Source: a virus
Lineage: Duplodnaviria; Heunggongvirae; Uroviricota; Caudoviricetes
IMG/VR virus record: IMGVR_UViG_3300028895_001083
Length of the DNA stretch: 64,000 nucleotides
Reading direction: 5' to 3' (one strand)
Shown here: positions 1-64,000 of the stretch, piece by piece
How the letters are laid out: each line of letters opens with the position of its first letter
Position numbering within the stretch: position 1 is the first letter of the stretch
Program-made: the position numbers and the translations under genes
The notes under the pieces: model-generated
Database searches by the model: none
What the model saw: the letters and a program-made list of their open reading frames with translations, nothing else
What the model was told of the DNA's origin: nothing

Positions 1-81
1 TAGTGCAGCGTGTGGCGAAGGTGTCTAGCCGCGGCCGGGCAATAGTCAGGTGCACCTGGCAGGTCGAACAACGAGCGCCGA

Positions 82-147
82 GGTATCGGTTGGCGCCCGA
101 AAGGGCCACGACCAGGCCTGTTGGGGTTCGATTCCCCTTCGATACCG
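82..147 (+). tRNA. Degenerate tRNA-like element (possible pseudo-tRNA)
   Basis: Acceptor GGTATCG pairs with CGATACC. It has a canonical T-arm (GGGG-TTCGATT-CCCC) and a 5-bp stem with a 7-nt loop (ACGACCA). At 66 nt the D-arm is nearly absent and loop positions 33 and 37 are atypical. Confidence 0.3.
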
Positions 148-271
148 ACGCGCTTTTGATACAGAAACGCGTTTCCCCACGTGGGAACTCAAGGGATTGT
201 GCCCCCTTGAGAAAACTGGTAGCCCCGACCGGCAGTACCGACTGCTCAACCGGACTGACCGGTTCGGCGGA

Positions 272-598
272 CTACCTATAACCATGCTCGTAGTGTACGA
301 TTCGGTGACAGTTGGCGCACAGGACAATGCATTTGTCAATCTCTACTTGGATCCTCGCGATAGAGAATGAGCGATTGATCATCTCACTAACCTCGTGCGT
401 TTTTACAGCTGGATCCTCGTGGTGGAAGCATAAGCACCGAAAGTCGTCGCAGCCGCAATGTAGGCATACGCTACGTTTTTTGACCTCCTCGACAAACTCG
501 CGGTTGCGCTGTCGTGCGCGTGCGCAGCGCGCCTTATACTGCGCCTTGTTTGCTTGATAGTGTTTTGAGGCGTATTTCTTGGGATCTTTAGCTGGCAT
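272..598 (-). CDS. HNH homing-type endonuclease
   Basis: Translation contains CLHCGC...HHEDP...LCANCHR, the HNH zinc-finger nuclease motifs. A GGAGGG SD sits 5 nt upstream of the internal Met chosen as start. Confidence 0.8.
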   Translation of the reverse strand: MPAKDPKKYASKHYQANKAQYKARCARARQRNREFVEEVKKRSVCLHCGCDDFRCLCFHHEDPAVKTHEVSEMINRSFSIARIQVEIDKCIVLCANCHRIVHYEHGYR

Positions 599-679
599 TG
601 GTCCCTCCATGGTTAGAATACACAGTGCAGTTTCTAACCTAATTATGCCGGTAGCTGTCGTAACGTACAATAGGAATAA

Positions 680-753
680 CGCGGAGTGGTGCAGAGGCCT
701 AGCACGCGAGCCTCATAAGCTCGAAGTCGCGGGTTCGAATCCCGCCTCCGCAA
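680..753 (+). tRNA. tRNA-Met (anticodon CAT)
   Basis: Full cloverleaf: D-stem GTGC/GCAC, anticodon stem CGAGC/GCTCG with loop CTCATAA, T-arm GCGGG-TTCGAAT-CCCGC. Position 1:72 is a C:A mismatch. Confidence 0.75.
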
Positions 754-961
754 ATTGGTCGGTATATCAAGGATCATGCGAGCGAAAGCTGCAGTCAGCA
801 TAGTGCAACGGTATGGGCCCGCATGTAGCGGGTACCGCCTGCGCACTGAAGCGGGCCGGCCCGGGAGCAGACCCGGAATCCGGATGGACCCGTGCTGATC
901 GCCGTAAAGACTGATGCGGGAGCGAGATGTCCCGTACCGACCATGAAATAACGGCGCCGCG

Positions 962-1876
962 GTGGCGCCACATTGTTGTGCCATAGGAGAAAGACTCTTG
1001 GCAAAAGCTCGACGAAAAGTCGACCCCGTGGCGGCACTGGCCGCCGTCTCAGAAGCCGACGTCAAGCAGACGCTTGATCAGATCGGTGATTTACAAGCCA
1101 GCATGCAAGGTACGCTGGCAGGTCTTGGTGCCACGATGGTGTCCAAGATTGAGGAGCTCGGACAACTCAACACTGCCATCGACGTGCAGAAAGATGCGTT
1201 GAAAGAGCTCCACGATATCGAAGTACAAGCGGAAACGCTGGCCGAGCTCGAGGAGCGCGAACAGGAGCGCCTCACGGCTCACGAAAAGGCTGCGGAAGCG
1301 AGGGCACTCGAGTGGGCCGAACAGGACGCCGCACGATTGCAGTTGCTGACCCGCGAATCCGAACAGGCACAGTACCAGCGCGAGCAACGCGAGAAGCGTG
1401 CGCTTGAGGAATTCAACGCCAGCGTCACCGAACGTCAGCGCCAAGAACGCTTTCGGATGGAAGACGTGAACCGGCAGATGTCGGACAAGATCGAGGCTGT
1501 CGAAGCGCGTGAGGCTGCGGTGTCGGAGAAGGAGGAAGAGATTGCCGCCTTCCCGGCTAAGCTGGAGGCTGCTGTCGCTGCTGCGACGGAGGCAGCCGAG
1601 ACGAAAGCTCAACAGGCGTTCGGCCATGAGCGGACGATCCTCAAGAAGGACGCCGAGGGCAAACTGGCGCTGGCGCACCAGCAGATCCAGGCGCTCGAAG
1701 CGACGATCCGCAGCCTGCAGGATCAACTGGAAGCTGCCGAGAACGCCGCACGCGACGCACAGACGGACGCGAAAGAGATTTCGCAGAAGGCCGTCGAGGC
1801 GAGTGCGGATCGTCAGGCGCTCACGACGCTGCAAAAGGCGATGGAGGTTCAGGCCTCTGCGCCGCAGAAGCGATAG
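962..1876 (+). CDS. Coiled-coil protein (A/E/Q/R-rich), unknown function
   Basis: Long ORF with heptad-like charged composition. The antisense ORF is R/L-rich junk typical of a shadow frame. GTG start at 962; an alternative TTG at 998 has an AGGAG SD. Confidence 0.55.
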   Translation: MAPHCCAIGERLLAKARRKVDPVAALAAVSEADVKQTLDQIGDLQASMQGTLAGLGATMVSKIEELGQLNTAIDVQKDALKELHDIEVQAETLAELEEREQERLTAHEKAAEARALEWAEQDAARLQLLTRESEQAQYQREQREKRALEEFNASVTERQRQERFRMEDVNRQMSDKIEAVEAREAAVSEKEEEIAAFPAKLEAAVAAATEAAETKAQQAFGHERTILKKDAEGKLALAHQQIQALEATIRSLQDQLEAAENAARDAQTDAKEISQKAVEASADRQALTTLQKAMEVQASAPQKR

Positions 1877-2071
1877 GAAGCACAAGCGGCGGTTGGGAAG
1901 TCTGCGGGAGCCCGTTTATGCGCTTAGCGGCGCAGGGCGATGAGCAAGGACTGTGCAATCCATCTGTCGTTGTCGCTCAGATGACGTGCGCTGCGAGGCA
2001 AAGTCAGGTCTGAGGACTAAAATGGAGGTATAGGATGGCGCGCGCTAGGCCTAATCACTTACCTCCTAAAT

Positions 2072-2144
2072 GGCCCGTTGGTCTATCGGTTATGACACCG
2101 GACTTTCGATCCGGTAAGGGTGGGTTCGATTCCCCCACGGGTCA
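2072..2144 (+). tRNA. tRNA-Glu (anticodon TTC)
   Basis: Acceptor GGCCCGT/ACGGGTC, anticodon stem CCGGA/TCCGG with loop CTTTCGA, T-loop TTCGATT. Confidence 0.8.
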
Positions 2145-2583
2145 CTTGCGCAGCTTGTTCACCGTCTGTTTAGATGCGATCGCGCATCGCACCAGGCCTC
2201 TCGGCGCGCATTGGGAGAGGATGGCAGATGAACGAGTTATTGACTCCGGCAAGAACGCTTGCCCAACGCTGGGAGCAATAGAGGTGGGTGTTAAAGCCGT
2301 GGCAACGGGTTGATACCACCTAAGCGCACAAATCACATGCGTACGGGCTATGTAGGTACGGGAGAGCCGGCCGTTCTTCGGGAGCGGTTGCCGCCCTAGG
2401 TAGGTGAAACCAATTCCGCGAGGAGTCGGGATTAGCTGGACGGGTCCGTCAAGAGCGCCGCGGTGCATAGGTTGCGGGAGTAGCCAGCGGGATTGAATTG
2501 CGTCGTCGCTGGTCCGCCAACAGTGACCACCATACCACGGCTATGTGTCGCAACGGTCGGGGTGGTCCATGGTACGCATGATT

Positions 2584-2599
2584 TTATTCACGTCAATAA
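2584..2599 (+). promoter_or_regulatory. Palindrome-family site 1 (TTATTCacgtCAATAA, one mismatch)
   Basis: Lies 3 nt upstream of the SD of gene 2612. Confidence 0.45.
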
Positions 2600-2611
2600 G
2601 ATTGGAGACCG

Positions 2612-2866
2612 ATGGATTTCGAGGAAGCTCTGCGCCAGTGGTGCGCACGCAACCTGCAGGTCACGCTGAGCCACTTCGATCGTGACAACGGCTTGCTTGA
2701 CTTGGTTCTCGACCTTTACGTGAATGGCGTCGTCGTTTCGACGGCGACCACGATGGTCGATCTTAACGAGCTGCTCCGGAAACCCGAACCGGAGCCGGAT
2801 CCGCCGTCCGACGAGCGGAATCCACGAGGCGTGCGGCTCGATCGCACGGAAAGCCCTGTGGTGTAA
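2612..2866 (+). CDS. Hypothetical protein
   Basis: ATG with a GGAGAC SD. Preceded by palindrome site 1 (2584-2599). The 3' end overlaps the predicted tRNA-Gln by 15 nt. Confidence 0.5.
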   Translation: MDFEEALRQWCARNLQVTLSHFDRDNGLLDLVLDLYVNGVVVSTATTMVDLNELLRKPEPEPDPPSDERNPRGVRLDRTESPVV

Positions 2867-2924
2867 TCGGTAACACACGGGATTTTGGTTCCCGTATTGC
2901 TAGGTTCGAGTCCTGCCGGGGCTT
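2852..2924 (+). tRNA. tRNA-Gln (anticodon TTG)
   Basis: Acceptor AGCCCTG/CGGGGCT, D-stem GTGT/ACAC, anticodon stem CGGGA/TCCCG with loop TTTTGGT, T-loop TTCGAGT. Confidence 0.7.
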
Positions 2925-2926
2925 CT

Positions 2927-3637
2927 ATGGCAATGATTGCTGAGGCTTTGCCAATCATCCAGTATCGCAACGATACAGTCGGCAACAGCCACCACGTGTC
3001 GCTACCAAGAGCTAAAACATGCCCGGGGCGGTCGCATCTTTGCGATGAGTTGTGCTACGGGAAAAAGGGGTGCTGCGCGCAGCCGCATTCCGTGGCGTCA
3101 TATGAACGCTTCTACAAGGCAACACTGCGCGAAGACTTCGCCGATTGCATGATCGCGCAGTTGGCACGCAAGCGTGCCGGCATCTTTCGCATCCATGCCG
3201 TGGGTGACTTCTACAGCGCGGCTTACATCAACAAATGGCGTAAGATCGTGCAGGCGTCGCCGCACATTAAGTTCTGGACGTATACTCGCTCCTGGCGGAT
3301 TCCGTGGCTGTACAGACACCTGCGACAGCTAGCTGCGCTGCCAAACATGAGCATGTTCTGGTCCACAGACGCCGAAACGCATGCACGTAATGGTGCGCCG
3401 CCGCACGTACCGTATGTACGCGTAGCGCACCTCCGGTCGTCCGACGACGAGACCATCCCGTGGTACGCCGATGTTGTTTGGTGCGACCACCGTGGTGTAG
3501 TCTGGCCAGAGCCGTATCTACGATCCTGCCCGCAGGGTTTGGTCGAAGGATGTAACTGCCGCGATTGTCAGTGGTGCGTTCAAAAATCGATGTCACGCCG
3601 TGATCGCTTGGCGCTGGGAACCGTACCAGCCACGTGA
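2927..3637 (+). CDS. Cys-rich hypothetical protein
   Basis: ORF begins immediately after tRNA-Gln. It carries Cys clusters CPGRSHLCDELCYGKKGCC and CNCRDCQWC, suggesting metal binding. Confidence 0.55.
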   Translation: MAMIAEALPIIQYRNDTVGNSHHVSLPRAKTCPGRSHLCDELCYGKKGCCAQPHSVASYERFYKATLREDFADCMIAQLARKRAGIFRIHAVGDFYSAAYINKWRKIVQASPHIKFWTYTRSWRIPWLYRHLRQLAALPNMSMFWSTDAETHARNGAPPHVPYVRVAHLRSSDDETIPWYADVVWCDHRGVVWPEPYLRSCPQGLVEGCNCRDCQWCVQKSMSRRDRLALGTVPAT

Positions 3638-3644
3638 GGAAAAC

Positions 3645-3914
3645 ATGTCTACACGCGATATTGAAGAACTTGAGGATGCGTTCGACGCACAGGTCGGACG
3701 TTGTGAGCCGAACAAAGTTGTCGGCATACAGTTTCAGGGTGAATGGTTAAAGCTTGGCAGTAAGAGCGCATGGCACGGCACCGGGCCGGCTAAGAACGCG
3801 CTGCGCCAGCGTCTACGATACATCACCCGCTGGGATCGTGAGGACGCGTCGCGTCTGTATGATCACCTCATCAACAACGGACTGATTGAGTTCGTTCCAC
3901 TCATGCCCGAATAG
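3645..3914 (+). CDS. Hypothetical protein
   Basis: ATG with a GAGGAA SD; coding-like composition. Confidence 0.55.
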   Translation: MSTRDIEELEDAFDAQVGRCEPNKVVGIQFQGEWLKLGSKSAWHGTGPAKNALRQRLRYITRWDREDASRLYDHLINNGLIEFVPLMPE

Positions 3915-3923
3915 GAGTGCCCT

Positions 3924-4067
3924 ATGTCTGAGGAATCGGGTGATCGTAGCTTGGTACACATCGACGATGGCGGCTGCCTCGGTTGCGGCTGCTTCATCTT
4001 CTTGGTGTTGCTGGGCTTGGCGGCGCTATCGCTTGCGACGTCTTTCGGGCGATGGCTGTGCAGCTAA
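3924..4067 (+). CDS. Small membrane protein (48 aa, one TM helix)
   Basis: AGGAG SD. Hydrophobic stretch CFIFLVLLGLAALSLA. Too short for the ORF track. Confidence 0.4.
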   Translation: MSEESGDRSLVHIDDGGCLGCGCFIFLVLLGLAALSLATSFGRWLCS

Positions 4068-4195
4068 ACGATGTATATTCCGAAGTGGGACGACGCATGT
4101 TCTGCAGGTAATTCTCCGTTTACGCTGCTAGTCTACGTTTTCGGCGACTGGGCGTGCTTGTCACCCTGGCACAGGCCGAATATCTATCCGAGGGT

Positions 4196-4456
4196 ATGGT
4201 TGCCCGCGGGTTTACTTATCCAGCAGCACGGTGCGGCATCCGGATCACCGGCGGCCACGTGTTAATCTGGCTCAAAAATCGATTATTGGAGATGGGATAT
4301 CTCAAATGCGGTTCGACCTATCCCCCAGGGGTTAATACCGCCGACGAGGACGGTATGCAGTTAGATGGTCATGTAGCGCGTTCGAAGATAGCGTCCACTC
4401 CGTTGGTGATCCGCCCGATCGATCGGGTGGCTCATCGCGTATCCCGTGATCGTTAA
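4196..4456 (+). CDS. Hypothetical protein
   Basis: ATG with a GAGGG SD; moderate GC3. Confidence 0.4.
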   Translation: MVARGFTYPAARCGIRITGGHVLIWLKNRLLEMGYLKCGSTYPPGVNTADEDGMQLDGHVARSKIASTPLVIRPIDRVAHRVSRDR

Positions 4457-5837
4457 TGTTCACCCCAATAGGAGAAAAGAAACAGTGCCAAATGACGGAC
4501 TTGGTCCCCCACGTGTAGGGGACCGGTGCCGAGTCATCAAAGCCAGCATGTGGGCTCGTGCGGAAGATCGTGCCGGCAACTTAGTAGTCGGCGACACGTT
4601 CACCGTTGTCAGAGTCCGCGGAGTGCGTGCTGACGGCGGACCCGGAGTTGAATTCCGGACGTACGAGGGCAACCTTCACACCTTTCCGATCGGCGATGTC
4701 GAAGTCATCGCACGTGCGAGCGGTGAGGACGCCCCACAGGAATTCAGATCCGGTGATTTGGTACACGTCGTATCGAAACCGATTTCTGCGCACAACCCGC
4801 ATCACGCCGGGTATCTGCAGCGCGGACATGTTATCCAGGTATCACACGCTGAGGACCGGTGGATTCATTACGATCTGCCGGGCGGCGGCACACAGTCGAT
4901 ACATGCGACTGATTGCCGCTTGCTCTGGCGTTCCGACGATGCAGAGATTATACCTGGGTGCACTGTGACTGTGCTACGTAACAACGTCTCAGCGCGGAAG
5001 CAACACATCGGCGCTTTGCTGGAGGTAGGCGACCACCTGAGGGTGTTACGCACGGACGGTAAATCGGTTTGGTACAAACGTGTAAATGATGGCTACGGTC
5101 AAGAACACAATATCCCATATAAGGACGTCCGCCGTGACGGGTGTGATGATGTGTTCAAAGACTGCCGCGCAAGAGACGTGGTAGTTGTCAAAAATCCGCA
5201 CGGTTGCATGCACCCAGATGGGCATCGGCAGCTGCGCAAGGGTGACATGGTCACTGTCAGCAATCGCGATAGCTGCGGCATCGCGTATAAATACATCAAT
5301 GCGGAGGGCAAGCTGGCTTTGGCCTGGTTGGACCACCGCGATATTGTGCTGTACAGACGACCGGTCGCCGGAGGTGCTGGGCCTCGACGCAAGAAGCCCA
5401 AGAAATCAAGCCGGTACCCTATGAAAGCCATGAGTACCGGTCGAACCAAAACTGTTTCTGAAACCAAAGAAGGAGCTTGTGACGCTATGCAGTCATTCAA
5501 CGCCAATCGAGAAGAGTATATCAAGTTGCTGGAGGCCCACTTCACCAAGTGCGAGGCCGCCAAGAAAGAAGCCGATGCCAGCATCGCCGCGGCGCTCAAG
5601 GAAGGCTCGGCGAAGATCACCGAACGCGTGGAGAAAGCCCCGACGAGCCACGTCAGCGCGGACGTCAAGGTCGCCACGTATTCGGGGCCGAACATCGCCA
5701 ACCTCGCGGCGCATATCGCGACGTTGAAGCGTTGCTGCGACGAGGTCGTTGAAGTCGACGCCCGCGAAGATCAGCAATACTTCGCCGAGCCGTCGGTCAA
5801 CATGGACCGTCACGCGCAGGTTACGCTCAGCATGTAG
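4446..5837 (+). CDS. Hypothetical protein (463 aa) with C-terminal K/E-rich helical segment
   Basis: Long ORF. GTG start at 4446; an alternative GTG at 4485 has an AGGAG SD. Confidence 0.6.
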   Translation: MIVNVHPNRRKETVPNDGLGPPRVGDRCRVIKASMWARAEDRAGNLVVGDTFTVVRVRGVRADGGPGVEFRTYEGNLHTFPIGDVEVIARASGEDAPQEFRSGDLVHVVSKPISAHNPHHAGYLQRGHVIQVSHAEDRWIHYDLPGGGTQSIHATDCRLLWRSDDAEIIPGCTVTVLRNNVSARKQHIGALLEVGDHLRVLRTDGKSVWYKRVNDGYGQEHNIPYKDVRRDGCDDVFKDCRARDVVVVKNPHGCMHPDGHRQLRKGDMVTVSNRDSCGIAYKYINAEGKLALAWLDHRDIVLYRRPVAGGAGPRRKKPKKSSRYPMKAMSTGRTKTVSETKEGACDAMQSFNANREEYIKLLEAHFTKCEAAKKEADASIAAALKEGSAKITERVEKAPTSHVSADVKVATYSGPNIANLAAHIATLKRCCDEVVEVDAREDQQYFAEPSVNMDRHAQVTLSM

Positions 5838-5944
5838 CAAACCATCAGAGTGTCTTTCTCAAGAAAGGCAACAGGGGCGGCGGTTGACCGCTTCCGCCGC
5901 CCCTACTTTTACTTTCAAGCATACAACTACCGGGAGGGTTCACA

Positions 5945-6454
5945 ATGAACAGACGAGACATGCTGAAGACATCGGCCGCTGCCGTTGCGGCCACCGGGAT
6001 GCTCCCGCGCGCGGAAGCCAAACCCACACCGACGGGCGACAAACAGATCATCGAACATTACGCCGCGACGATCTATGCGATCCCAGTCGTGGCCGCCCGG
6101 CGTGTTCTGGGCCTCTACCGCGGTGACTACAGCCTGTCCGTGTTGAAGGACGGCCAGCTGCTCGGCAATGCCAGGATAGTCGTTGCAACCGAAGAGGACA
6201 TCGACCGGTTCTTCAAGCCCGTGGCCGTCGGAGACGGTTTTACTCCGCGGATGGTAGCGAAGATACCGTCGGTGCGCTTCGGTGACGATCTCACTCTTAG
6301 AGACTTCTGGGTCTATACCGATCCGCCGGAGCCGGCCGACGGCTTCGTGAACCGTGAGGGTGCTGGCAAACTGATCGGCCTGCCGTACGCAACCTACGGC
6401 GGACGCCTCTGGAGAATGAAAGGACGTAAGCTCTATGAAATTCGGGACTCTTAG
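5945..6454 (+). CDS. Tat-signal secreted protein
   Basis: N-terminus MNRRDMLKTSAAAVAATGMLPRAEA is a twin-arginine signal peptide with an AxA cleavage site. GGGAGGG SD. Confidence 0.65.
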   Translation: MNRRDMLKTSAAAVAATGMLPRAEAKPTPTGDKQIIEHYAATIYAIPVVAARRVLGLYRGDYSLSVLKDGQLLGNARIVVATEEDIDRFFKPVAVGDGFTPRMVAKIPSVRFGDDLTLRDFWVYTDPPEPADGFVNREGAGKLIGLPYATYGGRLWRMKGRKLYEIRDS

Positions 6455-7325
6455 CGTCGTTTGCGGCACGTCCGCATGCAACGCCGGCTGCCCGTTCTGC
6501 GTGAGCAAGATGACCACGCAGGCAGAAACCGTAAAGAGGCCAAACTGGAGGCGATGTGAGGTCGCCTGCGAATTGGCAAAGCGCAGCGGCGTGACCACTG
6601 CGCTGATTACCGGTAAAGGCGAGCCCACACTCGTCCCCAAAGAGATTTCCGCCTACGTCCGCCGCCTCGCCGTGCACTTCCCGTTGATCGAACTGCAGAC
6701 CAACGGGATTATGCTGGCACACGAGAAGGACGACAGATGGATAAACGAGTGGGCGTGCTCCGGCATGACGCTCATCTGTGTCTCGGTGGTACATCACGAG
6801 AAACTGATCAACAGCGACATGATGGGCTACAAAGGCAAGGAGTTCGAGCTGTCGACGCTGATCGAGCGCATCCACAAAGCCGGTATGTCCGTGCGGATCA
6901 ACTGCACGGCCATGAAAGGCGGCGTTGAGACGTCCGACCACATCCACGACATGATCGACTTCTGCGCCTGCTTCGATGTCGAGCAGTTCACTATCCGCGA
7001 GGTCACTGCGCCGGACGCTGACGAACGCGTCGCACATCCCGGCGTCGCCAAATGGGTCCACGAGCATCAGCTCAACCAAAAGGACAGTGACGGCGCTAAG
7101 ATCGCCGGCGATCTGGCCATCCAGCGCGCAGTCGAGGAGCTGGGTGGGCAGAAACTGCTGGCACTTCCACATGGCGCAATGGTCTACGATGTCGGAGGCC
7201 AGAACGTCTGCACGAACAATTGCTTGACGGATACGCTCAATCCAGAAGAGATCCGCCAGCTCATTTACTTCCGGGACGGCCATTTGAGGTACGACTGGAA
7301 GTATCCCGGTGCTATCATCATCTAG
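6435..7325 (+). CDS. Radical SAM enzyme (family not resolved; QueE-like or activase-like)
   Basis: CNAGCPFC is a CX3CX2C 4Fe-4S/SAM motif at the N-terminus. A glycine-rich ITGKGEPTL SAM-binding motif follows. Confidence 0.8.
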   Translation: MKFGTLSVVCGTSACNAGCPFCVSKMTTQAETVKRPNWRRCEVACELAKRSGVTTALITGKGEPTLVPKEISAYVRRLAVHFPLIELQTNGIMLAHEKDDRWINEWACSGMTLICVSVVHHEKLINSDMMGYKGKEFELSTLIERIHKAGMSVRINCTAMKGGVETSDHIHDMIDFCACFDVEQFTIREVTAPDADERVAHPGVAKWVHEHQLNQKDSDGAKIAGDLAIQRAVEELGGQKLLALPHGAMVYDVGGQNVCTNNCLTDTLNPEEIRQLIYFRDGHLRYDWKYPGAIII

Positions 7326-7334
7326 GAGACTAAG

Positions 7335-7436
7335 ATGAAGGAACACCACCAGCTTGCGGCAGTATTAATAGGCACGCTGCTTATCCCGGCGCTGCTGGTA
7401 CTGACGTATGCTATCCTTTATGCCTATGGGGATTGA
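7335..7436 (+). CDS. Small membrane protein (33 aa)
   Basis: AGGAGA SD. Single TM helix LAAVLIGTLLIPALLVLTYAILYAY. Confidence 0.4.
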   Translation: MKEHHQLAAVLIGTLLIPALLVLTYAILYAYGD

Positions 7437-7666
7437 CCATGGGAAACCGACGACGCAAAACCGGCGGCAAACGCCGGAAAAGTGTACGTTGCACCCTGTG
7501 CACCGACGTTCGGTGGCTGGGCAACGCCTCGGGTAGATTCAAACGCAAAGACGAACTCGAGATGCGCGACCGAGGGCGCTTGGAGGAGTTCGAGAAGGAG
7601 AAAGACGATGGCCAAACTACTGGGCCAGGGGGTGAACACCCTCAAGAAGATGAAGAACGACTGTGA
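7433..7666 (+). CDS. Small basic protein (CxxC-containing)
   Basis: ATG overlaps the upstream stop (TGAccATG). R/K-rich with CTLCTD. It overlaps the next gene by about 58 nt. Confidence 0.35.
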   Translation: MTMGNRRRKTGGKRRKSVRCTLCTDVRWLGNASGRFKRKDELEMRDRGRLEEFEKEKDDGQTTGPGGEHPQEDEERL

Positions 7667-8393
7667 AAAAGTCGTGACCAAGCAGTACCAGTTGCTGCAG
7701 GTCTCGCAGTCCTTCGGTGGGTATGACAAGTCGTACACGCCGCTGGACGAAGACGGTCGTCAGCTGCCCAGCGAGGGGCAGACGATCAAGCAGGACCCGC
7801 GCGATCTCGTCGCCCGCGTCGAGAAAGAGTGGACCGCACTTTTCGACATGATGGCGGGCTGCGACAAGACGAACTGCACGGCCGCAGCGGACATCGTGGT
7901 CCGCGACGAAGCCGGCGACCCGTTCGTCATCGCCGAGCGCGTGCCCGTCACGACGCTGATGCCGCTGCAGAAGAAAGCAGACGACATCCTCACACTCATC
8001 CGCCACATCCCGACGCTCTCGATGAGCCGTACGTGGACGTGGGACGACAACGCAAACTGCTACGTGTCGGATGAGGAGTTCACGGACAAGACCGAAAAGG
8101 TGCACCGCCACCAGATCGTCGTCGAGCCCACCGAATTCCACCCGGCGCAGACGCATACGTACACCGAGGACCGCCCGATCGGTACCTGGCGAACGGTTTG
8201 GACCACGTCCTGCCGTCCGGCAGCCGAAGTGGCGGCCATGGAGGCGCGCGCCATTGCATTCAAATACGCAATCGGCGAAGCTGTGCAGAAGGCCAACACG
8301 GCCGAAATGCAAGAGAGAAAGATCGCCAAGCCGATCTTTGATTGGATCCTTCGGGGAGTGAAGCCTGCAGCCCAACAGCCCAGCGAGGCATAG
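7608..8393 (+). CDS. Hypothetical protein
   Basis: ATG with a GGAGAA SD; 262 aa. The antisense ORF was rejected. Confidence 0.6.
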   Translation: MAKLLGQGVNTLKKMKNDCEKVVTKQYQLLQVSQSFGGYDKSYTPLDEDGRQLPSEGQTIKQDPRDLVARVEKEWTALFDMMAGCDKTNCTAAADIVVRDEAGDPFVIAERVPVTTLMPLQKKADDILTLIRHIPTLSMSRTWTWDDNANCYVSDEEFTDKTEKVHRHQIVVEPTEFHPAQTHTYTEDRPIGTWRTVWTTSCRPAAEVAAMEARAIAFKYAIGEAVQKANTAEMQERKIAKPIFDWILRGVKPAAQQPSEA

Positions 8394-8447
8394 GCGCAGG
8401 CATAACAGAGCTTTAGAGTCAGGTTTAGATTTATGTTAGAGGGACCC

Positions 8448-8469
8448 GTGCGCTCTGCGCACTTTTAGG
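8448..8469 (+). terminator. Rho-independent terminator
   Basis: GTGCGC-tct-GCGCAC hairpin followed by TTTTAGG, directly after the stop at 8393. Confidence 0.5.
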
Positions 8470-8908
8470 TTCGAGTCCTGACGCGGGCACTTTTTCGACT
8501 GTCCGTGTGGCGAAATTGGAAAACGCAGGTCCCCTCCCAGCAGACTTCGACAGCTTACTCCTAGGCTCACATAGGTTTGTCATGATGTGCAATCAATCGC
8601 TACGAGAAACCCATTTTGAATATACGGGTTAGATTCCCGTCCCGGCCTCCTTATTGTCCACACGCTACCCATAAGGGCCGGGTCGTATAATGTTAATACG
8701 TTCAACATACTCAGACTAACCTCGTGGCTTAAACGGTGGACAGTGCATATCTGCGTTTACGCTAAACCGAACCCAGGGCCCCCCCTGTCAGGACAATATG
8801 GGTTAGGGGCCCGCCAGTGCCGAGTCAATAGTCGACAGCCGTGGCTTCACAGCCTTGCGGTAGCCCGGTGCGATCCCGGGTCGGCGCTCTCATAGAAAGG
8901 AGGACGAC

Positions 8909-9262
8909 ATGTCCGAAGAACTCGATACCAGTACCGACATCTCGCCGTCCGACGACGGATCGGAACTGAACGTACACATCGACCTCACGCCGAAAAACGA
9001 CAAGTCGGAGACGTTGGTGTGCAACTGGTGTGCTGAGCCGCACGCCGTCGACGCTGATTACAAGGAAGCGATGCTCGAACGTGGCGAAGAGCAGCTTATG
9101 GTGCTCCGCCAGCAGTATCCCGACAAAGCCGAGGTGCACGAGCTCGAGCCCGACCAGACATGGACATGCGGCAGGTGCTTGCTATTCCTGTGCGGGCATT
9201 CGCCCGATTCCATGCGAACCGACTGCCACGATCACGCAGTCCCAGAAGAGAGACAAACGTGA
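8909..9262 (+). CDS. Acidic Cys-containing hypothetical protein
   Basis: Perfect AAAGGAGG SD. CNWC...CGRC...C..H spacing suggests a zinc ribbon. Confidence 0.6.
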   Translation: MSEELDTSTDISPSDDGSELNVHIDLTPKNDKSETLVCNWCAEPHAVDADYKEAMLERGEEQLMVLRQQYPDKAEVHELEPDQTWTCGRCLLFLCGHSPDSMRTDCHDHAVPEERQT

Positions 9263-9480
9263 TGAGCGTCGAGTATATCGACACTGACTTGTGGACGAAA
9301 CGGTGCGGCAGCGACTACAGCCGCAACCGCTTCTCGCTCGGCCTGGCGCTCAGCCGCGTCGACTGCTTGGACTTCATCCTTGTGAGTGTGTACATCGGCC
9401 CCTGGAAACTCTGGTGGCGTACACGCACCAAGGCGGAACGCATCAAAAAGGCCGAGGCCGCTTGGCCTTGGTGGTACTAA
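9262..9480 (+). CDS. Hypothetical protein (W-rich)
   Basis: ATG overlaps the upstream TGA (TGATG), consistent with translational coupling. Confidence 0.55.
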   Translation: MSVEYIDTDLWTKRCGSDYSRNRFSLGLALSRVDCLDFILVSVYIGPWKLWWRTRTKAERIKKAEAAWPWWY

Positions 9481-9492
9481 AAGGAGGATACG

Positions 9493-9744
9493 ATGTCATG
9501 GAGAAAATTCTGGCGCGATTTGCGATGTTTTGCGGCCGGAGAACCCAGTCCCCGCAACGTAACTCTCGGCGAGGCTCACATCAAACATTTGGCCGGCGGA
9601 GGCAACATTGTTTTGCCCCGCAACACCGTCAAGATCACGTTTGCCGACCTCGGCCTCGAAGGCATGCTCGCAGCCATCTCGTCAGGACATCTTACTATTG
9701 ACGCCGTCGGCGATGACTTCGTCTACAGAAAGGAAGACGCTTGA
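9493..9744 (+). CDS. Hypothetical protein
   Basis: AAAGGAGG SD with 6-nt spacing. Confidence 0.6.
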   Translation: MSWRKFWRDLRCFAAGEPSPRNVTLGEAHIKHLAGGGNIVLPRNTVKITFADLGLEGMLAAISSGHLTIDAVGDDFVYRKEDA

Positions 9745-10337
9745 AATCGATTGTGCACGAGGACTTTTTCAAGAGCCTCAAGCGCCTGTGCCGCTCCAAG
9801 TGGCACCCATCAAACCTCTGGTACCGGTTCAAATGTTGGGCCTGGAAGAGGTATACCACGATCAAGCCACGCAATCTCGACCATACGTGGTGCGATCGCT
9901 GTGAACTACTCCCGCACATGATGTTCGAGATCTTGGGCGAGTTCATCGAGAAGGAGTGCTCGCCCGGCCATGTCGAGTGGTACGGCGAGCACGGCCACAA
10001 GATCGAAGTCGATGGCGAGGAAGTCTACGTCATGGACGAGATGAAAGCCCTGTGGGAGTGGTTCACTGAGAAGTACATGAAGGCCTACCCGGAAGCCGAG
10101 GAGATGATCTACGATCGCATCCGCGCGATCGACGAGCAGCATCTGAAAGCGCACTTCGTTCCGTACGGAGACAGCGACGACCTCGTCGAGTGGGACCCGC
10201 AGTACGACGATGCTTCTAAGAAAGAGTTTGTCTCGAAGCTGTACTCGGAGTGCAGCGAACGCGAGCAGCTCGTTGAAGAAGAGAAGGCGGAGATGATGCA
10301 CCGCCTCGTCAACATTCACCGGTATATGTGGACTTGA
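9741..10337 (+). CDS. Hypothetical protein
   Basis: TTG start overlaps the upstream stop. An alternative ATG-ATG start lies near 9918. Confidence 0.5.
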   Translation: MKSIVHEDFFKSLKRLCRSKWHPSNLWYRFKCWAWKRYTTIKPRNLDHTWCDRCELLPHMMFEILGEFIEKECSPGHVEWYGEHGHKIEVDGEEVYVMDEMKALWEWFTEKYMKAYPEAEEMIYDRIRAIDEQHLKAHFVPYGDSDDLVEWDPQYDDASKKEFVSKLYSECSEREQLVEEEKAEMMHRLVNIHRYMWT

Positions 10338-10340
10338 ATT

Positions 10341-10634
10341 ATGGATGTAGAGACGTATTTGCGGGAGCATTCTGTACTTGACGGCCACGGCAATCTGGAC
10401 GGGGAGTTTGTGCCCCTACCGATAGCATGGTTAGCTGTGCAGATGCATTCCGAAGGTAAACTCGAACTCTTACCGCGGTCGTGGGTGCGGGACGATCACG
10501 TAGGCAGTCTCAGTGTCATAGCGGCTGGTGTGGATCCCAACCACCAGACCGACCACTGCGACCACTGCGGATATGTCTTCGCAGAGAAAGATGACGAGAT
10601 TATCCCGACATGCACACACACACTGAGCATGTGA
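10341..10634 (+). CDS. Hypothetical protein (C-terminal CDHCG motif)
   Basis: ORF with coding-like composition; no clear SD. Confidence 0.45.
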   Translation: MDVETYLREHSVLDGHGNLDGEFVPLPIAWLAVQMHSEGKLELLPRSWVRDDHVGSLSVIAAGVDPNHQTDHCDHCGYVFAEKDDEIIPTCTHTLSM

Positions 10635-10681
10635 CCCTATGCCGGACCTGCTACAACAAGGCCGGAACGAATGTACGTTAG

Positions 10682-12565
10682 TTACTCGAGCAGCTCGTCA
10701 TCCCACTCACCATCCGTAAGCGGCACCGATGCCCGCAGTTGTTCGTCGGTGATCGCGTAGGAGGCGAGCTCGTCGAGTCGTGGCCACCGCTTGGTGCGGT
10801 ACCACACCGCCACGCAGCCCAAATTGACAGCCTGGGCGAAGTCGTCAGTGAATCCTTCCTGCCGGGTGATCCGGTAGATCTCACCGGCGGCCATCGTGGT
10901 GATTTTGTCTTCGGTCAAGGCCAGAAAGTCCCGGATCAGGCCCGGATCCTCTTGGGAGTTGTAGTCCTTGTCGAAGAAACGGAGCTTCTGGCACTTGATC
11001 ATCGCACACGTCAGCAAGAGCGTTCGGCTCTTGTCGACACGGTAGTGGCTACGCGGATGCTGCATCGTAGGAGCAACGTGGTAGCAGGGCTGCTGGTTAG
11101 CGGAGCGGACGTACTGACAGGGCATCACTTTGCGAGTCGGAATGCCCGCTTGAATCAGGAACGTCTCCCGCAGAGAGCCGGCACCAGTGTAGTCGTGTGC
11201 GAGAATCTCGGGCTTGAAGATATCCCAGTAGTGTTTGACCTCTTTGGCTTCGCGCAGGTGGTCGTGGGGTGTAAGGAGCCGCTTGCCCCACAGTACGTCG
11301 ATCGAGCCATCGTGCTTCACACCAAGGAGAGCGATCGTCGTAAAGCTGATCTTCTTTTCACCGCCCCCTCCCCAGTCAACGCCCAGCACGCGAAATTTGT
11401 ATTGCCCGCAGCGACCACGGGCACGTGCAACTGTGTTGGGCCCGAGGTCAGACACCCGGTCAATTTCAGTCAGCGTAACGAGTTTGGCGGCCGTGTCGTA
11501 AGACTCGCCGAGAACCTCGTTCCAAAACACGTTCGCAGGCGTGTTGCCTTTGCCCGCCATCTTGGCGAGGAGTTCAGCCCACTTGTCAGGCTTGGCATAG
11601 TGCAAAGGCATGATCACCTGTGGAACATGGTATCCCGCCTGTAGCCATACCCGGTCGGGATGCCGGTGTACCCAGCGCCCCAGTCGGGGACTAATCGGCT
11701 TGCCGCAATGATAACAAATCGTCGCCGGGCACTTCTCGCTGATGTCGGTGTGATACTCGCCGATCATCTTCTCGAGATGGAACTCCATGGACGGTATGTT
11801 CCAGCGCGGCTTGCCGTTCTGGGTACAATGAAAACAGGGAATAAACCACTCGGCCTGGCTGGACTCGGTCCACAGGGCCTCTAGAGTGTTGTCCAACGTC
11901 TTCGGCGTGCCGGTGAACTGCCGGATCGCCCAGTCGGATGCCGACATCGTTTCGCGGATGATCGGGATATGTTCATGGTTCATATCCTGGACCTCGTCGA
12001 TGGCCACTTTGTCCGCGGAAATACCCCGGACACGGTCAGCGTTGAGGAATGCGAACGAAAAGAGCATTTTGGAGTCGTTACGGAAGGAGCGGTGCAGCAC
12101 GCTGTTCACGGTGGTCGTGTCCGACCACAAGAACTTCACCGGACTTTGGTCGATGAAGGGCTGGACGAACATCGTGCTGAAGCGCCGAACCTGCTCGAAC
12201 AGCGGCATCACGTAGAGTGTGCTGAAGTTCGGGATGGAGGTGGATGTGATTACCCCGTGGGCAGCGAGCGATGTGCTCTTGCTCACCTGCCGCCCCGTCT
12301 TGTAGACTATGGCGGACGGCATACGGAATCTGAAGATCTCTTCAAAGGGGAAGTGGTTCGCCAAGGTGTACGGCTTACCCTTGAGATTGAGGAGCAGCAT
12401 GAGCCCGTTGGCAAGTGAGTCCAACCGGCCCGACTGCAACAGCTGCGTGAAGAGCCTGACTCTTTCGTTAGCTGACAACTCCTCGATATTCTGGGGACTG
12501 AATGCGGCCCTCATCCGCATCTGCAGTCGTGCCAGTGCTTCAGGTTCTTGAAAGGGTACATCCAT
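10682..12565 (-). CDS. Terminase large subunit (GpA-like)
   Basis: 627 aa. Walker B-like AIDEVQD. Central CFHC...CYHCGKP zinc-finger pair and a C-terminal nuclease-sized domain match the lambda gpA-type terminase architecture. Confidence 0.8.
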   Translation of the reverse strand: MDVPFQEPEALARLQMRMRAAFSPQNIEELSANERVRLFTQLLQSGRLDSLANGLMLLLNLKGKPYTLANHFPFEEIFRFRMPSAIVYKTGRQVSKSTSLAAHGVITSTSIPNFSTLYVMPLFEQVRRFSTMFVQPFIDQSPVKFLWSDTTTVNSVLHRSFRNDSKMLFSFAFLNADRVRGISADKVAIDEVQDMNHEHIPIIRETMSASDWAIRQFTGTPKTLDNTLEALWTESSQAEWFIPCFHCTQNGKPRWNIPSMEFHLEKMIGEYHTDISEKCPATICYHCGKPISPRLGRWVHRHPDRVWLQAGYHVPQVIMPLHYAKPDKWAELLAKMAGKGNTPANVFWNEVLGESYDTAAKLVTLTEIDRVSDLGPNTVARARGRCGQYKFRVLGVDWGGGGEKKISFTTIALLGVKHDGSIDVLWGKRLLTPHDHLREAKEVKHYWDIFKPEILAHDYTGAGSLRETFLIQAGIPTRKVMPCQYVRSANQQPCYHVAPTMQHPRSHYRVDKSRTLLLTCAMIKCQKLRFFDKDYNSQEDPGLIRDFLALTEDKITTMAAGEIYRITRQEGFTDDFAQAVNLGCVAVWYRTKRWPRLDELASYAITDEQLRASVPLTDGEWDDELLE

Positions 12566-12982
12566 GGATAGAACTCCGTTTGAGGTAGAGAGGTATCGTC
12601 AGCGCGAGCTTGCAAAGTTCGATGCTGCTGGTCACTTCTGTGGCGAGGTCGCTCGACGAACCCGCCCGTTCTGGGTCACTGTTTTGATCGCTTGGGTGAT
12701 CATAATGGTGGTCTGCTATCTGTGACATGATAGCACAGACATGCTAAAACGCGAAGTCTGATACACTCCAGCCTGGGAGGAGCTGCTAATGGCAGTAACA
12801 ATGAATGCGAGGTTGTTTCTTGAGCGTGCGGGTCTCCGGCCAACATTCAGGCGACCGGTCCCGACCACAGTCCCGGAGGATAATCCCATCTTCTCCCTCC
12901 CGTTGGATCCGCCACTACCACCGGCGGAATTGATACGGGACGGATGGCCTCCGCCGGACAGGTCTTCGACTCAGAATGACCC

Positions 12983-13192
12983 ATGGCATCTTGGATCTAC
13001 AGAGTAACCATGTTTGCAAGTTGGTTTCGCGTGGCCATATGGTTGATCGTGCTGGCCTTGCTTGGAGCCGTCATCTTCGACGGGCCTTTCAAGCTTGTAC
13101 CAGCCATCATTATTGGCTTCGTTCTTTACGGATTTTTCCATGTAGCAAGAGGCTTCGCAAGTGCGAAGGGCTGCGGAGAGTGGGAAGAATGA
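12983..13192 (+). CDS. Small two-TM membrane protein (holin-like size class)
   Basis: 69 aa with two hydrophobic helices. The stop overlaps the next start (ATGA). Confidence 0.45.
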   Translation: MASWIYRVTMFASWFRVAIWLIVLALLGAVIFDGPFKLVPAIIIGFVLYGFFHVARGFASAKGCGEWEE

Positions 13193-13584
13193 CTTTAATC
13201 GATCTTTTGGTGCTCGCTATGGCGGCACATACCCTCGTCAGCGTGTGGTTGCAAGACGGCGGGCTATTCGAAAGCTGGCGCGATTGGCTTCGTGCCTGGG
13301 CAACGCCCACGATGCGCCAGCACAGCTCGTACGAAATGCCCACCCGTTGGTCAATGGTTCGTATGAAGATCGCATACTTGGCAGAATGTCGTTTCTGCCT
13401 AACCTGCCAGGCCTGCTTTTGGCTTCTGGTACTCTTCTGGCTCCCCGGCTATTGGCTTCCAGCCATCTGGGGTGAAATCCTCTACGTGCCGGTGTACGCA
13501 CTGGCTGCTGCATGCATTGCTAGTGCCGCGACGTATCTGATGGATGCGCTCGAGGCGAAAGCAGAATCTTATTCACGAGAATAA
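13189..13584 (+). CDS. Integral membrane protein
   Basis: GGGAAG SD and multiple TM helices. The stop TAA lies inside palindrome site 2. Confidence 0.5.
   Translation: MTLIDLLVLAMAAHTLVSVWLQDGGLFESWRDWLRAWATPTMRQHSSYEMPTRWSMVRMKIAYLAECRFCLTCQACFWLLVLFWLPGYWLPAIWGEILYVPVYALAAACIASAATYLMDALEAKAESYSRE
13569..13584 (+). promoter_or_regulatory. Palindrome-family site 2 (TTATTCacgaGAATAA)
   Basis: Perfect TTATTC-N4-GAATAA ending 1 nt before the ATG of gene 13586. Confidence 0.55.
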
Positions 13585-13585
13585 T

Positions 13586-14008
13586 ATGTCCGAACGCAAA
13601 GTACCGTTCAATGAGCAGCTTCAGGCTGCTGTTGACGCATGCGAGGAGACTCTAAGGGACATTCCGGAGGTCGAAGGCGTGGCATTCACGTTTATCTACG
13701 CCGACGGCCTTACGGAGTCCGAGCCCTCGAACGTGCTTATCGGGCCTGACGACCCGATCTTTCTCGCTAAGGCTGGTAAGCAACTCACAAAGCTCCAGCG
13801 CACTGTGACCGCAGCGTTGCAGGAAAAGTTCACCGTGGCCGAGACCGTTCTATCGAACCTCAAGGCGCAAATTGACGAACACATCGCAAAAGCCAAAGAC
13901 CAGGAAGGGAACCAAGCGGAAGAAACCCCAGATCAAGGGGATAGCGACGCTGGACGACCTCCTGAAACACCTGCACATCCAGACGTGGGACACCCTGATA
14001 GTGGGTGA
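13586..14008 (+). CDS. Hypothetical protein
   Basis: ATG 1 nt after palindrome site 2, with no SD. GC3 is high until about 13880, then drops where the RNase H frame takes over. Confidence 0.5.
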   Translation: MSERKVPFNEQLQAAVDACEETLRDIPEVEGVAFTFIYADGLTESEPSNVLIGPDDPIFLAKAGKQLTKLQRTVTAALQEKFTVAETVLSNLKAQIDEHIAKAKDQEGNQAEETPDQGDSDAGRPPETPAHPDVGHPDSG

Positions 14009-14516
14009 CGGGTCTGGGACCGGGTGGAAACAAGGGGCCGGCTGGGCCTCCGTACTCATCGACCAGTCCTCAGGCGCCCGCAAACTCTTCTATGGCGCCA
14101 TGAACACTGGGACCGTCACTCTTGGCGAGATGTTCCCGTATCTGCATGCCCTATCGTGGTACGCCGGCCGAGACGGGCCAGGGCGTAACCGCCGACAAGA
14201 GGTCCAGCAACTGGGCCGTGACATGCAGGTGCACATCGTTACCGATTCCCAAACCGTCGCAACGTGCGGAAACAACCCCGCATCCCGGCGCTCGCATCGC
14301 GAGCTCTGGAAAGCGTTCGACGAGTACCGCAGCAACGGCTTTGCCTTGCAGTTCCACTTCGTTGCCCGGGACGTGATCAACTTGAACGTCCTGGTCGACG
14401 AGATTTCGCGTCAAGCACGCAAAGACATGGAGGAGACATACAGTACCGCCATGGAAACGCTGTGCAAACGATACCCAGGCCTCCCGGAGGATGCCACCAT
14501 CTATGACTTCAACTGA
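13872..14516 (+). CDS. RNase H-like ribonuclease with basic N-terminal extension
   Basis: LIVGDGSG, TDSQ and D..N..DLW-type spacing match the RNase HI fold. N-terminal tail KPKTRKGTKRKKPQIKG. Only a TTG is available as start. Confidence 0.7.
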   Translation: MTNTSQKPKTRKGTKRKKPQIKGIATLDDLLKHLHIQTWDTLIVGDGSGTGWKQGAGWASVLIDQSSGARKLFYGAMNTGTVTLGEMFPYLHALSWYAGRDGPGRNRRQEVQQLGRDMQVHIVTDSQTVATCGNNPASRRSHRELWKAFDEYRSNGFALQFHFVARDVINLNVLVDEISRQARKDMEETYSTAMETLCKRYPGLPEDATIYDFN

Positions 14517-14958
14517 TCCCACGCTGGCGACGTATCACAAAGACCTCTACGAGGACGATACGCCGCTTGCCATCATCAAGTTCTTCGAAGCCCAGCTCAA
14601 CCGGACGCCCGACAGCGACCGCGACTGGCACGAGAACGTCCGCTACCGTGTCCATTACGGTAACACCATCACAGGGCGTTGCTGGGGCGAGTACGACGAA
14701 GGCACTGTGGCACTCAACAACGAGGAGCCACAGGGCCTGATGATGCTCGCGACGCCGTCTACGAAGGAGGGGCCGCTGGTCCTGACTGGGTCGATCGTAC
14801 GGATCGATAAGCTTGCTGGCCGCTCGGTCGAGCAGGTGTACAGACATCCCACATATCACACCCACGAGGAGGAAGCGCGCGTTGCAAAAGCGGAAGTGCA
14901 GCCTGAACGGCGGCCGCGACGCATCGTGCTCAGAGGAAATGCCGACGGAGACACGTAG
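14503..14958 (+). CDS. Hypothetical protein
   Basis: ATG overlaps the RNase H 3' end by 14 nt. Confidence 0.5.
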   Translation: MTSTDPTLATYHKDLYEDDTPLAIIKFFEAQLNRTPDSDRDWHENVRYRVHYGNTITGRCWGEYDEGTVALNNEEPQGLMMLATPSTKEGPLVLTGSIVRIDKLAGRSVEQVYRHPTYHTHEEEARVAKAEVQPERRPRRIVLRGNADGDT

Positions 14959-16759
14959 TTTCAAGATGGACCAGAGTTTGCTGGTCAGCGTGATCAAGAA
15001 GCAGGCAGGCAGCCTGTGGAAAGCCGTTGTGGAAGGCGGGCAGAACGTCATCGACGCTGCCGCCCGCAAGTGCGAGATCGATTGCACGCCACAGATGGTG
15101 CAGATTCGCGATAACGGAAAGGGGTTCCGGTCCAAGGCGGACATTGAGAACTTCTTCGAAGTCTTCGGCAAACCGCACGAAGAAAGAGAGCAGAAAGTCT
15201 TTGGACAGTACCGCATGGGCCGCGGCCAGCTGTTCGCCTTCGGGCGTAACGTCTGGCGGTCCGGCGAGTTCGAGATGATCGTCGATATTGAGGAGAACGG
15301 CCTGGATTATGAGCTACGATCTGGCCTCGAGTATCACAACGGCTGCATCGTGACAGTGGAGCTTTATCGGCCGCTGTCGCATGTCCAGCACAACGAGATC
15401 CTCGACGAGATCAAGAAGAACATCAAGTTCGTCCAGATCCCGTTCCATCTGAATGGCGACGAGAAGCAGTTCAACAAGAAGCCCGACAAGATCGCCTGGG
15501 ACCTCTCGACGGCCGAGGCGGACTTCAAGTGGCGTGACAACGGGAACCTGGAGCTGTTCAACCAGGGCATCCGTGTCTGCTCTTACCCGCGCTACCGGTA
15601 CGGCACCGGCGGCGACATCGTGTCCAAAAAGCAGCTGGACGTGAACTTCGCCCGAAACGACGTCATGGACAGCTGTGAGACGTGGCAGGCGATCAGAAAG
15701 ACCGTGCGCGACCACGTCAACGCACGGACGTTGGCCCAGCAAGAAACGGCCGGCCGGCAACGGAATACCCCGACGCGCACACGTGCCCGGGCAACCAATC
15801 GGCGGCGTCCGACGCTGACCGAGCAGGACCGCTGCCGCGTCGTGCGCGAGATGAAAGACGGGTCGTTGAACAAGCGCCAGATGAAGGCCGCCAAGGTCTT
15901 CACGATGTGGCGTAAGGAAACGCACTCGACGATCTCCGCCGTATACAAGATCGCCAAGGGGAACGTCACGTTCCTCCCAGACGAGACACCGGCGTACTCG
16001 AGCCTACCCAAATCGCTGGCGGATCACCGCCTGGCGGTCGTGCTCGATCCCGTCATGTTCAACCGCTGGGGATGGAAACCGGAGTTCCCGGAAAAGCTAG
16101 TCGAGAACATCAACGCCACGTTCGACGAGCAGTTCGGCAAGTACGCAAACGACGTCCGGCTGAAGTACGTCGATGCGGACAAGATCGTGAAGACGATGCA
16201 AGGATCGAACACGGTCATCGACGCGAACAAGATGACACGCCTCGAACGCATCGCCACGGCGACTATGAGCGCCAATATCAGCAACATCCACTGGGCAGCC
16301 TGCCGTGTCAATGTCCAGCAGAACCGCAACGCGCAGCGGCGCATTGTGGTCGGCATCGGTCCGTTCGATTCGTGGACCGACGGCCGTACGTTCATTGCGA
16401 TCAACCGCCGGGTGATTGCTGCTGTCAAGGTCGGGCCTTCCAGCTGGTGGCGCTACGCTACGCTGCTCCTGCACGAGTATCTGCACACAGATGCGACGCA
16501 GGACGCGCATATGCACAAGAAGGACTTCTACGAGGCGTACCACAATCTCGTGCAACAGCACTTCATGGGCGTCTTCTGCTGGAACTGCATGATGCGGCTG
16601 CCCGCCAATGCGCGCAGCGTGCGTCGTCGCCTGACCAGCAAGGAGTTGGCGACTGTCGATGCGGCCGAAGAGCAGCAAATCTACGCACAGAACTGGGACG
16701 ACCTGGGTGTCATGTCACACCCGGATTTGGCGCCCACTTCGCGAGAGGCAGAGGAATGA
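14939..16759 (+). CDS. GHKL-family ATPase (MutL/MORC-like Bergerat fold) with C-terminal HExxH-containing domain
   Basis: N-box EGGQNVIDAA, G1-box IRDNGKGF and G2-box FGQYRMGRGQLFAFG. A basic linker is followed by a HEYLH motif in the C-terminal third. Confidence 0.7.
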   Translation: MPTETRSFKMDQSLLVSVIKKQAGSLWKAVVEGGQNVIDAAARKCEIDCTPQMVQIRDNGKGFRSKADIENFFEVFGKPHEEREQKVFGQYRMGRGQLFAFGRNVWRSGEFEMIVDIEENGLDYELRSGLEYHNGCIVTVELYRPLSHVQHNEILDEIKKNIKFVQIPFHLNGDEKQFNKKPDKIAWDLSTAEADFKWRDNGNLELFNQGIRVCSYPRYRYGTGGDIVSKKQLDVNFARNDVMDSCETWQAIRKTVRDHVNARTLAQQETAGRQRNTPTRTRARATNRRRPTLTEQDRCRVVREMKDGSLNKRQMKAAKVFTMWRKETHSTISAVYKIAKGNVTFLPDETPAYSSLPKSLADHRLAVVLDPVMFNRWGWKPEFPEKLVENINATFDEQFGKYANDVRLKYVDADKIVKTMQGSNTVIDANKMTRLERIATATMSANISNIHWAACRVNVQQNRNAQRRIVVGIGPFDSWTDGRTFIAINRRVIAAVKVGPSSWWRYATLLLHEYLHTDATQDAHMHKKDFYEAYHNLVQQHFMGVFCWNCMMRLPANARSVRRRLTSKELATVDAAEEQQIYAQNWDDLGVMSHPDLAPTSREAEE

Positions 16760-17004
16760 ACGGGCTACCTTGGGACATCCAGGTAGCCCTTGACCTCCGC
16801 ATCTCACACGGGGCCGAGAAGGTGGAGGAGTACTGGGACACGAACATGCACGCCAAGAAGCGGACAGCCGCTATCCGGTGGATCATGTTCAACCGCCCGG
16901 ATCTCCTCAACTTCTCCGGCGCCCCTGTTAAACGGTTCATGGCGCTGATCGAGGCGCTTTTCGAAGAATATAAGGAGGAGCGTCATGTCAAAGAAGGAGC
17001 TTAG
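16756..17004 (+). CDS. Hypothetical protein
   Basis: ATGA overlap with the GHKL gene stop; 82 aa. Confidence 0.5.
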   Translation: MNGLPWDIQVALDLRISHGAEKVEEYWDTNMHAKKRTAAIRWIMFNRPDLLNFSGAPVKRFMALIEALFEEYKEERHVKEGA

Positions 17005-17263
17005 GCAGTGCACACACAAGGACTGCCGACAGTGGACCACGGATTGGTACCCGATCACTGGAGGCGCTCGCCTTAAACACGTCCGCTGCGCCGAGTGCTT
17101 TGAGCGCGAGGTGCGTGCCGCTGTCCACGACGGGATCGTCCCGTTCGACAAGCTGCAGGAGCGGGAGAAGAAGGACACGTATAAGGAGCCACAAACTGTA
17201 CCGGATCAAGATTCAGATGCCGGTCCTAGTCCACCAGGAGAAGATCCATGTGGTGGAGACTGA
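16985..17263 (+). CDS. Zinc-finger-like small protein
   Basis: AAGGAGGAG SD. CTHKDC...CAEC four-Cys arrangement. Confidence 0.6.
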   Translation: MSKKELRQCTHKDCRQWTTDWYPITGGARLKHVRCAECFEREVRAAVHDGIVPFDKLQEREKKDTYKEPQTVPDQDSDAGPSPPGEDPCGGD

Positions 17264-17540
17264 ACTCGAGGTCCCCGACCAGTTCCAACTGGTTGCTGGG
17301 CACTACATATATCACAAGGTGACCAGCGGGCTGATGCCCATCGGCACCGTGATCTACGACGGAAAGCGTGACGTCCTGGTAGCGTGCCTGGACGGAGCGG
17401 CTTATGACAAGACCGTTACTATCGACGAATGGCTGGTGGAGCGTCCGCACTGGGTCGAAGCGACCGGCGAGGACGACGCACCGACGCCGTTCCTCGAGAT
17501 GCAACGGATCAAACTCGCGCCGCCGGATGACGGCGACTAA
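17217..17540 (+). CDS. Hypothetical protein
   Basis: ATG at 17217; an alternative GTG at 17250 has an AGGAG SD. Confidence 0.45.
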   Translation: MPVLVHQEKIHVVETELEVPDQFQLVAGHYIYHKVTSGLMPIGTVIYDGKRDVLVACLDGAAYDKTVTIDEWLVERPHWVEATGEDDAPTPFLEMQRIKLAPPDDGD

Positions 17541-17559
17541 CCCCTTCAGGAGGATGTAC

Positions 17560-19683
17560 ATGAACAAGAAAGCGGCTGCCGCCAGAATCGCTGAACTGTC
17601 AGCGGACGTGGATCGGCACAACATGTTGTACTATTGCTATGGTGAACCAGCGATCCCGGATAGGGTGTTCGACGAGCTCCTCAAGGAACTGGTTGCACTA
17701 GAGCAGGAATTCCCGGATCTGGCGCTGCCAGATAGCCCGACCCAACGTGTGGGCGGCGCTCCTGTTGAGGGCCTCGAGTCCATGGAGCACCCGTCGCTCA
17801 TGTTTTCTATCGACAACTGCTTCGACCTCGATGAGGTCAAGAAGTTTCATCAGCGTGTGGTGAAGAAGCTCGGCCACGAGCCGCTCTGGACGCCCGAATG
17901 GAAGATTGACGGTTGCGCTGTCAATCTGATCTATGAGGACGGCGTACTCACCCATGCCATAACCCGCGGCGACGGTGCAGTCGGCGACGACATCACGCAC
18001 GCTGCCAAGGCAATGCGCGGCGTCCCTCTCAAGCTGGACCGTCTCTACGACGAGGAAGGCAATGTGATGGGGAATCCCAAGCCGTTGCCGAAGCTCTTGG
18101 AGATCCGTGGCGAAGCGTTCATCACGCACGATGACTTCACGCAGGTCAACTGTGCGCGCAACAACGCTGGTGAGGAGACGTTCGCCAACTCCCGCAACGC
18201 CACGTCCGGCGCTATCCGTAGCGTCGATCCGGCCGACTGTCACGAGCGGCGTGTACGTTTTATGGCGCACGGCATCGGCAAGTGTGAGTACGAAGGCGAC
18301 GTCGATATCGAGTCGTACTTCGAGACGCTGTTTGCCTTTCATCTTTGCGGGATGCCGATCACAGATCACTATGGCCTGCCCGCCCCGATGGATAAGGCGC
18401 TGAAGACCGTCGCAGAGATGGTTGCCATGCTGCCAGAACTGAGCATTCCGGTCGACGGGATCGTCCTGAAGCTGGACAAGTTCAGCGATCGTGAAGCCAT
18501 GGGCCAAGAGTCCAAGAAGCACGTGAGCTGGGCGCTGGCCTACAAGTGGGAGAAGTACGAGGCCGTAACCGAGGTCGAGCGCTTCGACGTACAGGTAGGC
18601 AAGCAGGGCACGCTGACGCCGGTGGTTTACTGCAAACCGGTGGAGATCGCTGAGACGATGGTCGGCAAGGCGTCGCTGCACAACTGGCACGAAGTCTTGC
18701 GCCTGGGCATCGCCCACGGTGACTCGATCGTCATGGAAAAGGCCGGCAAGATCATTCCGCACGTCGTACGTGTGGTCAAGGAGAAGCGCACCGGACCGGT
18801 CGCGCCGTTCCTGCCGCCCGCTACCTGCCCGTCCTGCGGCAGCGACGCCATCGAGGATGGTCCGTTCCTGCGCTGCTCAGGTGATTCGTGCCCCGCACAG
18901 ATCGCCGCCCTGCTCCGATCGGCCGCTGACCGGTCCCGCCTAGATATAGATGGTTTGGGGGAGACCCTAGCCACCCAATTGGCGGAGGCAGAGCTGGTTG
19001 AGGACCTCTCGGACCTCTTCACGCTTGAGCATCGCAGAGACAGCGTTCTGAGGCTTGCACGCATGGGCGAGAAGAAAGCCGACAAGCTCTTCGAAGCCCT
19101 CGCAACGGCGCGTGAGCGGCCTTCCTGGCGATTATTGGCGTCTTTGAACATCAAGCACGTCGGAAGGACCATGTCGGAGGCCATCTGCAAGGCTGCTAGC
19201 GCTGCTGGCGCCGAGCTGAAGGAACCCGCCGACCCCTTCCAAGTGATGGTGTCCTTGTGGTCGATCGACGACTATACCCAGATTGAGGGGGTTGGCGAAG
19301 CCGCCGCTCGATCGATCTGGACGTGGATGCACAGCGAGAAAAACCTGAAGCTGCTGAAGCGCCTCCGGGACTACGGCGTCAACATGGGCGTCAACGACCC
19401 GGTGCCCGAAGTAGACGACGGATCTCCGAAGCCGCTCGCCGGTATGAAGATCTGTGCGACCGGGAAACTGGTCGGGTACTCTCGCGAAAGCATCAAGGAG
19501 ACGATCGTGCAACACGGCGGTACAGTCGCCAGCGCGGTCTCGGCGAAGACCGACATGCTCGTCGCCGGCGAAAAAGCCGGCAGCAAACTGAAGAAGGCCC
19601 AGGACCTGGGCGTTCGTGTCGTCAACGAAGCGGAGTTCAATGACCTCATATCGGTCGAGCAGCAAGAATCCGCCAGTAAGTAA
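17560..19683 (+). CDS. ligA: NAD-dependent DNA ligase
   Basis: AGGAGG SD. KIDG adenylation lysine motif (EWKIDGCAV), Zn finger CPSCGS...C..C, HhH region and a C-terminal BRCT-like domain. The N-terminus aligns with the LigA Ia domain (YYxxxxPxIxDxEYD). Confidence 0.9.
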   Translation: MNKKAAAARIAELSADVDRHNMLYYCYGEPAIPDRVFDELLKELVALEQEFPDLALPDSPTQRVGGAPVEGLESMEHPSLMFSIDNCFDLDEVKKFHQRVVKKLGHEPLWTPEWKIDGCAVNLIYEDGVLTHAITRGDGAVGDDITHAAKAMRGVPLKLDRLYDEEGNVMGNPKPLPKLLEIRGEAFITHDDFTQVNCARNNAGEETFANSRNATSGAIRSVDPADCHERRVRFMAHGIGKCEYEGDVDIESYFETLFAFHLCGMPITDHYGLPAPMDKALKTVAEMVAMLPELSIPVDGIVLKLDKFSDREAMGQESKKHVSWALAYKWEKYEAVTEVERFDVQVGKQGTLTPVVYCKPVEIAETMVGKASLHNWHEVLRLGIAHGDSIVMEKAGKIIPHVVRVVKEKRTGPVAPFLPPATCPSCGSDAIEDGPFLRCSGDSCPAQIAALLRSAADRSRLDIDGLGETLATQLAEAELVEDLSDLFTLEHRRDSVLRLARMGEKKADKLFEALATARERPSWRLLASLNIKHVGRTMSEAICKAASAAGAELKEPADPFQVMVSLWSIDDYTQIEGVGEAAARSIWTWMHSEKNLKLLKRLRDYGVNMGVNDPVPEVDDGSPKPLAGMKICATGKLVGYSRESIKETIVQHGGTVASAVSAKTDMLVAGEKAGSKLKKAQDLGVRVVNEAEFNDLISVEQQESASK

Positions 19684-19732
19684 CGTCGGGAAAAGTCGTA
19701 ACATCGACCCTCGGCGACTATTTGGTAACGGC

Positions 19733-19772
19733 GTGCCGGCACACCGGATTGAATCGTACCGGGTGCCGGCAC
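19733..19772 (+). promoter_or_regulatory. Paired 10-bp palindromes GTGCCGGCAC x2 (putative operator pair)
   Basis: Perfect palindrome at 19733-19742 and again at 19763-19772, with 30 bp centre-to-centre spacing, in the intergenic gap downstream of ligA. Confidence 0.4.
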
Positions 19773-19813
19773 CTGCCGGTATTTCGATCCCCTTTGGCAC
19801 CGTCCCGCGGGAT

Positions 19814-20314
19814 GTGTACATACAGGGGCCGCGTTACAAAGTCGAGTTTTACGCCTTCGAGACGCTTGGCGGGGTCATCGGCCACACCGGAGCGCTTGCG
19901 AGGGCTGATTTCAGTACAGGAGATACCTTGGGATTCAAGATCAATGTCACCGTCGAGGCGCTGCGGACCAAACTGCAGGCGAACCTGGCGCGGCACAAGG
20001 ACCTTTACCAAGAAGCCAGAGATGGCTACTGCGAGAAGGCGAAGGCGCAGCTGTGTGAAGCTGTTGATCGCCTGAAGGATGGCAAGCTCATCCGACTACG
20101 GTTCGACCTCGAGCCGCCTACCGATCACTCCGAGGACTACGAGCGGGTTTTGCGTATGCTTGACGCCTGCACGGACGAATCGATGGAAATCACAGAAGAA
20201 CAATTCGCCGCGTATTGGGACGACGACTGGTCGTGGATGTACAACTGGGTGTGCACGAACAGCAAGATGTCGTCCAAGACGCTGGCATACGGCCAATCAA
20301 AAGGATTACTGTAA
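19814..20314 (+). CDS. Hypothetical protein
   Basis: Frame has coding-like GC3. There is no in-frame ATG for about 180 codons; GTG at 19814 chosen as start and is uncertain. Confidence 0.45.
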   Translation: MYIQGPRYKVEFYAFETLGGVIGHTGALARADFSTGDTLGFKINVTVEALRTKLQANLARHKDLYQEARDGYCEKAKAQLCEAVDRLKDGKLIRLRFDLEPPTDHSEDYERVLRMLDACTDESMEITEEQFAAYWDDDWSWMYNWVCTNSKMSSKTLAYGQSKGLL

Positions 20315-20342
20315 TTTACGCTCGAAAAGCCAAGGGAGAGCG

Positions 20343-20418
20343 AACAGGCGGTGCGGCGGGTTCCTTTTGGGCCCTGTTTACAGGGTTTTATCCTGCTCGT
20401 CGTGCCGCCTGTTGTTTT
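20343..20418 (+). terminator. Compound hairpin terminator between convergent genes
   Basis: Outer stem AACAGGCGG/CCGCCTGTT followed by GTTTT. Inner CCCTG-ttta-CAGGG hairpin followed by TTTT. Confidence 0.45.
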
Positions 20419-20420
20419 AA

Positions 20421-20678
20421 CTACTCCTCCACGCCGGCGGCTTTGAGAAGCTCGCCGCGGAAGCAGCTGATCGAGCAGTTGAAGCTGAGATGCTCCTTCG
20501 CCCAATCGAACAGGTCCTTCATCGAGAGACCTTGGTATTTGCCGTCGGACCAGTTCTTGACGAACTCTTCCCACAGCTCGCGTTCCTCGCCTTGGAGGAC
20601 GCGCGGGGTGACCAGACGCGGTTTCGCAGCGAGAGCGGCGAGGGCGTCCTTGTTGTTTTTCTTGGTGGCTTTGGCCAT
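20421..20678 (-). CDS. Small Lys-rich N-terminus protein, unknown function
   Basis: AGAGGAAG SD on the minus strand; 85 aa. Confidence 0.55.
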   Translation of the reverse strand: MAKATKKNNKDALAALAAKPRLVTPRVLQGEERELWEEFVKNWSDGKYQGLSMKDLFDWAKEHLSFNCSISCFRGELLKAAGVEE

Positions 20679-20680
20679 GA

Positions 20681-21259
20681 CTATTCTTCCTCTTGTTCTT
20701 CAGCAGGATACTCGTGCAACGGCATGACGGCAGTTGAACCGATCACCCGGTGCATGTTCGTCAGGTGGAAGTCGGACATGAATGCGCGCTCCACGTTGAC
20801 GCCAAACGGTTCTAAATCCTCGCGGATCTTTTTGGTGAGCGAGTTGTTGATGCTCCGGAACTTCCGGATCAACGTCTCGACGTCTTTACCGATAACGGAT
20901 TCGACGACGCCCTCTTGTGCGCGATCACGGATCGTGACGTTGAAGTCGTACGTGTGGGCCAGCGCCTTGACGATGTCGTCGATTGTGAAAACCACTGTCA
21001 CTGATATTGTCAGTCCGATAGCTTCTTTGGTATCATGCGGCAGTGTTTGAGCTTCAAGATTGATCGTGTCACGGATAACGGGATGGACCACCGGTCGTTG
21101 GATGGGTGGCCAGTAGAGATGAAAGCCAGGGCCAATGGCCTTCACTCTGCCGAGCGTGAACATGACTCCCATCTGGGTCCTGTCGACGTGGAGCCCACGA
21201 GGGAAGATCCGAGATGCCCAACGCAGGAGGTCGCTCAGCCATCCAAGACCGATGTCCAT
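20681..21259 (-). CDS. SPFH/Band-7 domain protein
   Basis: Core GVMFTLGRVKAIGPGFHLYWPPIQ...IRDTINLEAQTLP matches the prohibitin/stomatin-like fold signature. Confidence 0.6.
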   Translation of the reverse strand: MDIGLGWLSDLLRWASRIFPRGLHVDRTQMGVMFTLGRVKAIGPGFHLYWPPIQRPVVHPVIRDTINLEAQTLPHDTKEAIGLTISVTVVFTIDDIVKALAHTYDFNVTIRDRAQEGVVESVIGKDVETLIRKFRSINNSLTKKIREDLEPFGVNVERAFMSDFHLTNMHRVIGSTAVMPLHEYPAEEQEEE

Positions 21260-21260
21260 A

Positions 21261-21752
21261 TTACCCGTTCCGTATGCCAAGAGACTTCGAGAGTCTTTCC
21301 AATTTCCCGTAGAACTCGTCGAGCGTCCCGTAGTTCGGGATGACGATGTCTGCAACGTCTAGATCCATCTCGAGCGACGGATCGTTGGGGACGGCACGGC
21401 TGACCCAGACGATCAGGTCAAGCATGTCCCGTTCTAGCAATGCTTGCAGTTCTCCCGCCCGTCGGATTCCGTTGAGAATATCGCTGTCCTTCAGCATATC
21501 CTCGTACAGCGTGATCCCAAAGGGCTGATTGTACTCCCAGATCGCGTTTGCCCACCGTACCCGGTGATTATGGCGATCTTCCCAGCATTCCCGGACGGTT
21601 TTGTACCCCAGGGTCTTGCCGAATCGCTCAAAAATCATGGGTGCGGCAGCTTCGCTAGTACTGCCAGCATCTGTCAGAATCGTGTTCTCGGTGAGCCATT
21701 GCATGGCGGTGTCTTTGCCGCAGCGCCCTGGCCCACAAATGGCGATTTTCAT
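21261..21752 (-). CDS. P-loop nucleotide kinase (dNMP kinase-like)
   Basis: N-terminal Walker A MKIAICGPGRCGKDT. 163 aa, the size class of phage deoxynucleotide monophosphate kinases. Confidence 0.55.
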   Translation of the reverse strand: MKIAICGPGRCGKDTAMQWLTENTILTDAGSTSEAAAPMIFERFGKTLGYKTVRECWEDRHNHRVRWANAIWEYNQPFGITLYEDMLKDSDILNGIRRAGELQALLERDMLDLIVWVSRAVPNDPSLEMDLDVADIVIPNYGTLDEFYGKLERLSKSLGIRNG

Positions 21753-22066
21753 GAGTCGTTGTAAACCTTCTTCCCAGTGGCATCGATACGAAACGTCCGC
21801 GGATGGGCGCCGTAGAGCAGCATGGCGCGGCAGGCGATCGCTGCAACCTTACGCAGCGCCCGCAACGTCTTCTCTTCGTCGGCACCGTGCACCCAGGCCT
21901 CCTCGGCCTTGCGCATGTAGACCCGCAACGTAGTAAGCTGTCCCACGACACCGTGGTCCAGGCCGTCGCTGCGGTCGGTATCAGCGAATGAGTTTTGGTA
22001 CTCAAGTTCGCTGTTGATAGCGTCGATCACGTCCTGCGAGAGCGCAGGATTCTCAATGGTCATCAT
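21749..22066 (-). CDS. Hypothetical protein (possible MazG-like NTP pyrophosphohydrolase; weak)
   Basis: 105 aa acidic helical protein with EE..E pattern; the assignment is tentative. Confidence 0.4.
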   Translation of the reverse strand: MMTIENPALSQDVIDAINSELEYQNSFADTDRSDGLDHGVVGQLTTLRVYMRKAEEAWVHGADEEKTLRALRKVAAIACRAMLLYGAHPRTFRIDATGKKVYNDS

Positions 22067-22632
22067 TCTTCGAGCAGTCCTTCGTATTGTTCAATCACAC
22101 AGTCCATCGGGTCGTCTCGACGTAGACGGAACCGATTCCAGCTTTTAGGGAAGACGATCTGCCGACCGCCACGCTCCCGGAACTTGGGTTCGTAGCCCTC
22201 GGAGTCATCGATGAGCAGGGCACCAGGGCGGGCCACGCTCTCCTTGCGTCCGGTGAAGATCACGTCGCTGTCGTCGATCTCCTGGCCGTAGACGCGTCGT
22301 AGCCATGTGAGCTTGCCTCGCACGGCGTAGCCAGAGTCAGCACCGCCGAACTCTGGTTTGCAGATATTCCGGGTCAGGAACGTCACTGGCCCGATCTGGC
22401 GGCAGAAATGAAACAACTCTACCGCCCACGGTAGTACCTCGAGTTCGTCCCAGAAGTAGTGCTTCTGATCCACGATCGGTGTCCAGATCTCCGAGTCGGT
22501 CTTGCCGAGTACCGCCACGTCGTGCGTCTCAAGCGTGCCGATCAGGTCTGAACGCCCGTGAAGGCGCAGCACTGCCGGTAGGAAGTCCGCGAGGACATCG
22601 TCAACATCTAGGTAGACTTCGTCGAAACGCAT
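22063..22632 (-). CDS. 5'(3')-deoxyribonucleotidase (HAD superfamily)
   Basis: LDVDDVLADF is the DxDxV phospho-aspartate motif of NT5C-type nucleotidases; 189 aa. Confidence 0.7.
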   Translation of the reverse strand: MRFDEVYLDVDDVLADFLPAVLRLHGRSDLIGTLETHDVAVLGKTDSEIWTPIVDQKHYFWDELEVLPWAVELFHFCRQIGPVTFLTRNICKPEFGGADSGYAVRGKLTWLRRVYGQEIDDSDVIFTGRKESVARPGALLIDDSEGYEPKFRERGGRQIVFPKSWNRFRLRRDDPMDCVIEQYEGLLEE

Positions 22633-23792
22633 CAGCTCTTCGTGGGCTTGTCATCACAGAAAATTGGCATGGACATCGTCATGCCGTGTTCGTAGTCTAT
22701 AACTATGAACGTCTGCGTGGGCGGCTGGGCTTTGAATCCGCCGCGTTTGGCGTACGGACTGATGCCGATCAGGCAGCCACACAGGACATAGTTCCAGTCA
22801 CAGCCGTACTGGTGGAAGTGCCCCATCACGTCGAGCTCAGCGGGCGTCGCCGGCGGCTCGTTCCACTGCGCGATCTTCCGGCGCAGAGGCACGTGGACAC
22901 CACCGATCCCGCCGCCGTACTTGATGGCGTGGCCGTGGTGGAATCGAACAGTGTGCCCTTGAACGGGCAAAATGTTGTGATACCCAGGCTCCAGTTTGCA
23001 CTGGACCTTGTCGTCGTCGCGGAAGAAATTGGCGACGTTGTTGTAGATCAACCACTCCCAAGAACTGCGGGGCTCAGTGGCGATGCGGCGATCCTTGGTG
23101 GAGCGCCCGTGATTGCCCAAGCTGGTCGTGAACAACACGTGGTCAGCTTTGGATTCCCGCTTAAGGAGGTCGATACCCTGGATCAGGTGGTTTTGCACTT
23201 CGATCGAGGCTTCGGCCGGGCCCTTACGGTTGCCCTCCATGAGCTCTTCATGGATGTAACCAGTGATCATGTCACCGCCGGCCCATAAGACGACTTCGTT
23301 GATATTCGCAATCGAGCGAGCGAAGTCGAGAAGGTAGAGCGACTTTTGCCAGGTAGTAGCAATGCGCCGATTAGCAACACGCTCGTTGAACTCGTTGACC
23401 CCGTTAACCATTTTCGGGTCGACGACCTCTTCAAGGTGCCAATCGTTGACACAGATGATGGCGGACGCTTTGCCGCGTCCCTTGCGTTTACGACTCCGCT
23501 CCAGCTTTCGGAGCGTCGCCTGGTCCTGCGAGGCCAGGAGCCTTTCGCAGTTGTCCTCGGAGACCTGCAAGTCCGCCTCGGCCTGCTTGTACTTCTTCTC
23601 CGCGTCCTTTTTGGCCGCGTTGGCAGAAGCGAGCTTCCGTTCGAGTTTGCGGATTTCGCGGATCTTCTCGTCCTCGCTCATGTCAGCGAGGGTTTGCAGC
23701 TGCGCAAGCTTTTCGCGTGCTTCAGCCGTCTTCGAGCTAGCCATTGATTGTCCTCGTGTTGAAGATGCATCTGTTACGACTTGCGATATCAT
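22632..23792 (-). CDS. Calcineurin-like metallophosphoesterase with N-terminal coiled coil
   Basis: Motifs VNDWH (DxH), GDMI (GD), GNHG and GHFHQ (GHxH); N-terminal K/E/A-rich coiled coil. Confidence 0.65.
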   Translation of the reverse strand: MISQVVTDASSTRGQSMASSKTAEAREKLAQLQTLADMSEDEKIREIRKLERKLASANAAKKDAEKKYKQAEADLQVSEDNCERLLASQDQATLRKLERSRKRKGRGKASAIICVNDWHLEEVVDPKMVNGVNEFNERVANRRIATTWQKSLYLLDFARSIANINEVVLWAGGDMITGYIHEELMEGNRKGPAEASIEVQNHLIQGIDLLKRESKADHVLFTTSLGNHGRSTKDRRIATEPRSSWEWLIYNNVANFFRDDDKVQCKLEPGYHNILPVQGHTVRFHHGHAIKYGGGIGGVHVPLRRKIAQWNEPPATPAELDVMGHFHQYGCDWNYVLCGCLIGISPYAKRGGFKAQPPTQTFIVIDYEHGMTMSMPIFCDDKPTKS

Positions 23793-23854
23793 GTGAGTCT
23801 ACCAGATCTGTCGATCGTGTGTCAAGTGTCTTACCTGAAAAAATCTGACAATTT

Positions 23855-23871
23855 TGCTTGCAATGCAAGCA
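23855..23871 (+). promoter_or_regulatory. Inverted repeat TGCTTGCA-a-TGCAAGCA in divergent promoter region
   Basis: Perfect 8-bp arms between the minus-strand block and the plus-strand gene at 23890. An adjacent TGACA is -35-like. Confidence 0.35.
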
Positions 23872-23889
23872 CCCCCAAGGAGAGCTACC

Positions 23890-24225
23890 ATGCACCATAT
23901 TCCAGTGGATCATTGTCCGGACGTGGAGTTGACGAAACTCCCGAACGAGAAGGTGGTCACATTCGACGGGCATGAGTTGAAGCTGGGGTCAGTCATCTAC
24001 TTTCGCTTCTGTCCGCGCGAGGCGGCGTCCGAATACGTCGTAGTCTCAGATCGCGCGATTCGTGGCAGAGGCACTACAAAAATAATGGTGGTAGGCAGCC
24101 GTGGCATCGCAGCGGCTATGGACGCCACCGAATTCGTTAGAGACAAAAAGATTTGGTGGGACTGGTACCAGCAGAGGTACAAGCCCGCCGGGAGACGAAC
24201 CAATGGCGAAACAGCCAGAGACTGA
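23890..24225 (+). CDS. Hypothetical protein
   Basis: AAGGAGAG SD. Confidence 0.55.
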   Translation: MHHIPVDHCPDVELTKLPNEKVVTFDGHELKLGSVIYFRFCPREAASEYVVVSDRAIRGRGTTKIMVVGSRGIAAAMDATEFVRDKKIWWDWYQQRYKPAGRRTNGETARD

Positions 24226-24838
24226 TCTCGTTCCCACTGACCTCGTCACTGTCACCATGGATATGGACAAGGACGACGTCGCGGCCATTTTGATGTCCCG
24301 CGCTGAAGAGCGCATCAAGCTGGCCATTAAAGCTTGTCAGGACCGTGAAAAGGTTCTGACGAAGGAGCACGACGAGCTGCGCGAAGCCTTCAACGACCTC
24401 TGCGAAGAGTTCGCAAAGGAGAAGATGGAGGACACCGTCGAGACCCTCACCGAAGCGGCCACTGCGCTGAAGTGCAAGAATATCAGCACGGAAGTGTACT
24501 CGGGCGGATTCACGCTCCACAACAACATGGTCGCGGCAAGCATGAGCCTCAACGCCCAAAAGCCGCGTGTGCGCTGGGAGGTGAGTACGTCCTTCAAGGC
24601 CACGGCTGCGCTGAAGAAGGCCTACCAGACCGGCGAGAAGAAGCGCAAGGAGATCGACGACAACAAGAAGCAGTGGATCGAATGGCGGCGCAAGCTGGCC
24701 GATCTGCCGTCGATGGAACGCCGTGCCAAGGCGGCCGTCGCCGAGTCCCGGCTCAAGTCCACGAAAGAGGGCCAAAAGCTGGTCGACATGCTCAACGGCG
24801 ATCTCGACAACTCCGTGAAGCTGCTCGGCATCTGTTGA
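24203..24838 (+). CDS. Hypothetical helical protein
   Basis: GGGAGA SD; overlaps the upstream gene by 23 nt. Confidence 0.5.
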   Translation: MAKQPETDLVPTDLVTVTMDMDKDDVAAILMSRAEERIKLAIKACQDREKVLTKEHDELREAFNDLCEEFAKEKMEDTVETLTEAATALKCKNISTEVYSGGFTLHNNMVAASMSLNAQKPRVRWEVSTSFKATAALKKAYQTGEKKRKEIDDNKKQWIEWRRKLADLPSMERRAKAAVAESRLKSTKEGQKLVDMLNGDLDNSVKLLGIC

Positions 24839-24845
24839 TATTGCA

Positions 24846-25991
24846 ATGCCTGCCAGTGGTGATCTAAAACTGCTTGGATTCTGGCGACAGCCGGACGCCA
24901 CGCGGTGGAAACCATTTTCTGAAGATCAAGAGAGCGTAACGCTCAACGCGCCGATCGATGACGTGGTGTTTGGCGAGACTCGGGAAGATTGTCTTGCCCA
25001 GATTCACGCCAAATACCCGGCATCGGATCCCAATATGTCGCTCGTGGAGTATCGCTGGCAAACGCATCCGCGTCACCAGTCAATCAGCGGCGACCCGTCT
25101 ACGAATTGGGATAAGGACGACTCCATCGACGTGAGCGAGACGGAGCGCTACTGCGGAGCCGATCCGTGGGAAGCTCTTGCGCTTGCTAAGAAACTCGGCA
25201 CGATTGAAACTCGCAATCTGACTACGGAAGGCTACTGCTACGACGGGCCGAAGTGGGAGGAGGAGGGTTGTATTGTGACGAGTGTCGGTTGGTACACCGG
25301 CATTAAGAAGATCAAGTATGATCCCAAAGGCCTGCTACGTGCGAAGAAAGCCGCAGCGACACGCCAAAAGACGGGGGCCGTCCTCGTTAGCGACGTGGCT
25401 TCGGCGATCTGGCAGCTTGCGATGCAACTCAACGATGTTGTACGCATCCGCGGCGTCGGCAGCGATTGGAATAGCCGCTACTCCTGCTGCATCTGCGCAT
25501 TAGAGACGATCAAGTGGTTCAACGCCGTCTTCGGCAAGAACGCACATCGTCGCAACAAGCACTTCCGCGAACTCAAAAAGAAGTGGAAGGAGCGTGCAGA
25601 GGCGTCGCGCAAAGCGTGGTATCGTGACGCGCAGGTCGAATACAATGACAACGATCCGCGGGCCGTCTTCGCCAACTTCATGGCCGAAGAGATCAAGGTC
25701 CGTAACTCGCCCGTACTGACCGAAAAGGAGTGGCGAAAACGCGGCGAACGTTGGAAGCCCCCGCCGGGCACGTTCAAGGCGTTCGGCCACAAAGCCTATG
25801 CCAAACAAAGGGCGCGCGACGAAAAAGCGCAAGCCAAAAAAGAAGCCGAAGCCAAAAAAGCCGCCGCCAAAAAGAAAGCCAAAGTCGGTGGCAAAAAAGG
25901 CAAAGGCAACGCCAAAGCCAAAAGGCCGACCAAAAAGAAAGCCCCCGCAAAGAAGCGGCCGTCCCGACGTAAGTCCAAAGCTGCGCGCTGA
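24846..25991 (+). CDS. Protein with histone H1-like Lys/Ala-rich C-terminal tail
   Basis: The C-terminal ~70 aa are AKKEAEAKKAAAKKKAKVGGKKGKGNAKAKRPTKKKAPAKKRPSRRKSKAAR. Confidence 0.55.
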   Translation: MPASGDLKLLGFWRQPDATRWKPFSEDQESVTLNAPIDDVVFGETREDCLAQIHAKYPASDPNMSLVEYRWQTHPRHQSISGDPSTNWDKDDSIDVSETERYCGADPWEALALAKKLGTIETRNLTTEGYCYDGPKWEEEGCIVTSVGWYTGIKKIKYDPKGLLRAKKAAATRQKTGAVLVSDVASAIWQLAMQLNDVVRIRGVGSDWNSRYSCCICALETIKWFNAVFGKNAHRRNKHFRELKKKWKERAEASRKAWYRDAQVEYNDNDPRAVFANFMAEEIKVRNSPVLTEKEWRKRGERWKPPPGTFKAFGHKAYAKQRARDEKAQAKKEAEAKKAAAKKKAKVGGKKGKGNAKAKRPTKKKAPAKKRPSRRKSKAAR

Positions 25992-26016
25992 GATCATTCG
26001 ACTCGGCACGCTGTTC

Positions 26017-26244
26017 ATGAAGGAGGCCAAAAACTTCAAGGCGGCATTCAAACGTCCCTTACACGACTTCTGGATCAACAATGTACGCGGCTTCGACATC
26101 CAGCGCTTCTGCGACGAGATGCTCGAGGCGTGCCACGGGAGTTTGGTCAAAGCCGTGCGTGCTGAATACGGGGACGAAAAGGCGGCATTAATCAAACGAC
26201 TGGTGCCTAGTGGTTCCAGCGTCATGTGGCCACAAGCCACATAA
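26017..26244 (+). CDS. Hypothetical protein (75 aa)
   Basis: First ATG after the upstream stop, in the frame that carries the coding-like C-terminal segment ...FDIQRFCDEMLEACHGSLVKAVRAEYG. Confidence 0.4.
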   Translation: MKEAKNFKAAFKRPLHDFWINNVRGFDIQRFCDEMLEACHGSLVKAVRAEYGDEKAALIKRLVPSGSSVMWPQAT

Positions 26245-27094
26245 CTTCTGAAGACCAGGCTGCTCCCAGGTGTGTGCGACACCACCGTCGCAGTGCGTCA
26301 CCGTCACGGCCCTCTGAGAACTTCCGATAGTACGCTATCGGGTCCATAAAGAGCTGACTGACGGGTTTTGCCTCGGCAAATAGTGTCATCATCCTGGACC
26401 AATTGAACGCGAAGGCATGGCGCAGCTGGGTGTCGTTGTAGGACACGCGGCCCGCCTGAATCTCTTGTTGTACATGACAGACAATCGCCAGTGCGTTGAT
26501 TGCTGACTCTGCTGTGAAAAGCAGGTCGCCAGCACCGTCGCCGATGGAACCACCATTCTTCGCCATCCACACGTTATGCGTCGCGCCGTTCAGGTAAGCG
26601 ACCCACTCGTCTAGGATGTAGAGGGGGATCTGATTCCATTGGCGAGTTCTGCCGATCATGTACTGCGCGTACATTCGCGATCTGAGTCCGGTTGGGACAT
26701 ACCGGGCAGCATCCCTGATAGTGCAGGGCCGCGGCTCTTCGATGAGCGCGGTCCTGCCGTTCAAACAATAGAGTGCGTTTTCCACACCCGTGCCGGCACC
26801 ATGCTCGTTCCTCATGAGCGAGTTCACACCATGGGTCGCTTCATGCGCCCACGTGCCCAGATCTGAGTCACGGTAAGTCGCGGAGCTTGTCAGGCCCGTT
26901 GCGGGCAGCCGCGAATCAATGTCCGCCAATACCTGCCCCAACCGTGTGTCGTCTACCGCTCTGACAACCGGCGCGTAGGTCCACAGCGGTTCACGGGCAG
27001 CCTCATTGGAGCGATCGTCGCCGGCAGCGTACATTGGTCCCGCCAGTACGCTGCCGGCTGACGCCGCTATGAATGCCCGTCGTGATAGTTTCAT
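26222..27094 (-). CDS. Tat-signal secreted protein with HExxH (HEATH) zincin-like motif
   Basis: MKLSRRAFIAASAGSVLAG is a twin-arginine signal. WAHEATHGVNSLMRNEH...VEN is compatible with a gluzincin HExxH+E arrangement. Confidence 0.55.
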   Translation of the reverse strand: MKLSRRAFIAASAGSVLAGPMYAAGDDRSNEAAREPLWTYAPVVRAVDDTRLGQVLADIDSRLPATGLTSSATYRDSDLGTWAHEATHGVNSLMRNEHGAGTGVENALYCLNGRTALIEEPRPCTIRDAARYVPTGLRSRMYAQYMIGRTRQWNQIPLYILDEWVAYLNGATHNVWMAKNGGSIGDGAGDLLFTAESAINALAIVCHVQQEIQAGRVSYNDTQLRHAFAFNWSRMMTLFAEAKPVSQLFMDPIAYYRKFSEGRDGDALRRWCRTHLGAAWSSEVMWLVAT

Positions 27095-27144
27095 GGCGTC
27101 AAATATACCGTTCTTTCGGGATCCGGGGAGGACCAATTTTGTTA

Positions 27145-27915
27145 ATGGAAACAAAATGTGCGCATGCGCAGCAGGACTGGGCGACAGCCTTACTGCAGCG
27201 ACACGGCAAACTGATGGAAGTCGAGGAGATGGAGGCCCTCATTAAGAGGGGTAAGGCAGGGGACGACGACGCGCGGAACCGCGGGATTGCTGGTTGCTAC
27301 AGGCTGGCCTTTCAACAGGCCTGGCGCGCAGCGTACAACGATCCCCACTTCTCCGTCGACGATCTCTTCCAGGAGGCCGTGATCGGCCTCATGAAGGCAG
27401 TCGAGCGCTGGCGACCAGAAACGGGCAACCGATTCGTAACCGCTGCTTGGTTCTCGATCCATGCCGCAATCTCATGGTACAAAAAGTGCCATAGGCGCCT
27501 CGTATACTACCCGCCCCGCTGGGACGAAAAGGGTGTCAAGCGGCCGGACTGGACTAAAGACTGTCCGGAGCTGTTTGCAGACTACGTGTCGTTGCATAAA
27601 CGCGTGGGCACGGGCAATAGGCGAAATCCCGGGATATTCGTGTACGAGATGATTGAAGACGAGACGCTGCGCGACTTCGTTGCCGACGTCGAGAGCGAGG
27701 ACCAAGCCGATATGGTCTACGAGGCGTTCGAGAAGTTGACGGAGCGTGAAGTCGACATACTGCGGCGTCGCTATCTCGGCGACAAGCTTTGGGAGATCGG
27801 TAAAGTTTACGGAATCACCCGCGAACGTGTTCGGCAGTTGATCATCAAAGCCGAAAATATCATCCACAATCACGTCTTGAAAGAGCAAATCGATGGAGAC
27901 GCTGGTACTGCTTAA
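27145..27915 (+). CDS. Sigma-70 family sigma factor (phage-encoded)
   Basis: Region 2-like FQEAVIGLMKAVERW...FVTAAWFSIHAAISWY. Region 4 HTH EVDILRRRYLGDKLWEIGKVYGITRERVRQLIIKAE. Confidence 0.75.
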   Translation: METKCAHAQQDWATALLQRHGKLMEVEEMEALIKRGKAGDDDARNRGIAGCYRLAFQQAWRAAYNDPHFSVDDLFQEAVIGLMKAVERWRPETGNRFVTAAWFSIHAAISWYKKCHRRLVYYPPRWDEKGVKRPDWTKDCPELFADYVSLHKRVGTGNRRNPGIFVYEMIEDETLRDFVADVESEDQADMVYEAFEKLTEREVDILRRRYLGDKLWEIGKVYGITRERVRQLIIKAENIIHNHVLKEQIDGDAGTA

Positions 27916-28318
27916 ACCCGATACGCTCAAACGGGGCCTGGTGGGGCGCGTCCTCACCAGGCTCGAGGATCGGGGCATCCGCTTCCTGCGGGTGAAAGAG
28001 TTGATCATGCTCCCCCGCCACTGCGAGGAGTTGTACGCAAAATTCAAGGGCGAGCCCTACCTGCCTCGCATCCAAGAATTTATGACCAGCGGCCCGATCG
28101 AGGCCCGTGTGGCGCACGCGCCGCACGCGCCCGACGACACGATCACGATCGTACGGTCTGCTGTTGGCAGCTTCACGGCACCCGCTGCAGGCACCATCCG
28201 TGGTGACTTCGGCGCTGTCCGCGAAAAGAACCTGATACACGCCAGCGACTCGCCAAGTGCGGCCAAAGTCGAAATCGAGATATTCTTCCCGGGGTTCCCT
28301 GGAGATGTCGGCGACTAG
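27893..28318 (+). CDS. ndk: Nucleoside diphosphate kinase
   Basis: LVLLKPD, RGLVG, EFMTSGPIEARV, GTIRGDFG and NLIHASDS match the NDK signature including the active-site His region. ATGA coupling to the sigma gene. Confidence 0.85.
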   Translation: METLVLLKPDTLKRGLVGRVLTRLEDRGIRFLRVKELIMLPRHCEELYAKFKGEPYLPRIQEFMTSGPIEARVAHAPHAPDDTITIVRSAVGSFTAPAAGTIRGDFGAVREKNLIHASDSPSAAKVEIEIFFPGFPGDVGD

Positions 28319-28685
28319 GGCCTGGCGAATGCTGCGCGACCGCGACGGACTCCCTGCAACGCTGTTCCACGGCGTACGGGGAAGCCGGCTTCTGCACCTC
28401 GACCTTTGGTACAGGGCGGAAGAGAAGATTGCGTGGGACGGTGACAAACGGAAAGCGACGCACTACACGTCGGGATTCCACGTCATGCCCACCTACGAGG
28501 ACATACTGCGCTTCTCGAACCGGTTCCGAAACATCGATGACCTTGTGATCTGCGAGGTTGATGTAAAAGGGAAGCTTCGGAAGAAGAAGCACAGTCCTTC
28601 TAACATACTGCTCGCTCCCTGGATGCGTATCCTGGATGATCAGTGGGCAAACCGATTACTACTACCTGAAGTGAGGGCAAACTGA
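28305..28685 (+). CDS. Hypothetical protein
   Basis: ATG overlaps the ndk end by 14 nt; basic protein. Confidence 0.45.
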   Translation: MSATRAWRMLRDRDGLPATLFHGVRGSRLLHLDLWYRAEEKIAWDGDKRKATHYTSGFHVMPTYEDILRFSNRFRNIDDLVICEVDVKGKLRKKKHSPSNILLAPWMRILDDQWANRLLLPEVRAN

Positions 28686-29081
28686 ATGGCAATTTTTGGG
28701 TACATCCTCATCGGCTTCGTCGTCGGCATTTCTATGGGCTGGATGGGCGGCTTCGCCTTCGGCCAGATTAGCGAGAATGAGAAGCTCCAACGGCTTGCCG
28801 TGAAGCTGAAGCTCGCACGATGGGAGACCAACCACACTACCGGGAAGCCGTACTTCGTGTGGTACACCATCCACGGCATCATGACGATGCAGCAGGCAGC
28901 GCAGTCGAAGAGCACCTTCGCATACCCGCAGTTTTCGTGGGGGCTGCCTGCGGCTGTGTTTGGCGACGTGCCTGATCATGACGAATCGACGTATACCGGT
29001 GATTTGATCGACGGCGACGAACCCTTCGACCCGATGGAAGACGAGGAGGAGTTAGAGGATGAAACCGCAGACACGACGTGA
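28686..29081 (+). CDS. Membrane-anchored protein with acidic C-terminus
   Basis: N-terminal TM helix IFGYILIGFVVGISMGWMGGFAF; D/E-rich tail. Confidence 0.55.
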   Translation: MAIFGYILIGFVVGISMGWMGGFAFGQISENEKLQRLAVKLKLARWETNHTTGKPYFVWYTIHGIMTMQQAAQSKSTFAYPQFSWGLPAAVFGDVPDHDESTYTGDLIDGDEPFDPMEDEEELEDETADTT

Positions 29082-29568
29082 CTTGCTCACCGTGCTGATC
29101 TTCGCACTCATGCTTGCCGGCGTGATACTGGTCCTTGGAGCAGTCATGTGCACGCAATCGGACGGCGCTGAGCCGACCAGCAAAGCGAGCGCTATCATGC
29201 TTGAGCCTGAAGTGTGGTTCTCGGACGTACTGCTGCCCGAGGAATACAAAATTTCGCCTGGCCACTATGACGGCCAGGAGAAGCGATACCTGACGTGGGC
29301 CGAGGCGATGCGAAAGCGCGCGGCCGATCGACAGGCCTTTCTGAACTTCATACCCAGCGAGCAGCATCGCTATCGCCTGAACCTGTTCAAGATGGTCGAG
29401 GCGTACGAGCAGCTGCCCGATGGGGCGGACAAGGAACGCATGTTCCGCATCTGCCTACTTGAGTTCATGTTCGTAACCAACCGACTCGATCTCGATCGAG
29501 TGGAGCTTTACCCCAAAGATATGCCTGGAACCGCACGCCGGGCACTGCGCGACTTCCAACCGAAGTGA
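29059..29568 (+). CDS. Membrane-anchored protein
   Basis: N-terminal signal-anchor LLTVLIFALMLAGVILVLGAV. Confidence 0.55.
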   Translation: MKPQTRRDLLTVLIFALMLAGVILVLGAVMCTQSDGAEPTSKASAIMLEPEVWFSDVLLPEEYKISPGHYDGQEKRYLTWAEAMRKRAADRQAFLNFIPSEQHRYRLNLFKMVEAYEQLPDGADKERMFRICLLEFMFVTNRLDLDRVELYPKDMPGTARRALRDFQPK

Positions 29569-29664
29569 CAGCACTTCGCGGGGTCGAAGTTGCGTCAGCC
29601 AGCCACCGAGTGTGGCCTGTGCCAAAAGCCCACTCGGTAGGCTGGTCTTATACAAGGAGCCGCC

Positions 29665-30003
29665 ATGGACCGCATGATGACGATCAGCGAGGAGGAACGG
29701 GCGATCATCGAAGCGTGTATCGCCGACTGCATCGATGCAGTGACAAAACAACGTATGCTCTGCATGCGTGAAGACCGCTTGGCTCGTAAAGAACAGCTGC
29801 AGCTGAATGAGGAGTATCGTAAGCTGTCTCCTGCGGACCGTCGACAGACGGGAAGCGAACTGTTGCAGTTGGAGGTCCGAATGGAGGAACTCATAACTCG
29901 GTTCGACCCAGATGACTGGGAACCGACACCTGACATTGAGGAACTCTGTTTGGATGGACCACGTGACACCTCGTCGACCGAAACGAAATTTTCTTCCGGA
30001 TGA
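29665..30003 (+). CDS. Hypothetical protein
   Basis: AAGGAG SD. Confidence 0.6.
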   Translation: MDRMMTISEEERAIIEACIADCIDAVTKQRMLCMREDRLARKEQLQLNEEYRKLSPADRRQTGSELLQLEVRMEELITRFDPDDWEPTPDIEELCLDGPRDTSSTETKFSSG

Positions 30004-30069
30004 AGGAGTTAGTTCCTTCCGAAGGAAGGTACTGACTCCATTGCATTGCCTTCCGTAAGGAAGGTAATG

Positions 30070-30123
30070 TAATAAACGACTAAAGTTGGTCCAGAGGGCC
30101 AAAGGCACTTTAGTCGTTTATTA
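30070..30123 (+). repeat. 17-bp perfect AT-rich inverted repeat with 20-nt spacer
   Basis: TAATAAACGACTAAAGT ... ACTTTAGTCGTTTATTA. It is flanked by further hairpins (CCTTCC-GGAAGG x2, TCCCTC/GAGGGA, GGGGGCGG/CCGCCCCC). Confidence 0.5.
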
Positions 30124-30171
30124 TAAGGCGGGGTATGGATGTGCTCCCTCTGCTGAGGGACCCGTCCAATT

Positions 30172-30187
30172 TTATTCACGTGAATAA
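30172..30187 (+). promoter_or_regulatory. Palindrome-family site 3 (TTATTCacgtGAATAA)
   Basis: Perfect copy inside the structured 30.0-30.25 kb hub, 70 nt upstream of gene 30257. Confidence 0.55.
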
Positions 30188-30256
30188 GAAGCGTTCCCAG
30201 GGGGCGGTATGTGGCCGCCCCCATAAGTGTTGTTCTTTCCCAGAAGGAGGCCTCAT

Positions 30257-30790
30257 ATGGCCAAAGGAAAGCGAAAGAAGAAGCGTGCTCCGATGATCAG
30301 CAAGACCGAGGAGCTTGGCCCGAACGACCGGACCCTCTTGATCCGGCGGTATCGGAAGAAGTTCCCCAAGACTGACCGTGTCATCAAGATGAGCAATGGC
30401 CGGAAGCGCCGAATCAAAGGCATGCCGGCCACCGTTCTGTTGAACGAGAAGATCCTGCGAGATTACCCCCACAGCGGGGTCACCGCGCAGAACATCTACA
30501 ACTTCGACTCGGACGTCAAGAACGGGAAGAAATCGAAGCCGGTGGGCAAGTCCAAGAAGACGCCGGCACGGGCAGAGGCACAGACGCCCGAGACCACGAC
30601 CCCGCAGAAGAGCGTGGACCTCAATGGCATGTCGCTGGAAAAGTCGCAGACCCTCTTCGAACAGATGAAGACTGCGAAACCCACCGCCATGCCGCGACTC
30701 TTCGGTCAGTTCATGGCCGAGATGACGACGCAGATGGACAAAGCGACGGAATGGGCATCGAAAACCACGGTGTCCGATCTGATCAGCTAA
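30257..30790 (+). CDS. Basic (K/R-rich) protein, possible nucleic-acid binding
   Basis: GAAGGAGG SD. N-terminus MAKGKRKKKRAP. Confidence 0.6.
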   Translation: MAKGKRKKKRAPMISKTEELGPNDRTLLIRRYRKKFPKTDRVIKMSNGRKRRIKGMPATVLLNEKILRDYPHSGVTAQNIYNFDSDVKNGKKSKPVGKSKKTPARAEAQTPETTTPQKSVDLNGMSLEKSQTLFEQMKTAKPTAMPRLFGQFMAEMTTQMDKATEWASKTTVSDLIS

Positions 30791-31061
30791 CCCGGGCGTT
30801 TGCCACTCTCTGTCCTACACTTGCCACAGAGAGCGTGCCGGTTACCCCCTCCTAACCCGAGGGAAGGTGATCAGGCTCCGCGGTTCGTCCTTCATTGGGC
30901 GGCCGCGGCCTCGACCTGGGGTTCGGTCGGTTTGTGACGAACGCTAGTTGAATTCCCCCCAATTTAACCAGTGGTACCGCCAAACCCCAGGTCACAAAGC
31001 ATCAAAATGCGCGCCTTCTTGATGCCCTCAGAGGCGCGTGGGAAGATGCGTTCATGTACAG

Positions 31062-31098
31062 CGCCGCCCCACATCGTCGTGGGGCGGCGTCATTTCTC
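31062..31098 (+). terminator. GC-rich 11-bp hairpin plus T-rich tail (terminator or attenuator)
   Basis: CGCCGCCCCAC-atcgtc-GTGGGGCGGCG followed by TCATTTCTC, just upstream of the SD of gene 31117. Confidence 0.4.
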
Positions 31099-31116
31099 AC
31101 ACATAGGAGAGGACAA

Positions 31117-31395
31117 GTGAACAAGGAAAAACTCGAGATGCTCAACGCTATGGGCGCCCTGCTGGACGACCCGGAGACCGTTGACGAGATCGACGAAGTG
31201 CTCGCCCGCGGCGTACAGCTGGTCGAACACGTGCTTGGCGCTATCGCCGACGCCCCGCGTGCGAAAGTGACGGCCGACCACATCGCGAAGCTGTGTCGGA
31301 TGCAGTATCAATCGTTTTTGGACGCTGGCTTCAGCGACGGGCAGGCGTTTACGCTGCTGGTCGGCATCCGCGCCGGTCTCACGAAAATCAGTTGA
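31117..31395 (+). CDS. Hypothetical protein
   Basis: GTG with a TAGGAGAGG SD. Confidence 0.5.
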   Translation: MNKEKLEMLNAMGALLDDPETVDEIDEVLARGVQLVEHVLGAIADAPRAKVTADHIAKLCRMQYQSFLDAGFSDGQAFTLLVGIRAGLTKIS

Positions 31396-31814
31396 TACAT
31401 GTGCGTGTGGGGCTGTGGGCTTAGAAGCAGCCATCAGCTAAGGAGTGGCGAGTGGAAGTGCTCTGGACCGGGTTAGCCGCCCGGCCACCACAAGATAACC
31501 GTGCAGCATGACCGTTGGCAACGGATCGGCGGCTTCGACTGGGCATGGTGTCACCACCGGGAAGCGACAGCGGATGCGACGCTACGACCGGCCACGTACT
31601 ACCGAAAGGCTTCGGTCGCCGTAGCGAATCAGAGTTCGTGAAGTCAGAGGGATGCAGTTTGCTACGGTAGTACCAGCGGAGTCCGTAGTTAAGGTTGAGA
31701 GACGACAATCGAAGTGTCGGGAAAACAATGCTCTTCCAATGCTGTATTCGTAGCCCGTGGAGCCTTTGGCGTGACAGCACACCCCACGCACATTTTTACA
31801 AAAGGAGAGGAGTT

Positions 31815-32048
31815 ATGATCGCGCGAGCGAAACCCGGCTTCGACCCGGAGATCATTCGGTGTTCCGTGTTCGCTCTTCAGGTCTGCGTGCCTGCCACGTG
31901 GACTGACGAGGAGATCGAAGAGTTCGCTGAACAAGAGCACCCGGCCGGTGCTTTCGATGGGTGGCACATCCAGCGCGACGGGCCGTATCCGGAGCGCGTT
32001 TCATGCAATGACCGCGAGGGGTTCATCCACGTGGTCGTGGAGGTATAG
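31815..32048 (+). CDS. Hypothetical protein
   Basis: AAAGGAGAGGAG SD. Confidence 0.55.
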   Translation: MIARAKPGFDPEIIRCSVFALQVCVPATWTDEEIEEFAEQEHPAGAFDGWHIQRDGPYPERVSCNDREGFIHVVVEV

Positions 32049-32279
32049 ATGGGTAAAAAAACAATCTGTGACCTGTGTGGAGCCGACATCGAAAAAGGTG
32101 AGTGCTTTACGATAAACCTGCTGCCGCCCCGTAGTTTTAACGGGCGTGGCAAACACATCCGCACATGGGACGTCTGTCGCGAGTGCTTGGACTTTCCAAT
32201 CAGCGGATCAAAAATGCGCAACGTGCTTCGGCGTCTCATCCCGGACTTCGTGCGCAGACTCTGGAAGAAGAGGATGTAG
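32049..32279 (+). CDS. Zinc-ribbon small protein
   Basis: CDLCG...CREC. GGTGGAGG SD. Confidence 0.55.
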   Translation: MGKKTICDLCGADIEKGECFTINLLPPRSFNGRGKHIRTWDVCRECLDFPISGSKMRNVLRRLIPDFVRRLWKKRM

Positions 32280-32684
32280 ATGGGAATGGACGTTTCTGGA
32301 AAGAACCCCGACGCCCCCGTCGGTGAGTACTTCCGTGCGAACGTGTGGAGCTGGCGACCAATCCACCAGCTGATGTGCAAGCTTTGCGGCGACCTGCTCT
32401 CTGAGGGGTTGCTGGAGCAGATGAGCTATAACGACGGCGCAGGCCCTGACGACCAGGAAACCTGCACGCAAATGGCCATCAGGTTCTCCCAGTGGTTGGA
32501 GAAGAACCACAATGGGCACGCTGTCGATCTGGGGTGCTATTGTGCAGAGGGTACCGGACGCTTCGTAGGCGATGAAGAGCTCGCCCGCGGCGATCCGGTT
32601 GAAACCGCACACCGTACAAGTGATGCCCATCTGAAAAGTTGGGTACAATTTCTCCTCCATTGCGGAGGATTCGCAGTCGACTAG
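32280..32684 (+). CDS. Hypothetical protein
   Basis: ATG adjacent to the upstream stop; coding-like composition. Confidence 0.55.
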   Translation: MGMDVSGKNPDAPVGEYFRANVWSWRPIHQLMCKLCGDLLSEGLLEQMSYNDGAGPDDQETCTQMAIRFSQWLEKNHNGHAVDLGCYCAEGTGRFVGDEELARGDPVETAHRTSDAHLKSWVQFLLHCGGFAVD

Positions 32685-32697
32685 AAAGGAGGCGGCA

Positions 32698-33252
32698 ATG
32701 TCAGGTTTCGTGACCGACGGTCAGCAGATCCGTGACGTCCTGCTCTTGCTCAAGAGCAGCATCGCACGCGCGACCGACACGTACCAGGTGAGTCTTAAGC
32801 AGTACGACGACGAGGATCTCGGCGATCCACTCGACCATCGGGGGACGCGCCGCGGACTGCAGTACGATTACGTCTTGATCATGGAGATGCAGCAAGCGTA
32901 CAACCGGATGGTGTCGATCACCGTCGGGGACAAAAGCATGCTACTGTCTACGGCGGTCAAGATGATCGGTATACTCGGAGAGGACAAGAACCTGCTGAGG
33001 AAGGCACTGAAGGCCGACGGGTCGGACAATTGGTACGGTCGCAACGAGCGGACGTCCGAGACGATCGTGAAGAAGGTCATGGTGCCACGACCGGTCGCTG
33101 AGAGTTTGATTGAGACGGCTGAGAAGGAGGTGACGCAGATGCGTCGCGCCATCGGTCGTGGCAATCAAGAGCAACGAGAACTTACAGCTGAGAACACTGG
33201 CCTCCCCCAGGAGGACTTTGATCGCGCTGTTAAAGTGTTGACTGAAATGTAG
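32698..33252 (+). CDS. Hypothetical protein
   Basis: AAAGGAGG SD. Confidence 0.6.
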   Translation: MSGFVTDGQQIRDVLLLLKSSIARATDTYQVSLKQYDDEDLGDPLDHRGTRRGLQYDYVLIMEMQQAYNRMVSITVGDKSMLLSTAVKMIGILGEDKNLLRKALKADGSDNWYGRNERTSETIVKKVMVPRPVAESLIETAEKEVTQMRRAIGRGNQEQRELTAENTGLPQEDFDRAVKVLTEM

Positions 33253-33498
33253 GCGGCTTCGGCCGCTTGCGGGTAGTGGGAAAGTACCTAATTACCGCGA
33301 GAGCGGTGATACGCATGTCCAAATGCGCGGAAACGCCTGTGTAAGCCCTGGTAAAACCTCGGCGGCTATATGACCTCGTCCCTCGCAAATCGTGCGTGAT
33401 TAAGGGGTCCATGGCATCGAGATTATATGAGGGGGCAGCTCAAGTAAGCCTACCAGCATCTCACTTTCCTACTACCTTTTTTCACAAGGTGGTGACTC

Positions 33499-34326
33499 AT
33501 GGTCAAAGACCTGATTCTCGGTACGCCGTCACGGTCCCCTGCGGCCATGGCGGCGTACCATGCCACCGTTATCCCAAATGGTGGTGTAGTCGAAGACTGG
33601 CGAACCTATCTCGTGCCGCGGATCGCCAATATCCGTCGCGCATGGGTCGCCCGTGTCATAGCGCTCTTTAATGCTGGCTGGTCTGTTTTGCAAAGCCCCA
33701 AGCTCGCCTATGCGCAAAACTGTCTGCCGTGCATCTGCACATCAGACCCGATAACACAGACGTGCAAACTGATACCGTGCCCTTTCTGCCACGCCAGGAA
33801 GGTTGCCGATATCTACATGCGCGCCCAAAAGCTGATCATCAAGCTCGGTAACGTCCGCGTAATCAGTTGGCGACGAAAACACGGTCGGGCTGCCGTCGAC
33901 ATGATCTACCTGAACGAACACGGCCGTGTAACGGGGTTGGGTGAAGTCTTTGCAGAGCATAACGGCCGCCGACGCGAGATCCGCAGAACGCAGCTGCAGG
34001 CTGCATACGGTGGTGCACAGATGGTCACGATCGCTCCGCATACATTCGACCACCCTTCGCCGGAGGGTGCCTGTGGCCGCTGGCTCGTACAGCAGAGCGT
34101 TCTTGCTGTTGTGCCGCGCTATTGGCGTCCACCCAGAGGTATTCGCAAGCGTGCAGTCGTACGCACAAATCCCGATCCCCACGACTTGGCATACCAGGTT
34201 GGGCGGGCGTTTCGGTATCCGCAACACTGGCTTACCAGCGATCCGTGCATCATGCGTGACCTGCTGGAGGCTATGAAAGGCAGACGATTCAAAGAAATTT
34301 TTGGAGACTTACGTGGGTCAGTATGA
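33499..34326 (+). CDS. Cys-cluster (putative zinc-binding) protein
   Basis: AAGGTGGTG SD. Cluster CLPCICTSDPITQTCKLIPCPFCH. Confidence 0.6.
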   Translation: MVKDLILGTPSRSPAAMAAYHATVIPNGGVVEDWRTYLVPRIANIRRAWVARVIALFNAGWSVLQSPKLAYAQNCLPCICTSDPITQTCKLIPCPFCHARKVADIYMRAQKLIIKLGNVRVISWRRKHGRAAVDMIYLNEHGRVTGLGEVFAEHNGRRREIRRTQLQAAYGGAQMVTIAPHTFDHPSPEGACGRWLVQQSVLAVVPRYWRPPRGIRKRAVVRTNPDPHDLAYQVGRAFRYPQHWLTSDPCIMRDLLEAMKGRRFKEIFGDLRGSV

Positions 34327-35038
34327 TCCTATCGAGCGATTAGCATCGCTCGAGTCCAGACATTCCCTGTCGGCTCAAGAGCAGTTCGACATTATCTCCA
34401 ACGCCGTCGACTTCGCGAAGAACTCGCCGTTGGCGTTCGTACAGTTCATCGACATCATGGACGAGGAGCTGCAGTCGCCGCAGATGGCGGTTGCAGAGGT
34501 CAAAGACATGCTGCAGAACCCTGTGGCTGACCTCGAGGCTTTCTTCGACCGCGACCTGTCGTTGGCGTCGCTGAACAACCTCACCGAACTTGAGAGCTCC
34601 GGTGACGTGCCAGAGATGCCGTCGACCGATCTCATCAAATCAGCGGTGCTAGCAATGACGCCGTTCGACTACGAGCAGATGCGCTCCCATCTCACCATGA
34701 CCGACTTCGACTCGGCCTACCACGAAGGCGCTATTGTCACCGGGTGTTACACCCGTTTTGATGACGGTTCTATCGCTGCTGTCGCTCTCGTCCACGCCAC
34801 CCCCGCTAACGGCGGGCCGTACCTTGATGCGTGGCTGTGCCTGCCCCCGGACAAGTTTCCGGATACGCTGAATCCGTCGTTGCCTGCCACAAGGGATATG
34901 GACCAGATCTTCGAGTTCCAGTATCCTGATGGCACGTATCGCGTAATCAAACTCGTATCCGCAGCTGGCCAACAGGAATGTCCAGGTACAACGACGACAG
35001 ACACTGTGAGAAGCCACGAAGGTGCCTCCGGTGCATGA
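34301..35038 (+). CDS. Acidic hypothetical protein
   Basis: TTG or GTG (34313) start overlapping the upstream 3' end. Confidence 0.5.
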   Translation: METYVGQYDPIERLASLESRHSLSAQEQFDIISNAVDFAKNSPLAFVQFIDIMDEELQSPQMAVAEVKDMLQNPVADLEAFFDRDLSLASLNNLTELESSGDVPEMPSTDLIKSAVLAMTPFDYEQMRSHLTMTDFDSAYHEGAIVTGCYTRFDDGSIAAVALVHATPANGGPYLDAWLCLPPDKFPDTLNPSLPATRDMDQIFEFQYPDGTYRVIKLVSAAGQQECPGTTTTDTVRSHEGASGA

Positions 35039-35164
35039 ACATGTTCCTTTCCAAACATGCGGGCAACCGCATATGCCCGGACTGCACCGCGCATCCGCCG
35101 AATGTGAGCGGACTGCGTCGGGTGCACTTCGACCTTGACACCTATATGAGTCAGAAAGAGAAGG

Positions 35165-36676
35165 ATGACAAATTCGACGGAAGAGCTGGCCTCTGACGAT
35201 TACGTCGTCGTCATTGGTCCCGTCATTGTCGATCGCTACTTCGTGGGCAAACCCAGACGACTTGACCGTACGGCGCCGGTGCCTCTAATCGGCGTCACGG
35301 GACAGTTCTGGGCGCCCGGTGGCGGCGGCAATGCCGCAAACTGCTTGGCCCATCTGGCCCTCCCAACGACGTTCGTCGGCATGGTCGGAGACGACGACGC
35401 CGGCGAAGAGTATCTCAAGGCACCGATGCCTCCCAACCTGCAGCTGAAGGTTGGCAAATACGCTAACTACAGCACCCCCGTAAAAACCCGCGTCTATGCC
35501 AACAATCGCCTTGTAGCACGGTTTGACGCGGACGATCCTTACACAGGGTCGTTCGAGTCTACGACTGCGTCCTTATTTTTTAGCGCTGTGGCAGAGAAGC
35601 CGCCTTTGGCGATACTTATCAGCGACTACAACAAGGGGGTGTGCACGCCCGACATCATCGGGTCCGTGCTGCTCTACGGCGAGGATCACAACGTCCCCGT
35701 GATCGTGGACCCTGATCCGGCGCACACAGAGAGCTATCAGGGCGCTACGCTACTCACGCCGAACGCCGACGAGGCAATGCGGATGGCAGCGGCCTGCGGG
35801 TATGCAGATCGCGCAACCGATCCGGTCGAAGCAGCTGACTTCCTGGCCAACAAGTTCGATTGTGACGTCCTCGTCACGCTCGGCAGCCACGGAATGGTGC
35901 TGGTTCCGCCCCACGGGCAGGAACGGTTCCCGCTGCAAGCGCTGCCCGCCGCTGCGATCGATACGTGCGGTTGCGGAGATGCTGTGGCGTCGGCGATGAC
36001 CTACGGGATTGCCACCGGAATGAACGCACGCACGGCTACGCGCTTTGCAAACGTGTCCGGTTCGCTATGCTGCGAGATCATTGGTGCTATGCCCATCCCG
36101 CTGCACCGCCTCAACCAACGCGTGACGCTGTCGCTCGGGCTCGATCGAAAGGTCGTGACCCTCGACGAGCTGCGTCTCCTGCGGCAATCCGTCGCCGTCG
36201 CCGGCGAAATCTTCGGGGTTGCCAACGGCGTGTTCGACGGCGTCCACGACGGGCACACCTCGCTGCTACGGCAGGCCAGGGAGCATTGTGACTTCCTGGC
36301 GGTGCTCGTGAACACTGACGAATCGGCGGAGCGCATCAAGCGCCGACCGCAACACAGTCAGATAGCCCGTTCGCTCAGCCTGGCGGCGCATCCGTTGGTG
36401 GATGCGGTGCTGCTGTTCGACGGCGATAACGCAGTACCAGAGTATCAGGCGTTGCAGCCCGATATCATGGTAAAAGGGCCGGACTACAAGGATAGGGAAG
36501 ACCTGCTACCGGAAGCTGCGGTGCTGCCTGAATGGGGCGGCGAGCTGCGGTTGGCCGAGCTAGAGGTCGACGTCAGTAGTACCCAACTGCGGGAAGAAGA
36601 TGAGGCCCTCAAAGAGAGCACTGCGCCAGGAGAGACTGAAGACAGCGCTGGAGGAGCTGGAGACGCTGCGGACTGA
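35165..36676 (+). CDS. Bifunctional sugar kinase / nucleotidyltransferase (HldE/RfaE-like)
   Basis: N-terminal ribokinase/pfkB motifs GGGGNAANCLAHLA and DTCGCGDAVASA. C-terminal cytidylyl/adenylyl-transferase motif GVFDGVHDGH (the (H/T)xGH family). Confidence 0.7.
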   Translation: MTNSTEELASDDYVVVIGPVIVDRYFVGKPRRLDRTAPVPLIGVTGQFWAPGGGGNAANCLAHLALPTTFVGMVGDDDAGEEYLKAPMPPNLQLKVGKYANYSTPVKTRVYANNRLVARFDADDPYTGSFESTTASLFFSAVAEKPPLAILISDYNKGVCTPDIIGSVLLYGEDHNVPVIVDPDPAHTESYQGATLLTPNADEAMRMAAACGYADRATDPVEAADFLANKFDCDVLVTLGSHGMVLVPPHGQERFPLQALPAAAIDTCGCGDAVASAMTYGIATGMNARTATRFANVSGSLCCEIIGAMPIPLHRLNQRVTLSLGLDRKVVTLDELRLLRQSVAVAGEIFGVANGVFDGVHDGHTSLLRQAREHCDFLAVLVNTDESAERIKRRPQHSQIARSLSLAAHPLVDAVLLFDGDNAVPEYQALQPDIMVKGPDYKDREDLLPEAAVLPEWGGELRLAELEVDVSSTQLREEDEALKESTAPGETEDSAGGAGDAAD

Positions 36677-36905
36677 ACTCGCCTTCGACGAGATCACCGT
36701 AACGCTCAGCGACTTCCAACGACACTGGCAGTTCAAATATGGCGACAAGCATTTGGCGGACTGGTGGCCAGCTTCTGCGAAGGGACAGCTCACAGGGTCA
36801 CAAGACTCCGTCGACTGTGTGAGCACGTCTCAAGCGCAGAAGCTGGCCATCGCCGCTAAGAAGAAGCTGTTTACCGAGATTCGGCAGGCGCTTCAGCAGA
36901 GGTGA
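36600..36905 (+). CDS. Hypothetical protein
   Basis: High GC3 in this frame where it overlaps the low-GC3 tail of the HldE-like ORF. Confidence 0.5.
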   Translation: MRPSKRALRQERLKTALEELETLRTELAFDEITVTLSDFQRHWQFKYGDKHLADWWPASAKGQLTGSQDSVDCVSTSQAQKLAIAAKKKLFTEIRQALQQR

Positions 36906-37044
36906 GCTCCTCTCGCAGGATTTGTACATCCGGCGGGGCGTCGACACCGAGGCGGATCCGATCACGACCAGTGCGGATGACCGTGACGGTGATGTCGTCG
37001 CCAATCTTGATCTGCTCACCTTCTTTGCGGGACAGGACCAACAT
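36871..37044 (-). CDS. csrA: Carbon storage regulator CsrA/RsmA homolog
   Basis: 57 aa, MLVLSRKEGEQIKIGDDITVTVIRTGRDRIRLGVDAPPDVQILREEL. This nearly co-linear alignment to CsrA ([48 protein letters not shown]) was done by eye. AAGGAGG SD. Confidence 0.8.
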   Translation of the reverse strand: MLVLSRKEGEQIKIGDDITVTVIRTGRDRIRLGVDAPPDVQILREELTSAEAPAESR

Positions 37045-37113
37045 GGTAGACCTCCTTGTGCTTGCAGTAACAATACGCCCAGTTTATCACCTTCGGACCC
37101 CCGGAGCAACCAA

Positions 37114-37488
37114 ATGGGACAATTTCACTTCATGCAGATGTACAACGACGCCGCGGCGCGCGACTGCGCTGCCATGCCGCAGGCGTTGCTGATGATCGGA
37201 GCCGTTACGGCGGCTGAAAAGGACGCACGCGGGATGGGATATTGGGATGACCTGACCATCGACGTGCTGTTCGAGAAGGCTCGCAGGCTTGTTGACCTGA
37301 GGGACTGTTTTTCGGAACGACTAAAGCTTATGCTATTGGATGGTGAAATCCTCGTCTTAGTCCGGGACCCTGTAGATGGACGCGTCCATCGGCTCCGAGA
37401 CACCGACGTGATCGATTTCGATGACCCGATAGTAGGCCCGGAGCAGTTCTTTACATTGGCTGAAAAGCTGATCGAGCACTCGGCCTGA
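37114..37488 (+). CDS. Hypothetical protein
   Basis: ATG with a GGAG SD. The upstream part of the long ORF is antisense to csrA and was discarded. Confidence 0.5.
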   Translation: MGQFHFMQMYNDAAARDCAAMPQALLMIGAVTAAEKDARGMGYWDDLTIDVLFEKARRLVDLRDCFSERLKLMLLDGEILVLVRDPVDGRVHRLRDTDVIDFDDPIVGPEQFFTLAEKLIEHSA

Positions 37489-37491
37489 ATC

Positions 37492-37507
37492 TTATTCAGG
37501 AGAATAA
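37492..37507 (+). promoter_or_regulatory. Palindrome-family site 4 (TTATTCaggaGAATAA)
   Basis: Perfect copy ending 1 nt before the ATG of the SbcD-like gene (37509). Confidence 0.55.
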
Positions 37508-37508
37508 A

Positions 37509-38726
37509 ATGGCAGCGAGACCGCTAGCACTGGTATCGGCTGACTGGCATCTTCGTAAGTACGACCGCGTGTGGTACCGACGTGACACGCTGCGCGGCGA
37601 CGCCGCGTGGGGCGTCCGACAGGTATGCGACATTGCGGCCGAGCAAATGCCTGATTGTCTGATCCTGCTGGGCGACCTGTTCGACCAGCGGCTGCAGCAG
37701 TCAGATTCTCTGATGCTCATGCGACGAGCTATGGCTGATTTCCAGGAGAACAATATCCAAGTGCAGTTCATTCAAGGACAGCACGAGCGGTCTTCACCGA
37801 CGCTGATGAAGTCGATCCACAGCTGGTCACAGCATATCGACGAGCGGATGGTGGAGTTGGACAACGGCAACCTGCTCATGTACGGCCTGGATTATCGCAA
37901 TCCGGTCGAGGTTGAGGAGGCGCTGCGTGCCGTGCCTACAAACGCTGACATTTTGGCGACTCATCAGGTTTGGAAGGATTACCTTGGCGAGGAGCGCGGC
38001 GATGCCTGGTTCCACTGGGCGCCGACGCAGTTCATTGCCACGGGAGATTTCCACAAAGCGAAATTCGAGACGCGTGGGACGCAGAAGATCCTGTCACCGG
38101 GACCGCTCTGCATGCAGAACATCGGCGAGGATCACGAGAAGTTCGTGTTCATGCTGAACTCTGATCTCACCGTCACGCCATACAAATTGCGATCGCGCGG
38201 CTACTATGAGGCACGCCTGTACGAGGAAGCGCAACTCGAGCAATTCCTCGACGAGTGGGACGCCTCCCCGGCGAAGATCCCGCAGGTTGGCGTGCCGCCC
38301 GCCGTCGCAACAAACATCATCCGCGTTTGGTACCGTTCGGATATTCCCGACGCCAAGCCGCGGTTGGAAGGTAGGATCGGCTCATCGGCCCACCTATTTA
38401 CAACGATGATCCCTGTCGAAGACCAGGCACAGACGGTCGACGCCGAGCGGCGTGTCCAGGCTGTACTTGGTGCGGGCATGGTCGGATGCATCAACGAGTT
38501 TTACGGAGATGACCCTCGCGCATGCGCAGATGCCGTGCGGCTCTACCGTAGCAAAGACATCCAAACCGAGCTACTTTCAATCTTCAAGGAGCAAGTTAGT
38601 GTCCCTAACGGTCACCGAGAAGGAACATTTCAAGACGAGACTCCAGGAGATCCACGATCGAGCGACTGCACAACTGACGGCCGACGCGCCAGCGTGGGAG
38701 CCACGGCTCCGCAACAAGGCAGCTAA
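37509..38726 (+). CDS. sbcD: SbcD/Mre11-family nuclease
   Basis: Phosphoesterase motifs SADWH, LLGDLFD, GQHE and ATHQ. Paired with the downstream SbcC-like ATPase. Confidence 0.8.
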   Translation: MAARPLALVSADWHLRKYDRVWYRRDTLRGDAAWGVRQVCDIAAEQMPDCLILLGDLFDQRLQQSDSLMLMRRAMADFQENNIQVQFIQGQHERSSPTLMKSIHSWSQHIDERMVELDNGNLLMYGLDYRNPVEVEEALRAVPTNADILATHQVWKDYLGEERGDAWFHWAPTQFIATGDFHKAKFETRGTQKILSPGPLCMQNIGEDHEKFVFMLNSDLTVTPYKLRSRGYYEARLYEEAQLEQFLDEWDASPAKIPQVGVPPAVATNIIRVWYRSDIPDAKPRLEGRIGSSAHLFTTMIPVEDQAQTVDAERRVQAVLGAGMVGCINEFYGDDPRACADAVRLYRSKDIQTELLSIFKEQVSVPNGHREGTFQDETPGDPRSSDCTTDGRRASVGATAPQQGS

Positions 38727-39213
38727 GGTCGTCGAACAGCAGTTCGGCGTCGCGGAACTTCTGAATAAACAAATGGAAATTCGGCGTCAGCGGCGCGAGC
38801 TAGGCAGACAACTAGAGCAGCTCGACACCGAGATCTATGAGAAAATCCACGGCCTGCTGTCAGATGACGCACCCTGGGTCGAGGACGATAGGCGTTACTA
38901 CAGCCGTAACCGCCATGAACGCCAGGAATTCGCACGCTACCCGGAGAACTGCCGACAGCCAATGCGCTGCCAGCTTCAATACGAGTTCGAAAAACTCCGG
39001 GCAGAGCATCCCATTGGACGCGCTCTTGCTGAACTCAAGGACCGCGTTGACCATTACCGAGATCGCATCATTGCGTGCGCATCGCACGCAAAGATGGAGA
39101 CATTATGGGAGGAGGTTGTCGAAGAGCTGGGCAACTTCGAGCCCAGTGATCCCGACGCCCGGACTCCTAGAAAGGTGGAGACCGCCCGTGTCACACACGA
39201 TAAGAAGAAGTGA
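38599..39213 (+). CDS. Hypothetical helical protein
   Basis: GTG with an AAGGAG SD; overlaps the sbcD tail (phase +1). Confidence 0.5.
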   Translation: MSLTVTEKEHFKTRLQEIHDRATAQLTADAPAWEPRLRNKAAKVVEQQFGVAELLNKQMEIRRQRRELGRQLEQLDTEIYEKIHGLLSDDAPWVEDDRRYYSRNRHERQEFARYPENCRQPMRCQLQYEFEKLRAEHPIGRALAELKDRVDHYRDRIIACASHAKMETLWEEVVEELGNFEPSDPDARTPRKVETARVTHDKKK

Positions 39214-39226
39214 GCTGCCGCCGATA

Positions 39227-39574
39227 GTGCTTCCGAACATTATCGAGCAGGCTGTGAAGGAAACCGAGGCTGCGATGCGGGAAGCTATGGAACGCATCAA
39301 GAACATGCCGACGACACTGCTTGCCGTGGATACCGAGTCGGGGGCTATAAAAGCCGTCGACGAGTTCTCTACGGAAGCAGTGGCAGCCCGCTGTAGCCAT
39401 GAATGTCCGTGCGTTATCGGTGAAACCCATTACCGCGCACCAAATTGCCCCAATAGGAGCCCCCATGGAACATTACCCAAGCCATCTGACCCCGGCGTTG
39501 CCGATTTTCTTGGACCGAATCCGGTCGGCTGCACAATCACTCCCGGTGCACATAAGCCATCCGCCCGCGACTGA
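39227..39574 (+). CDS. Hypothetical protein (weak)
   Basis: GTG start, no SD. GC3 drops in the part that overlaps the next gene. Confidence 0.3.
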   Translation: MLPNIIEQAVKETEAAMREAMERIKNMPTTLLAVDTESGAIKAVDEFSTEAVAARCSHECPCVIGETHYRAPNCPNRSPHGTLPKPSDPGVADFLGPNPVGCTITPGAHKPSARD

Positions 39575-39668
39575 ATCCGCTGATCGGTCGTACGGAATGA
39601 CCTGTGTGCAGGCGCTCCGGATGTATGCGCCGGACCTGATCGAAGAAGGGAGGGTGATCATAGAATGA
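39465..39668 (+). CDS. Hypothetical protein
   Basis: TAGGAG SD; high GC3. Confidence 0.45.
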   Translation: MEHYPSHLTPALPIFLDRIRSAAQSLPVHISHPPATESADRSYGMTCVQALRMYAPDLIEEGRVIIE

Positions 39669-40003
39669 GTGCGGACCTCACGTTGAAGTACGCAACCACT
39701 TTCACGAGTCTTGCTAACGCTATGCGACTTGTGAAGGCGTCGCTGCTGGCCCTCAAGGATGCCAGCGATAATCTCAACGACTGGTGGGACGACCAAGACC
39801 TCGAAGGTGTGGAGGACGAGGACGAGTTCCTCGCCAAGAAAGCCGCCGAGACTTTTGGCATCCCGGAGAGCTTCGCGCTCGCCCTTGTCGACTTTTCGTT
39901 GCTTCCAGAGATCAAAGGTATGAAGGCTGCGCCGCCTGACGCCATGACGCTCGCCGAAGCGCTATCACTACTGCACCCCCTAACAAGTGAGAGCTGGCCA
40001 TGA
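39665..40003 (+). CDS. Hypothetical acidic protein
   Basis: ATGA coupling on both sides. Confidence 0.55.
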   Translation: MSADLTLKYATTFTSLANAMRLVKASLLALKDASDNLNDWWDDQDLEGVEDEDEFLAKKAAETFGIPESFALALVDFSLLPEIKGMKAAPPDAMTLAEALSLLHPLTSESWP

Positions 40004-42144
40004 TAATCCAGAAGGTCAACCTTCGACATTTCTGCCAGCACATCCAGGAAGAATTCACGCTGTCGCCTGGGCTCAACATGATCGTTGGGCCCAACGGCAG
40101 CGGGAAGACCAACCTCCTGCGTGCTACGCAGTTTCTCGTCACGGGGGACTCGGGCGGCAATCGCCCCAAGGCGGACGACGTCTACCAAGGCGTGTTCGGC
40201 TCAAACGAGGAGTCCTTTGTGAGCGGCCAGCTGTTGCACGAGGGAACAGTCATTACCCTCAAGCGTGCGCTCCAGCCGGCGACAGCCAATCTCATGGAGA
40301 TCGGCGACGAGACCTGGACGTCTGTCAATGCCATCAACAGCGAGCTGTTCCGACGGCTGGGCACGACGAAGAAGCAGATCCACGACTACATCTTCGTCCG
40401 CCAACGCGGCATCGACGAGATGTTCGACCAAAAGCCCGCCGAGCGGGCCGCATCGCTGGCATCCCTCTTCGGCCTCGACAAGGCTGAGAAGATCTGGAAG
40501 CAGACCGGCGACTTCCTCAAAACGATCGAGGTGCCGACCACGACGTTGAGTCTGGATGAGCTGAACGCGCAGCACGCTGACATACAGGTGCAGATCACCG
40601 AGCTCAACAACCAGTTCGCGGCGCTCCATCTACCACTCGACGGCGACGCCAAGCTTGCGGAACATCAAACCGTGATCGACGGCTGTAAGCAGCGTGAGAT
40701 GCTGATGAACAAGCAGGCGGTCCTGGAGAAGACGCGTGAAGAGACGCTCGCTTCTGCCAAGGCTGCGATGTCGTACCGGCAACAGTTGCAGACAGAGGCT
40801 ACGCTGCTGGAGAACGCTATGGCCGCCGTCAGCGTCGAAGCCAATGACGCGCACGGCGAGCTGGCACGTTGGGACGCGTACGATAAGTCGCTGACAGCGC
40901 GCGAGCAGTTCGTCGCCGACGAGCTGGCTTTTCGTACCAAGTGGCCGAGTCATCCGAAGCAGCCGCGCGAGGTCGCACCGCTCGGTGAGGACCTTGTCGA
41001 GGCGTTGAAGGGCTATCGTGCAGTGCGTAACAGTCTCACCAACAGCATCAAAGGCCTGGAGGATGAGGACGACAACTGTCCGACGTGTGGCCAGCCACTG
41101 CCCGAGGCCGACCAGGCCACGGCACGCTTGCAGGAGCTGCACGATCAGCTGCGTGAGTGCGAGATGGAACGACAGCCGCTCGAGGAACAGCAACGTGCGT
41201 ACGATCAGTACTGCGCCGAGCTGTTACACTGGCAACGGCAGTGCGAGGAGATGGATAAAGAGCAGGAAGCCTTGGAGCAACGCAAAGAGGCCCTGCAGCT
41301 GGTTGAGCAACCACGCAGCGCGCGTGACGCTCTCCAGGCCGTCATCGACGAGCACACCGAGTTCTGTGCGGCGCATAAGGAGATCCAGGAGAAGCTTAAG
41401 GTGGCGCTTGCTACTGAGGCCAGCCTCGACGCGAAGCTGGACCAGCAAAACCAGACGCACTTTGAGCAGACCGCGGAGATCGACTCGCTGCATAAGTACA
41501 CGGCGGAGGCCGCTACCATTGCTCGCCAGGAGTTGCAGCAGCTGAAAGGCCGGCTGGCGCAGGCCACCGAGCTCGACAAGCAGATCGCTGTGCTGCGCGC
41601 CACGCTCGACGGCGTGGAGTCGAAGATCGACGACGTGCGGCGTGTGGAGCAAAAGAGCATCCGCACTCGGCAGGCTGTCGACCACCTGCAGCGTATCCGA
41701 GACATGTACCACCGCAACGAGGCCCCGCGCTTGGTGTCCTACACCTATATCGAGAACATGCTCGACGAGGTGAACCGAACACTGGAGCTATTCGAGGCGC
41801 CTTTCCGGGTGGAGATGGACGAGGATCTGGGCTTCATCTGCCGGTTTACCGATGGTATTCGGGTGCAGCCCGACAGTCGGCTCTCGGTCGGCGAGCGGAT
41901 CGTTCTTGCTATGGCGTTCCGCATTACAGTAAACTCTACGTTCGCAGGTCAGGTGGGTGTCCTCATTCTGGACGAGCCCACTGCCGGCCTTGACGAACAC
42001 AACCTCGGCTGTCTACCGCACGCCCTGGAACGTCTGCAGGTACTATCTGCAGAGCGTGGACTCCAGGTTTTGTTCGTCACGCACGAACCGCGGATTCAGC
42101 ACCTGTTTGACAACGTCATTACGTTACGAGCCCATGAAAACTGA
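40000..42144 (+). CDS. sbcC: SbcC/Rad50-family ATPase
   Basis: N-terminal Walker A GPNGSGKTN, long coiled coil with a central CPTCGQPL zinc hook, and a C-terminal signature/Walker B region (VLILDEPTAGLD). Confidence 0.85.
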   Translation: MIIQKVNLRHFCQHIQEEFTLSPGLNMIVGPNGSGKTNLLRATQFLVTGDSGGNRPKADDVYQGVFGSNEESFVSGQLLHEGTVITLKRALQPATANLMEIGDETWTSVNAINSELFRRLGTTKKQIHDYIFVRQRGIDEMFDQKPAERAASLASLFGLDKAEKIWKQTGDFLKTIEVPTTTLSLDELNAQHADIQVQITELNNQFAALHLPLDGDAKLAEHQTVIDGCKQREMLMNKQAVLEKTREETLASAKAAMSYRQQLQTEATLLENAMAAVSVEANDAHGELARWDAYDKSLTAREQFVADELAFRTKWPSHPKQPREVAPLGEDLVEALKGYRAVRNSLTNSIKGLEDEDDNCPTCGQPLPEADQATARLQELHDQLRECEMERQPLEEQQRAYDQYCAELLHWQRQCEEMDKEQEALEQRKEALQLVEQPRSARDALQAVIDEHTEFCAAHKEIQEKLKVALATEASLDAKLDQQNQTHFEQTAEIDSLHKYTAEAATIARQELQQLKGRLAQATELDKQIAVLRATLDGVESKIDDVRRVEQKSIRTRQAVDHLQRIRDMYHRNEAPRLVSYTYIENMLDEVNRTLELFEAPFRVEMDEDLGFICRFTDGIRVQPDSRLSVGERIVLAMAFRITVNSTFAGQVGVLILDEPTAGLDEHNLGCLPHALERLQVLSAERGLQVLFVTHEPRIQHLFDNVITLRAHEN

Positions 42145-43174
42145 TTCGCAGATCCTTAAGCTGCATGTTGCTCACAAGCAAGTGTGGTATTTGGATGGCA
42201 TGGATATAGCACGGACCGATGGCCACGCGATCGAGGACTTCCTCGATACAAGCCGGCTACAGTGCGCCGAGCGGGTCCGCCTGCTCGGTCTCCATGCCAA
42301 TGCGAGGCTCATTACGGCGTTGTACGACCGCAAGCTCAAAGGTCAGCCCTTGGAGATTGAAGTCGCATCGCCGTTGGCGTGCGCGTCTGTTGCGGAGCGT
42401 CATAACCCAGAGGCTGTGCTGTATCGCATGCGCCTCTTCGAACGCGCTCCGAGTGTCGGCGGCTTTCATACCGTCACTGAGAACGACTACCGTGCATATG
42501 CCCTCGCGGTCGAAACCATGCAGAGCGTCTTTAACAACATGCCAACAACCCAGCAGGCGTTACGACTTCTGCGTGCCCATCCAGCGTGGCGCGCAGTGTC
42601 GTTCATCCACAGCGTCAACCCCATGGCTGTCGCTGGCCTGCTCAGCTACATGCTCGATCCGCGGTGGTTCGTTGACCCGTGCTACCCGGACCGTTTGAGT
42701 AAGCTGTACATGAGTCTCGGGCTGCATCCAAAGACGCAGGCTGGGGTGACGTTGGGCGGTGCGCAGCACCGTAACCACAAACGCTGTGCGCTGGTACTGC
42801 GTTGCTGGAAAGACAGAACACGTGAGGGCGAGGTGCGCAGCAAGTTCGAAGTCACCGCGCCTGTCGCCGTGACAGGCAGCTCCGAACTCGGGCTCGCACC
42901 GTATGACTTCTCGTGGCGTCAGTGGGGATTGCACATGGGTATCGGCATGGACACCGACATCGAACCCAATCCTGTCAAGGCGGATCTGCGTGCGTCACAA
43001 CGCTTCGTGGCCTTCCTGAGGCATACGTGGCTGGATGCGCTTTATCGCGATTCGAGTGCCTTGCCAGGCGTCAATACCGAACTGTTCCGACCCGGCGATT
43101 TCTTCAAGCAACACAAGGAGATCATCGCTTACCAACAGCACGTGGAAGCGACCGAAGGAGACAGTTACTGCTGA
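42134..43174 (+). CDS. Hypothetical protein
   Basis: ATG overlaps the sbcC end by 11 nt; 346 aa. Confidence 0.55.
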   Translation: MKTDSQILKLHVAHKQVWYLDGMDIARTDGHAIEDFLDTSRLQCAERVRLLGLHANARLITALYDRKLKGQPLEIEVASPLACASVAERHNPEAVLYRMRLFERAPSVGGFHTVTENDYRAYALAVETMQSVFNNMPTTQQALRLLRAHPAWRAVSFIHSVNPMAVAGLLSYMLDPRWFVDPCYPDRLSKLYMSLGLHPKTQAGVTLGGAQHRNHKRCALVLRCWKDRTREGEVRSKFEVTAPVAVTGSSELGLAPYDFSWRQWGLHMGIGMDTDIEPNPVKADLRASQRFVAFLRHTWLDALYRDSSALPGVNTELFRPGDFFKQHKEIIAYQQHVEATEGDSYC

Positions 43175-43243
43175 CCGTATCTAGTGGTGTTGAAGTTTCT
43201 GACCACAAAATATGGGATTGTCAAAACTGCCGGTGTTTATCCG

Positions 43244-43272
43244 TTGACAGGCTCAACAACGGCAGGTAGTAT
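43244..43272 (+). promoter_or_regulatory. Sigma70-like promoter (TTGACA-N17-TAGTAT)
   Basis: Perfect -35 with 17-bp spacer. The -10 keeps the invariant A2/T6. Lies upstream of the AAAGGAAG SD and GTG at 43304. Confidence 0.5.
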
Positions 43273-43303
43273 GCATACTGCCAACGGGCAAAAGGAAGTT
43301 CCC

Positions 43304-43756
43304 GTGATCGAAGTAAGGATACAGCTGCGGTTCAATCAGCACTCACTCGGAGACCGCCGAACTAAGCAGCTCAACCAGATGCTGCGCGACCCTGACGGCC
43401 GTGTAATGTTCATGCCGACCTGGTGGAAGGCATTGATGCGTTATGCGGCTCAAGTTGTCAATAGACACCACGATGCTGTCAAAGACATCGACTGGGCGCC
43501 CGTCATCGAGGGAACTCCAAGGGAGTACAAACGATTCTACGCCCCGCAGAAGTTCACACTTCACGAGGCGTTCTTTCCAGGGGACGAGATCATCGTACAC
43601 GCAGTGCTGCCGACGGAACTTCCTATCGACGACTTCAAGGAGTTGCTTGAGGTGGCCGGCAAGTACAGAGGCATCAGTCCCTATCGCAAGGATCAGAAGT
43701 ACGGCACCTTTGATGTCATTGCTGTGACGCGGAGGATCAGGACAAAACCCAAGTAA
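43304..43756 (+). CDS. Hypothetical protein
   Basis: GTG with an AAAGGAAG SD, downstream of the promoter. Confidence 0.5.
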   Translation: MIEVRIQLRFNQHSLGDRRTKQLNQMLRDPDGRVMFMPTWWKALMRYAAQVVNRHHDAVKDIDWAPVIEGTPREYKRFYAPQKFTLHEAFFPGDEIIVHAVLPTELPIDDFKELLEVAGKYRGISPYRKDQKYGTFDVIAVTRRIRTKPK

Positions 43757-43763
43757 AAGAAAA

Positions 43764-43797
43764 GGCCCGCTGGTGGCACAGCGAGCCTTTTGTGTTT
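43764..43797 (+). terminator. Rho-independent terminator
   Basis: GGCCCGCTG-gtggca-CAGCGAGCC (9 bp, 1 mismatch) followed by TTTTGTGTTT. Confidence 0.6.
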
Positions 43798-43898
43798 CAC
43801 GACCTGCAGGGGCATGCGGTCATGGCGGTATGTTACTGCCAATGATAGCGGACCCTGCGCATGTGGTCAACCCCGTTGGGGGGACCAAAGGACGCAGA

Positions 43899-45440
43899 AT
43901 GTCAAAAGTGGCAATGATCCGCAAAAGCGGACCGTTCATTGCGGTCTCGCAGGACGGCGTAGCTTCGCTCACGCCGAACGAATACCGGATCCTTGAAAAC
44001 CAGCTCTGGTACACCAAGCTCACGTTTCACTACGGTGCAGCTGCCTATGACCCCCATACGGGGGATCGGCAGAGCATGTCCGGCGAGCGCCGAAAGCTCT
44101 ATCAGTACGACAATAACGGACATTTCATCTGCCAGCGCGGCTTCTACCCCCGGGTTAGGGGGTTACTTGAGGAAGCCGGGTATACCATCACCTTCGTCGA
44201 CACGGATCCGCCTGTGGATCCTGTCATCTACACGCCCGACTGGGATCGGATCTTCGAACGCTTCCAACTCCGTGCGAAGCAGGACGAGTGTCTCGCCCAG
44301 ATCGACATGCACGACGGTGGCTATATCGATGCGCCTCCAGCGTTCGGTAAGACGCACGTAATGGCCATGGTGAGTTCCATGTACCCGAGGGCCAAGATTG
44401 ACATCGTGGCCAAGAGAAAGGACGTGGTGGGCCGTATACGCGATCTCCTGACGCGTTGGGTCCCTAGCGTCGGTATGGTCGGCGGAGGCAAGAAGCAGAA
44501 GGGGCGAGTCACGGTCTACACCGCTGACAGCTTGCACCACTCTGACTTCGACGCGCATATCATGCTGGCCGACGAAGGGCACGAGTTGATGACAGATCGT
44601 CTAGCCAAGCTGCTGGGCAACTATCACTACTCTCGCAACTTCGCATTCTCTGCTACCCCGGACACGCGCCTCGACAATGCCCACTTCCGCATGGAGGGCA
44701 TCTTTGGGCCGTGCGTCTTCAAGATGTCTCAGCAAGAGGCAGAGCAGGCGGGACTCGTGTCGCCTGTCTTCGTACAGTGGATCGATGTTCGGCTGTCGCA
44801 CAACCCGATCGCCAACATCAAGACTCTCGTGGCGCAGAAGCGCAACGGGATCTGGAGGAATCAATACCGCAACCAGGTCATCGCTGAAACCGCTCGGGCG
44901 TTCCGAGAGGGCGACGATCAGGTGCTCATCCTCGTCGACACAGTGGACCATGCATTGCATCTGCGAAAGCTGTTGCCGGAGGCGGCGCTGTGTTACTCTG
45001 AAGGTGCTCTCACCGACGGATCGAAGCGGGCCATGTTCATACGGAACGGTTTGCTCGACGAGGACGAACAGATGACTACGGCGCTGCGCAACAGTCTGCG
45101 GCACCAGTTCGAGAACCGTGAAATCAAGCTGGTCATCGCTACAGGTGTCTGGTCCGTCGGCGTGTCTTTCGATTCGCTGAACGTCTTGATCCGCGCCGAT
45201 GCCGGCGCCAGCGAAACTACCAACATCCAACTGCCCGGCCGCGTGTGTCGAATCGACCCATCGAGCGGCAAGCAGTGTGGCATTCTCATCGACTTCAATG
45301 ACGTATGGGATACGAAGTTCAAAGGCCGAGCCGCAGACCGTCGACGCGATTATCACAAACGCGGATGGACGCAGCTGCTGGCTGACGGCAAATTGTGGAC
45401 CCCAGGCATGAGAGTGAACCGTGTCGGAACACAGAAATAG
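43899..45440 (+). CDS. Superfamily-2 DNA/RNA helicase (DEGH-box)
   Basis: Motif I PPAFGKTH, II LADEGHE, III SAT, VI QLPGRVCR. AAAGGA SD. Confidence 0.75.
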   Translation: MSKVAMIRKSGPFIAVSQDGVASLTPNEYRILENQLWYTKLTFHYGAAAYDPHTGDRQSMSGERRKLYQYDNNGHFICQRGFYPRVRGLLEEAGYTITFVDTDPPVDPVIYTPDWDRIFERFQLRAKQDECLAQIDMHDGGYIDAPPAFGKTHVMAMVSSMYPRAKIDIVAKRKDVVGRIRDLLTRWVPSVGMVGGGKKQKGRVTVYTADSLHHSDFDAHIMLADEGHELMTDRLAKLLGNYHYSRNFAFSATPDTRLDNAHFRMEGIFGPCVFKMSQQEAEQAGLVSPVFVQWIDVRLSHNPIANIKTLVAQKRNGIWRNQYRNQVIAETARAFREGDDQVLILVDTVDHALHLRKLLPEAALCYSEGALTDGSKRAMFIRNGLLDEDEQMTTALRNSLRHQFENREIKLVIATGVWSVGVSFDSLNVLIRADAGASETTNIQLPGRVCRIDPSSGKQCGILIDFNDVWDTKFKGRAADRRRDYHKRGWTQLLADGKLWTPGMRVNRVGTQK

Positions 45441-45450
45441 CTCGTTGCGT

Positions 45451-46134
45451 ATGCAGCGGCCGCCGCCGGAAGAATACGAGGCGCTGCCGGAACGCAACAT
45501 GTTCTCCACCAACCCCGCTGGTCACATGGCCAGGCGGCTCTACCAAGCGTACAAACGCGAGACATACTGGCGTGCTATGCGCGTGGAGAATGTCAAGCTA
45601 CCGAACTTCAACACGCGCGAGCTGGGTGACTGCTGGCCGCGGCTGGCACGCCTCATCATGCAGTCGGGCTGGTCGAATGCCGAGCGGTTCATCCACGTGC
45701 AGTTCAAGTACGGGCCGAGCAGCGAGAAGCTGCAGACGCTCGAGCACGGACCGCTGGTGAACATGCTCACGTCCGAAAAGGCGATGAAGCAGTACACGCA
45801 GTACATCGTCCGTGCCGACAGCATGCTGGTACAGCAGTTGGAGTCTGCCAAACTCGAGTTCAAGTGTGCTAGCGCTGAATGCGCGGGACAGTACCCGCAC
45901 CTGCCCACCAGGGAGCGCTGGGAACTTATTCTCATGAATAAAATGTTGGATCTCCCGCCGCTGTTCCGGTACTGCGTGGCCTCTTCCGAGGGGCTCGCCT
46001 GTGCCAAGGACTTGTGGGAAGAAGGCTTTCAGCAGTTCATGTCCGATCCGATCGGGTATACGCGTACGTGGGAAGCGACCATTCCTGCCGAAATGAAAGC
46101 CGAAGCCGAAGAACTACTGCAGCTCAAACTCTAG
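45451..46134 (+). CDS. Hypothetical protein (contains intragenic palindrome site 5)
   Basis: First ATG after the helicase stop. Confidence 0.45.
   Translation: MQRPPPEEYEALPERNMFSTNPAGHMARRLYQAYKRETYWRAMRVENVKLPNFNTRELGDCWPRLARLIMQSGWSNAERFIHVQFKYGPSSEKLQTLEHGPLVNMLTSEKAMKQYTQYIVRADSMLVQQLESAKLEFKCASAECAGQYPHLPTRERWELILMNKMLDLPPLFRYCVASSEGLACAKDLWEEGFQQFMSDPIGYTRTWEATIPAEMKAEAEELLQLKL
45926..45941 (+). promoter_or_regulatory. Palindrome-family site 5 (TTATTCtcatGAATAA), intragenic
   Basis: Perfect copy inside ORF 45451-46134. It embeds in-frame ATG AAT AAA ATG and lies about 200 nt upstream of the DnaB-like helicase gene. Confidence 0.45.
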
Positions 46135-46145
46135 AAAGGGGCATC

Positions 46146-47801
46146 ATGGAGAACCCTATGGTCAAAGTGGAAGCGCCGGTAGCTCCTGTCAACGAGCCCG
46201 GGCAACTCCAGGAAACCAAGAAGGACGATATCGATCCCAATCCGATCGACGACTTCTCGATCGAGTTCCTGTTGCTGCACGCTTCTCGTGACCGCGAAGT
46301 CTACTATGCTGTGCGTCAGCACCTGGAGCCTGAGCATCTCGGCTTCCCGCAAGAGCTGCCGTATCGGGTGTACCTGAAGGCGTTGTACGAGTATTTCGAC
46401 AAGTACAACCGCCTACCCAATCGGCAGAGCATCTGGATCCGAGTGATCGACGAGCTTAACGCCATGCCAAACCTGCACGCCGATGTGTTCAAGGTGGCAG
46501 AGGGCGTGATGGACTGGATCTTCGACGAGAACGTCAACCCAATCTCGTCGTTCGAGCCCGACGCCGCGCTGGACATCCTGCGGAAGGTCCTGGTTGACCG
46601 CGGCCCCGGCCGCAGGTTGAAGGACGCCGTCGCCAGAGCGGGCTACAGCCACATCAACGATCTCCCAAAGCTGGTGCTCGCAGCACAGAAGCAGATCGAG
46701 GTGATCGAAACTATCGGACGTGTCAACGAAGAGGAGACAATACCGATGGAATGGGACCAAGTAGCGCGGCCACGCTGGCCGACTGGCGTGTCGTTTATCG
46801 ATCGCGCGATGGAAGGCGGTTCCGAGCCGGGTGACGTCAACGTCATCATCGGAGCCACGGGCGGCGGCAAGACTACACTGTCCATGCAGATGGCGGTGTC
46901 GATCGCACGCATCCAGAACCAGATCGAGATGACCGGAGACGGTGAGCCCGGCCTGGTGGTCTTCATCAGCTACGAGGATAACCGTCGAATGCTACAGATC
47001 CGTGCTGCATCCTGTGCGGCGCAGGTCCCGAAGAACCAGCTGCGCTTCATGCAAGAGCCGCTGAGCACTACGGGCAATCTGAAGAGCTACGAGCAGACCA
47101 TGTATCGTGCAGCGCCCGCCACTGGTGAGCTGCTGGGCGAACGTGAGCGCCTGCAAGCTGCCCGTGGGTGGCTCAACAGGTACATGAAGTTCGTCGACTT
47201 CCACGACGGTAAGGAAGGCGGCGGAGGCGGCGTTATGGAGGCACGGCAACGGTTACTCGCCATCCAGGGCAAGTCCGACATACCCATCCGCACCGTGGTG
47301 CTGGACTGGGCGGGCCTGATGGTGCGGAAGCACCTGCTGGAGACGAACCGTCAGGTCGACGGCAGCAACATGGCTGTGATGCTGGGCGGCTTGGTCGCTG
47401 AGCTGAAAGAGCAAGTCGCTGCCGAGTTCAACTGCACTGTATGGCTGCCGCACCAGCTTCGCGGACAGGCGACAGGCAGGTCTCCATCGGTTGCCCCAAA
47501 CCACAATGAGGCCGAGTGGTGTGCCTCCTTCGCCAATATGGCGTGGTATGCGTTCTGCATAGGGACCAAGGACAAGCAGCATAATGTCTGCCAGCTGGTC
47601 GCTACGAAGACGCGCCACGGTGAAGGTATGCCTCCGGCGATCGTACGCGTAGACGGCGGGTTTTGCAAGCTGACCGACGTGTCGGACCAGTTTGAGCCGG
47701 ACCATGTCCGACGACAGATCGTGCCGCGTGACGATGTTGCGAACTACCACGACAACATCCAAAACGAATCTGACGACTACTGGGACGAGGTCACATCATG
47801 A
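46146..47801 (+). CDS. DnaB-like replicative helicase
   Basis: C-terminal RecA-fold with Walker A GATGGGKTT and SYED-type Walker B region. N-terminal helical domain. AAAGGGG SD. Confidence 0.8.
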   Translation: MENPMVKVEAPVAPVNEPGQLQETKKDDIDPNPIDDFSIEFLLLHASRDREVYYAVRQHLEPEHLGFPQELPYRVYLKALYEYFDKYNRLPNRQSIWIRVIDELNAMPNLHADVFKVAEGVMDWIFDENVNPISSFEPDAALDILRKVLVDRGPGRRLKDAVARAGYSHINDLPKLVLAAQKQIEVIETIGRVNEEETIPMEWDQVARPRWPTGVSFIDRAMEGGSEPGDVNVIIGATGGGKTTLSMQMAVSIARIQNQIEMTGDGEPGLVVFISYEDNRRMLQIRAASCAAQVPKNQLRFMQEPLSTTGNLKSYEQTMYRAAPATGELLGERERLQAARGWLNRYMKFVDFHDGKEGGGGGVMEARQRLLAIQGKSDIPIRTVVLDWAGLMVRKHLLETNRQVDGSNMAVMLGGLVAELKEQVAAEFNCTVWLPHQLRGQATGRSPSVAPNHNEAEWCASFANMAWYAFCIGTKDKQHNVCQLVATKTRHGEGMPPAIVRVDGGFCKLTDVSDQFEPDHVRRQIVPRDDVANYHDNIQNESDDYWDEVTS

Positions 47802-48919
47802 AATCGGTTACCGGCGTGACCCTGGGCAACGATGCCGCAGGCGCACACGTCATCAACCCGTTCCTTTACGAGAAGCTCCAGAAACGCTTCGGCGATGTTA
47901 TCATCGCCAAGCAAGGCGAGCCGATCTACGGGAACTACACGTATGACGGCAGCGGCTTCAAGTACGACACCCTCGGCGGAGAGTATTATCGCGTCTGCTG
48001 CCCGTTCTGCGAGCAGAAGCGCGCGGTGGATACCAAACACCGACTGTGGATCAGCCATCGCTGGGGCGTCGGCCTCGACGAGGATGACCCGCAGACCAAA
48101 CTGAAGCCGAACGATCGGTTTTGGTGGGCGTGGGTGTGCTACAACGAGCATTGCGAAGAGAACCCGGCGAACACCAAACAGTTGCAGACCTGGGTCTACG
48201 GCGGTATCGGCCGGGAGCTACACGCGCCCGCCGTCAAGCTGCAGTTCCACACTGTGCCGATGGCGTCGCTCGGACTCGTCGACTGGCCTGGCCGCTGCTT
48301 GCGGGTGGACCAGCTGCGACCGGAGCACCACGCATGGCAGTACCTGGCGACCCGCGGCTTTGACCCCGCGGCAGTTGGCCCACGCTACGGCGTGACGTAC
48401 TGCGAGAGTGGTTCGGCGCGCTTCCCGATGGCGTTCGGACGGTTGGTGATCCCGATCGTGATGAACGGCGATATGGTTGGCTGGCAAGCCCGCCCGCCAT
48501 ATGAAGCAGACTGGAAGACCACCGCCAAGTACTACAACTGTCCCGGCATCAACCGGCGACTCATGTTGTACGGCTTCGACATAGCCAGGGCGTATCCGTA
48601 CTGCGTCATAACCGAGGGCGTCACCGACGTGTGGGCTGTCGGCCAGGGGGCGATCTCGCTCCTCGGCAAGCACATATCCCCGCAGCAGGCAGAGCTGATC
48701 GCGCAGAACTGGAAAGCAGCCGTGATCGCTCTCGACCCTGACGCAATGGACCGAGTCGAGCGTATCCAGCAGCAGCTGGGCAGTATGCCGACGGTGGTCG
48801 TGAAACTCCCAGACGGTTGCGATCCAGCTGACATGGATCAGGATCGCTTCTGGGATCTTGTATGGCAAAGTTCCGTAAACCAGAATGTTGATCTGTTAGG
48901 ACTACAGAATGATTCCTGA
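47798..48919 (+). CDS. DnaG-like DNA primase
   Basis: Zn-binding CCPFC...CYNEHC. TOPRIM acidic motifs VITEGVTD and ALDPD. ATGA coupling to the helicase. Confidence 0.8.
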   Translation: MKSVTGVTLGNDAAGAHVINPFLYEKLQKRFGDVIIAKQGEPIYGNYTYDGSGFKYDTLGGEYYRVCCPFCEQKRAVDTKHRLWISHRWGVGLDEDDPQTKLKPNDRFWWAWVCYNEHCEENPANTKQLQTWVYGGIGRELHAPAVKLQFHTVPMASLGLVDWPGRCLRVDQLRPEHHAWQYLATRGFDPAAVGPRYGVTYCESGSARFPMAFGRLVIPIVMNGDMVGWQARPPYEADWKTTAKYYNCPGINRRLMLYGFDIARAYPYCVITEGVTDVWAVGQGAISLLGKHISPQQAELIAQNWKAAVIALDPDAMDRVERIQQQLGSMPTVVVKLPDGCDPADMDQDRFWDLVWQSSVNQNVDLLGLQNDS

Positions 48920-51900
48920 ACTAGGTCTCGACGACCTTCAAGCGATTTTCCGCAACGACGAGGACAACGAGTACAGTCGGCGCTTTCCGATGTACCCCCT
49001 CGTGTCTCCCGGCATGCCGCCGCCTGGCCCGGACTTCATCGCCCACGCGAAAGCGCTCGGCGATGCTAACCCCTACGTCGTAGAGGGTACGGGCAAGAAC
49101 AAGCGCGGCATCGAAGCCGGATTCAAGCTGCAGTGCCTGTATCTGAAGGCGCTGTACTCGAACGAACTCCACATGCCCATCAAGGTGAAAGGGCGTACCG
49201 AGACGGTGCGCATCCTGCCCGGGCATCTCTGGGGCGATCATGCCGAAGGTCCCAAGTACCTCGAGAACGAGGAGCTGCGGGGACGACCGCGTGTGATGGT
49301 TGTTGGAAAGCACCCTGGCCTCGAAGAGATAGGCGAGGGACGCAACTTCGTCGGCCCGTCTGGCCGGCAACTGAAGGACACGTTGACCGCGCTCGGTCTG
49401 AGTGATGCCGAGCTCAATGATTGGTACGTGTGTAACCTGGTGCGTTGGATGAACGTCAATCCGCAGAGCGGCGCGTTGCCGCAGGCGTGGATCAAGGACT
49501 GTCTTCCGCTGCTGCACCAGGAGATCCGGCTGTACCGGCCTGACTATATCCTGTGCCTCGGGGCCGAAGCGACCAAAGCGGTCATCCCGGGCAACACAGT
49601 GAATACCATGGTGGGCCGTTACGTCGAGCGCACTGAGATGCTGCAAGAGTATGGCGAGCCTGATGACCTGCATACCTCCAAGGTGATGGCCATCACGCAT
49701 CCGGCGGCTGTGCTGCGTACCACGGAGTTGTACCCGGCGTTCGAAGCCACCCTGCGGAACTTCATCCAGTTGATCCGTGGCGAGGAGTTTACGAGCGCAG
49801 AGAACGACAACATCACGATCCAATACATGTACAAGGAAAGGGAGTTGAAGGAGTACGTTGACTACGTCCTTTCTCGCCCTGGGTTGAAAAAGATAGCAGT
49901 TGACGGTGAGTGGCACGGCCAGCATCCCGGCGAGCCGGGGTCGTACCTCCGTACGATACAGGTAAGCCACACCGGCAAGTATGCCGCCGTCATCGTCCTG
50001 CGAGGGCAGGGCGGTGGTACTGCGTTTCGACCAGGCATTTCGCGCGCGATCGATCACCTTAACCGGCTGCTCGATCGTGACGACGTCCAGATTGGCGGCA
50101 GCTTCTTCGCTGCTGACCTTCCGTGGCTTGAACACAACGGCCTGAACATCGCCCACCGCTTCAAGGTACCGCCCACGGTCGACGAGATCCGCGGCGGTAA
50201 CTACGCAGGCGGCTTCGACATCGGCTTGGCCCACCACGCCTACAACGAGACCGGTGACTTCAAGCTGGAAGTCATGGCCTCTCGGTTGTGCGGTGCGCCT
50301 CGCTGGGACGTTGCGCTGGGCGAGTGGAAGAAGGCGTACCTCAAGGAGCGGAAGATGAAGGACGAGGAGCTCGAAGGGTACGGAGAGTGCCCCGACGAGG
50401 TCCTACTGCCCTACGGCGGCAAAGATGCTGCCTACACACGTCAGCTGATGGACAGGCATTGCAACCTGCTGAACGGCGATCGCTACGGCAACGACTGCTG
50501 GATCCCGTTCCATCTGTCCATGATGGCATTCCCGGCCTTCAACGAGATGGGCACGATCGGCGTCAAGATCGACCCCGAACGCATTGATGAGCTCACCGAC
50601 CAATTCATCGAAGTGAGCGCCCAGAAGCTGAAGAAGCTTCAGGAGGACATCAACTGGCCGGCGTTCAACCCTCGAAGTTCACAGCAGTGTGTGGAATTCC
50701 TGTTCGGCGAGCGCTACTCTACGCGCCGTGACAAGGACACAGGAGAGCGGCTCAGCGTGCGTCCAGCGGGCGCCATGACGCTCAACCTGGAGCCCATCAA
50801 GTCCACTGGCAAAGGTAAGCCGTGGGGCTGGGTGATGTCCAGAGGCGAACAGGAGAAGTACACGCCGAGTACAGATAAAGAGACATGTGGCATTTTGGGT
50901 TTACAACACCCAATGGCGTTACAGCTACGCGACGTGAGGCTGATCGACCAAGTGTTGAAGTCCGTATTCCGTCCGCCTAAGTACAAGGCAAAATCGACGG
51001 AGATCGAACTCGACAGCAATGGCCGACGGATCTACGGCGGTGGCATCGCTAAGTACATATGCCATGACCAGCGTGTGAGAAGTTCGTTCCAACAAGTGAA
51101 GGAAACTGGACGTGCGTCAAGTGCGAGGCCGCCATTACAGAATATCAGTAAGCGTCGCGAAGACGATTACTCGAGAATCCTGGGTGACCAATACCGCTGG
51201 CCAATCCGGTCATTTATCGTCAGCAACACCGACCCCGGCTATGCCGAACCTACCGTCCTTGTAGAGTCAGACTATAAGGGCGCGGAACTTATGGGGATGG
51301 CGGTGATGGCTCGCGATGCGCAAATGTTGGATCACTGCTTACGCGCAAACCTGCCCGATGGCGATCCGCAGCAATATGATATCCACTCAAATATCGCTGT
51401 GACTTCCTTTCAACTTGACTGCGAGGCTAGCAAAGCTGGACTCGCATCGATCAAGCAGAAGGGCAAGCGCGTTGCTGCGAAAAACATCATCTTCGGCGTA
51501 GGCTATGGACGCACCGCGGAGGCGTGCGCCAGGCAGTGCCAGGAAGAAAATGCTCCTATCACCGTTGCGGAAGCGCAAAGCATTATCGACACGATCTTCG
51601 AGCTCTATCCGGGTATTCCAGCGTTGCAAGAGGCACTCCGTGCCCGCGTCGCTAACCCGGGATGGCTTAGAAATTGTTTCGGTAGGTATCGTCGATTCAT
51701 CAGCACGTCTGATCGAGCGGCGATGGGCGAATTGGAGCGCCAGGCACTGAATTTTCCGTTTCAGAGTATGGTAGCCGATGCCGTTTCGACGGCGCTATAT
51801 TGGCTACACAACCATCCTCGTAAAGAGGAACTTGGGTACAAGATTGTCCTCCAGATCCACGATGCGATCGTGCTGGAGGTCCCATGTCGCAGCTTGGACG

Positions 51901-52094
51901 TGGTACACAACGAGATCCTGCCAGAGTGCATGGTCGACAAAGTGTCCTTCCAGGCATGTGACTTAGACGGAGCTCCGTATGCGGACAGTCCGATCTACCG
52001 ATTTGGGTTGGATCAGGACGTGTTCACGCGATGGGGCTTGAAGTTGACAGAAGAGGAGTGTGAGCGGTTGGGAATTAGTCCCGATTATATCTAG
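48909..52094 (+). CDS. Family A DNA polymerase with N-terminal UDG-like (family 4-type) domain
   Basis: Pol motif A DYKGAELM, B KRVAAKNIIFGVGYG, C QIHDAIVLEV. N-terminal GKHPGLEEIGEGRNFVGPSGRQL and ITHPA resemble the UDG family-4 motifs GE(A/G)PG...FVG.AG and HPS. Confidence 0.9.
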   Translation: MIPELGLDDLQAIFRNDEDNEYSRRFPMYPLVSPGMPPPGPDFIAHAKALGDANPYVVEGTGKNKRGIEAGFKLQCLYLKALYSNELHMPIKVKGRTETVRILPGHLWGDHAEGPKYLENEELRGRPRVMVVGKHPGLEEIGEGRNFVGPSGRQLKDTLTALGLSDAELNDWYVCNLVRWMNVNPQSGALPQAWIKDCLPLLHQEIRLYRPDYILCLGAEATKAVIPGNTVNTMVGRYVERTEMLQEYGEPDDLHTSKVMAITHPAAVLRTTELYPAFEATLRNFIQLIRGEEFTSAENDNITIQYMYKERELKEYVDYVLSRPGLKKIAVDGEWHGQHPGEPGSYLRTIQVSHTGKYAAVIVLRGQGGGTAFRPGISRAIDHLNRLLDRDDVQIGGSFFAADLPWLEHNGLNIAHRFKVPPTVDEIRGGNYAGGFDIGLAHHAYNETGDFKLEVMASRLCGAPRWDVALGEWKKAYLKERKMKDEELEGYGECPDEVLLPYGGKDAAYTRQLMDRHCNLLNGDRYGNDCWIPFHLSMMAFPAFNEMGTIGVKIDPERIDELTDQFIEVSAQKLKKLQEDINWPAFNPRSSQQCVEFLFGERYSTRRDKDTGERLSVRPAGAMTLNLEPIKSTGKGKPWGWVMSRGEQEKYTPSTDKETCGILGLQHPMALQLRDVRLIDQVLKSVFRPPKYKAKSTEIELDSNGRRIYGGGIAKYICHDQRVRSSFQQVKETGRASSARPPLQNISKRREDDYSRILGDQYRWPIRSFIVSNTDPGYAEPTVLVESDYKGAELMGMAVMARDAQMLDHCLRANLPDGDPQQYDIHSNIAVTSFQLDCEASKAGLASIKQKGKRVAAKNIIFGVGYGRTAEACARQCQEENAPITVAEAQSIIDTIFELYPGIPALQEALRARVANPGWLRNCFGRYRRFISTSDRAAMGELERQALNFPFQSMVADAVSTALYWLHNHPRKEELGYKIVLQIHDAIVLEVPCRSLDVVHNEILPECMVDKVSFQACDLDGAPYADSPIYRFGLDQDVFTRWGLKLTEEECERLGISPDYI

Positions 52095-52102
52095 CGGGGT
52101 GC

Positions 52103-52131
52103 TTGAAATGGCACCGCCCGTGTGGGATAAT
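52103..52131 (+). promoter_or_regulatory. Sigma70-like promoter (TTGAAA-N17-GATAAT)
   Basis: 5/6 matches in both hexamers with 17-bp spacing, upstream of gene 52219. Confidence 0.45.
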
Positions 52132-52146
52132 CAGGGTATCAACCGT

Positions 52147-52183
52147 TAAACCGATTGACTTGCAACTTCTAAACCGACTGACT
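52147..52183 (+). repeat. Direct repeats TAAACCGAYTGACT x2
   Basis: Two 14-bp copies 23 bp apart, each containing a TTGACT/CTGACT -35-like hexamer, between the promoter and the SD of gene 52219. Confidence 0.4.
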
Positions 52184-52218
52184 GTTTACTTGTAACCCGT
52201 TTTTGTAGGAGGTGACGA

Positions 52219-53586
52219 ATGTCACGCCAAGGTGCGGCCGCTGGCCGCTATCGTATGCGCAACGAGGGTCAAGCCTCGCAACGTGGAATTCAGGGTATGC
52301 ATATCCTGAACGACAACGCCGGTTGTCAAATCTACCGGCCAACCTGGAACGGCACCCGGACTATCTTCCGGCCGTTCCCGGGTAAGGATCCCGAGAACCT
52401 CGCAGCCTGGGACCCGTTCCGGCTGAGTGATGAAGATCGGGACTTCGGTGACTGGATCCGTCGATACGACATGGCATTCAGCATCGGTAACCCCGGGATT
52501 ACCTTCGTTATGAAGGATCCGCGGGACGGCACGCTGGACGACCAGCAGAACCCCGTCTGGATGCTGTATCGCAGCATTCAGCAAGCCGTGAAAGCCGGCA
52601 CCGGGCATCCCAGCTGGAATCCGCTTGTCTTCGGCGGCGCGGGTCGCGCCGCACCTCTGAGTTCTCCGAAGGATGGCTACATCATGCAAGGCATCCTGAT
52701 GGAACACAAATCGCAGCCGCAGAACCCGCCGCGCGGGTGCTTGCCCGACCATCAACCGGTCGTGCTGCTGATGAGCCAGTCCGCAGGCCAAGCCCTGATG
52801 GACAAGCTCGGCGAACGCGATGACCAAGGTAACTGGCGCTGGCCCGACCTTACCAGTCTTGACGCTGGCATGTTCGTCCAGTTCCACCAAGCCGGCACCC
52901 AAGCGCAACCCCAAGGCGGCGCACCCAGACAAATGGGCGCGACAACCGTCGGCGGAGGTGGCGTTGCCGAAAACCGCTACGAGGTGGAGTTCCTCGAACT
53001 CTACAGCGGTATCTCGCCCACGTTCGAAGGGATCCACGGCCTGGCCGAATCCCACGTTCGTCCCTGGGACGAGATCGTACGAATCCCCACCATTGAGGAC
53101 CAGGTCCGCATGTTGTGCGGCGCTGGCATTCCAGCGACGGCCATCGTCTACGCCCTCGGTGATGTGTACCAGGAGTTCATCCCGCAACACATCTTCGATC
53201 AGGCGCGTGCCCAAAACACGCAGACGACGGTTCCGTTCCAGAGCGTTGCCTCTGAGGGTGGTGGGACACCAAATCCAATGCAATCACAGGAAGCCCCGTC
53301 GCCGATGGGTGCTTCCCCCGCAGCTACGCAGCAGGATCCTGCCATGCCGGCGGCTACCACGCCGCCGCCTACGGCCGCTCCTGAGGCAGCTGGGAATCCC
53401 ATGGCTTCCGTGACGCAACCCGAGCAAACGCCTCCTCCAGAGGCTGCTCCTGCGCCACAGCAGACAATGACGAATGCAGAAGCAGCGCCGCAGGCGCAGC
53501 CGACGCACACTACGCCGGAGCGATCGGCGGCTACGCAGGATGCCCTCGCAAGGGCTCGTGCGCGTGCTGCTGACGCCGGCGGATAG
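52219..53586 (+). CDS. Hypothetical protein with P/A/T/Q-rich low-complexity C-terminal tail
   Basis: GTAGGAGGTGA SD. The last ~140 aa are proline/alanine-rich. Confidence 0.6.
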   Translation: MSRQGAAAGRYRMRNEGQASQRGIQGMHILNDNAGCQIYRPTWNGTRTIFRPFPGKDPENLAAWDPFRLSDEDRDFGDWIRRYDMAFSIGNPGITFVMKDPRDGTLDDQQNPVWMLYRSIQQAVKAGTGHPSWNPLVFGGAGRAAPLSSPKDGYIMQGILMEHKSQPQNPPRGCLPDHQPVVLLMSQSAGQALMDKLGERDDQGNWRWPDLTSLDAGMFVQFHQAGTQAQPQGGAPRQMGATTVGGGGVAENRYEVEFLELYSGISPTFEGIHGLAESHVRPWDEIVRIPTIEDQVRMLCGAGIPATAIVYALGDVYQEFIPQHIFDQARAQNTQTTVPFQSVASEGGGTPNPMQSQEAPSPMGASPAATQQDPAMPAATTPPPTAAPEAAGNPMASVTQPEQTPPPEAAPAPQQTMTNAEAAPQAQPTHTTPERSAATQDALARARARAADAGG

Positions 53587-53658
53587 ACGTTACTATTTCT
53601 GCACCTCAGCTCCGCCCGGTCCGTGGCCGGGCGGAGCGTTTCTTAGGACCAATATCCA

Positions 53659-55014
53659 ATGGCTAAGAAAAAGAAGCCCAATCCAGCTGAAGAGTTGCCT
53701 GTTGAGGACTTCTGCCCGAACGACGAACTGTTCGATTCAGTGGTAGAAACAGTCCAAACGAAGCTGCAGAAGGAGGGCATGCTTGTCGGTCACAATCCGG
53801 TGATGCAAGTGCTGCCCGTGCCTGCGTTCAGTATGAGGTATCTCATTCAGAACGAAGGCCTGCCGTTGAGTTGTATGTATCAAGCAGTAGGACCGGAGGC
53901 GTCCTACAAATCCACGTTCGCGATGGAAGTAGTTCGCTGGCACCGCCTGTGCGGTGGGCGTGGATTGTTGTGTGAGGCTGAGACGAAGCCGACATCTGAG
54001 TTACGCAACAGTGTCCTGAACTGGGACCTGAAAGCAGTCGATATCGAGGACTGCGAAACCTTTGAAGACTGGCAGCGCAAGCTGACTCGCTATACCGTCG
54101 GCTTGCAAAAGCGGATGGAGAAGGCGGGTACGCGGGACATCCCGTGGTGCGCTGTCGTCGACTCGCTGACCGGCAAGGCCAGTGAGCATACGCTGAAGAA
54201 CATCCAGAAGGTTGGTCATGCCAATCTGCACTTCCCCGTGGAAGCGCGACAGATGGCCGACTACATGCGTGCCTATCCGCAGATGCTTCTCGGGTGGCCG
54301 TTCACCTTCGTGGGTGTCAACCACATGAAGATCAACCGCAATCCTGACGGCACCGTCGACTACAACATCCCAGGTGGTTGGGCGCTGAAGTTCCAGTGCT
54401 CTGCTATCTTCGAGTTGGAGAAGATGGGCGGGATCAAGGAGTTCAACAACTACAAGGCGGCTACCATCCGCTTCTCCATGTTGAAGAACTCTTATGGAGC
54501 TGATGACTCCAAGATCAAGGTGCGGTTCAAGACGTGGCTGCAGGAGGACGCGCCTGATACGTTCAGGCTCCACTCTCGTTTTGAGTGGTGGGAAGCCTCC
54601 ATCCTCTTCATCGCCACTGGCAACGGGCTGTCGGCCGCTAAGGCCCAAAGGCTTGTGCCCAAGATGAAGGAAGCCTGCGACATCCACGAGAAGTCGGGCG
54701 GCAGCCGCGGGAAGCTATACTGGTCGAACGCGTTGGGCGTCCCCTCTTCGGAGGCGATGCCGCCGCACGATCTCGGCATGATCCTCGAGACGAAGCCTGA
54801 TGTGCTGAAGGACCTGTACAATGTTACCGGCATTCAGCGCCGTCAGTTCTTCCGACCCGGCGTCGATTTCCTGGCGCAGCAAGAGGCTCAGGCGCATGTG
54901 ATCGCGCAAGCCGATGCTTCGGATCTCAACCAGCAGCGTTTGCGAGAGATCCAGCAGAACATCATCGACCACGATGCCTACCCCAGCCAGGTGGAATGGC
55001 CATCCAATGAGTAA
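53659..55014 (+). CDS. Hypothetical protein (451 aa)
   Basis: Lys-rich N-terminus MAKKKKPNPAEE; no recognisable motif. Confidence 0.55.
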   Translation: MAKKKKPNPAEELPVEDFCPNDELFDSVVETVQTKLQKEGMLVGHNPVMQVLPVPAFSMRYLIQNEGLPLSCMYQAVGPEASYKSTFAMEVVRWHRLCGGRGLLCEAETKPTSELRNSVLNWDLKAVDIEDCETFEDWQRKLTRYTVGLQKRMEKAGTRDIPWCAVVDSLTGKASEHTLKNIQKVGHANLHFPVEARQMADYMRAYPQMLLGWPFTFVGVNHMKINRNPDGTVDYNIPGGWALKFQCSAIFELEKMGGIKEFNNYKAATIRFSMLKNSYGADDSKIKVRFKTWLQEDAPDTFRLHSRFEWWEASILFIATGNGLSAAKAQRLVPKMKEACDIHEKSGGSRGKLYWSNALGVPSSEAMPPHDLGMILETKPDVLKDLYNVTGIQRRQFFRPGVDFLAQQEAQAHVIAQADASDLNQQRLREIQQNIIDHDAYPSQVEWPSNE

Positions 55015-55522
55015 TCCCATCAATCCAATGGACTTTTGGGACAAAACAGATCACGAGGCGGAGGGCAACAAGCTCGCGCAGTATGAGCACGGCGCCGTGG
55101 ACAGAATTGTCAAACGAGCAAAGGTCGGCACTGCCGAGCGCGCGCTCCTCGTCTCAGATGGCGATCTAATGACGTTTGAGGCGTTGCATGAGCATGCACA
55201 TTTTCCGCTGCTCTTGCACGCCATCAAAATCCGCTCACCGGCGGACATCGAAAAAACCTTGGAGCAGCGTCCACTACGCACGCCGATGTTCATGCAGTTC
55301 TTGGACATCACTGACGGCACGCCGAAGGGCGAGTGCACATACCAGGGCGTCGTGTTCAACTGGCTGAACCACGGCCGCTGGTACGTCCTGCACGACTTCT
55401 CCATGCATACCGATCTAGGCACGTCGTTGCGCTACTGGCGCATCAACGGAAGATGTTACTATCTGGAAACCCTGGACAATCTGGTGGAACGCTTCGGCCC
55501 AGCCGAGGAGTGGTGCGCCTGA
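55007..55522 (+). CDS. Hypothetical protein
   Basis: ATGA coupling to the upstream gene. Confidence 0.5.
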   Translation: MSNPINPMDFWDKTDHEAEGNKLAQYEHGAVDRIVKRAKVGTAERALLVSDGDLMTFEALHEHAHFPLLLHAIKIRSPADIEKTLEQRPLRTPMFMQFLDITDGTPKGECTYQGVVFNWLNHGRWYVLHDFSMHTDLGTSLRYWRINGRCYYLETLDNLVERFGPAEEWCA

Positions 55523-55532
55523 TTTTGTTTCC

Positions 55533-56633
55533 ATGAATAAATTCCTAGTCAAACCAAAAGCCGAGGTGTACGCGCCGGACCAGTTCGACGGGTTCCTCGA
55601 AGCGCTGAACACAGCCGATCAGTACACCGTCCAGGTGCCGATCAACCATCCGGAAGACCTGCTCCTGGACGATGCCGGCTGTCTCGTAGAGAGTGGCTTT
55701 CGCCTCTCTCCGCTTGCTTTCAAGCAAATCTGCATGTTTGTGGCCAAGGGACTTTGGCCGCTGATCATGGATATCGGTGGTGTCACGCGTGGTTCGAGAT
55801 CCTTCGATGGAGTGATCTCGCCAGCGTTGGCAGCACGCATCTTCAATGACTGCGTGCAGCTCCGATTCCGTGTAAAAGATGGGATCTGCGGACGACTGTT
55901 GATCCAGAACCACAATACGAAGGTCATCGACGGTGTCGTCGGTGTCCGCTATCAGTACCTCGCCAATCACCTGCTGCTCGACGGCGCCTCTGACCTCCTG
56001 GCCACACACTCTGTGCCGATGGAGTTCTGGGGCGGAACGTTGACCGGCCGCCGCATGAGCGTTACCTTCCTGGCCCCCGAGGCCCTGGCTACCACGCCAG
56101 CCGGACAGGATCTCTACGGTGGCTGCTACGTGACGAACAGCGAAGCAGGTGAGTGCGGCGTACGCAGCTCATTGCTGCTCCAGTACGACGATACACCCCT
56201 CCGATGCATATCCAAGCTACACAGCATAACCCATGTGGGAAAGAGCTTCATGAAACGGCTCCAGCGCATGGTGATGAAGGTATTGCACGACTGGGACGGT
56301 ATCGTCGATGTGGTTAACGACATCGAGCATCTGGCGACCACGCTGGATGTCCTCGACGACACGGGTAAGATCAAGCGCACATGGCAGCGACGAGTGGCAA
56401 CCAGGTTGTCCAACTATGTCGACAAGGGCCTTGCTGACGCTATGATACGCCAAGCCATTTACACAGACGTGCGTGACGATCCGTTGAAAGAACGGATGCG
56501 GCGCGTGGCAGAGCGTACGGTCGAAGACTTCTTCGTGGTAATCATGGAGCATGCCGACGGCCAATATCCCGAAGTTCGCGAAAGTCTTGAGCGAGCGGCG
56601 TACGACGTCCTCGCCAAGCGCATCCCACTGTAG
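55533..56633 (+). CDS. Hypothetical protein (366 aa)
   Basis: Start ATGAATAAA carries the GAATAA half-site of the palindrome family. Confidence 0.55.
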   Translation: MNKFLVKPKAEVYAPDQFDGFLEALNTADQYTVQVPINHPEDLLLDDAGCLVESGFRLSPLAFKQICMFVAKGLWPLIMDIGGVTRGSRSFDGVISPALAARIFNDCVQLRFRVKDGICGRLLIQNHNTKVIDGVVGVRYQYLANHLLLDGASDLLATHSVPMEFWGGTLTGRRMSVTFLAPEALATTPAGQDLYGGCYVTNSEAGECGVRSSLLLQYDDTPLRCISKLHSITHVGKSFMKRLQRMVMKVLHDWDGIVDVVNDIEHLATTLDVLDDTGKIKRTWQRRVATRLSNYVDKGLADAMIRQAIYTDVRDDPLKERMRRVAERTVEDFFVVIMEHADGQYPEVRESLERAAYDVLAKRIPL

Positions 56634-56648
56634 GAGCTATTTTCAGTA

Positions 56649-57776
56649 ATGGCAAAAACCACTCTACCCGCCAAGGTCGAAGAGTACACCGCTCTTCAAG
56701 CACAATCCACCTTCACGAAGGCCGAAGAGAAGGCCTTCAAGGAGTTAAACGAATATATCACCAAGCGCGCCAAGGACGACATCTGGTGGTATTGGGAGCT
56801 CGGTCAAAAGGTCAAGAAGATCTATGAAGACGCCAAAGACCGTGAGGACATCTACGGCAAGCGCGTGTTGCTGCGCATGGCCAAGGCTCTCGGCTACAAG
56901 ACAGACCAACAGCTCCGCAACACCATGACTGTTGTGGAGACTTTCAAGACGAAGAAGGAGTTCAACAAGCTCGTCCGGCTGAAGGGCGAAGCGCAGAACA
57001 CGTTGAACTGGTCGCACCTCGTGTACCTCGCCCAGATTGGCGACGACAAGCTGCGGAACCAGCTGGCCGCCTCCACGCTCGAACAGAGCTGGAACGCCAA
57101 GGACCTCTGGGACCGTGTCAAGGAGCTGGCCAACCGCAAGAAACGCGGTTCCGGCGCCAAGGTGAAGACCAAGATCCCGGCATCGCCGGTCGGCATGTTC
57201 AGCCATGTACGTTCGCAGGCCAACAAGTTCGTCCAGAACTTCGAGGAGGCGTGGACGGGCGACGTCTACGACATCTGCGGCGAGGTGGCCAGCATCCCGG
57301 CCGACAAGCTGAACGACAAGCTCGTCCAGGCCGTCGCCGACACGCGTGCGAAGCTCGTGTCCATGCAGGAGTGCGCCGCCTCCCTCGAAGAGCAGCTCAT
57401 GCAAGTTGAGGAGGACATCGAGGCCCGTCGTAAGGCCCAGGCGGAGGCTGAGGAAGAAGCCGCGGCTGCCGAAGCTGCCGAAGAGGACTACGAAGACGAT
57501 ATCGACGAGGGGGAGGACGACGATGACGACTTCGATCCGAACGACGACGTCTACGCTGAAGACGAAGCGGAAGACGCGGAGGAGGAAGAGGACGACGAGG
57601 TTGAGGAAGATTCCGCCCAAGACGAAGAGGACTGGGAAGAGGAAGAGACTGTCAACCTTGGCAAACAACGAAACGCTCAACGGCGAGCCAAGTCTGCCGC
57701 AGAGCGGGAAAAGAAAAAGAAACGTGAAGCTCGCGCTGCAGCTCGCCGCAAGGGGCGAGTGGGAGTAAGCAAGTGA
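56649..57776 (+). CDS. Protein with ~110-aa poly-acidic (D/E) region and basic C-terminal tail
   Basis: AEEEAAAAEAAEEDYEDDIDEGEDDDDDFDPNDDVYAEDEAEDAEEEEDDEVEEDSAQDEEDWEEEE followed by KSAAEREKKKKREARAAARRKGR. Confidence 0.6.
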   Translation: MAKTTLPAKVEEYTALQAQSTFTKAEEKAFKELNEYITKRAKDDIWWYWELGQKVKKIYEDAKDREDIYGKRVLLRMAKALGYKTDQQLRNTMTVVETFKTKKEFNKLVRLKGEAQNTLNWSHLVYLAQIGDDKLRNQLAASTLEQSWNAKDLWDRVKELANRKKRGSGAKVKTKIPASPVGMFSHVRSQANKFVQNFEEAWTGDVYDICGEVASIPADKLNDKLVQAVADTRAKLVSMQECAASLEEQLMQVEEDIEARRKAQAEAEEEAAAAEAAEEDYEDDIDEGEDDDDDFDPNDDVYAEDEAEDAEEEEDDEVEEDSAQDEEDWEEEETVNLGKQRNAQRRAKSAAEREKKKKREARAAARRKGRVGVSK

Positions 57777-58636
57777 AAACGCCCATAACACCGCAGTTTA
57801 CGGTGTGCGTTTTACTCTACGGGAACTATCCGGAGTTGCTCAATAGGTGTCTCGACTCGTTGAGCAACCCGGAGTGGTACCCGTGGTTTAATCTCCGTAT
57901 CGGCTGGCAGGGCCTTGGCGCGCAGTCGGAGACGGACTTACTGAGCCACGTCGCTAAATGGCAGACGGCTAAGCTGCGTGGCACGTGCCGCGATCCGTTG
58001 GAGATGTGTCTGAAAGGGCATTCCCCCTTCTTCAAGTATCCGACGATGCGCCGGATGTTCTACGAGATGCCGATCAAGACGCCCTACATCATGTGGTTCG
58101 ATGACGACTCGTTCATCAACACCTGTGCCAACGGTTTCTTCCGGGGCATTCAGGACTTCATGGAGTATGGTGCGCGTAAGCGAAAGCCCGACGGCACGCT
58201 TACGCCGGCAGACACTGCCGACATGATCGGCGCCAAGTACGTGATGGCCCTGCGGGGCAATCAACGACAGTACATCGAAGACCAACCGTGGTACGCGGGC
58301 AAACCAATAGCCCGGCGCCCCGGGTTCATTACCGGTGGCTGGTGGACAATCCGTACCCCGATTATCCAACAATGGAACTGGCCGTCAGAGGACTTACAGC
58401 ACAACGGCGGAGATTTGCTACTCGGGGAGTTGTGTCATCAGCAGGGATATCGTATAAAGCACTTTACGAAGGGACTGGGCATCAACTGCGATGCAAGCGG
58501 CAGATGCTCGACAGCGCCACGGCGCGGACACTCCCAGGACCCTTGCGGTACCAACTACGTGCGGCCAGCTAATCACCGTTCGCCGAACGACGAGTGGCAG
58601 CTCTCACGAAGCCGTTACCGCCGGAGGCGAGAATGA
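57773..58636 (+). CDS. Family-2 (GT-A fold) glycosyltransferase
   Basis: N-terminal FTVCVLLYGNYPELLNRCLDSL is a GT2 Rossmann start. DxD motif MWFDDDS. GTG start with a GGGAG SD. Confidence 0.6.
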   Translation: MKTPITPQFTVCVLLYGNYPELLNRCLDSLSNPEWYPWFNLRIGWQGLGAQSETDLLSHVAKWQTAKLRGTCRDPLEMCLKGHSPFFKYPTMRRMFYEMPIKTPYIMWFDDDSFINTCANGFFRGIQDFMEYGARKRKPDGTLTPADTADMIGAKYVMALRGNQRQYIEDQPWYAGKPIARRPGFITGGWWTIRTPIIQQWNWPSEDLQHNGGDLLLGELCHQQGYRIKHFTKGLGINCDASGRCSTAPRRGHSQDPCGTNYVRPANHRSPNDEWQLSRSRYRRRRE

Positions 58637-59031
58637 GTAGAAAGCATACTGCAGAGATCTTTCCTATCCAGGAATTCCTGGATGCCGGCGTTAAGCCTCA
58701 ACGGCCACTGCGGCTGCGAGAGGGCGACGCCTGGATAGTTCGCAAAGAACCATTAAACCTCGACCAGCCAGGCGCAGAAGATCCGCTGGATTGGGCGATC
58801 GTCGAATCGGGACAGCTGGTCAACATCCCGCTGATCCCGTACCGCAGTCGCCTCGATCTTATGCACATGTTGCTCGGGGCAATGGATGTGATCCAGAGGT
58901 ACGTTGAGCGGCAGCCGCATGCTGAGCGTACCCATATCATCTTAGGTGATCCAATCGAGCGGCTCGACGCCGAAGGCGTGTACCGCTACTGGATCGGTTT
59001 TGCAGTGCAGACTCAAGAGGCCCAAGGCTAA
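58633..59031 (+). CDS. Hypothetical protein
   Basis: GGAGG SD; ATGA coupling. Confidence 0.55.
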   Translation: MSRKHTAEIFPIQEFLDAGVKPQRPLRLREGDAWIVRKEPLNLDQPGAEDPLDWAIVESGQLVNIPLIPYRSRLDLMHMLLGAMDVIQRYVERQPHAERTHIILGDPIERLDAEGVYRYWIGFAVQTQEAQG

Positions 59032-59534
59032 TGAGCGAGAACCCAATGGCGCCGCAGCCGCCACAACAATTCATGCAGCTGCCGGCGCAGGTGGAGCAGC
59101 CTCCCCAACAGGAGGCGCCCCAGCCGCAAACCCCCGCTGAGCCGCCACAGCAGCGACAGCGGAGCTTGCAAGAGTATGCGTCTGGATACGCACAGCTCGC
59201 ACGCGAGCTGACGCGTCAGAACGATGCGTACGGACACTTTCGGAACGTGGTGACCAGGATCGACGAGCTGATCAAGAACCCAGGGCAAGCGCCCAACGGG
59301 TTACCGTTCGTCACGTTTACGTTTCCCGTAACGGACGGCACGGTGCCGGGCGAGCTCAAGCTCGATCTCAACACCATGCCGACTTCCGTACTTGCGGCCA
59401 TCAGGCCACTCTTCGACCAACTGCAGCAAACCTGCGGCGCTGACTTCATCGCTGCCATGAAAGGTTTCTACCAGCTGGATGCGGAGACACGGCCCGTTGT
59501 GGAAGCAATGGAGGCAGCGACCAGTGGCGGATGA
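59031..59534 (+). CDS. Q/P-rich N-terminus hypothetical protein
   Basis: AGAGG SD. N-terminal PQPPQQ...QQEAPQPQTPAEPPQQ low complexity. Confidence 0.55.
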   Translation: MSENPMAPQPPQQFMQLPAQVEQPPQQEAPQPQTPAEPPQQRQRSLQEYASGYAQLARELTRQNDAYGHFRNVVTRIDELIKNPGQAPNGLPFVTFTFPVTDGTVPGELKLDLNTMPTSVLAAIRPLFDQLQQTCGADFIAAMKGFYQLDAETRPVVEAMEAATSGG

Positions 59535-60075
59535 TGGCGACATCAACGCCTCCGAATTGATTGATCCAATGTACCGGCTACCATTCGACGGTTATCGCAT
59601 GCACGTCGAATGGGCACCGGCCGGTGCGCGCCTGGGGACGAACTTCGCCCATGTCAGGCGGCTGGATCGTGGCCAATCAATCGCTGAGTATCCTGCGATG
59701 CTCGTGTTTGGAAATACGCCCGAGGAGCGCACGTCGCTAACACGCGATTCGCTGCTTCTCGCGGCCATGCTGGACTACATCAACTCCGGAGGCGATCCGG
59801 AGGTAGTCTGTGAGATTGCGGACCAAGTCCGACAGCTGGAGCCGGTGAAAACGCCTGGCTTCGAGCTGATCCTTGCCTACGAACAGGTCGATCGAGTCCT
59901 CTACTACGAATCCAAAGACGGTAAGTACGTGGAGGTCGTGGTTGACCACTGGGCGGACGAAGCGGAGGTATCAGGGCTGCCCGACGTGTCGGATTGTACC
60001 GACATGGTTGCACGGCACCCAGAACCCGTACACTTAGGGGAGGAGGAAGATGACTCAGTCGACCCGCACCTCTGA
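59479..60075 (+). CDS. Hypothetical protein
   Basis: Start uncertain (ATG 59479 or 59569). Confidence 0.4.
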   Translation: MRRHGPLWKQWRQRPVADDGDINASELIDPMYRLPFDGYRMHVEWAPAGARLGTNFAHVRRLDRGQSIAEYPAMLVFGNTPEERTSLTRDSLLLAAMLDYINSGGDPEVVCEIADQVRQLEPVKTPGFELILAYEQVDRVLYYESKDGKYVEVVVDHWADEAEVSGLPDVSDCTDMVARHPEPVHLGEEEDDSVDPHL

Positions 60076-60883
60076 TGTCAAGATTGCCATTCCGCGGTAC
60101 AACCTGGGGCGCATCATCCAACTGCGCGACAAGCTGTGCACGGACTCGATGACCGAGTGGTTTGGTTTTACTGCCATCGGAGAGCACTTCGACCAATTCG
60201 TCGACCAACTCACCGAAGCGATACCTCGAGCCAAACGCCAAGCGGTGTACGACAGCTGTACCTGTCTCGCTGGGGAGTACCTCACCGAGGCAAGGCTGCG
60301 TACGCTGTTTTGGCGACTGGCCGGGAACACCGACAGCCTGCGGCGCGGTGTTGCTGTGCCCCCGTGGCACGTACAGTCAGAGCGAGAGTGGATGCCGGTG
60401 CAGGTCACCGGCTGGGAATTCTCGCAGAACAAGTGGGGCAAGCCCGGCGGTCTGTTTGCCATGCGCATCCTGGCCGGATCGGCGTGCCCCATGCGAATCA
60501 TAACCTTCTGGACAAGGGGATTTAGCAATCTCATTGCAAGAGGTGCGGGATATACTTCTTACCGACATGATTATCCGTTTGGGCATCCCTCCGAGCTTGT
60601 TGGTCTCCGACTCTGGGCGCTCATCGACCCAGCTTACTGCCAACAGGGACGCCCGGGTTTTCGAGAGGTGTCTTGTACGCAGACTCTACGGAACTGGAAT
60701 CGGGGGATCATCCGCAAACGATTCCGACACGGCTGGGAATGTCCACGAGGCTACGAGAGACACTGTTACAAGTGCCACGTTGGGTACGACCAGTGCCCGG
60801 CGGCGACGCACAGAACCACAAAGGAGTGCGAAGATGCCCCTGAGTCACAAACAAATACAGAAGCTGGAGAAGCGCACACATGA
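60050..60883 (+). CDS. Cys/His-rich hypothetical protein
   Basis: GGGGAGGAGGAAG SD. C-terminal WECPRGYERHCYKCHVGYDQCP cluster. Confidence 0.6.
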   Translation: MTQSTRTSDVKIAIPRYNLGRIIQLRDKLCTDSMTEWFGFTAIGEHFDQFVDQLTEAIPRAKRQAVYDSCTCLAGEYLTEARLRTLFWRLAGNTDSLRRGVAVPPWHVQSEREWMPVQVTGWEFSQNKWGKPGGLFAMRILAGSACPMRIITFWTRGFSNLIARGAGYTSYRHDYPFGHPSELVGLRLWALIDPAYCQQGRPGFREVSCTQTLRNWNRGIIRKRFRHGWECPRGYERHCYKCHVGYDQCPAATHRTTKECEDAPESQTNTEAGEAHT

Positions 60884-61295
60884 GCTCGGTGAGGAGCTCG
60901 GTGATATAGAGCAACGGCGGAAGTCGCGGCTGAGAATGCACGACTTTATGAACGCAATCAACGAGGACGAGCGTGTTGAGCTCACCTGCACAGAGGGTGA
61001 CATCTGGCTAAACGTCCGCATCAGCGAAGGTAATAACCGCTCCGTAGAGAAAGACACCATGTATCAGAGTGATTTCATGGCGCGGTTGCATACTGCCTTT
61101 CCTCTCATGCTTAAAGCACTCGTTGCTGAGTGCTGCAGTGACGCCGACGCCGACTACGAACGTCGGCTTCTTGCGGTTGTCCCGTTAGAAGAAGAACCCG
61201 AAGAAGAGGACAGACGGCGTCCGCGTGGATTGCGTCTGCCCGGAGCTACCGATGGAGACGAAAAGACTGAAGCAGTTGGAGAGCAAGCGGAATAA
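60834..61295 (+). CDS. Hypothetical protein
   Basis: AAAGGAG SD; overlaps the upstream gene by 50 nt. Confidence 0.5.
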   Translation: MPLSHKQIQKLEKRTHELGEELGDIEQRRKSRLRMHDFMNAINEDERVELTCTEGDIWLNVRISEGNNRSVEKDTMYQSDFMARLHTAFPLMLKALVAECCSDADADYERRLLAVVPLEEEPEEEDRRRPRGLRLPGATDGDEKTEAVGEQAE

Positions 61296-61998
61296 CGCAG
61301 AACGGGTGCTGCAGCTGCTCACAAACCGCGAAGACATCAACCGGTTTCTCGATATGATCCTCGGAGCGCTGCGTGACGGGGAACCGCTACACATCCAGCT
61401 CGACTCCCGTGACTACTTGGAGCTCGGGCGCAGCAGCCAAACGGTATACAGTGGCCCGCCCTCGGCGCTTTCTGAGTGGCTGGCAGTGCGGCACGAGCTT
61501 CGTGTCGGCATCTTGGACGTGGTACAGACAACGCTGCAGAAGTGGCGTGATAAGTACCAGCAAGACTACGAGGACTATCTATGCGATCTGGCTAACGAAG
61601 ACCGTGAGCACAGTGCAGGCATAGGTGACCGCACGCCCCGTGGTGTGCGTCTACGTAATACCGAGGAAGAAGGCGAGGAGGAGGAAGCAGAGATGGATGC
61701 GGCTACGGGTTGGGTGGACGGGCCAGTGCCTGTAAGCCCATCGCCGTCGGAAACACGCGAAACCTTTGACGACTTCTCCACCGAGGAACTGCGCGACACG
61801 CTCAATCGTATCCACGGCAGCGGTATGTTAAATACGCTGGATGAGGAGCAGATGCGGGCAGTAGTGGCCGCGCAGGCCGAACTCACTCGCCGCACGCAGG
61901 AGGCATCAGATGCCACCAACAGCGACAGCGCCCAAGTCTCGCCGCCAGAAGAAACGCGGCCGAGCATCGAAGATTCGGAATTCTGGGACCGTTACTAA
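61252..61998 (+). CDS. Hypothetical acidic protein
   Basis: GGAG SD. Confidence 0.55.
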   Translation: METKRLKQLESKRNNAERVLQLLTNREDINRFLDMILGALRDGEPLHIQLDSRDYLELGRSSQTVYSGPPSALSEWLAVRHELRVGILDVVQTTLQKWRDKYQQDYEDYLCDLANEDREHSAGIGDRTPRGVRLRNTEEEGEEEEAEMDAATGWVDGPVPVSPSPSETRETFDDFSTEELRDTLNRIHGSGMLNTLDEEQMRAVVAAQAELTRRTQEASDATNSDSAQVSPPEETRPSIEDSEFWDRY

Positions 61999-62023
61999 GG
62001 AAGGCCGAGACGCCGTAGAGCAG

Positions 62024-62695
62024 ATGCTATGTGATATCGATATCCAGCAAGCTGCCGAGTATCTCGACTACTGGGAAAGCATAAGACCCACCACCGACGA
62101 CGCACGTTGGCGTAGGTGGGTTTTCGCTTTCCTGTCTATCCAGCGCAACTGGCGCGCCAACTATGAAGCGTACGAATGCGTTATGGAGCTCCCTTGGACA
62201 TCCCAGTCTGAGTTGGAGGATGTGCTGCGGGGCTGCAAAGCCGGACTGCACAACCGCCACGCTGACTATATCTGGAGGTTCACCGAGCTGTGTACGTCTG
62301 CGCCGCGCGTTCTGCGCGGCCCAAAAGAAGTGGGCTTCAAGACCTGGTCCGGGTGGCGTAACCGCCTGATCGATATGGAGGACATCAAGGGCATCGGCAT
62401 CGCCAAGATCGCGTTTGCCCAAGAGATGTGCTATCCGGCCGAGTGCGGCGTCACCTGCTTCGACAGGCATGGCGCACGGCTCTACGGCGTGGACCCTGAC
62501 AACGTCACCCCTCTGCAGTATGGGGAGATGGAGAATCACTGGCAGTACGTCTGCCATCAAATCGGCATTTCGCCGGCCATGGCCCGCCACATTGTGTGGG
62601 ATCGCCTCCAGGGTGCGGATAGCACGCGCTACTGGTCGCATGTGTTCGAAGAAGAGGATACCCGGCTACTTGTATCGCTGGACGATTTCCGCTAA
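62024..62695 (+). CDS. HhH-GPD superfamily DNA glycosylase-like protein
   Basis: IKGIGIAKIAFAQEMCYPAECGVTCFDRHGARLYGV matches the helix-hairpin-helix plus Gly/Pro-Asp signature (L.GIG..A....D.H..R) of EndoIII/AlkA/Ogg-type glycosylases. Confidence 0.55.
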   Translation: MLCDIDIQQAAEYLDYWESIRPTTDDARWRRWVFAFLSIQRNWRANYEAYECVMELPWTSQSELEDVLRGCKAGLHNRHADYIWRFTELCTSAPRVLRGPKEVGFKTWSGWRNRLIDMEDIKGIGIAKIAFAQEMCYPAECGVTCFDRHGARLYGVDPDNVTPLQYGEMENHWQYVCHQIGISPAMARHIVWDRLQGADSTRYWSHVFEEEDTRLLVSLDDFR

Positions 62696-62704
62696 GATCA
62701 CACC

Positions 62705-63232
62705 ATGGCTAAACGTAGAATGTTTCAACTTCGACGTAAGGAAGCGCGGGCGGGTGCTCGCGATCCCTTTTACAATCCCGAACGGGACATCGCTCACCTG
62801 GGGCCAAACTTGCTCCGGGGCGCGATGGTCTCGTGCGAGGAGACGTACTGGGAGCCCTGGCTCAAGCAGTTCATGCTGGAGCAAGGCATCAGCTACCAGA
62901 CGATTGTGGATACGAATGCTCCTGTCATCCTGGCACGGGCGTTCAACCGCATTGTCAAGGCAGAGAATCCCAAGGTGGCGCTGGAGGCCGAAGGCTTCCA
63001 CGAGCTGCCGTCGGCGATTCAAATGCTTTTCTATACCCGCATCGGGCAGGTCTGCTTGGCCATGATCTGGGCGGGTGTGAAGGATGTGTCCAAGCCTGAC
63101 GACGCACCGCCAGCGACGGTTGTAAGCCTGCTGACGGACGTCGAGGACGGTTTCAAAACGTTCCTGGAAGGGAGCGACGAGGACGAAGATGCCGCGGACG
63201 GGAGCACCCCTGATCCAAGCCAATCCCAATAA
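62705..63232 (+). CDS. Hypothetical protein
   Basis: ORF with coding-like composition; acidic C-terminus. Confidence 0.55.
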   Translation: MAKRRMFQLRRKEARAGARDPFYNPERDIAHLGPNLLRGAMVSCEETYWEPWLKQFMLEQGISYQTIVDTNAPVILARAFNRIVKAENPKVALEAEGFHELPSAIQMLFYTRIGQVCLAMIWAGVKDVSKPDDAPPATVVSLLTDVEDGFKTFLEGSDEDEDAADGSTPDPSQSQ

Positions 63233-63293
63233 CTTACGAAGTGCGATGACCCGCGTTATCGCGCTGAGCCGACAGCTACAGTTGGTTGCTAAA

Positions 63294-64000
63294 ATGTCAG
63301 AACGATGGTTTCAAGAGTTCGCCGACCGTTACGGCTTTCCCGCAAATTACACCTGCGTGGACTGCGAGACGAACGGCGTGGACGTAGAACGCAGTCTCAT
63401 CTGCTCTATCGGGCACACGATCGTACGTGATGGCGTGCCTATTGAAACCCGGGAGGTCTACCTGAACTGGCCGGACTTCCCTGACATTGACCACGAAGAC
63501 TTCCAGCGAAAGCTGTACCAGACTCAGCAGGCGATGCAGTCGCGCGGCAAGGGCTTCCACCACACGTGGGAGCGGCTGCGCAACGAGGGTGAAGACCCCA
63601 TCGCCACCCTCGAACAATATCTCACGATGTTCGAGGACATGGAGGAGCGTCGAGAGGTCGTCGTTGCCCACAACGGGTGGCGGTTCGACATCGAGCTCTT
63701 CCAAGCGCACTTCCACAACTTCCTGCGCATCCCGTTCGTCTTCGAGCCTGAGCTCGTCTACGACTCCGGGATCGTCGAGAAGGCCAGTCAGCTTGACGAC
63801 TACGACGACCCGCTGCCTCTGCCTGGCGAGACCATGCAGCAGTGGGCGTGGCGCATCGGCGAACTCCGTCGGCGCGGCGTCATGTGGTCCCTCGAGGGCC
63901 ACTGCGATGACAAGTACCGCATCTTTGAGAAGGCGGGCGTCGGCAAGGAAGAGGCACACGCCGCGGGCGTGGACAGCCTCGTCCTGCACTATTTGGTTGA
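63294..64000 (+). CDS. DnaQ-like 3'-5' exonuclease (DEDDh), partial at window end
   Basis: Exo I CVDCETNG (DxE), Exo II VVAHNGWRFDIELF, Exo III HAAGVDSLVLHY (H...D). The ORF runs off the window and is absent from the ORF track. Confidence 0.7.
   Translation, partial: MSERWFQEFADRYGFPANYTCVDCETNGVDVERSLICSIGHTIVRDGVPIETREVYLNWPDFPDIDHEDFQRKLYQTQQAMQSRGKGFHHTWERLRNEGEDPIATLEQYLTMFEDMEERREVVVAHNGWRFDIELFQAHFHNFLRIPFVFEPELVYDSGIVEKASQLDDYDDPLPLPGETMQQWAWRIGELRRRGVMWSLEGHCDDKYRIFEKAGVGKEEAHAAGVDSLVLHYLV

Follow-up and report, generated by a model that had tools for sequence, protein, structure and literature searches.

The six minus-strand genes found between positions 20421 and 23792 of the window (the whole 64-kb stretch of DNA analysed here, which belongs to a 220-kb source contig) form a real, conserved operon of a large uncultured phage, the host of which is possibly a member of the Planctomycetota. 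The reading that we favour, if only tentatively, is that the products of this operon may constitute a chain that processes DNA and dNMPs, in which the action of an exonuclease would be followed by reuse or disposal. All six open reading frames of the initial annotation are present where it had placed them; neighbouring genes of the F–E–D–C–B–A block overlap by 1–4 nt or are separated by 1–2 nt, the coding GC3 signature is present in all of them, and the same six genes have been predicted by independent gene callers on identical contigs. Two of the starts had to be moved. The ATG at 23744, which is M17 of the open reading frame previously opened at 23792, is the most likely start of F (370 aa according to the gene callers) and is preceded, 6 nt upstream, by a GAGGA ribosome-binding site; the start at 23792 is disfavoured because the -10 box ends at 23796, leaving that ATG almost leaderless. 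B starts at ATG 21259 (192 aa) and not at TTG 21355. This is also, as had been noticed, the only multi-gene minus-strand block of the window, the rest of which holds just three single genes on that strand: one at about 272–598 according to the gene callers (with a longer open reading frame to 670), the terminase gene (10682–12565) and a gene of about 290 aa within 26222–27154. The term "island" is, however, misleading, as the genes occupy the same position in all relatives and show no compositional anomaly except the strand inversion.

Conservation of the block has been found well beyond the window. Synteny of F–E–C–B–A is seen in seven related lineages of large uncultured phages (33–71% identity). 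In all of them the block runs opposite to its flanks, it lies behind a conserved extended -10 promoter, and gene order and near-zero gaps are kept while the flanks diverge. An arrangement that is syntenic in related phages in this way is far more than chance; instead of the loss of synteny that the initial annotation had set against its own reading, the block is kept in all seven lineages. Furthermore, the adjacency of F-family and NT5C genes recurs in an unrelated phage group, which argues for a functional link at least between F and E.

The operon possesses its own sigma-70-type promoter (23796–23825, minus strand), composed of TTGACA, 18 nt and the TG-extended -10 TGGTAGACT, with 10 of 12 matches to the consensus plus the TG extension in a consensus scan. 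The exact 9-mer of the extended -10 occurs once in the window, and an extended -10 (TGGTAGACT, TGGTAGGAT, TGTTATACT or GGTTAGTAT) is located at the same site upstream of F in five relatives, in surroundings that have diverged. After the -10, a GATATC motif (around 23785–23790) is seen again in the relatives L058 and L060, and partially (ATATCG) in L062. Such a promoter suggests that the operon is probably transcribed by the host RNA polymerase and, judging from this motif alone, probably early in infection. In the divergent intergenic region, the perfect 8-bp inverted repeat that had been reported is indeed found (TGCTTGCA-A-TGCAAGCA, 23855–23871, with arms at 23855–23862 and 23864–23871), immediately upstream of the ribosome-binding site that serves plus-strand gene 23890–24225; an operator and a 5'-UTR hairpin are both candidate readings. 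A related repeat, GCTTGC-AAG-GCAAGC, is present at the equivalent site in the closest relative, L057; more distant relatives show no evident counterpart. At the other end of the block, between the converging genes (20343–20420, plus strand), folding reveals a long hairpin with a U-tract: on the plus strand, the hairpin at 20343–20414 has a minimum free energy of -53.3 kcal/mol (z = -5.15) and is followed by UUGUUUUAA. The compound terminator proposed to bound the block thus exists as a stable hairpin, but it would mainly serve the converging plus-strand genes, because the fold on the minus strand of the operon is weaker (z = -2.15) and has no U-tract. A comparable hairpin with a U-tract was not evident downstream of A in the five relatives that were folded, several of these regions running into the converging gene.

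The first gene of the operon, F (22632–23744, minus strand), codes for a 370-aa metallophosphoesterase (MPE) with a long N-terminal helix or coiled coil, a putative DP1/Mre11/SbcD-like exonuclease. Every MPE catalytic motif is invariant and residues 24–71 are helical, in agreement with the coiled-coil metallophosphoesterase originally described. F matches the PHROG family "exonuclease", and its predicted structure is nearest to the PolD DP1, SbcD and Mre11 nucleases, although no sequence-level similarity to archaeal DP1 or Mre11/SbcD exists and F differs from them in having its own N-terminal coiled coil and no OB domain, adjacent Rad50/SbcC partner or PolD large subunit. At the sequence level, F matched neither T5 A1 nor a protein of solved structure, which speaks against a processing chain at this point, as do other observations: the top ranks of Foldseek with F are generic MPE folds, 5'-nucleotidases among them, and the same phage already encodes an SbcCD-like pair. 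Relatives of F sit in replication and nucleotide modules, adjoining dGTP_diPhyd_N, NT5C or RNR genes, and some homologues bear DNA-binding HTH domains (HTH_8). The chain is also disfavoured by the presence of the family in small and temperate phages, with prim-pol, helicase and RusA genes as neighbours; in these, replication or recombination is as probable a role as the degradation of DNA in bulk.

The product of E (22063–22632, minus strand; 189 aa) is, by sequence, a genuine HAD 5'(3')-deoxyribonucleotidase of the NT5C family, as had been proposed. It exceeds the Pfam NT5C cut-off (28.9 bits vs 24.8) and matches PHROG 2643 at 5e-15, and its family profile aligns over the full length with the human cytosolic and mitochondrial enzymes cdN and mdN (9e-13 to 1e-11); all HAD catalytic motifs, represented in E by the invariant D9, D11, V13, K130 and D142-D143, are common to E, these enzymes and PHROG 2643, although identity to mammalian cdN/mdN reaches about 25–30% at best.

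Gene C (21261–21752, minus strand) encodes a 163-aa P-loop protein with the NMP-kinase fold, for which the designation dNMP-kinase-like holds: PHROG 139 (dNMP kinase) is matched at 1.4e-7, the P-loop is kept (G7..G12-K13-D14-T15), and the AF2 model (pLDDT 95.9) finds with Foldseek the T4 dNMP kinase 1dek together with a Sulfolobus adenylate-kinase-related protein and phosphomevalonate kinase. The score for Pfam DNMK (PF21448), 15 bits, falls under the cut-off of 27.1 and counts against the chain reading. With T4 gp1 (1dek; PF21448 and PHROG 139), C shares the P-loop GxxxxGKDT, the fold and the context of phage nucleotide metabolism; it is, however, about 80 residues shorter (163 vs 241 aa), and the TM-score of about 0.55 is similar to those of the Sulfolobus protein and phosphomevalonate kinase. 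Further comparisons come from roseophages and Rhodobacter phages, in which the same short kinase family is fused to ThyX (RD-1410W1-01 gp31) or to PRA-PH/MazG-like domains (RcRudolph gp46 and RDJL Phi 2 gp15), with 27–35% full-length identity to C, in clusters for dTMP synthesis. Relatives of C occur in such fusions, near dCMP deaminase and DHFR genes, or adjoining RNR, with dUTPase also among the neighbours, and C is possibly directed at dTMP. Unlike these kinases, C is not part of a fusion, and its partners are an NT5C nucleotidase and an SPFH protein, not ThyX, dCMP deaminase or DHFR. That one operon holds both a 5'(3')-deoxyribonucleotidase and a dNMP-kinase-like protein, as the initial annotation had noted, is borne out. 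Elsewhere in the window, a nucleoside-diphosphate kinase (NDK; 27893–28318, plus strand) is recognised by NCBIfam NDK at 1.3e-31, below the equivalog cut-off, and Pfam NDK is listed for it on identical contigs as well as on the contig of one relative.

More unusual is the presence of B (20681–21259, minus strand), which codes for a 192-aa stomatin-type SPFH-domain protein (Pfam Band_7 at 2.5e-18, as expected from its first description) and is better conserved than any other protein of the operon (55–71% identity). Its family profile matches PH1511 and human stomatin at 4e-6 to 3e-4, in alignments confined to the SPFH domain. To call it a membrane scaffold goes past the sequence, since B has neither a transmembrane segment nor a C-terminal coiled coil, and no hydrophobic segment outside the domain core. 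The N-terminus is conserved as an amphipathic one, and the hydrophobic moment of its first 18 residues (0.58) is reached by 0.35% of shuffles; our guess is that B might be a peripheral-membrane or oligomeric scaffold, or a regulator. B shares the SPFH domain with stomatin-type proteins (PH1511, human stomatin and Escherichia coli QmcA) and with the phage proteins of PHROG 200 (T4-like 44RR, Aeh1 and RB43; Vi01-like gp200), and differs from both groups in lacking a membrane anchor, a coiled-coil oligomerisation region, an NfeD partner and a lipoprotein signal. SPFH genes are already on record in T4-like, Vi01-like and other phages (PMC1524935, PMC10892097, PMC8540360), with their function given as unknown in earlier records (PMC1524935, PMC10892097). 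All members of the B family that were found belong to this clade of phages and to this operon, and BLAST returned no relatives in 50,697 cultured-phage records or in species-representative genomes; calling the SPFH partner unusual was therefore fair. The constant last gene, A (20421–20678, minus strand), encodes an 85-aa protein with a Lys-rich N-terminus (11.8% Lys overall, which fits the earlier description), conserved in every relative (about 50% identity), where T24, L28, G30, W36, G50, W59, C68-S69 and F73-R74 are invariant. It gave no family or PDB match, and we would guess at a small regulator. Nothing ties A or B mechanistically to nucleotides, and their co-transcription may reflect timing alone, which also speaks against the chain. 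D (21749–22066, minus strand), an accessory member of the operon, is a 105-aa helical protein, mildly acidic as had been stated (pI 5.5), that only the closest relative shares with the window (81% identity); its family comprises 180 representative clusters, some with tandemly duplicated members. D received no Pfam, PDB, PADLOC or NCBIfam assignment, and comparisons with dGTP_diPhyd_N and PRA-PH proteins showed no relationship.

In the tentatively favoured chain, F, as a DP1/Mre11/SbcD-type enzyme with a coiled-coil N-terminus, would convert DNA to dNMPs; C would phosphorylate these, possibly dTMP, to dNDPs, which the phage NDK, as the next step that we infer, would turn into dNTPs; and E would clear unwanted dNMPs. 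The net outcome would be the disposal or recycling of DNA and a reshaped dNTP pool, with A and B obligatorily co-transcribed with F, E and C. A similar logic can be seen in the dNMP kinases of T4 and T5 and in the pre-early module of T5, where a DNA-degrading protein of metallophosphoesterase type and a dNMP phosphatase belong to a co-oriented early set. A1 of T5 is a predicted metallophosphatase that drives host DNA degradation (bioRxiv 10.64898/2026.04.02.716235), Dmp is a 5'-dNMP phosphatase and A2 a DNA-binding protein (bioRxiv 10.64898/2026.04.02.716235; NC_005859 annotation). The pre-early set is read by the host RNA polymerase and includes two further small proteins, one DNA-binding or unknown and one associated with the membrane. 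F has no detectable homology to A1, nor E to Dmp, and the two systems are regarded as analogous, not homologous. Like the window phage, T5 also encodes a dNMP kinase (dnk, an early gene), but not in the same operon, and T5 has no SPFH protein; the kinase of the window operon would suggest reuse of the products and not their excretion.

It is somewhat unlikely, and still worth weighing, that the six genes share no pathway and are simply regulated together, their unrelated functions being expressed early or at a time of their own. F would then be a replication/recombination or proofreading-type exonuclease, C and E ordinary pool-balancing auxiliaries, and A and B a host-acting membrane or regulatory pair, concerned for example with an FtsH-type protease, membrane stress or superinfection. 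In many phages, as in a Pirellulaceae prophage, F-family genes belong to replication modules together with genes for a helicase, prim-pol, RusA and a PD-(D/E)XK nuclease; this agrees with such a reading, as do the weak HflK match of B, the occurrence of SPFH genes in many unrelated phages with no reported link to nucleotide metabolism (PMC1524935, PMC10892097, PMC13239085, PMC8540360), and the known involvement of transmembrane-less SPFH proteins in membrane stress, such as YdjI/SamI of Bacillus subtilis (PMC8581546). However, the retention of order and near-zero gaps in seven lineages despite diverging flanks, and the F–NT5C adjacency in an unrelated phage group, which points to an F–E link, speak against unrelated functions.

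The idea of the initial annotation, in which C and E would complement each other in specificity, keeping a canonical dNMP out and letting a non-canonical one into modified phage DNA, is unlikely and is not needed. In the Bacillus phages PBS2 and SPO1/phi-e, whose DNA contains U or hmU, a dTMP phosphatase accompanies a dUMP or hmdUMP kinase, a pair comparable to E and C, and characterised NT5C-family members prefer dUMP/dTMP-type substrates. This idea is also favoured by the fusion of C relatives to ThyX or MazG-like enzymes at the dUMP/dTMP node; by other phages in which the gene after F is of the dATP/dGTP diphosphohydrolase type and the next one is NT5C, an order resembling selective pool depletion; by a phage PolA with a UDG-superfamily domain; and by radical-SAM, DUF7873 and HldE-like genes of the window that could serve DNA modification. 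On the other hand, neither a thymidylate-synthase homologue nor a hydroxymethylase, PurZ, DpdA or DNA glycosyltransferase was found in the 64-kb window plus 4 kb upstream, nor a base-modifying gene of any other kind in the window, an absence that is weak evidence because 64 kb of at least 220 kb were surveyed. Moreover, T5 pairs a dNMP phosphatase with a kinase and yet its DNA has canonical bases.

A role in counter-defence, by which the enzymes restore or protect the dNTP pool against host defences that deplete it or the MPE and the nucleotidase destroy nucleotide second messengers of host immunity, is very unlikely: a separately promoted, probably early operon fits host takeover, but the block proteins have no meaningful PADLOC match and no match to known anti-defence families, and F is structurally nearest to DNA exonucleases, with HTH DNA-binding domains in some homologues. 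Finally, that E is a sugar-phosphate phosphatase acting in a GmhB-type step for the HldE-like heptose kinase/adenylyltransferase of the window (35165–36676) is extremely improbable, since, in spite of another NT5C-like phage protein proposed for arabinose-5-phosphate dephosphorylation (RB69p051, which resembles a "putative 5'(3')-deoxyribonucleotidase"; PMC13326640), E matches authentic cdN/mdN over its full length, the HldE-like gene is 12.5 kb away on the opposite strand, and F and C invariably adjoin E.

The enzymes of this operon thus resemble modules already known from phages that act on host DNA and the nucleotide pool, and what is new in this group of large uncultured phages is only their link to an SPFH protein.

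The minus-strand block at 20421-23792 is best explained as a separately promoted operon whose products process DNA and deoxynucleotides. Its six genes, all on the minus strand and transcribed in the order F-E-D-C-B-A, encode a putative exonuclease-type metallophosphoesterase (MPE; F, 22632-23744, 370 aa), an NT5C-type nucleotidase (E, 22063-22632, 189 aa), a small protein (D, 21749-22066, 105 aa), a dNMP-kinase-like protein (C, 21261-21752, 163 aa), an SPFH/Band 7 protein (B, 20681-21259, 192 aa), and a second small protein (A, 20421-20678, 85 aa). Between adjoining genes there is either an overlap of 1-4 nt or a gap of 1-2 nt. The six ORFs of the initial annotation are upheld by an ORF check, by the high-GC3 coding signature that they share with the real genes of the window, and by independent gene callers, which found the same genes in public contigs of identical sequence. 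Two of the proposed starts had to be moved. The start of F is most likely ATG 23744, which has a GAGGA spaced 6 nt upstream and gives the 370-aa product of the gene callers, whereas the ATG first chosen, 23792, lies only 3 nt past the -10 box; and B starts at ATG 21259, one nucleotide past the stop codon of C, instead of at TTG 21355. As had been noted, no other multi-gene minus-strand block exists in the window. Nearly all other genes are on the plus strand, and the remaining minus-strand genes are three singles: one of 108 aa (about 272-598, gene-caller coordinates), one coding for a gpA-type large terminase (10682-12565) amid plus-strand genes of the replication region, and one of about 290 aa (within 26222-27154). 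The terminase gene is far from any structural genes recognisable within the window. In cultured phages, no nucleotide-level match to the block was found.

Conservation of this arrangement has been observed throughout the clade. Synteny in related phages had been named beforehand as a test of the first interpretation, with its loss as an argument against it, and F-E-C-B-A keep their order and their inverted orientation in all the relatives reached, seven lineages in total (five from IMG/VR and two further assemblies). The block always lies between the NAD-dependent ligase side and homologues of the plus-strand genes 23890-25991. Identity to the window proteins is 55-71% for B, 52-71% for C, 41-62% for F, about 50% for A, and 33-67% for E; outside the window, D was seen in the closest relative alone. 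The composition of the block differs from that of its flanks solely in the sign of the skews. This fixed position and normal composition lead to rejection of the idea of a foreign island, the term under which the block was first described. A planctomycete host is suggested by the Planctomycetota homologues of F together with the 58% G+C.

The operon has its own candidate promoter. A motif scan located a putative sigma-70-type promoter of F (23825-23796, minus strand), formed by TTGACA, an 18-nt spacer and a TG-extended TAGACT. The extended -10 is found at a constant position upstream of F in five relatives, as the variants TGGTAGACT, TGGTAGGAT, TGTTATACT, and GGTTAGTAT, and the fact that it has been kept in place amid diverged surrounding sequence provides phylogenetic support for a promoter of this type. 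The exact promoter 9-mer occurs once, with no further copies beyond chance in the whole window. Directly downstream of the -10 is a GATATC (about 23785-23790), single in the window, which may be an operator or start-site element; it is present as a tandem, GATATCnnTGATATC, in the loci L058 (about 4745-4765) and L060 (about 4735-4755) of relatives, and only as a partial ATATCG in L062. The perfect 8-bp inverted repeat reported previously was recovered by a repeat search (23855-23862 / 23864-23871). The ribosome-binding site of the plus-strand gene 23890-24225, which diverges from the operon, follows it closely, and a 6-bp counterpart of the repeat is found in the closest relative only. At the other end, the compound terminator assigned to the operon is indeed a very stable hairpin on the plus strand between the converging genes (-53 kcal/mol, z = -5.2), followed by UUGUUUUAA. 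The hairpin on the operon strand is much weaker (z = -2.2) and has no U-tract, which rules out a bidirectional terminator as far as the minus strand is concerned; therefore, the element is chiefly the terminator of the converging plus-strand genes. Downstream of A, a comparable hairpin with U-tract was not evident in the five relatives folded.

The first protein of the operon, F, has no Pfam match, and neither single-sequence nor profile searches against the PDB returned anything useful; a match to the PHROG 284 "exonuclease" family was obtained at 7e-37. The MPE metal-binding motifs D101-x-H103, G157-D158, G210-N211-H212, and H270 are invariant (29 and 35 homologues), as is H311 of the fifth motif, in which H309 is invariant in alignment A2 and at least 90% conserved in alignment A3. 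The structural model (pLDDT 88.5) shows a long N-terminal helix, residues 24-71, followed by the MPE domain, and its nearest structural neighbours are nucleases of the DP1, Mre11, and SbcD type; F is thus a putative nuclease-type MPE. Some members of the family carry a Fis-type HTH_8 domain. Neither a Rad50/SbcC ATPase nor a PolD DP2 partner is encoded in the operon. A separate SbcD/SbcC-like pair is located at 37509-42144 (plus strand), made up of an SbcD/Mre11-like MPE (37509-38726), whose Pfam Metallophos matches are weak and under the cut-off, and an SbcC/Rad50-like ATPase (40000-42144). Since that MPE is also encoded, F would be a second nuclease-type MPE of the genome.

The genomic neighbourhoods of F, for which 560 homologues were found, consist of replication and nucleotide genes across 37 viral loci. 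For example, in a group of phages of about 50 kb the gene order is helicase, prim-pol, RusA, F, PF18909 (dATP/dGTP-diphosphohydrolase type), and NT5C; in the viral contigs of this size (L006-L016, L049), PF18909 comes after the F homologue (about +1000 to +2000) and NT5C is next in most of them. F-PF18909-NT5C is a recurrent three-gene nucleotide module beside the prim-pol, helicase, and RusA genes. In a second group of phages, a class II RNR gene precedes F and a PD-(D/E)XK nuclease gene follows it. Another example is a prophage in a Pirellulaceae MAG (L073; 9189-9527), with F and PF18909, without NT5C, and with a LexA-like repressor and serine recombinases. The 191-aa gene after PF18909 (dGTP_diPhyd_N) in this prophage was considered as a possible NT5C, and comparison showed that it is not one. 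F also occurs outside lytic jumbo phages and may have a role in replication or recombination. F-NT5C adjacency recurs in unrelated phages, an argument that the exonuclease-type protein and the nucleotidase are functionally linked. Similarity of F to the MPE next to the kinase-ThyX fusion of a roseophage was sought and not found. These results identify the PHROG 284 family as a DP1-like MPE family overlooked by Pfam and repeatedly linked to NT5C and dATP/dGTP-diphosphohydrolase-type genes.

Protein E scores 28.9 bits against Pfam NT5C (PF06941; cut-off 24.8) and matches PHROG 2643, and a profile of ten homologues matches the human cytosolic and mitochondrial deoxyribonucleotidases (cdN/mdN) over the full length, at 9e-13 to 1e-11. 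The HAD catalytic motifs (DxDxV, T/S, K, DD) are present, with D9, D11, V13, K130, and D142-D143 unchanged across 10 homologues. Judged from its sequence, E is a genuine HAD 5'(3')-deoxyribonucleotidase of the NT5C family. A proposed kinship of E with the N-terminal domain of RDJL Phi 2 gp15 was discarded; the two show no similarity, and the gp15 domain is a PRA-PH domain, not HAD.

In the case of C, the score against Pfam DNMK (PF21448) is 15 bits for a cut-off of 27.1, and a single-sequence search against the PDB gave nothing useful; PHROG 139 (dNMP kinase) is matched over residues 1-151 at E = 1.4e-7. The P-loop, GxxxxGK(D/S)T, has G7, G12, and K13 without exception, whereas D14 and T15 are shared by at least 90% of the sequences. 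The model (pLDDT 96) has an NMP-kinase fold and is most similar, according to Foldseek, to a Sulfolobus adenylate-kinase-related protein, the T4 dNMP kinase 1dek, and phosphomevalonate kinase; 1dek is the second-best match, with a probability of 1.00 and a TM of only about 0.55. The most informative evidence on C is its genomic context. The family is present in cultured phages, where it is found in fusions. In gp31 of the N4-like roseophage RD-1410W1-01 (L064, 2989-4515), the C-family domain is N-terminal in a 508-aa protein annotated in GenBank as "thymidylate synthase," the remainder being ThyX. In RcRudolph gp46 (L065, 2392-3516; "MazG-like pyrophosphohydrolase") and RDJL Phi 2 gp15 (L066, 2512-3558; "Cof hydrolase"), it is C-terminal to a PRA-PH/MazG-like pyrophosphohydrolase domain, and downstream of these two fusion genes are those of ThyX, dCMP deaminase, and DHFR. 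The C-family gene of Shewanella phage KASIA comes after RNR and NTP pyrophosphohydrolase genes, and dUTPase is also among the neighbours of C relatives. From its ThyX and PRA-PH fusions, the family belongs at the dUMP/dTMP node, and "dNMP kinase" is therefore the best functional call; C is a P-loop kinase that would act on dNMPs, possibly with dTMP as substrate. This short kinase family is thus revealed as a hidden, unannotated domain of roseophage proteins.

Of the two small proteins, D belongs to an uncharacterised family of helical proteins of about 90 aa (180 representative clusters; P0189-P0338) with the consensus E-L-x-Y-Q...D-H-G-V-x-G-Q-L...K-A-x-x-A-W...R-K-x-A-A-I-A, whose members are sometimes tandem duplicates or form part of longer proteins, of over 400 aa. 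A profile of D matched only a designed repeat protein in the PDB. Its identity as a MazG-like or dGTP_diPhyd_N-like pyrophosphohydrolase was rejected after hhalign comparisons with thin and rich profiles and Pfam scans of 45 members, all of them negative. A has a Lys-rich N-terminus, no family could be assigned to it with Pfam, PHROG, NCBIfam, or PADLOC, and its profile found nothing in the PDB. The PADLOC defence models gave nothing meaningful for the proteins of the block.

The SPFH protein B matches Pfam Band_7 (PF01145) with 67.2 bits (E = 2.5e-18), and its family profile matches PH1511 and human stomatin. Its sequence is that of a stomatin-type SPFH domain alone: no hydrophobic window of 19 residues was found outside the domain core, and thus no transmembrane or hairpin anchor; a C-terminal coiled coil, the region by which an oligomeric ring or cage is built in this family, was not found either, since stomatin aligns only as far as residue 167 of 192 and the tail is short and acidic. 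The description of B as a membrane scaffold in the initial annotation is therefore not supported. The N-terminal 18 residues form a conserved, strongly amphipathic helix with D and R residues, which could mediate peripheral membrane binding. An NfeD-type partner was not found; the downstream protein A lacks a hydrophobic segment and matched nothing in Pfam, NCBIfam, or the PDB. The family comprises 25 clusters in a collection of 5.8 billion proteins, all of about 190 aa and all metagenomic, and seven loci, on six IMG/VR contigs, every one of this phage clade. In cultured phages, tblastn with a threshold of 1e-5 detected no relatives, relaxing it to E <= 5 brought up nothing but noise, and none were found in 185,579 species-representative genomes. 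In these collections the B family was not found outside this phage clade.

The window represents the part of the genome, itself at least 220 kb long, that holds replication and nucleotide genes; the further genes given here with coordinates are on the plus strand. Helicases and a RecA-like protein are encoded, the latter near a gene (56649-57776) with a Pfam DUF1016_N match, presumably a nuclease of the YhcG-like type. A GHKL-type ATPase gene (HATPase_c_3; 14813-16759) lies upstream of the NAD ligase and is kept in relatives. Domain matches identify a sigma-70-family factor (regions 2 and 4) and an overlapping nucleoside-diphosphate kinase gene, NDK, at 27073-28318; NDK is also near the block in one relative's contig. 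A family A DNA polymerase of 1061 aa (48909-52094) carries an N-terminal UDG-superfamily domain (PF03167, 1.2e-21), followed by the 3'-5' exonuclease and polymerase domains. Three genes in a row (5945-8393) encode a TAT-signal protein (5945-6454), a radical-SAM enzyme with weak MoaA/viperin/QueE-like similarity (6435-7325), and a DUF7873 protein (7482-8393; 6e-60). Finally, an HldE-like bifunctional heptose-7-phosphate kinase/heptose-1-phosphate adenylyltransferase (35165-36676; NCBIfam 3.6e-72, under the equivalog cut-off; Pfam PfkB and CTP_transf_like) suggests that the phage may synthesise a nucleotide-activated sugar.

Taken as a pathway, the operon would be transcribed by the host RNA polymerase, probably early. 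F would degrade DNA to dNMPs, C together with the phage NDK (27893-28318, plus strand) would convert the wanted dNMPs to dNTPs, and E would dephosphorylate the remaining ones. The closest known system of the same working is the pre-early set of T5, a phage that encodes a dNMP kinase; its likeness to the operon is functional only. In T5, degradation of the host chromosome requires the predicted metallophosphatase A1, which also suffices for it, Dmp dephosphorylates the dNMPs released from host DNA, and the co-oriented set also includes A2, a small DNA-binding protein, and a small membrane protein (bioRxiv 10.64898/2026.04.02.716235). With hhalign probabilities of 0.1% for F against A1 and 4.8% for E against Dmp, homology was rejected for both pairs. 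The first interpretation of the block, of which the enzyme families and the synteny stand and the membrane scaffold and the island do not, was that kinase and nucleotidase selectively admit a non-canonical dNMP, following the classical logic of PBS2 and SPO1. C, through its ThyX/MazG associations, and the NT5C family, through its bias towards dUMP/dTMP, make this plausible, although T5 shows that a kinase-nucleotidase pair needs no modified base. Thymidylate-synthase-like, hydroxymethylase, and glycosyltransferase genes were not found within the 64-kb window, out of a genome of at least 220 kb.

Whichever dNMPs are handled by the DNA- and deoxynucleotide-processing operon, B and A are obligatory and strongly conserved members of its transcript, and may work with the enzymes or merely share their timing. 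It is quite unlikely that B forms with A a dedicated scaffold that holds exonuclease, nucleotidase, and kinase in a membrane-proximal or caged complex, coupling destruction of host DNA to selective nucleotide reuse or nucleoside export; the proposal would be strengthened if such a complex discriminated a non-canonical pyrimidine dNMP. In the twenty years that phage SPFH genes have been noted, no role has been assigned to them (PMC1524935, PMC13239085). If true, the scaffold would give a phage SPFH protein its first functional role and connect SPFH proteins with nucleotide metabolism for the first time.

Taken singly, the enzymes are new members of known families and of the kind that phages commonly use in nucleotide metabolism. 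The novelty is the operon with its clade-specific, anchorless SPFH protein, a variant of known modules acting on host DNA and nucleotide pools, and it gives a phage SPFH gene a testable functional context. Its significance would grow if B organises the enzymes or if the phage DNA is modified. Should the proposed working of the operon be correct, the strategy of T5, in which an MPE and a dNMP phosphatase act on DNA and its breakdown products, would have arisen independently, with non-homologous proteins and the addition of a salvage kinase, in these jumbo phages, a clade sampled from hypersaline and aquatic metagenomes.

Follow-up and report, generated by a model that had tools for sequence, protein, structure and literature searches.

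A sigma-70-family gene overlapping a nucleoside diphosphate kinase gene in an uncultivated jumbo phage: probable insertion beside an older neighbor

The sigma-NDK locus and its phage

A gene for a sigma-70-family factor runs into a gene for a nucleoside diphosphate kinase (NDK) in the 64,000-nt stretch of phage DNA analyzed here (hereafter the window; Table 1). The reading that we favor, at somewhat better than even, is that the two genes share their timing following insertion of the sigma gene upstream of an older NDK gene, with no dedicated regulatory coupling between them. The main evidence is comparative: NDK occupies this slot in five of seven syntenic lineages, and only the window, L126 and L202, which are the closest three, were found to have sigma as well. 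The pair would thus be a lineage-specific and presumably co-transcribed unit.

The window comes from the genome, at least 220 kb long, of an uncultivated jumbo phage. Its phage origin is borne out by genes for TerL, DNA polymerase, DnaB, primase, UvsX, SbcCD, NAD ligase, an exonuclease and helicases, and by contigs of up to 220 kb on which the sigma gene is identical. The window also encodes NT5C and a PfkB kinase fused to a cytidylyltransferase-like domain, and the sigma-NDK locus lies within a block of DNA-replication and nucleotide-metabolism genes. No RNA polymerase gene was found in the window, and the part of it that was scanned showed no gene for thymidylate synthase, ribonucleotide reductase or a dNMP kinase. 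Independent metagenome contigs are identical save for 1 SNP in 1401 nt and give the same sigma and NDK ORFs upon gene calling; both genes have a base composition typical of the genome. There is a weak hint that the host belongs to the Planctomycetota. When 24 kb of the window were compared by megablast with 50,697 phage records, nothing matched, and neither sigma nor NDK, used singly as protein queries against IMG/VR viral contigs, returned relatives; the related phages were recovered instead by alignment-based and synteny-anchored searches.

Table 1. Coordinates of the genes, signals and promoter-like sites discussed in the text.
Feature	Coordinates	Strand	Basis or remark
Sigma-70-type promoter of exonuclease/NT5C operon, TTGACA-18-(TGG)TAGACT	23796..23825	-	Position conserved in related phages
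Divergent neighbor, 290 aa	26222..27094	-	Translation and gene call
Shine-Dalgarno GGAGGA of sigma gene	27127..27132	+	Read from sequence; 12 nt before ATG 27145
Sigma-70-family factor gene, 256 aa	27145..27915	+	Pfam r2 and r4, PHROG 351, TIGR02937
Sigma 3' end / NDK 5' end overlap, 23 nt	27893..27915	+	ORF coordinates and sequence
NDK gene, 141 aa	27893..28318	+	Pfam NDK, 3vvt, catalytic residues
Conserved small-protein gene, 118 aa	28329..28685	+	Orthologues: 63% identity in L126/L202, 32-39% in L123, L124, L122
Sigma-70-type promoter-like site, TTGACA-17-TAGTAT	43244..43272	+	Intergenic, ~30 nt upstream of likely start 43304
Sigma-70-type promoter-like site, TTGAAA-17-(TG)GGATAAT	52103..52131	+	Gap between DNA polymerase gene and gene 52219

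Gene content of the slot in related phages

The comparison covered seven syntenic lineages and no rooted tree. By every shared protein the nearest relatives of the window are L126 and L202 (exonuclease identity of 63–64%, versus 45–57% for the other lineages; TerL identity of 77%). NDK is present without sigma at the same syntenic slot in L203, L123 and L124 (the last equivalent to L012), L121/L204 have neither gene, and L122/L205 lack both while retaining a homologue of the small-protein gene at 28329–28685; sigma-NDK adjacency is missing from four related lineages. Nor was the adjacency found elsewhere: the 5-kb surroundings of 80 further sigma loci in viruses contained no NDK, and those of 29 viral NDK loci contained no sigma. 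Judged by these loci and the sigma-less L012, the adjacency would appear unique to the window phage; L126 and L202, reached through the exonuclease anchor, show that it is not.

The small-protein gene follows NDK in five lineages (window, L126, L202, L123 and L124/L012) and occurs without NDK in L122. Its product had no Pfam, PHROG or NCBIfam match, fell in only three clusters among 5.8e9 proteins, and gave a structure prediction (pLDDT 46.7) that was unusable. On the other side, the divergent gene at 26222–27094 has an orthologue in L203 (56% identity) that is the immediate, divergently oriented neighbor of NDK, sigma being absent from between the two. Because it carries a twin-arginine signal peptide (MKLSRRAFIAASAG) and an HExxH motif (WAHEATHG), its product looks like a secreted metalloprotease, with no family match in Pfam, PHROG or NCBIfam. 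The slot is variable across the family: the genes at 24203–24838 and 24846–25991, the metalloprotease-like gene and a zinc-ribbon-like ORF of 140 aa are each present in some phages and missing from others.

Since NDK is found in the slot in five of the seven lineages, it is probably ancestral there. The direction of change, insertion of sigma rather than its loss elsewhere, is what we infer from this distribution; with seven lineages and no rooted tree, sigma may have been lost in the remaining lineages.

The junction between sigma and NDK

A sequence-only reading of the window had described the two genes as joined by an ATGA overlap. In the window, ATGA is absent from both ends of NDK, whose ATG lies at 27893, and the sigma stop codon is TAA at 27913–27915. 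The ATGA form does exist in L126 and L202, where the junction is 4 nt (...GTA TGA / ATG AGT...); the overlap is longer in the window because its NDK lacks the Ser codon that gives the A of the TGA. The genes lie on the same strand with overlapping stop and start, which is the arrangement that translational coupling demands structurally. However, 28 of the 63 same-strand neighbor pairs in the window (44%) overlap, three of them by exactly 23 nt, and, given this frequency and the missing adjacency in relatives and other viral loci, the overlap does not appear to be kept beyond what genome compaction would produce.

The ribosome-binding site of the window NDK is AAGAGCAA, with a weak Shine-Dalgarno-like AAGAG 7 nt upstream of the ATG. 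The sigma-less L012 and L203 provide NDK with a strong Shine-Dalgarno sequence of its own (AGGAGAAC, spacer of 8–9 nt), and in L126/L202 the same element persists as GGAGAAC within the last sigma codons, 11 nt upstream of the NDK start. Local RNA structure at the window junction was not significant (z = -0.83), and no significant occluding structure was found. The sequence-only reading is borne out in so far as the genes overlap, probably form one operon and have been kept together in the two closest sister lineages. The idea that the overlap ties a transcription switch to dNTP/NTP supply is not supported, in view of the sigma-less lineages, NDK's own Shine-Dalgarno sequence, the frequency of overlaps and the empty survey of other viral loci. 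The stop/start overlap has nevertheless been retained in three lineages while sigma diverged to 24–32% identity, an observation which counts against the insertion account and suggests that the junction may be selected.

The sigma-70-family protein

Assignment of the upstream gene to the sigma-70 family, with regions 2 and 4, was confirmed by Pfam matches above cut-off to Sigma70_r2 (E 1.5e-7; 31.5 bits, cut-off 24) and Sigma70_r4 (E 3.9e-10; 39.5 bits, cut-off 24.1), by PHROG 351 'RNA polymerase sigma factor' (E 6.9e-34), and by conserved regions 2.2 and 4.2. The protein also passes the NCBIfam superfamily model TIGR02937 'sigma70-ECF' (71 bits versus a cut-off of 42.9) and falls far below the cut-offs of all NCBIfam equivalog and subfamily sigma models. 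The L126 and L202 proteins likewise match Pfam r2 and r4. The layout consists of sigma-2 (~aa 20–117), an unstructured linker of ~57 aa and sigma-4 (~aa 180–255); AlphaFold confidence is high in the two domains (pLDDT above 90) and low across residues 120–176 (below 50), and the best structural matches by Foldseek were sigma32, sigmaS and SigA. There was no Pfam Sigma70_r3 match in the window protein and a folded sigma-3 domain is absent, ~24 aa standing at a site that spans ~55 in relatives. The protein looks like a group 1–3-type factor that lost sigma-3, rather than an ECF member.

Region 2.2 (DLFQEAVIGLMKAVERW, aligned to the consensus DLIQEGNIGLMKAVEKF) retains the invariant D73, G81, L82 and A85, and the region 4.2 helix-turn-helix retains the invariant R226, E227, R228, V229, R230 and Q231. 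In region 2.3/2.4, by comparison, the consensus FSTYAxWWIRQAI is replaced by FVTAAWFSIHAAI in the window protein; across this segment (FVTAAWFSIHAAIS) the positions that we take to correspond to Y430, W434, R436 and Q437 of E. coli sigma-70 are changed, with one W and one F kept, while the L126/L202 proteins retain Y, W, R and Q (FQTYAGWASRQYM). Residues of region 2.3/2.4 (E. coli Y430, W433, W434, Q437 and T440) melt and read the -10 element. Because the equivalents of Y430, W434 and Q437 are missing, the promoter-opening activity of the window protein is not assured.

A TTG at 27139, in frame two codons upstream and 6 nt after the GGAGGA, is a possible alternative start; strong AGGAG-type Shine-Dalgarno sequences are used throughout the window. 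We discounted a longer ORF of 280 aa beginning at 27073, because gene callers start sigma at 27145 and the longer frame would extend into the beginning of the divergent gene. RNA structure upstream of sigma in the window was not significant (z = 0.08).

An exhaustive search of 1.84 billion (1.84e9) representative proteins found no sigma relative at E <1e-18, the best match besides the protein itself having E 6.8e-19. Neither this nor a word-indexed protein search flagged the L126/L202 sigmas as close relatives, since their identity to the window sigma is just 24–32%, compared with 32–35% between the window sigma and cellular RpoD-like proteins (35% to P0002) and 57–64% between the flanking genes of the window and of L126/L202. 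Between L126 and L202 themselves the sigmas share 62% amino acid identity (dN 0.30, dN/dS 0.27), as against 89% for NDK, 96% for the exonuclease and 98% for the small-protein gene, and sigma dS (1.15) is about twice that of neighboring genes (0.42–0.55). Given this dN/dS and an identity far below that of its neighbors, sigma is, as judged from these substitutions, a functional gene yet the fastest-evolving of the locus. All three phage sigmas have identical sigma-3 deletion boundaries and share the linker motifs [RH]PxW and PEL[FY], which are absent from cellular relatives. As the window sigma is no nearer to its L126/L202 counterparts than to cellular proteins, its orthology rests on position and the shared deletion.

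The nucleoside diphosphate kinase

The downstream gene had been read as an NDK, and the identification was upheld by Pfam NDK (PF00334; E 2e-31, 109 bits against a cut-off of 27, profile positions 2–131 of 135), by a best PDB match to 3vvt, itself an NDK (E 1.5e-25), and by a full set of catalytic residues. In all, 111 PDB NDK sequences, mimivirus structures among them, match at E <=1e-10. The predicted catalytic His116 lies in the motif NLIHASDS, and the consensus residue is present in 26 of 26 invariant columns of a 26-sequence alignment (A1), including K8, Y48, R88, R103, N113, H116 and E127, as is the nearly invariant S118; we take these, with S118 before E127, to be the classical K12, Y52, R88, R105, N115, H118, S120 and E129. 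The protein is apparently active as an enzyme. It scores 109.3 bits against the NCBIfam equivalog NF001908, below the cut-off of 155, and by its sequence is a divergent member of the family. The neighbor-joining tree placed the window and L012 NDKs as sister taxa.

NDK matches occurred in only 20 of the 50,697 INPHARED phage-collection records, most of which look like host contamination, and several of the matches among IMG/VR viral contigs are giant-virus or huge-phage contigs. NDK is unmentioned in a survey of 224 jumbo-phage genomes (PMC7824862), and our literature search found no paper tying NDK to jumbo or huge phages.

Promoters

Host-type promoters are plausible in this genome. The two near-consensus sites that the sequence-only reading had put forward (Table 1) have exact coordinates, each match the sigma-70 consensus at 10 of 12 positions (the -10 hexamer of the site at 52103 being GATAAT) and are credible, and to them can be added the promoter of the exonuclease operon. 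A homologous TTGACR-N16-18-TAGAnT precedes the exonuclease gene in L126, L202, L203, L122, L123, L124 and L121, such that its position is kept in eight phages with or without sigma. Overall, sigma-70-like sites were not more numerous in the window than in shuffled sequence (7 versus 5.9±2.8 expected; 4 versus 7.2±2.7). Their placement is nevertheless non-random: of the six 10/12 sites, three lie in non-coding sequence no more than 200 nt upstream of a gene on the same strand, a class that makes up 4.2% of strand-positions (P = 0.0013).

A promoter class specific to the phage sigma was not found in de novo motif searches of 34 upstream regions of the window using k-mers, spaced dyads and 1-mismatch 9-mers. 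All that emerged were Shine-Dalgarno words (ATAGGAG, CAAAAGGAG) and words resembling tRNA T-loops; dyad counts were inside the shuffle range, and -10 words of the TGGTAGAC type were not recurrent in the window. A cross-genome search for upstream blocks, comparing sigma-carrying with sigma-less phages, found the exonuclease promoter and a palindrome and no motif specific to sigma carriers. With 64 kb and two 20-kb loci to draw on, the motif search was of low power. For the sigma gene itself no promoter was detected at the scan threshold, the sole candidate being a weak extended -10-like TGATAGTTT at 27083–27091. That neither a promoter for the gene nor a promoter class for its product was found also counts against the insertion account.

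Origin and possible roles of the pair

Restriction of sigma to the window/L126/L202 subclade would most simply reflect one insertion directly upstream of NDK, in which the incoming frame ran into the NDK ribosome-binding site and start codon. Sigma and NDK would then be co-transcribed, and translation of NDK may be partly coupled to that of sigma. The sigma protein would be expected to bind host core RNA polymerase via its conserved region 2.2, to read a TTGACA-like -35 through region 4.2 (ITRERVRQ) and, with its altered region 2.3/2.4, a non-canonical -10, thereby diverting some of the host's transcription toward a group of phage genes. NDK, as part of the nucleotide-metabolism and replication module, would replenish the (d)NTPs that copying and transcribing so large a genome consumes.

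A stronger version, in which the genes form a selected two-gene unit whose overlap ties NDK output to sigma synthesis and so matches NTP/dNTP supply to a burst of transcription and replication, is in our view unlikely. The retention of the overlap (23 nt in the window, ATGA in L126 and L202) despite rapid sigma divergence speaks for it, as does the weak AAGAG of the window, which may leave NDK in need of ribosomes arriving from sigma; the rarity of NDK in phages could likewise make its retention beside sigma meaningful. However, three lineages maintain NDK in the same slot with no sigma and with a strong Shine-Dalgarno sequence there, L126/L202 still carry that element, overlaps are the norm in this genome, the junction lacks significant RNA structure, and the 80 and 29 other viral loci yielded no co-occurrence. 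It is also rather doubtful that the window sigma and the L126/L202 sigmas were acquired independently, or that one replaced another xenologously at a recombination-prone slot, which would make the adjacency the mark of an insertion hot spot. Such a history would account for sigma identities well below those of the flanking genes, for a window protein that is at least as near to cellular RpoD-like proteins (32%; 35% to P0002), for a doubled sigma dS between L126 and L202, suggestive of allele exchange, and for the variability of the slot; yet the three proteins have the same unusual architecture, deletion boundaries and linker motifs, and their position, orientation and fusion to the NDK start are identical.

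Two further readings strike us as improbable. The sigma-like protein might act as a decoy that occupies host core RNA polymerase, causing host shut-off or re-partitioning of the polymerase, with no promoter specificity and only an incidental pairing with NDK. Conservation of the core-binding region 2.2 alongside loss of the Y430, W434, R436 and Q437 equivalents, the missing sigma-3 domain and the lack of a distinct motif in the 34 upstream regions would fit. A pure decoy would not, however, need the fully conserved DNA-contact residues of region 4.2; the sister proteins keep Y, W, R and Q, a dN/dS of 0.27 indicates purifying selection along sigma, two-domain ECF sigmas function without sigma-3, and the motif search had little power. 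At the other extreme, as a long shot, the pair might be a selected 'takeover cassette' of one uncultivated jumbo-phage clade, in which a hypervariable, sigma-3-less sigma is co-translated with NDK so that redirection of the polymerase and regeneration of (d)NTPs begin at the same time. Were this so, sigma would be engaged in an arms race against host factors or diversifying in step with its own set of promoters, NDK might also refill pools drained by nucleotide-depleting host defenses, and the high substitution rate of sigma beside a conserved stop/start fusion would be a signature of conflict.

Under the favored reading of insertion upstream of an older NDK, the locus offers a caution for compact phage genomes: a stop/start overlap says little about a functional link between two genes, even where close relatives conserve it. 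The sigma is an orphan that lacks sigma-3 yet is RpoD-like in sequence, and it evolves several times faster than its neighbors; it could serve as a natural case of how far a sigma factor drifts and still works, and of the co-evolution of promoter specificity. NDK is uncommon in tailed phages, and for the final step of (d)NTP synthesis this phage family would not be reliant on its host. The practical impact is limited for now.

Comparison with known systems

Phages without a polymerase of their own classically time gene expression via phage-encoded sigma factors. Members of the sigma-70 family encoded by phages retarget host core RNA polymerase, as with gp28 and gp33/34 of the Bacillus phage SPO1 and the RpoD-like sigmas of 'group 2' jumbo phages (PMC7824862; PMC13401047). 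The window resembles these systems in encoding a sigma-70 homologue with regions 2 and 4 and no RNA polymerase, in placing the gene among DNA-metabolism genes of early/middle type, and in carrying host-type promoters elsewhere in the genome; furthermore, in BFVD, a library of structures predicted for viral proteins, its structural neighbors are the sigma factors of phages of Synechococcus, Bacillus, Vibrio and Aeromonas. It differs in that tblastn identity to the sigmas of cultured phages is just 24–30%, with no close relative, and in its disordered linker in place of sigma-3, its changed region 2.3/2.4 and the fusion of its gene to that of NDK (0 of 80 other loci).

Like group 4 (ECF) factors, which work with two domains and no sigma-3, the window sigma consists of sigma-2 and sigma-4 and passes TIGR02937. 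Unlike them, it has its best sequence and fold matches among RpoD, RpoS and RpoH types, and possesses an N-terminal helix that aligns to region 1.2 and a 'SL...D' linker remnant resembling region 3.2. Pfam Sigma70_ECF and r4_2 had no match in the window protein and were below cut-off in the L126/L202 proteins, and no anti-sigma-like gene, the usual partner of an ECF sigma, lies beside sigma, the neighbors being the secreted HExxH protein and NDK.

The NDK shares with cellular and mimivirus enzymes the ferredoxin-like domain, the catalytic His, all nucleotide-binding residues and a length of ~140 aa. It is distinguished by an identity of just 43–47% to the best cellular matches, many of them from Planctomycetota, by a 4-residue insertion (APHAPDD), by a Kpn-loop region that is 2 residues shorter, and by being encoded in a tailed-phage-like genome, where NDK is rare. 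Lastly, the phage is comparable to T4 as a large phage of lytic type with nucleotide metabolism beside its replication genes, here an NT5C-like nucleotidase, NDK, exonuclease and ligase. In T4-type dNTP supply the phage enzymes work with the Ndk of the host; unlike T4, which borrows that enzyme, the family of the window phage encodes its own NDK.

Divergent sigma factor and nucleoside diphosphate kinase

The sequence-only reading had proposed a sigma70-family protein with regions 2 and 4, and database searches confirmed this assignment. Pfam Sigma70_r2 and Sigma70_r4 both scored above their gathering cut-offs, PHROG 351 ('RNA polymerase sigma factor') matched with E 6.9e-34, and the general sigma-70 NCBIfam model TIGR02937 was passed; every NCBIfam equivalog/subfamily cut-off lay far above the scores obtained. 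The nearest database relatives were short cellular RpoD-like proteins (~32% identity), and an exhaustive HMMER search of 1.84 billion representatives gave a best non-self match of E 6.8e-19. In the alignment, region 2.2 was conserved and the region 4.2 recognition helix ITRERVRQ fully so, region 2.3/2.4 was altered (consensus FSTYAxWWIRQAI to FVTAAWFSIHAAI), and most of region 3 was gone. AlphaFold modeled sigma-2 (about residues 20-117) and sigma-4 (about 180-255) at pLDDT >90, with residues 120-176 unstructured. In the PDB, Foldseek matched the model to sigma32, sigmaS and SigA; in BFVD, a library of predicted viral protein structures, it matched many phage sigmas. From what is established for sigma-70, a -35 element resembling TTGACA would be expected from the conserved region 4.2, and a -10 element of another kind from the altered region 2.3/2.4.

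The nucleoside diphosphate kinase (NDK) ORF matched the Pfam NDK family (E 2e-31) as well as 111 solved NDK sequences, and it kept all invariant residues of a 26-sequence alignment, among them the catalytic histidine of the motif NLIHASDS. Few phages carry an NDK: tblastn found matches in 20 of 50,697 records, most resembling host contamination, and the enzyme is not mentioned in a survey of 224 jumbo-phage genomes (PMC7824862).

Coordinates of features in the window and, where named, in related phage contigs
Feature	Position	Strand	Details
Sigma-70-family ORF	27145-27915	+	256 aa; longest form from 27073
Sigma gene compared, L126	8177-8950		
Sigma gene compared, L202	8292-9074		
NDK ORF	27893-28318	+	141 aa
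Downstream gene	28329-28685	+	118 aa; after NDK
Homologue of downstream protein compared, L211	4668-5048		
Divergent neighbour of sigma	26222-27094	-	290 aa; twin-arginine signal peptide MKLSRRAFIAASAG; HExxH motif WAHEATHG
Orthologue of divergent neighbour, L203	3321-4160		56% identity
GC hairpin, L202	about 9090-9123	-	directly after preceding gene
GC hairpin, L126	about 8985-9015	-	directly after preceding gene
Sigma70-type site	43244-43272	+	
Sigma70-type site	52103-52131	+	
Exonuclease-operon promoter	23796-23825	-	TTGACA-18-(TGG)TAGACT
Block upstream of TerL	about 12690-12745	-	GTGCTATCATGTCACAGATAGC..CACCA; extended -10 TGCTATCAT
Inverted repeat	about 23854-23868	+	GCTTGCA-A-TGCAAGC
First rightward gene	23890-24225		
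tRNA-Met	680-753	+	ARAGORN
tRNA-Glu	2072-2145	+	ARAGORN
tRNA-Gln	2852-2925	+	ARAGORN
Radical-SAM protein	6435-7325	+	
NAD-dependent DNA ligase	17560-19683	+	
PfkB sugar kinase/cytidylyltransferase-like fusion	35165-36676	+	503 aa; HldE-like

Phyletic distribution of the gene pair

Sigma factors are common on viral contigs (at least 160 relatives in IMG/VR), and none of the best 80 of these loci had an NDK within 5 kb; conversely, no sigma lay within 5 kb of any of 29 viral NDK loci. Anchoring the search on the neighbouring exonuclease gene brought out a family of syntenic phage contigs. The two nearest relatives, L126 (also L201) and L202, shared 63-64% identity with the window in the exonuclease, 77% in the terminase large subunit (TerL), 58-59% in NDK and 63% in the downstream gene, and both carried a sigma-70-family ORF with Pfam r2 and r4 immediately upstream of NDK. 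NDK occupied the same slot without a sigma in L203, L123 and L124 (also L012), L122 had only the downstream gene of the three, and L121 had neither sigma nor NDK. Only the window phage, L126 and L202, which form one subclade, carry the sigma. From this pattern, and from a neighbour-joining tree in which the NDKs of the window and L012 were sister taxa, NDK is taken to be the older resident of the locus.

The sigma-NDK junction

The ATGA overlap claimed for the window turned out to be a 23-nt overlap, with the NDK start codon at 27893 and the sigma stop codon TAA at 27913-27915. A genuine ATGA overlap occurs in L126 and L202. Sigma-less L012 and L203 have AGGAGAAC before NDK with a spacer of 8-9 nt; the same GGAGAAC lies within the final sigma codons of L126 and L202 (ACG GAG AAC GTC ATC GTA TGA), and in the window this element has decayed to AAGAGCAA. 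The sigma gene looks like one whose 3' end came to cover the start and ribosome-binding site of the gene downstream. NDK begins M-S-E-T-L in L126 and L202 and M-E-T-L in the window; with the Ser codon missing, the window has no TGA across the ATG, and its sigma frame stays open for another 21 nt.

Overlaps were found at 28 of 63 same-strand junctions in the window, three of exactly 23 nt, and no significant RNA structure occluding the NDK start was detected in the window. Translational coupling is possible, though neither special nor demonstrated. Apart from the ATGA detail the sequence-only observation stands, and its interpretation is partly right: a phage sigma is joined to NDK in one probable operon, in a genome with host-type promoters. 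The proposed mechanistic link between a transcription switch and nucleotide supply is not supported; against it stand the distribution of the two genes among relatives, the ribosome-binding site that NDK has of its own, and how often genes overlap in this genome.

L126 and L202 have a strong 13-bp GC hairpin (z about -3) at a distance of 20-35 nt upstream of their sigma start, a possible terminator or attenuator controlling the expression of sigma and NDK. The window lacks this hairpin and has the divergent secreted-protein gene at that place.

Promoters and regulatory elements

Both sigma70-type sites named in the sequence-only reading are present, and the number of such promoter-like sites in the window is at chance level. 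Their placement is non-random: three of the six sites matching at 10/12 positions (43244+, 52103+ and 23825-) fell in non-coding DNA no more than 200 nt upstream of a gene on the same strand, and DNA of this kind makes up 4.2% of positions (enrichment P = 0.0013). The 23825(-) promoter has positional counterparts before the exonuclease gene in seven contigs (L126, L202, L203 and L121-L124), giving a consensus over eight phages, window included, of TTGAC(A/G/T)-N16-18-(TGG)TAGAcT. Since it is kept with and without sigma, recognition by the host holoenzyme is most likely, and the promoter sequence suggests that this holoenzyme prefers a TAGAnT-type -10 with upstream TG(G). Neither the window itself nor a comparison of sigma-carrying with sigma-less phages revealed a motif specific to sigma, and no convincing promoter of the sigma gene itself was found in the window.

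The conserved block upstream of TerL is common to L121 and, in diverged form, to L126 and L202; it is likely the TerL promoter in sigma-carrying and sigma-less phages alike. The inverted repeat, just before the Shine-Dalgarno of the first rightward gene, is kept as GCTTGCCTTGCAAGC upstream of the orthologue in L126 and L202, and a similar word, GCAAGCAC-AAGGAG, precedes a small minus-strand gene starting at 37044. The repeat may act as an operator or form a hairpin in the 5' UTR.

Genomic context

The window is phage DNA, encoding TerL, NAD-dependent ligase, exonuclease, SbcC, SbcD, two helicases, primase, a family-A-like DNA polymerase, a UvsX-like recombinase and an NT5C-like nucleotidase; nothing among 50,697 deposited phage genomes matched it closely. 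About 24-30 metagenome contigs, the longest of 220 kb, carry the identical sigma protein, all at the same locus; the phage is therefore an uncultivated jumbo phage. The closest cellular matches to NDK were mostly from Planctomycetota (43-47% identity), and a Planctomycetes genome bin was obtained from one source sample (PMC7449369); together these give only a weak hint of a planctomycetotal host.

The divergent neighbour of sigma, judged by its motifs, looks like a phage-encoded secreted metalloprotease, and it had no family matches; in L203 its orthologue stands back-to-back with NDK, with no intervening sigma. The 118-aa downstream protein has invariant TLFHG, SG.HV and HSP motifs and formed only three clusters among 5.8e9 proteins; its AlphaFold model was unusable. 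A third homologue, on another phage-like contig, is surrounded by dCTP deaminase/dUTPase, Macro, IMPDH-like and thymidine kinase genes, suggesting a role in nucleotide metabolism.

Elsewhere, GGTTCGA-type T-loop words in several intergenic regions without an ARAGORN call could mark degenerate tRNAs or elements that resemble tRNAs. The window and L121-L124 have the ligase gene; the closest relatives, L126 and L202, lack it at the corresponding place, flanked by orthologues of genes 17217-17540 and 19814-20314. The PfkB fusion, unusual cargo for a replication module, is kept throughout the phage family (34-44% identity). The radical-SAM protein is weakly similar to QueE-like phage proteins and may hint at 7-deazaguanine-type DNA modification.

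Evolutionary rates

No other gene of the locus evolves nearly as fast as sigma, which is hypervariable: its amino acid identity between L126 and L202 was 62% (dN 0.30, dN/dS 0.27), compared with 89% for NDK (0.055, 0.10), 96% for the exonuclease (0.022, 0.05) and 98% for the downstream gene (0.018, 0.04). Sigma dS was also raised (1.15, versus 0.42-0.55 in the other genes), pointing to diversifying pressure or to an exchange of alleles. The window sigma shared only 24-32% identity with those of L126 and L202, against 57-64% for flanking genes; the sigma-3 deletion and linker motifs common to all three support a common origin, and purifying selection indicates that sigma is functional. It is the only sigma-family ORF in the 64 kb window. 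Both proteins are divergent new members of families already known; the interest of the locus lies in a fast-evolving orphan sigma without sigma-3 and in how rarely tailed phages carry NDK.

Follow-up and report, generated by a model that had tools for sequence, protein, structure and literature searches.

Stable hairpins between genes are known from several phage and bacterial systems. RNase III hairpins occur among the early genes of T7 (R0.3, R0.5, R1.1 and others) and of Bacillus phage SP82, and in the N leader and sib site of lambda, and REP/BIME elements are intercistronic stabiliser hairpins of enterobacterial operons, dispersed in hundreds of copies. The gene for lambda N, an arginine-rich-motif protein, lies just downstream of its nut hairpin. 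Repeats and hairpins also mark origins: in the lambda ori, iterons are combined with a tract rich in A and T, and phage G4 has three hairpins as its complementary-strand origin. Among large phages, long-read RNA sequencing of the jumbo phage 201phi2-1 located 132 termination sites, many of which are not classical intrinsic terminators, and eight small RNAs produced by premature termination in 5′ leaders (PMC11512511).

Here we describe a gap of 253 bases (30004–30256) between two orphan genes of a ~220-kb uncultured phage. Positions are those of the window, the 64,000-nt stretch of DNA that was analysed; some searches covered 82 kb of the phage. The source of the phage is saline sediments.

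Results

A short spacer with an extreme excess of RNA structure

The upstream gene (29665–30003, plus strand) encodes an acidic 112-aa orphan protein and ends in a TGA codon (30001–30003) 1 nt before the first large hairpin. The downstream gene (30257–30790, plus strand) encodes a 177-aa protein with a Lys/Arg-rich N-terminus (MAKGKRKKKRAP...), a GC3 of 0.81 and a strong Shine-Dalgarno sequence. Independent gene calls returned the same bounds for both. Each protein matched only itself among 5.8 billion proteins; the 112-aa protein had no match in Pfam, PHROG or PADLOC, and the 177-aa protein had none in Pfam, PHROG, PDB or PADLOC. An AlphaFold model of the latter (pLDDT 62) was largely disordered or helical and too poor for a fold search. 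Nearly all genes between 23.9 and 62 kb, including both flanking genes, lie on the plus strand, and the small genes at 29.0–31.4 kb all have hairpins between them.

The first-pass annotation had placed six hairpins in this gap, and all of them are present at those positions: two CCTTCC palindromes with central gaps of 3 nt (30015–30029) and 4 nt (30049–30064), a perfect 17-nt inverted repeat (30070–30086 and 30107–30123, spacer 20 nt), TCCCTC-TGCT-GAGGGA (30145–30160), a copy of the TTATTC-N4-GAATAA palindrome (TTATTCACGTGAATAA, 30172–30187) and an 8-bp stem (GGGGGCGG-N7-CCGCCCCC, 30200–30222). We refer to these as H1 to H6. The run of hairpins is far beyond chance: the CCTTCC..GGAAGG pattern gave two matches against 0.01 expected and the TTATTC..GAATAA pattern four against 0.00, and the 17-mer of H3 occurs nowhere besides its own two arms. 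Folded as RNA, 29995–30265 reached −131 kcal/mol on the plus strand (z = −10.2) and −110.7 kcal/mol on the minus strand (z = −7.3). An 80-nt sliding scan identified 30001–30120 as the strongest plus-strand outlier in the 64-kb window (z = −6.9), followed by a site at 20341 (z = −5.3).

This excess is unevenly distributed. The segment 30004–30125, in which H1, H2 and H3 abut, is the most structured spot in the window (z = −12), whereas 30126–30256, holding H4 to H6, is comparable to the other intergenic gaps of the phage (z = −3). The exceptional structure is thus confined to 30004–30125, and the spacer has two parts.

H1 and H2 share a top and differ at the base

Both CCTTCC palindromes belong to hairpins longer than first described, of 15 to 16 bp each. 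H1 (30005–30039, plus strand; inverted repeat I2) forms ~15–16 pairs with a folding energy of −22.0 kcal/mol on the plus strand against −17.8 on the minus strand. Its top is CCUUCC-GAA-GGAAGG, and its basal stem, GGAGUUAGU/ACUGACUCC, contains one U·G pair and one U·U mismatch. H2 (30040–30073, plus strand; inverted repeat I3, repeat families D1 and D5) likewise forms ~15–16 pairs, at −21.3 against −11.8 kcal/mol; it carries the same CCUUCC/GGAAGG top, capped by a GUAA (GNRA) tetraloop, on a basal stem, AUUGCAUUG/UAAUGUAAU, with two G·U pairs. With 15 pairs each, the two stack end to end between co-directional genes.

H1 and H2 are paralogues, with an identical 6-bp top and bases that have diverged yet remain complementary. 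Five of the nine basal pairs differ between them, changed on both sides with pairing retained, and the hairpin shape is therefore the conserved feature. Outside the core, the units are only ~60 to 65% alike. A weak hairpin over the stop codon, H0 (29991–30007, plus strand; UUCUUC-CGGAU-GAAGGA, −2.8 kcal/mol), repeats the CTTCCG..GAAGG unit a third time in degenerate form (families D1 and D2) and competes with H1. The underlying direct repeats are 11 nt long and 82% alike in three copies, two of which are hairpin arms; no further copy of the H1/H2 motif was found in 82 kb of the phage. Frameshifting or read-through at the upstream stop was considered and dropped: AAAUUUU, 14 nt from H1, is not in frame, and read-through would extend the protein by just two codons.

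Wobble pairs favour a single-stranded plus strand, most likely RNA

All imperfect hairpins (H1, H2, H3, H4 and H6) have more pairs and lower energy on the plus strand. The local non-Watson-Crick pairs, five in H1–H4 or seven when the extensions of H5 and H6 are included, are all G·U on the plus strand and A·C on the minus strand (one-sided sign test, p = 0.03 to 0.008), and the GUAA loop of H2 is a GNRA tetraloop on the plus strand alone. The phage's other plus-strand intergenic gaps also fold better on the plus than on the minus strand. Given the G·U bias, the plus-only GNRA loop and the paralogy of H1 and H2 with complementary bases, the hairpins are most likely RNA, formed on the rightward transcript. 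A G·T wobble is also the least harmful mismatch in a hairpin of single-stranded DNA, and the bias therefore argues for a single-stranded plus strand, not strictly for RNA. More generally, where relatives are absent, a strand bias of G·U pairs can tell whether a palindrome is better read at the level of RNA or of DNA.

The wobble bias would equally fit hairpins that act on single-stranded DNA, either as extruded promoters of the type used by the N4 virion RNA polymerase or as a G4-like loading signal for a primosome or primase. The C-GAA-G loop of H1 is an exceptionally stable DNA triloop, early promoters of N4 are likewise stems (of 5–7 bp) with 3-nt loops, and the three abutting hairpins recall the G4 origin. 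The stems here, however, are far longer than N4 promoters (15 to 23 bp), and the loop of H2 is a GNRA tetraloop. In the 82 kb examined, neither an N4-like virion RNA polymerase nor any other phage RNA polymerase was found, and the phage encodes a sigma-70-family factor (best non-self match 32% identical), which implies use of the host core enzyme. A G4-type signal, moreover, is not known to be needed by a double-stranded jumbo phage. We consider this reading very improbable.

Skew, repeats and contig ends do not mark an origin or packaging site

The first-pass annotation had favoured a replication origin, a pac/cos site or a multi-factor control region over a simple terminator. On the first two of these readings, the CTTCCG units would bind an initiator or the terminase, and the AT-rich H3 would be unwound or cut. 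The local GC content is indeed low (0.42 to 0.49 against 0.58), three short direct or dyad repeats lie beside an AT-rich inverted repeat, the replication gene block begins ~7 kb downstream, and a fold as single-stranded DNA is also far beyond chance (−38.5 kcal/mol, z = −12.7). However, cumulative GC skew shows no inflection here, rising steadily from 0.88 to 1.07 across 27–33 kb and likewise over the whole window. DnaA-box-like 9-mers number 19 in the window against 24 expected, and those in the spacer are just the two overlapping halves of H5. There is no cluster of three or more iterons or DnaA boxes and no tandem or long direct repeat array, the 11-nt repeats being hairpin arms, and H3 has a GC-rich centre and no long AT tract. 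A pac/cos site would be expected within or next to the terminase genes; the large terminase gene (10682–12565, minus strand) is 17 to 19 kb away, and none of the placed assembly contig ends (at about −50936, 679, 3914, 3932, 19561, 31772, 62075, 73087, 79240 and 80533 in window coordinates) falls within 30004–30256. Nor is a strand-biased G·U pattern expected of a duplex site. Every test that could be run thus left the origin or packaging proposal without support, and we regard it as improbable.

H3 resembles a bidirectional-type terminator with an atypical base

The perfect inverted repeat forms the outer part of H3 (30070–30123, plus strand; inverted repeat I1), a 17-bp AU-rich stem with a folding energy of −26.9 kcal/mol on the plus strand against −23.1 on the minus strand. 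Inside it, across a 5-nt internal loop, lies a GC stem of 6–7 bp (UUGGUCC/GGGCCAA, one U·G), giving 17 + 6 pairs in all, so that the centre is GC-rich and the stem base AU-rich. In the outer 8 bp, the A-tract UAAUAAAC pairs with the U-tract GUUUAUUA, as in intrinsic terminators of the bidirectional type.

Intrinsic terminators were defined by a GC-rich stem of 5–20 bp, a loop of 3–8 nt and at least 5 U in 8 nt starting 0–2 nt after the stem. H3 has an AU-rich lower stem of 9 bp below its inner GC stem, and the stems of H1 and H2 are of mixed composition. The tail GUUUAUUA has 5 U in 8, which suffices for the U-tail, but only when the outer eight A-U pairs are counted as an A-tract and a U-tract, and the scan called no terminator inside 30004–30256. 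A terminator role is further opposed by the absence of U-tails from H1 and H2 and by the AU-rich base of H3, which is atypical. The perfect 17/17 match of the H3 arms would suit a DNA-level site too. As to RNase III, its sites lie in transcribed regions and typically offer about two turns of double-stranded RNA (~20 bp or more), in many cases interrupted by an internal loop. H3 has the pairs and the internal loop, H1 and H2 add 15 stacked pairs each, and the flanking genes are co-directional.

A proposed leader with a phage-wide palindrome precedes the 177-aa gene

H4 (30136–30168, plus strand) is also longer than first described, a 13-pair interrupted hairpin built on UCCCUC-UGCU-GAGGGA with one U·G pair (−13.5 kcal/mol on the plus strand against −12.3 on the minus strand). 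H6 (30200–30222, plus strand; −19.7 against −17.4 kcal/mol) is GC-rich, GGGGGCGG(U)-loop-(G)CCGCCCCC, and is followed by AUAAGUGUUGUUCUUUCC. Its 8–9 GC pairs and loop of 5–7 nt are those of a terminator stem, and its tail, AUAAGUGU, falls short of a U-tract; it resembles the GC-rich post-gene hairpins at 5872, 31062, 43760 and 53609, which do carry U-tails. A mini-ORF within H6 (MWPPP*, 30209–30226) is probably a chance occurrence, because its own RBS-like GGGGG is locked in the stem. Minimum-free-energy structures contained a seventh hairpin, H7 (30232–30248, plus strand), a weak stem UUCUUUC-CCA-GAAGGAG that includes G·U pairs and engages the Shine-Dalgarno sequence GAAGGAGG (30243–30250); hairpin and ribosome-binding site together span 30232–30250.

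H5 (30172–30187), which we assign to neither strand, is a perfect 16-bp palindrome with a weak hairpin (−2.1 kcal/mol). With five further palindromes in 82 kb of the phage it makes up a family in which the half-sites are conserved and the centre varies. Each of the five is followed within 1 to 14 nt by a start, which is an annotated gene start in four cases and an in-frame internal ATG in the fifth. A ParB/parS system was rejected: the centre of H5, TTCACGTGAA, equals the parS core, but the family keeps its outer half-sites and not this centre, and precomputed Pfam hits over ~82 kb include nothing ParB-like. If the TTATTC-N4-GAATAA family marks the regulon of a phage translational or transcriptional regulator, it would offer a first handle on gene control in this lineage.

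This pattern of conserved half-sites is typical of protein-binding sites, and the weakness of the H5 hairpin also suits a reading of the spacer as double-stranded DNA operators, in which CCTTCC-N3/4-GGAAGG (two or three copies) and TTATTC-N4-GAATAA would be bound by dimeric proteins that control transcription of the 177-aa gene. The 6-bp half-sites are about one helical turn apart, and three CTTCCG-containing units follow each other at 23- and 34-bp spacing. Yet the complementarity of H1 and H2 continues 9 to 10 bp past the half-sites in unrelated sequences, which an operator does not need. The half-sites are separated by 3 nt in H1 and 4 nt in H2; an RNA loop can accommodate such a difference, but dimeric DNA-binding proteins usually cannot. 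The mismatches are all G·U on one strand, and there is no recognisable promoter nearby to control: no sigma-70-like promoter was found in the region, and the idea that shared intergenic words are phage promoters was tested and dropped. Finally, H5 copies 1 to 14 nt before starts or within a gene fit a translational or RNA role at least equally well. We regard operators as an unlikely explanation of the spacer.

Taken together, at least four kinds of element share the spacer: the paralogous pair H1 and H2, the long AU-flanked H3, H5 as one member of a phage-wide palindrome family, and H6, a GC-rich leader hairpin that resembles a terminator. The initial proposal of a composite control region, beyond a simple terminator, therefore stands; its origin or packaging component is disfavoured, as no test supports it.

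The locus lies in a lineage with almost no known relatives

The phage proved almost without relatives in any collection searched. GenBank phages gave no DNA match; in viral contigs, neither the 177-aa protein nor the sigma factor nor a two-sequence profile had any match, and a scan of reference genomes gave none either. Exhaustive search of representatives returned one distant homologue of the 177-aa protein (P0109, 30–34% identity). At the sole homologous locus, on a 2.3-kb contig (L134), H1 to H5 are absent and a hairpin at 662–685 is an analogue of H6 by position. Its leader is not more like H6 in sequence than chance allows (score 17 against 14.6 ± 2.4; 347 of 2000 shuffles reach it). Other samples yielded copies of the phage with 99.8 to 100% identity; the only other copy spanning the region is identical there. 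The 17-mer of the H3 arms had six single-arm chance matches in viral contigs. The H1/H2 core had at least 118 single matches in metagenomes, approximately the chance rate, and among the matches listed none had two adjacent copies or extended past the core. With so few relatives of this jumbo phage known, we infer termination, processing, stabilisation and any protein binding from sequence.

Rfam families and several other structured-RNA classes do not match the hairpins

Rfam 15 gave no match to the region at the gathering threshold, and at E < 10 it returned generic hairpin matches only: microRNA precursor models with 15 to 19 bits, for which the gathering thresholds are 70 to 91, and a single Sulfolobus sRNA model with 13 bits (threshold 44). 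Type III toxin-antitoxin loci (ToxIN, CptIN, TenpIN) are defined by near-identical tandem RNA repeats of 34–45 nt, a terminator and a ToxN/AbiQ-family endoribonuclease gene; here the units are not near-identical, Tandem Repeats Finder called none, and the 177-aa protein has no PADLOC or Pfam match. The phage encodes a CsrA homologue (36871–37044), and we therefore considered an RNA that sequesters CsrA/RsmA by displaying several GGA motifs in its hairpin loops. The loops (GAA, GUAA, AGA, UGCU, ACGU and AUGUG) do not fit, every GGA lying in a stem or in the ribosome-binding site. A CRISPR-repeat mimic was likewise considered and dropped.

TIGR arrays alternate edge and loop repeats of 8–12 nt with spacers of ~9 nt, usually in 5 to 15 units, and TIGR-Tas occurs in at least one halophile-infecting phage, Salicola phage CGphi29 (PMC12045711). 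The present locus resembles them in having tandem units of ~35 nt in a phage, with a conserved centre between two variable stretches of ~9 nt and a terminator-like hairpin after the array. It differs in that the conserved centre measures 15 to 18 nt rather than 8 to 12, and the assignment was rejected because there are only two units, no edge repeat, and 'spacers' that are self-complementary. Neither the precomputed Pfam hits over ~82 kb nor scans of the ten nearest proteins contained a Nop-domain Tas protein (PF01798 or related), a search that a very divergent Tas protein could escape.

A possible, though rather unlikely, reading is that H1–H3 (~122 nt) form a functional structured RNA, either a processed small RNA of 3′-UTR or intergenic origin or a pair of protein-binding hairpins. 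The identical tops of H1 and H2 on diverged bases suggest sequence-specific apical recognition, and the GNRA loop of H2 would suit it. The N-terminus of the 177-aa protein encoded downstream is highly basic and most of the chain is predicted to be disordered, several terminator-like hairpins follow further downstream, and leader and intergenic small RNAs are documented in jumbo phages (PMC11512511). Against this reading, the loops differ (GAA in H1, GUAA in H2), no promoter precedes H1, Rfam offers nothing but the generic hairpins above, and searches of Pfam, PHROG and PDB found no match to the 177-aa protein. The homologous locus also lacks H1/H2-like hairpins upstream, and the motif recurs nowhere else in 82 kb.

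A more specific form of the idea seems unlikely to us, namely that the CCUUCC-loop-GGAAGGUA tops of H1 and H2, hairpins that stack on H3, bind a phage RNA-binding protein, or that the 122-nt triple hairpin is released as a stable decoy for a host factor. The best candidate binder of the tops would be the adjacent basic, disordered 177-aa protein, acting in autoregulation or in antitermination like that of lambda N at nut. The likeness to lambda N is that a basic protein is encoded just downstream of hairpins. A lambda-type nut site combines a boxB hairpin that has a GNRA-like loop, a boxA upstream of it and an N-family protein with an arginine-rich motif. Measured against this, H2 has a GNRA loop but H1 a triloop, no boxA-like sequence was seen in the region, and the 177-aa protein has no family match. 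If the tops are a protein-recognition element, they would constitute with their binder a new RNA–protein regulatory pair, a self-contained hairpin-plus-protein circuit previously undescribed.

Discussion

We give about even chances to the reading that the spacer combines two units, a 3′-end and processing module that serves the upstream gene and, after it, the 5′ leader of the gene for the 177-aa basic protein. The stem-loops would form on the plus-strand transcript as it runs through a block of small orphan genes. In this arrangement, 30004–30125 would be a three-hairpin 3′-end module beginning 1 nt past the upstream stop codon. H3, with its A-tract and U-tract around a 9 + 7 bp stem, could act as a bidirectional-type intrinsic terminator or a strong pause; H1 and H2, stacked upstream of it, may be barriers to 3′-to-5′ exonucleases and may also provide entry sites for a double-strand-specific RNase of the RNase III type. 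Together, the three would set the 3′ end of the upstream message, protect it from decay and uncouple the downstream message from the upstream one. The remainder (30126–30256) would be the 5′ leader of the 177-aa gene, in which H6 may be a leaky terminator-like or stabilising GC hairpin, H7 may partially mask the ribosome-binding site, and H5 would be a putative binding site of a phage regulator that elsewhere lies directly at gene starts. If this reading holds, the spacer represents ordinary, unsurprising phage gene punctuation, and it would help to annotate transcription units in an opaque 220-kb phage.

Compared with described origins, the locus shares short dyad-symmetric repeats beside an AT-rich segment with the lambda ori, and three adjacent hairpins with the G4 origin. 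It differs from them in having no surrounding initiator gene, no skew signal, and few, short repeats, and in its strand-biased wobbles and its setting in a double-stranded jumbo phage.

In form, the locus resembles the RNase III hairpins of T7, SP82 and lambda. These are long and near-perfect, with ~15 to 25 bp and in some cases an internal loop; they are found where short gaps separate co-directional genes on a polycistronic phage transcript, and they lack a U-tail, the leftover 3′ hairpin stabilising the upstream message. T7, however, places one hairpin at each of many junctions, whereas here three abut at a single junction, no related hairpin occurs at any other junction in 82 kb, and cleavage is putative. 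REP/BIME elements resemble H1 and H2 as tandem stable hairpins just past a stop codon in an operon, where they stop 3′ exonucleases and determine how strongly neighbouring genes are expressed relative to each other; H1 and H2 differ in being confined to this site.

With intrinsic terminators of the bidirectional type, H3 shares UAAUAAAC upstream and GUUUAUUA downstream of the 9 + 7 bp stem, and terminators of this same phage at 43760 and 20343 also pair an A-tract with a U-tract. Its AU-rich base, its 5-nt internal loop, the co-directional rather than convergent flanking genes and the absence of a scan call set it apart. Neither sequence nor gene homology connects this phage with 201phi2-1 or phiKZ, and the H6 analogue at the homologous locus is positional only. 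The parallel lies in organisation: in those large phages, many intergenic stem-loops lacking classical U-tracts terminate transcripts, and premature termination occurs in 5′ leaders whose structure is conserved upstream of homologous genes (PMC11512511). Given the termination sites and leader small RNAs of 201phi2-1, architecture such as that of the present spacer is normal for large phages (PMC11512511).

A hairpin cluster in two parts

All six hairpins (H1–H6) that a first-pass annotation had placed in the 253-base gap at 30004–30256 were found at exactly those positions, and independent gene calls matched the two flanking plus-strand genes, an upstream orphan gene (29665–30003, 112 aa) and the gene for a 177-aa protein (30257–30790). 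In the window, CCTTCC..GGAAGG palindromes (H1 and H2) occurred twice against 0.01 expected and the TTATTC..GAATAA palindrome (H5) four times against none expected; the 17-nt arms of the inverted repeat H3 were also beyond chance. RNA folding of 29995–30265 gave −131 kcal/mol on the plus strand (z = −10.2) and −110.7 kcal/mol on the minus strand (z = −7.3). A GC-corrected 80-nt sliding scan ranked 30001–30120 as the strongest plus-strand structure in the whole window (z = −6.9), ahead of a convergent-gene terminator at 20341 (z = −5.3). The clustering is real and statistically strong. The description of one dense hub held for 30004–30125 (H1, H2 and H3; z = −12) but not for 30126–30256 (H4, H5 and H6; z = −3), which lies in the range of ordinary intergenic gaps of this phage (z of about −3 to −6.5 on the plus strand). 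Because shuffle tests separate the halves in this way, the region is two parts rather than a single hub. The adjoining gaps at 29569–29664 and 30791–31116 likewise contain hairpins, and stem-loops bracket each small orphan gene in 29.0–31.4 kb.

H1 (30005–30039) starts 1 nt past the stop codon and H2 (30040–30073) follows with no spacer; each forms 15 plus-strand pairs, longer than first described. Their tops are identical (CCUUCC-G(U)AA-GGAAGGUA), and among the nine basal pairs five positions differ, with both sides changed and pairing retained; the two are paralogues. H3 (30070–30123, plus strand) combines a perfect 17-bp stem with an inner GC stem of 6–7 bp, its outer 8 bp pairing an A-tract (UAAUAAAC) with a U-tract (GUUUAUUA). 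On the same strand, H4 (30136–30168) extends beyond its TCCCTC/GAGGGA core to 13 pairs. The hairpin of H5 (30172–30187) is weak (−2.1 kcal/mol), H6 has a 9-pair GC stem, and a further weak stem, H7 (30232–30248), pairs the ribosome-binding site GAAGGAGG.

Within H6, a mini-ORF at 30209–30226 (ATG TGG CCG CCC CCA TAA, MWPPP-stop) has its start codon in the loop and its polyproline codons in the 3′ arm. It is probably a chance occurrence, because its ribosome-binding-like GGGGG is stem-paired; a stalling leader peptide is conceivable. An unrelated metagenome contig, OLPV01018064.1 (L046 1673–2162), contains four copies of the core CCTTCCG.AAGGAAGG, spaced 134, 136 and 202 bp apart; these look like a separate repeat array tied to the phage only by the 17-nt core. 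Several known identities were rejected: a TIGR array (PMC12045711), given only two units, self-complementary "spacers" and no Nop-domain match among the genes called in ~82 kb; type III antitoxin repeats, given no ToxN or AbiQ match and overly dissimilar repeats; a CsrA sponge, as GGA lies in no hairpin loop; and Rfam families, none of which fits.

Probable plus-strand hairpins rather than duplex-DNA sites

Every imperfect hairpin formed more pairs at lower energy on the plus strand than on the minus strand (H1, −22.0 versus −17.8 kcal/mol; H2, −21.3 versus −11.8; H3, −26.9 versus −23.1; H4, −13.5 versus −12.3; H6, −19.7 versus −17.4). Every local non-Watson-Crick pair is a G.U on the plus strand and would be an A.C on the minus strand (5/5 in H1–H4, 7/7 including the H5 and H6 extensions), and the GUAA loop of H2 is a GNRA tetraloop on the plus strand only. 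The two CCTTCC palindromes differ in half-site spacing (3 versus 4 nt), and their complementarity runs 9–10 bp past the half-sites, where the sequences are unrelated. Such traits belong to hairpins under selection, not to operator sites in duplex DNA. Together with one-strand wobbles, they make duplex-DNA operators distinctly improbable. Nearly all genes of 23.9–62 kb, both neighbours included, also lie on the plus strand. From the energy advantage, G.U-only wobbles, GNRA loop, palindrome geometry and gene direction, we conclude that the elements act as single-stranded plus-strand hairpins, most simply located in mRNA; the structures and their strand bias are direct observations. Single-stranded DNA also tolerates G.T wobbles, and with DNA parameters, too, the region has a stable fold (z = −12.7), so the strand evidence is stronger against a duplex-DNA site than as proof of RNA. 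To single-stranded DNA signals, such as an N4-type hairpin promoter or a G4-type priming site, we assign only the faintest probability.

The suggestion that the region is a replication origin or packaging site was not supported. Cumulative GC skew climbs smoothly across it with no inflection, DnaA-box-like words are no more frequent than expected (19 versus 24) and do not cluster, and no iteron array was found in the region. The large terminase gene (10682–12565, minus strand) is 17 to 19 kb away, and the ends of reconstructed assembly contigs fall outside the region (~679, 3914, 3932, 19561, 31772, 62075 and others beyond the window). Both readings are disfavoured, and we consider them very unlikely. 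No sigma-70-like promoter was found in 28.5–31.5 kb; the window has only three good ones, at 43244 (+), 52103 (+) and 23825 (−).

The H5 palindrome family and the downstream gene

In the 82 kb read of the ~220-kb phage, the 16-bp palindrome AAT[CT]TTATT[CG]-N4-GAATAA occurs six times against none expected: at 2584–2599, 13569–13584, 30172–30187, 37492–37507 and 45926–45941, and on the right-hand extension (L131 13457–13472, window 64708). Five of the six sit in very short gene junctions, 1 to 14 nt ahead of an annotated start or an ATG: four precede annotated genes, among them the SbcD-like gene (start at 37509), and one precedes an in-frame internal ATG (45943). The exception is the copy at 30172, with 69 nt between it and the next annotated start. 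Conservation of the half-sites around a variable centre suggests a dimeric protein site, which may act on DNA or on the mRNA translation-initiation region, and the family looks like the regulon of a translational or transcriptional regulator.

When 1.84 billion representative proteins were searched exhaustively without a profile, the 177-aa protein had a single, distant homologue, P0109 (30–34% identity), encoded on a 2.3-kb contig (L134, 717–1241) with no neighbouring genes common to the phage; this two-member family has no annotation anywhere. H1–H5 are absent from L134, which has a G-rich/C-rich hairpin 31 nt ahead of the start codon, compared with 34 nt for H6. Leader similarity was no better than chance (score 17 versus 14.6 ± 2.4; 347/2000 shuffles as good), so this is a positional analogy and no proof of conservation. 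By that analogy, and given the lack of H1–H5, H6 may belong with the downstream gene and H1–H3 may not. With GC3 of 0.81 and a strong ribosome-binding site, the gene looks strongly expressed. A functional RNA or protein-binding hairpin pair, resembling lambda N/nut with the adjacent basic protein, is possible though unlikely. Both family members share an MAK start, a Lys/Arg-rich N-terminus, a low-complexity middle and a C-terminal helical segment, the last confidently predicted (pLDDT ~90, residues 130–160).

Genomic setting

The window comes from an uncultured phage of ~220 kb and ~58% GC; its sequence is present also on ENA contig ERZ27256770 k141_2006669 (220,266 bp) and several JGI and Logan contigs. 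It encodes three tRNAs, an NAD-dependent ligase, a sigma-70-family factor (27145–27915), a nucleoside diphosphate kinase, a 57-aa CsrA homologue (36871–37044, minus strand) and a replication block with an SbcCD-like nuclease, helicases, a UDG-PolA fusion and a UvsX-like recombinase. The fusion (48909–52094, 1061 aa) joins a uracil-DNA-glycosylase-family domain to a family A polymerase. No DNA-level relative was found among GenBank phages. Identity to proteins of any cultured phage does not exceed 32% for the terminase and ~24% for the polymerase, and in all collections searched the phage stands effectively alone.

Strain variants of the phage differ very little: the differences fall almost entirely within ~900 bp (indels and SNPs at 9266–9300, SNPs at 9320–10151), with 99.99% identity elsewhere, and 9266–10151 is a local hypervariable spot within small orphan genes. 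A ~30-bp hairpin (z = −6.5 on the plus strand) occupies 36677–36870, between the CsrA homologue gene and a convergent sugar kinase/nucleotidyltransferase gene. Long, highly structured non-coding stretches around the tRNA genes (8394–8908, also 754–997, 1877–2071, 2146–2611 and 4068–4484) hold T-arm-like pieces (GGTTCGAGTCC, GGTTAGATTCC, GGTGCGATCCC) that neither ARAGORN nor Rfam called as tRNA; similar uncalled pieces occur in the distant relative (L134 1677–2160). One possibility is that they represent degenerate, split or unusual tRNA-like RNAs.

Discussion

We give about an even chance to a reading in which several RNA elements are combined on the rightward transcript, with H1–H3 as a 3′-end module and H4–H7 as a 5′ leader. 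H1–H3 would serve the upstream orphan gene, H3 as an A/U-flanked terminator or pause and H1 and H2 as exonuclease barriers and RNase III-type entry sites. H4–H7 would lead the basic-protein gene, with H6 as a stabilising hairpin or a leaky terminator-like one and H5 as a regulator site; termination, processing and binding are roles that we infer. Most likely, the region is RNA punctuation of an ordinary kind, though unusually dense; the chance that it is a new hairpin-protein circuit is small. T7, SP82 and lambda provide classical examples of such punctuation. The reading also agrees with long-read transcriptomics of other jumbo phages, where many of 132 termination sites are not classical and small RNAs arise by premature termination in leaders (PMC11512511).
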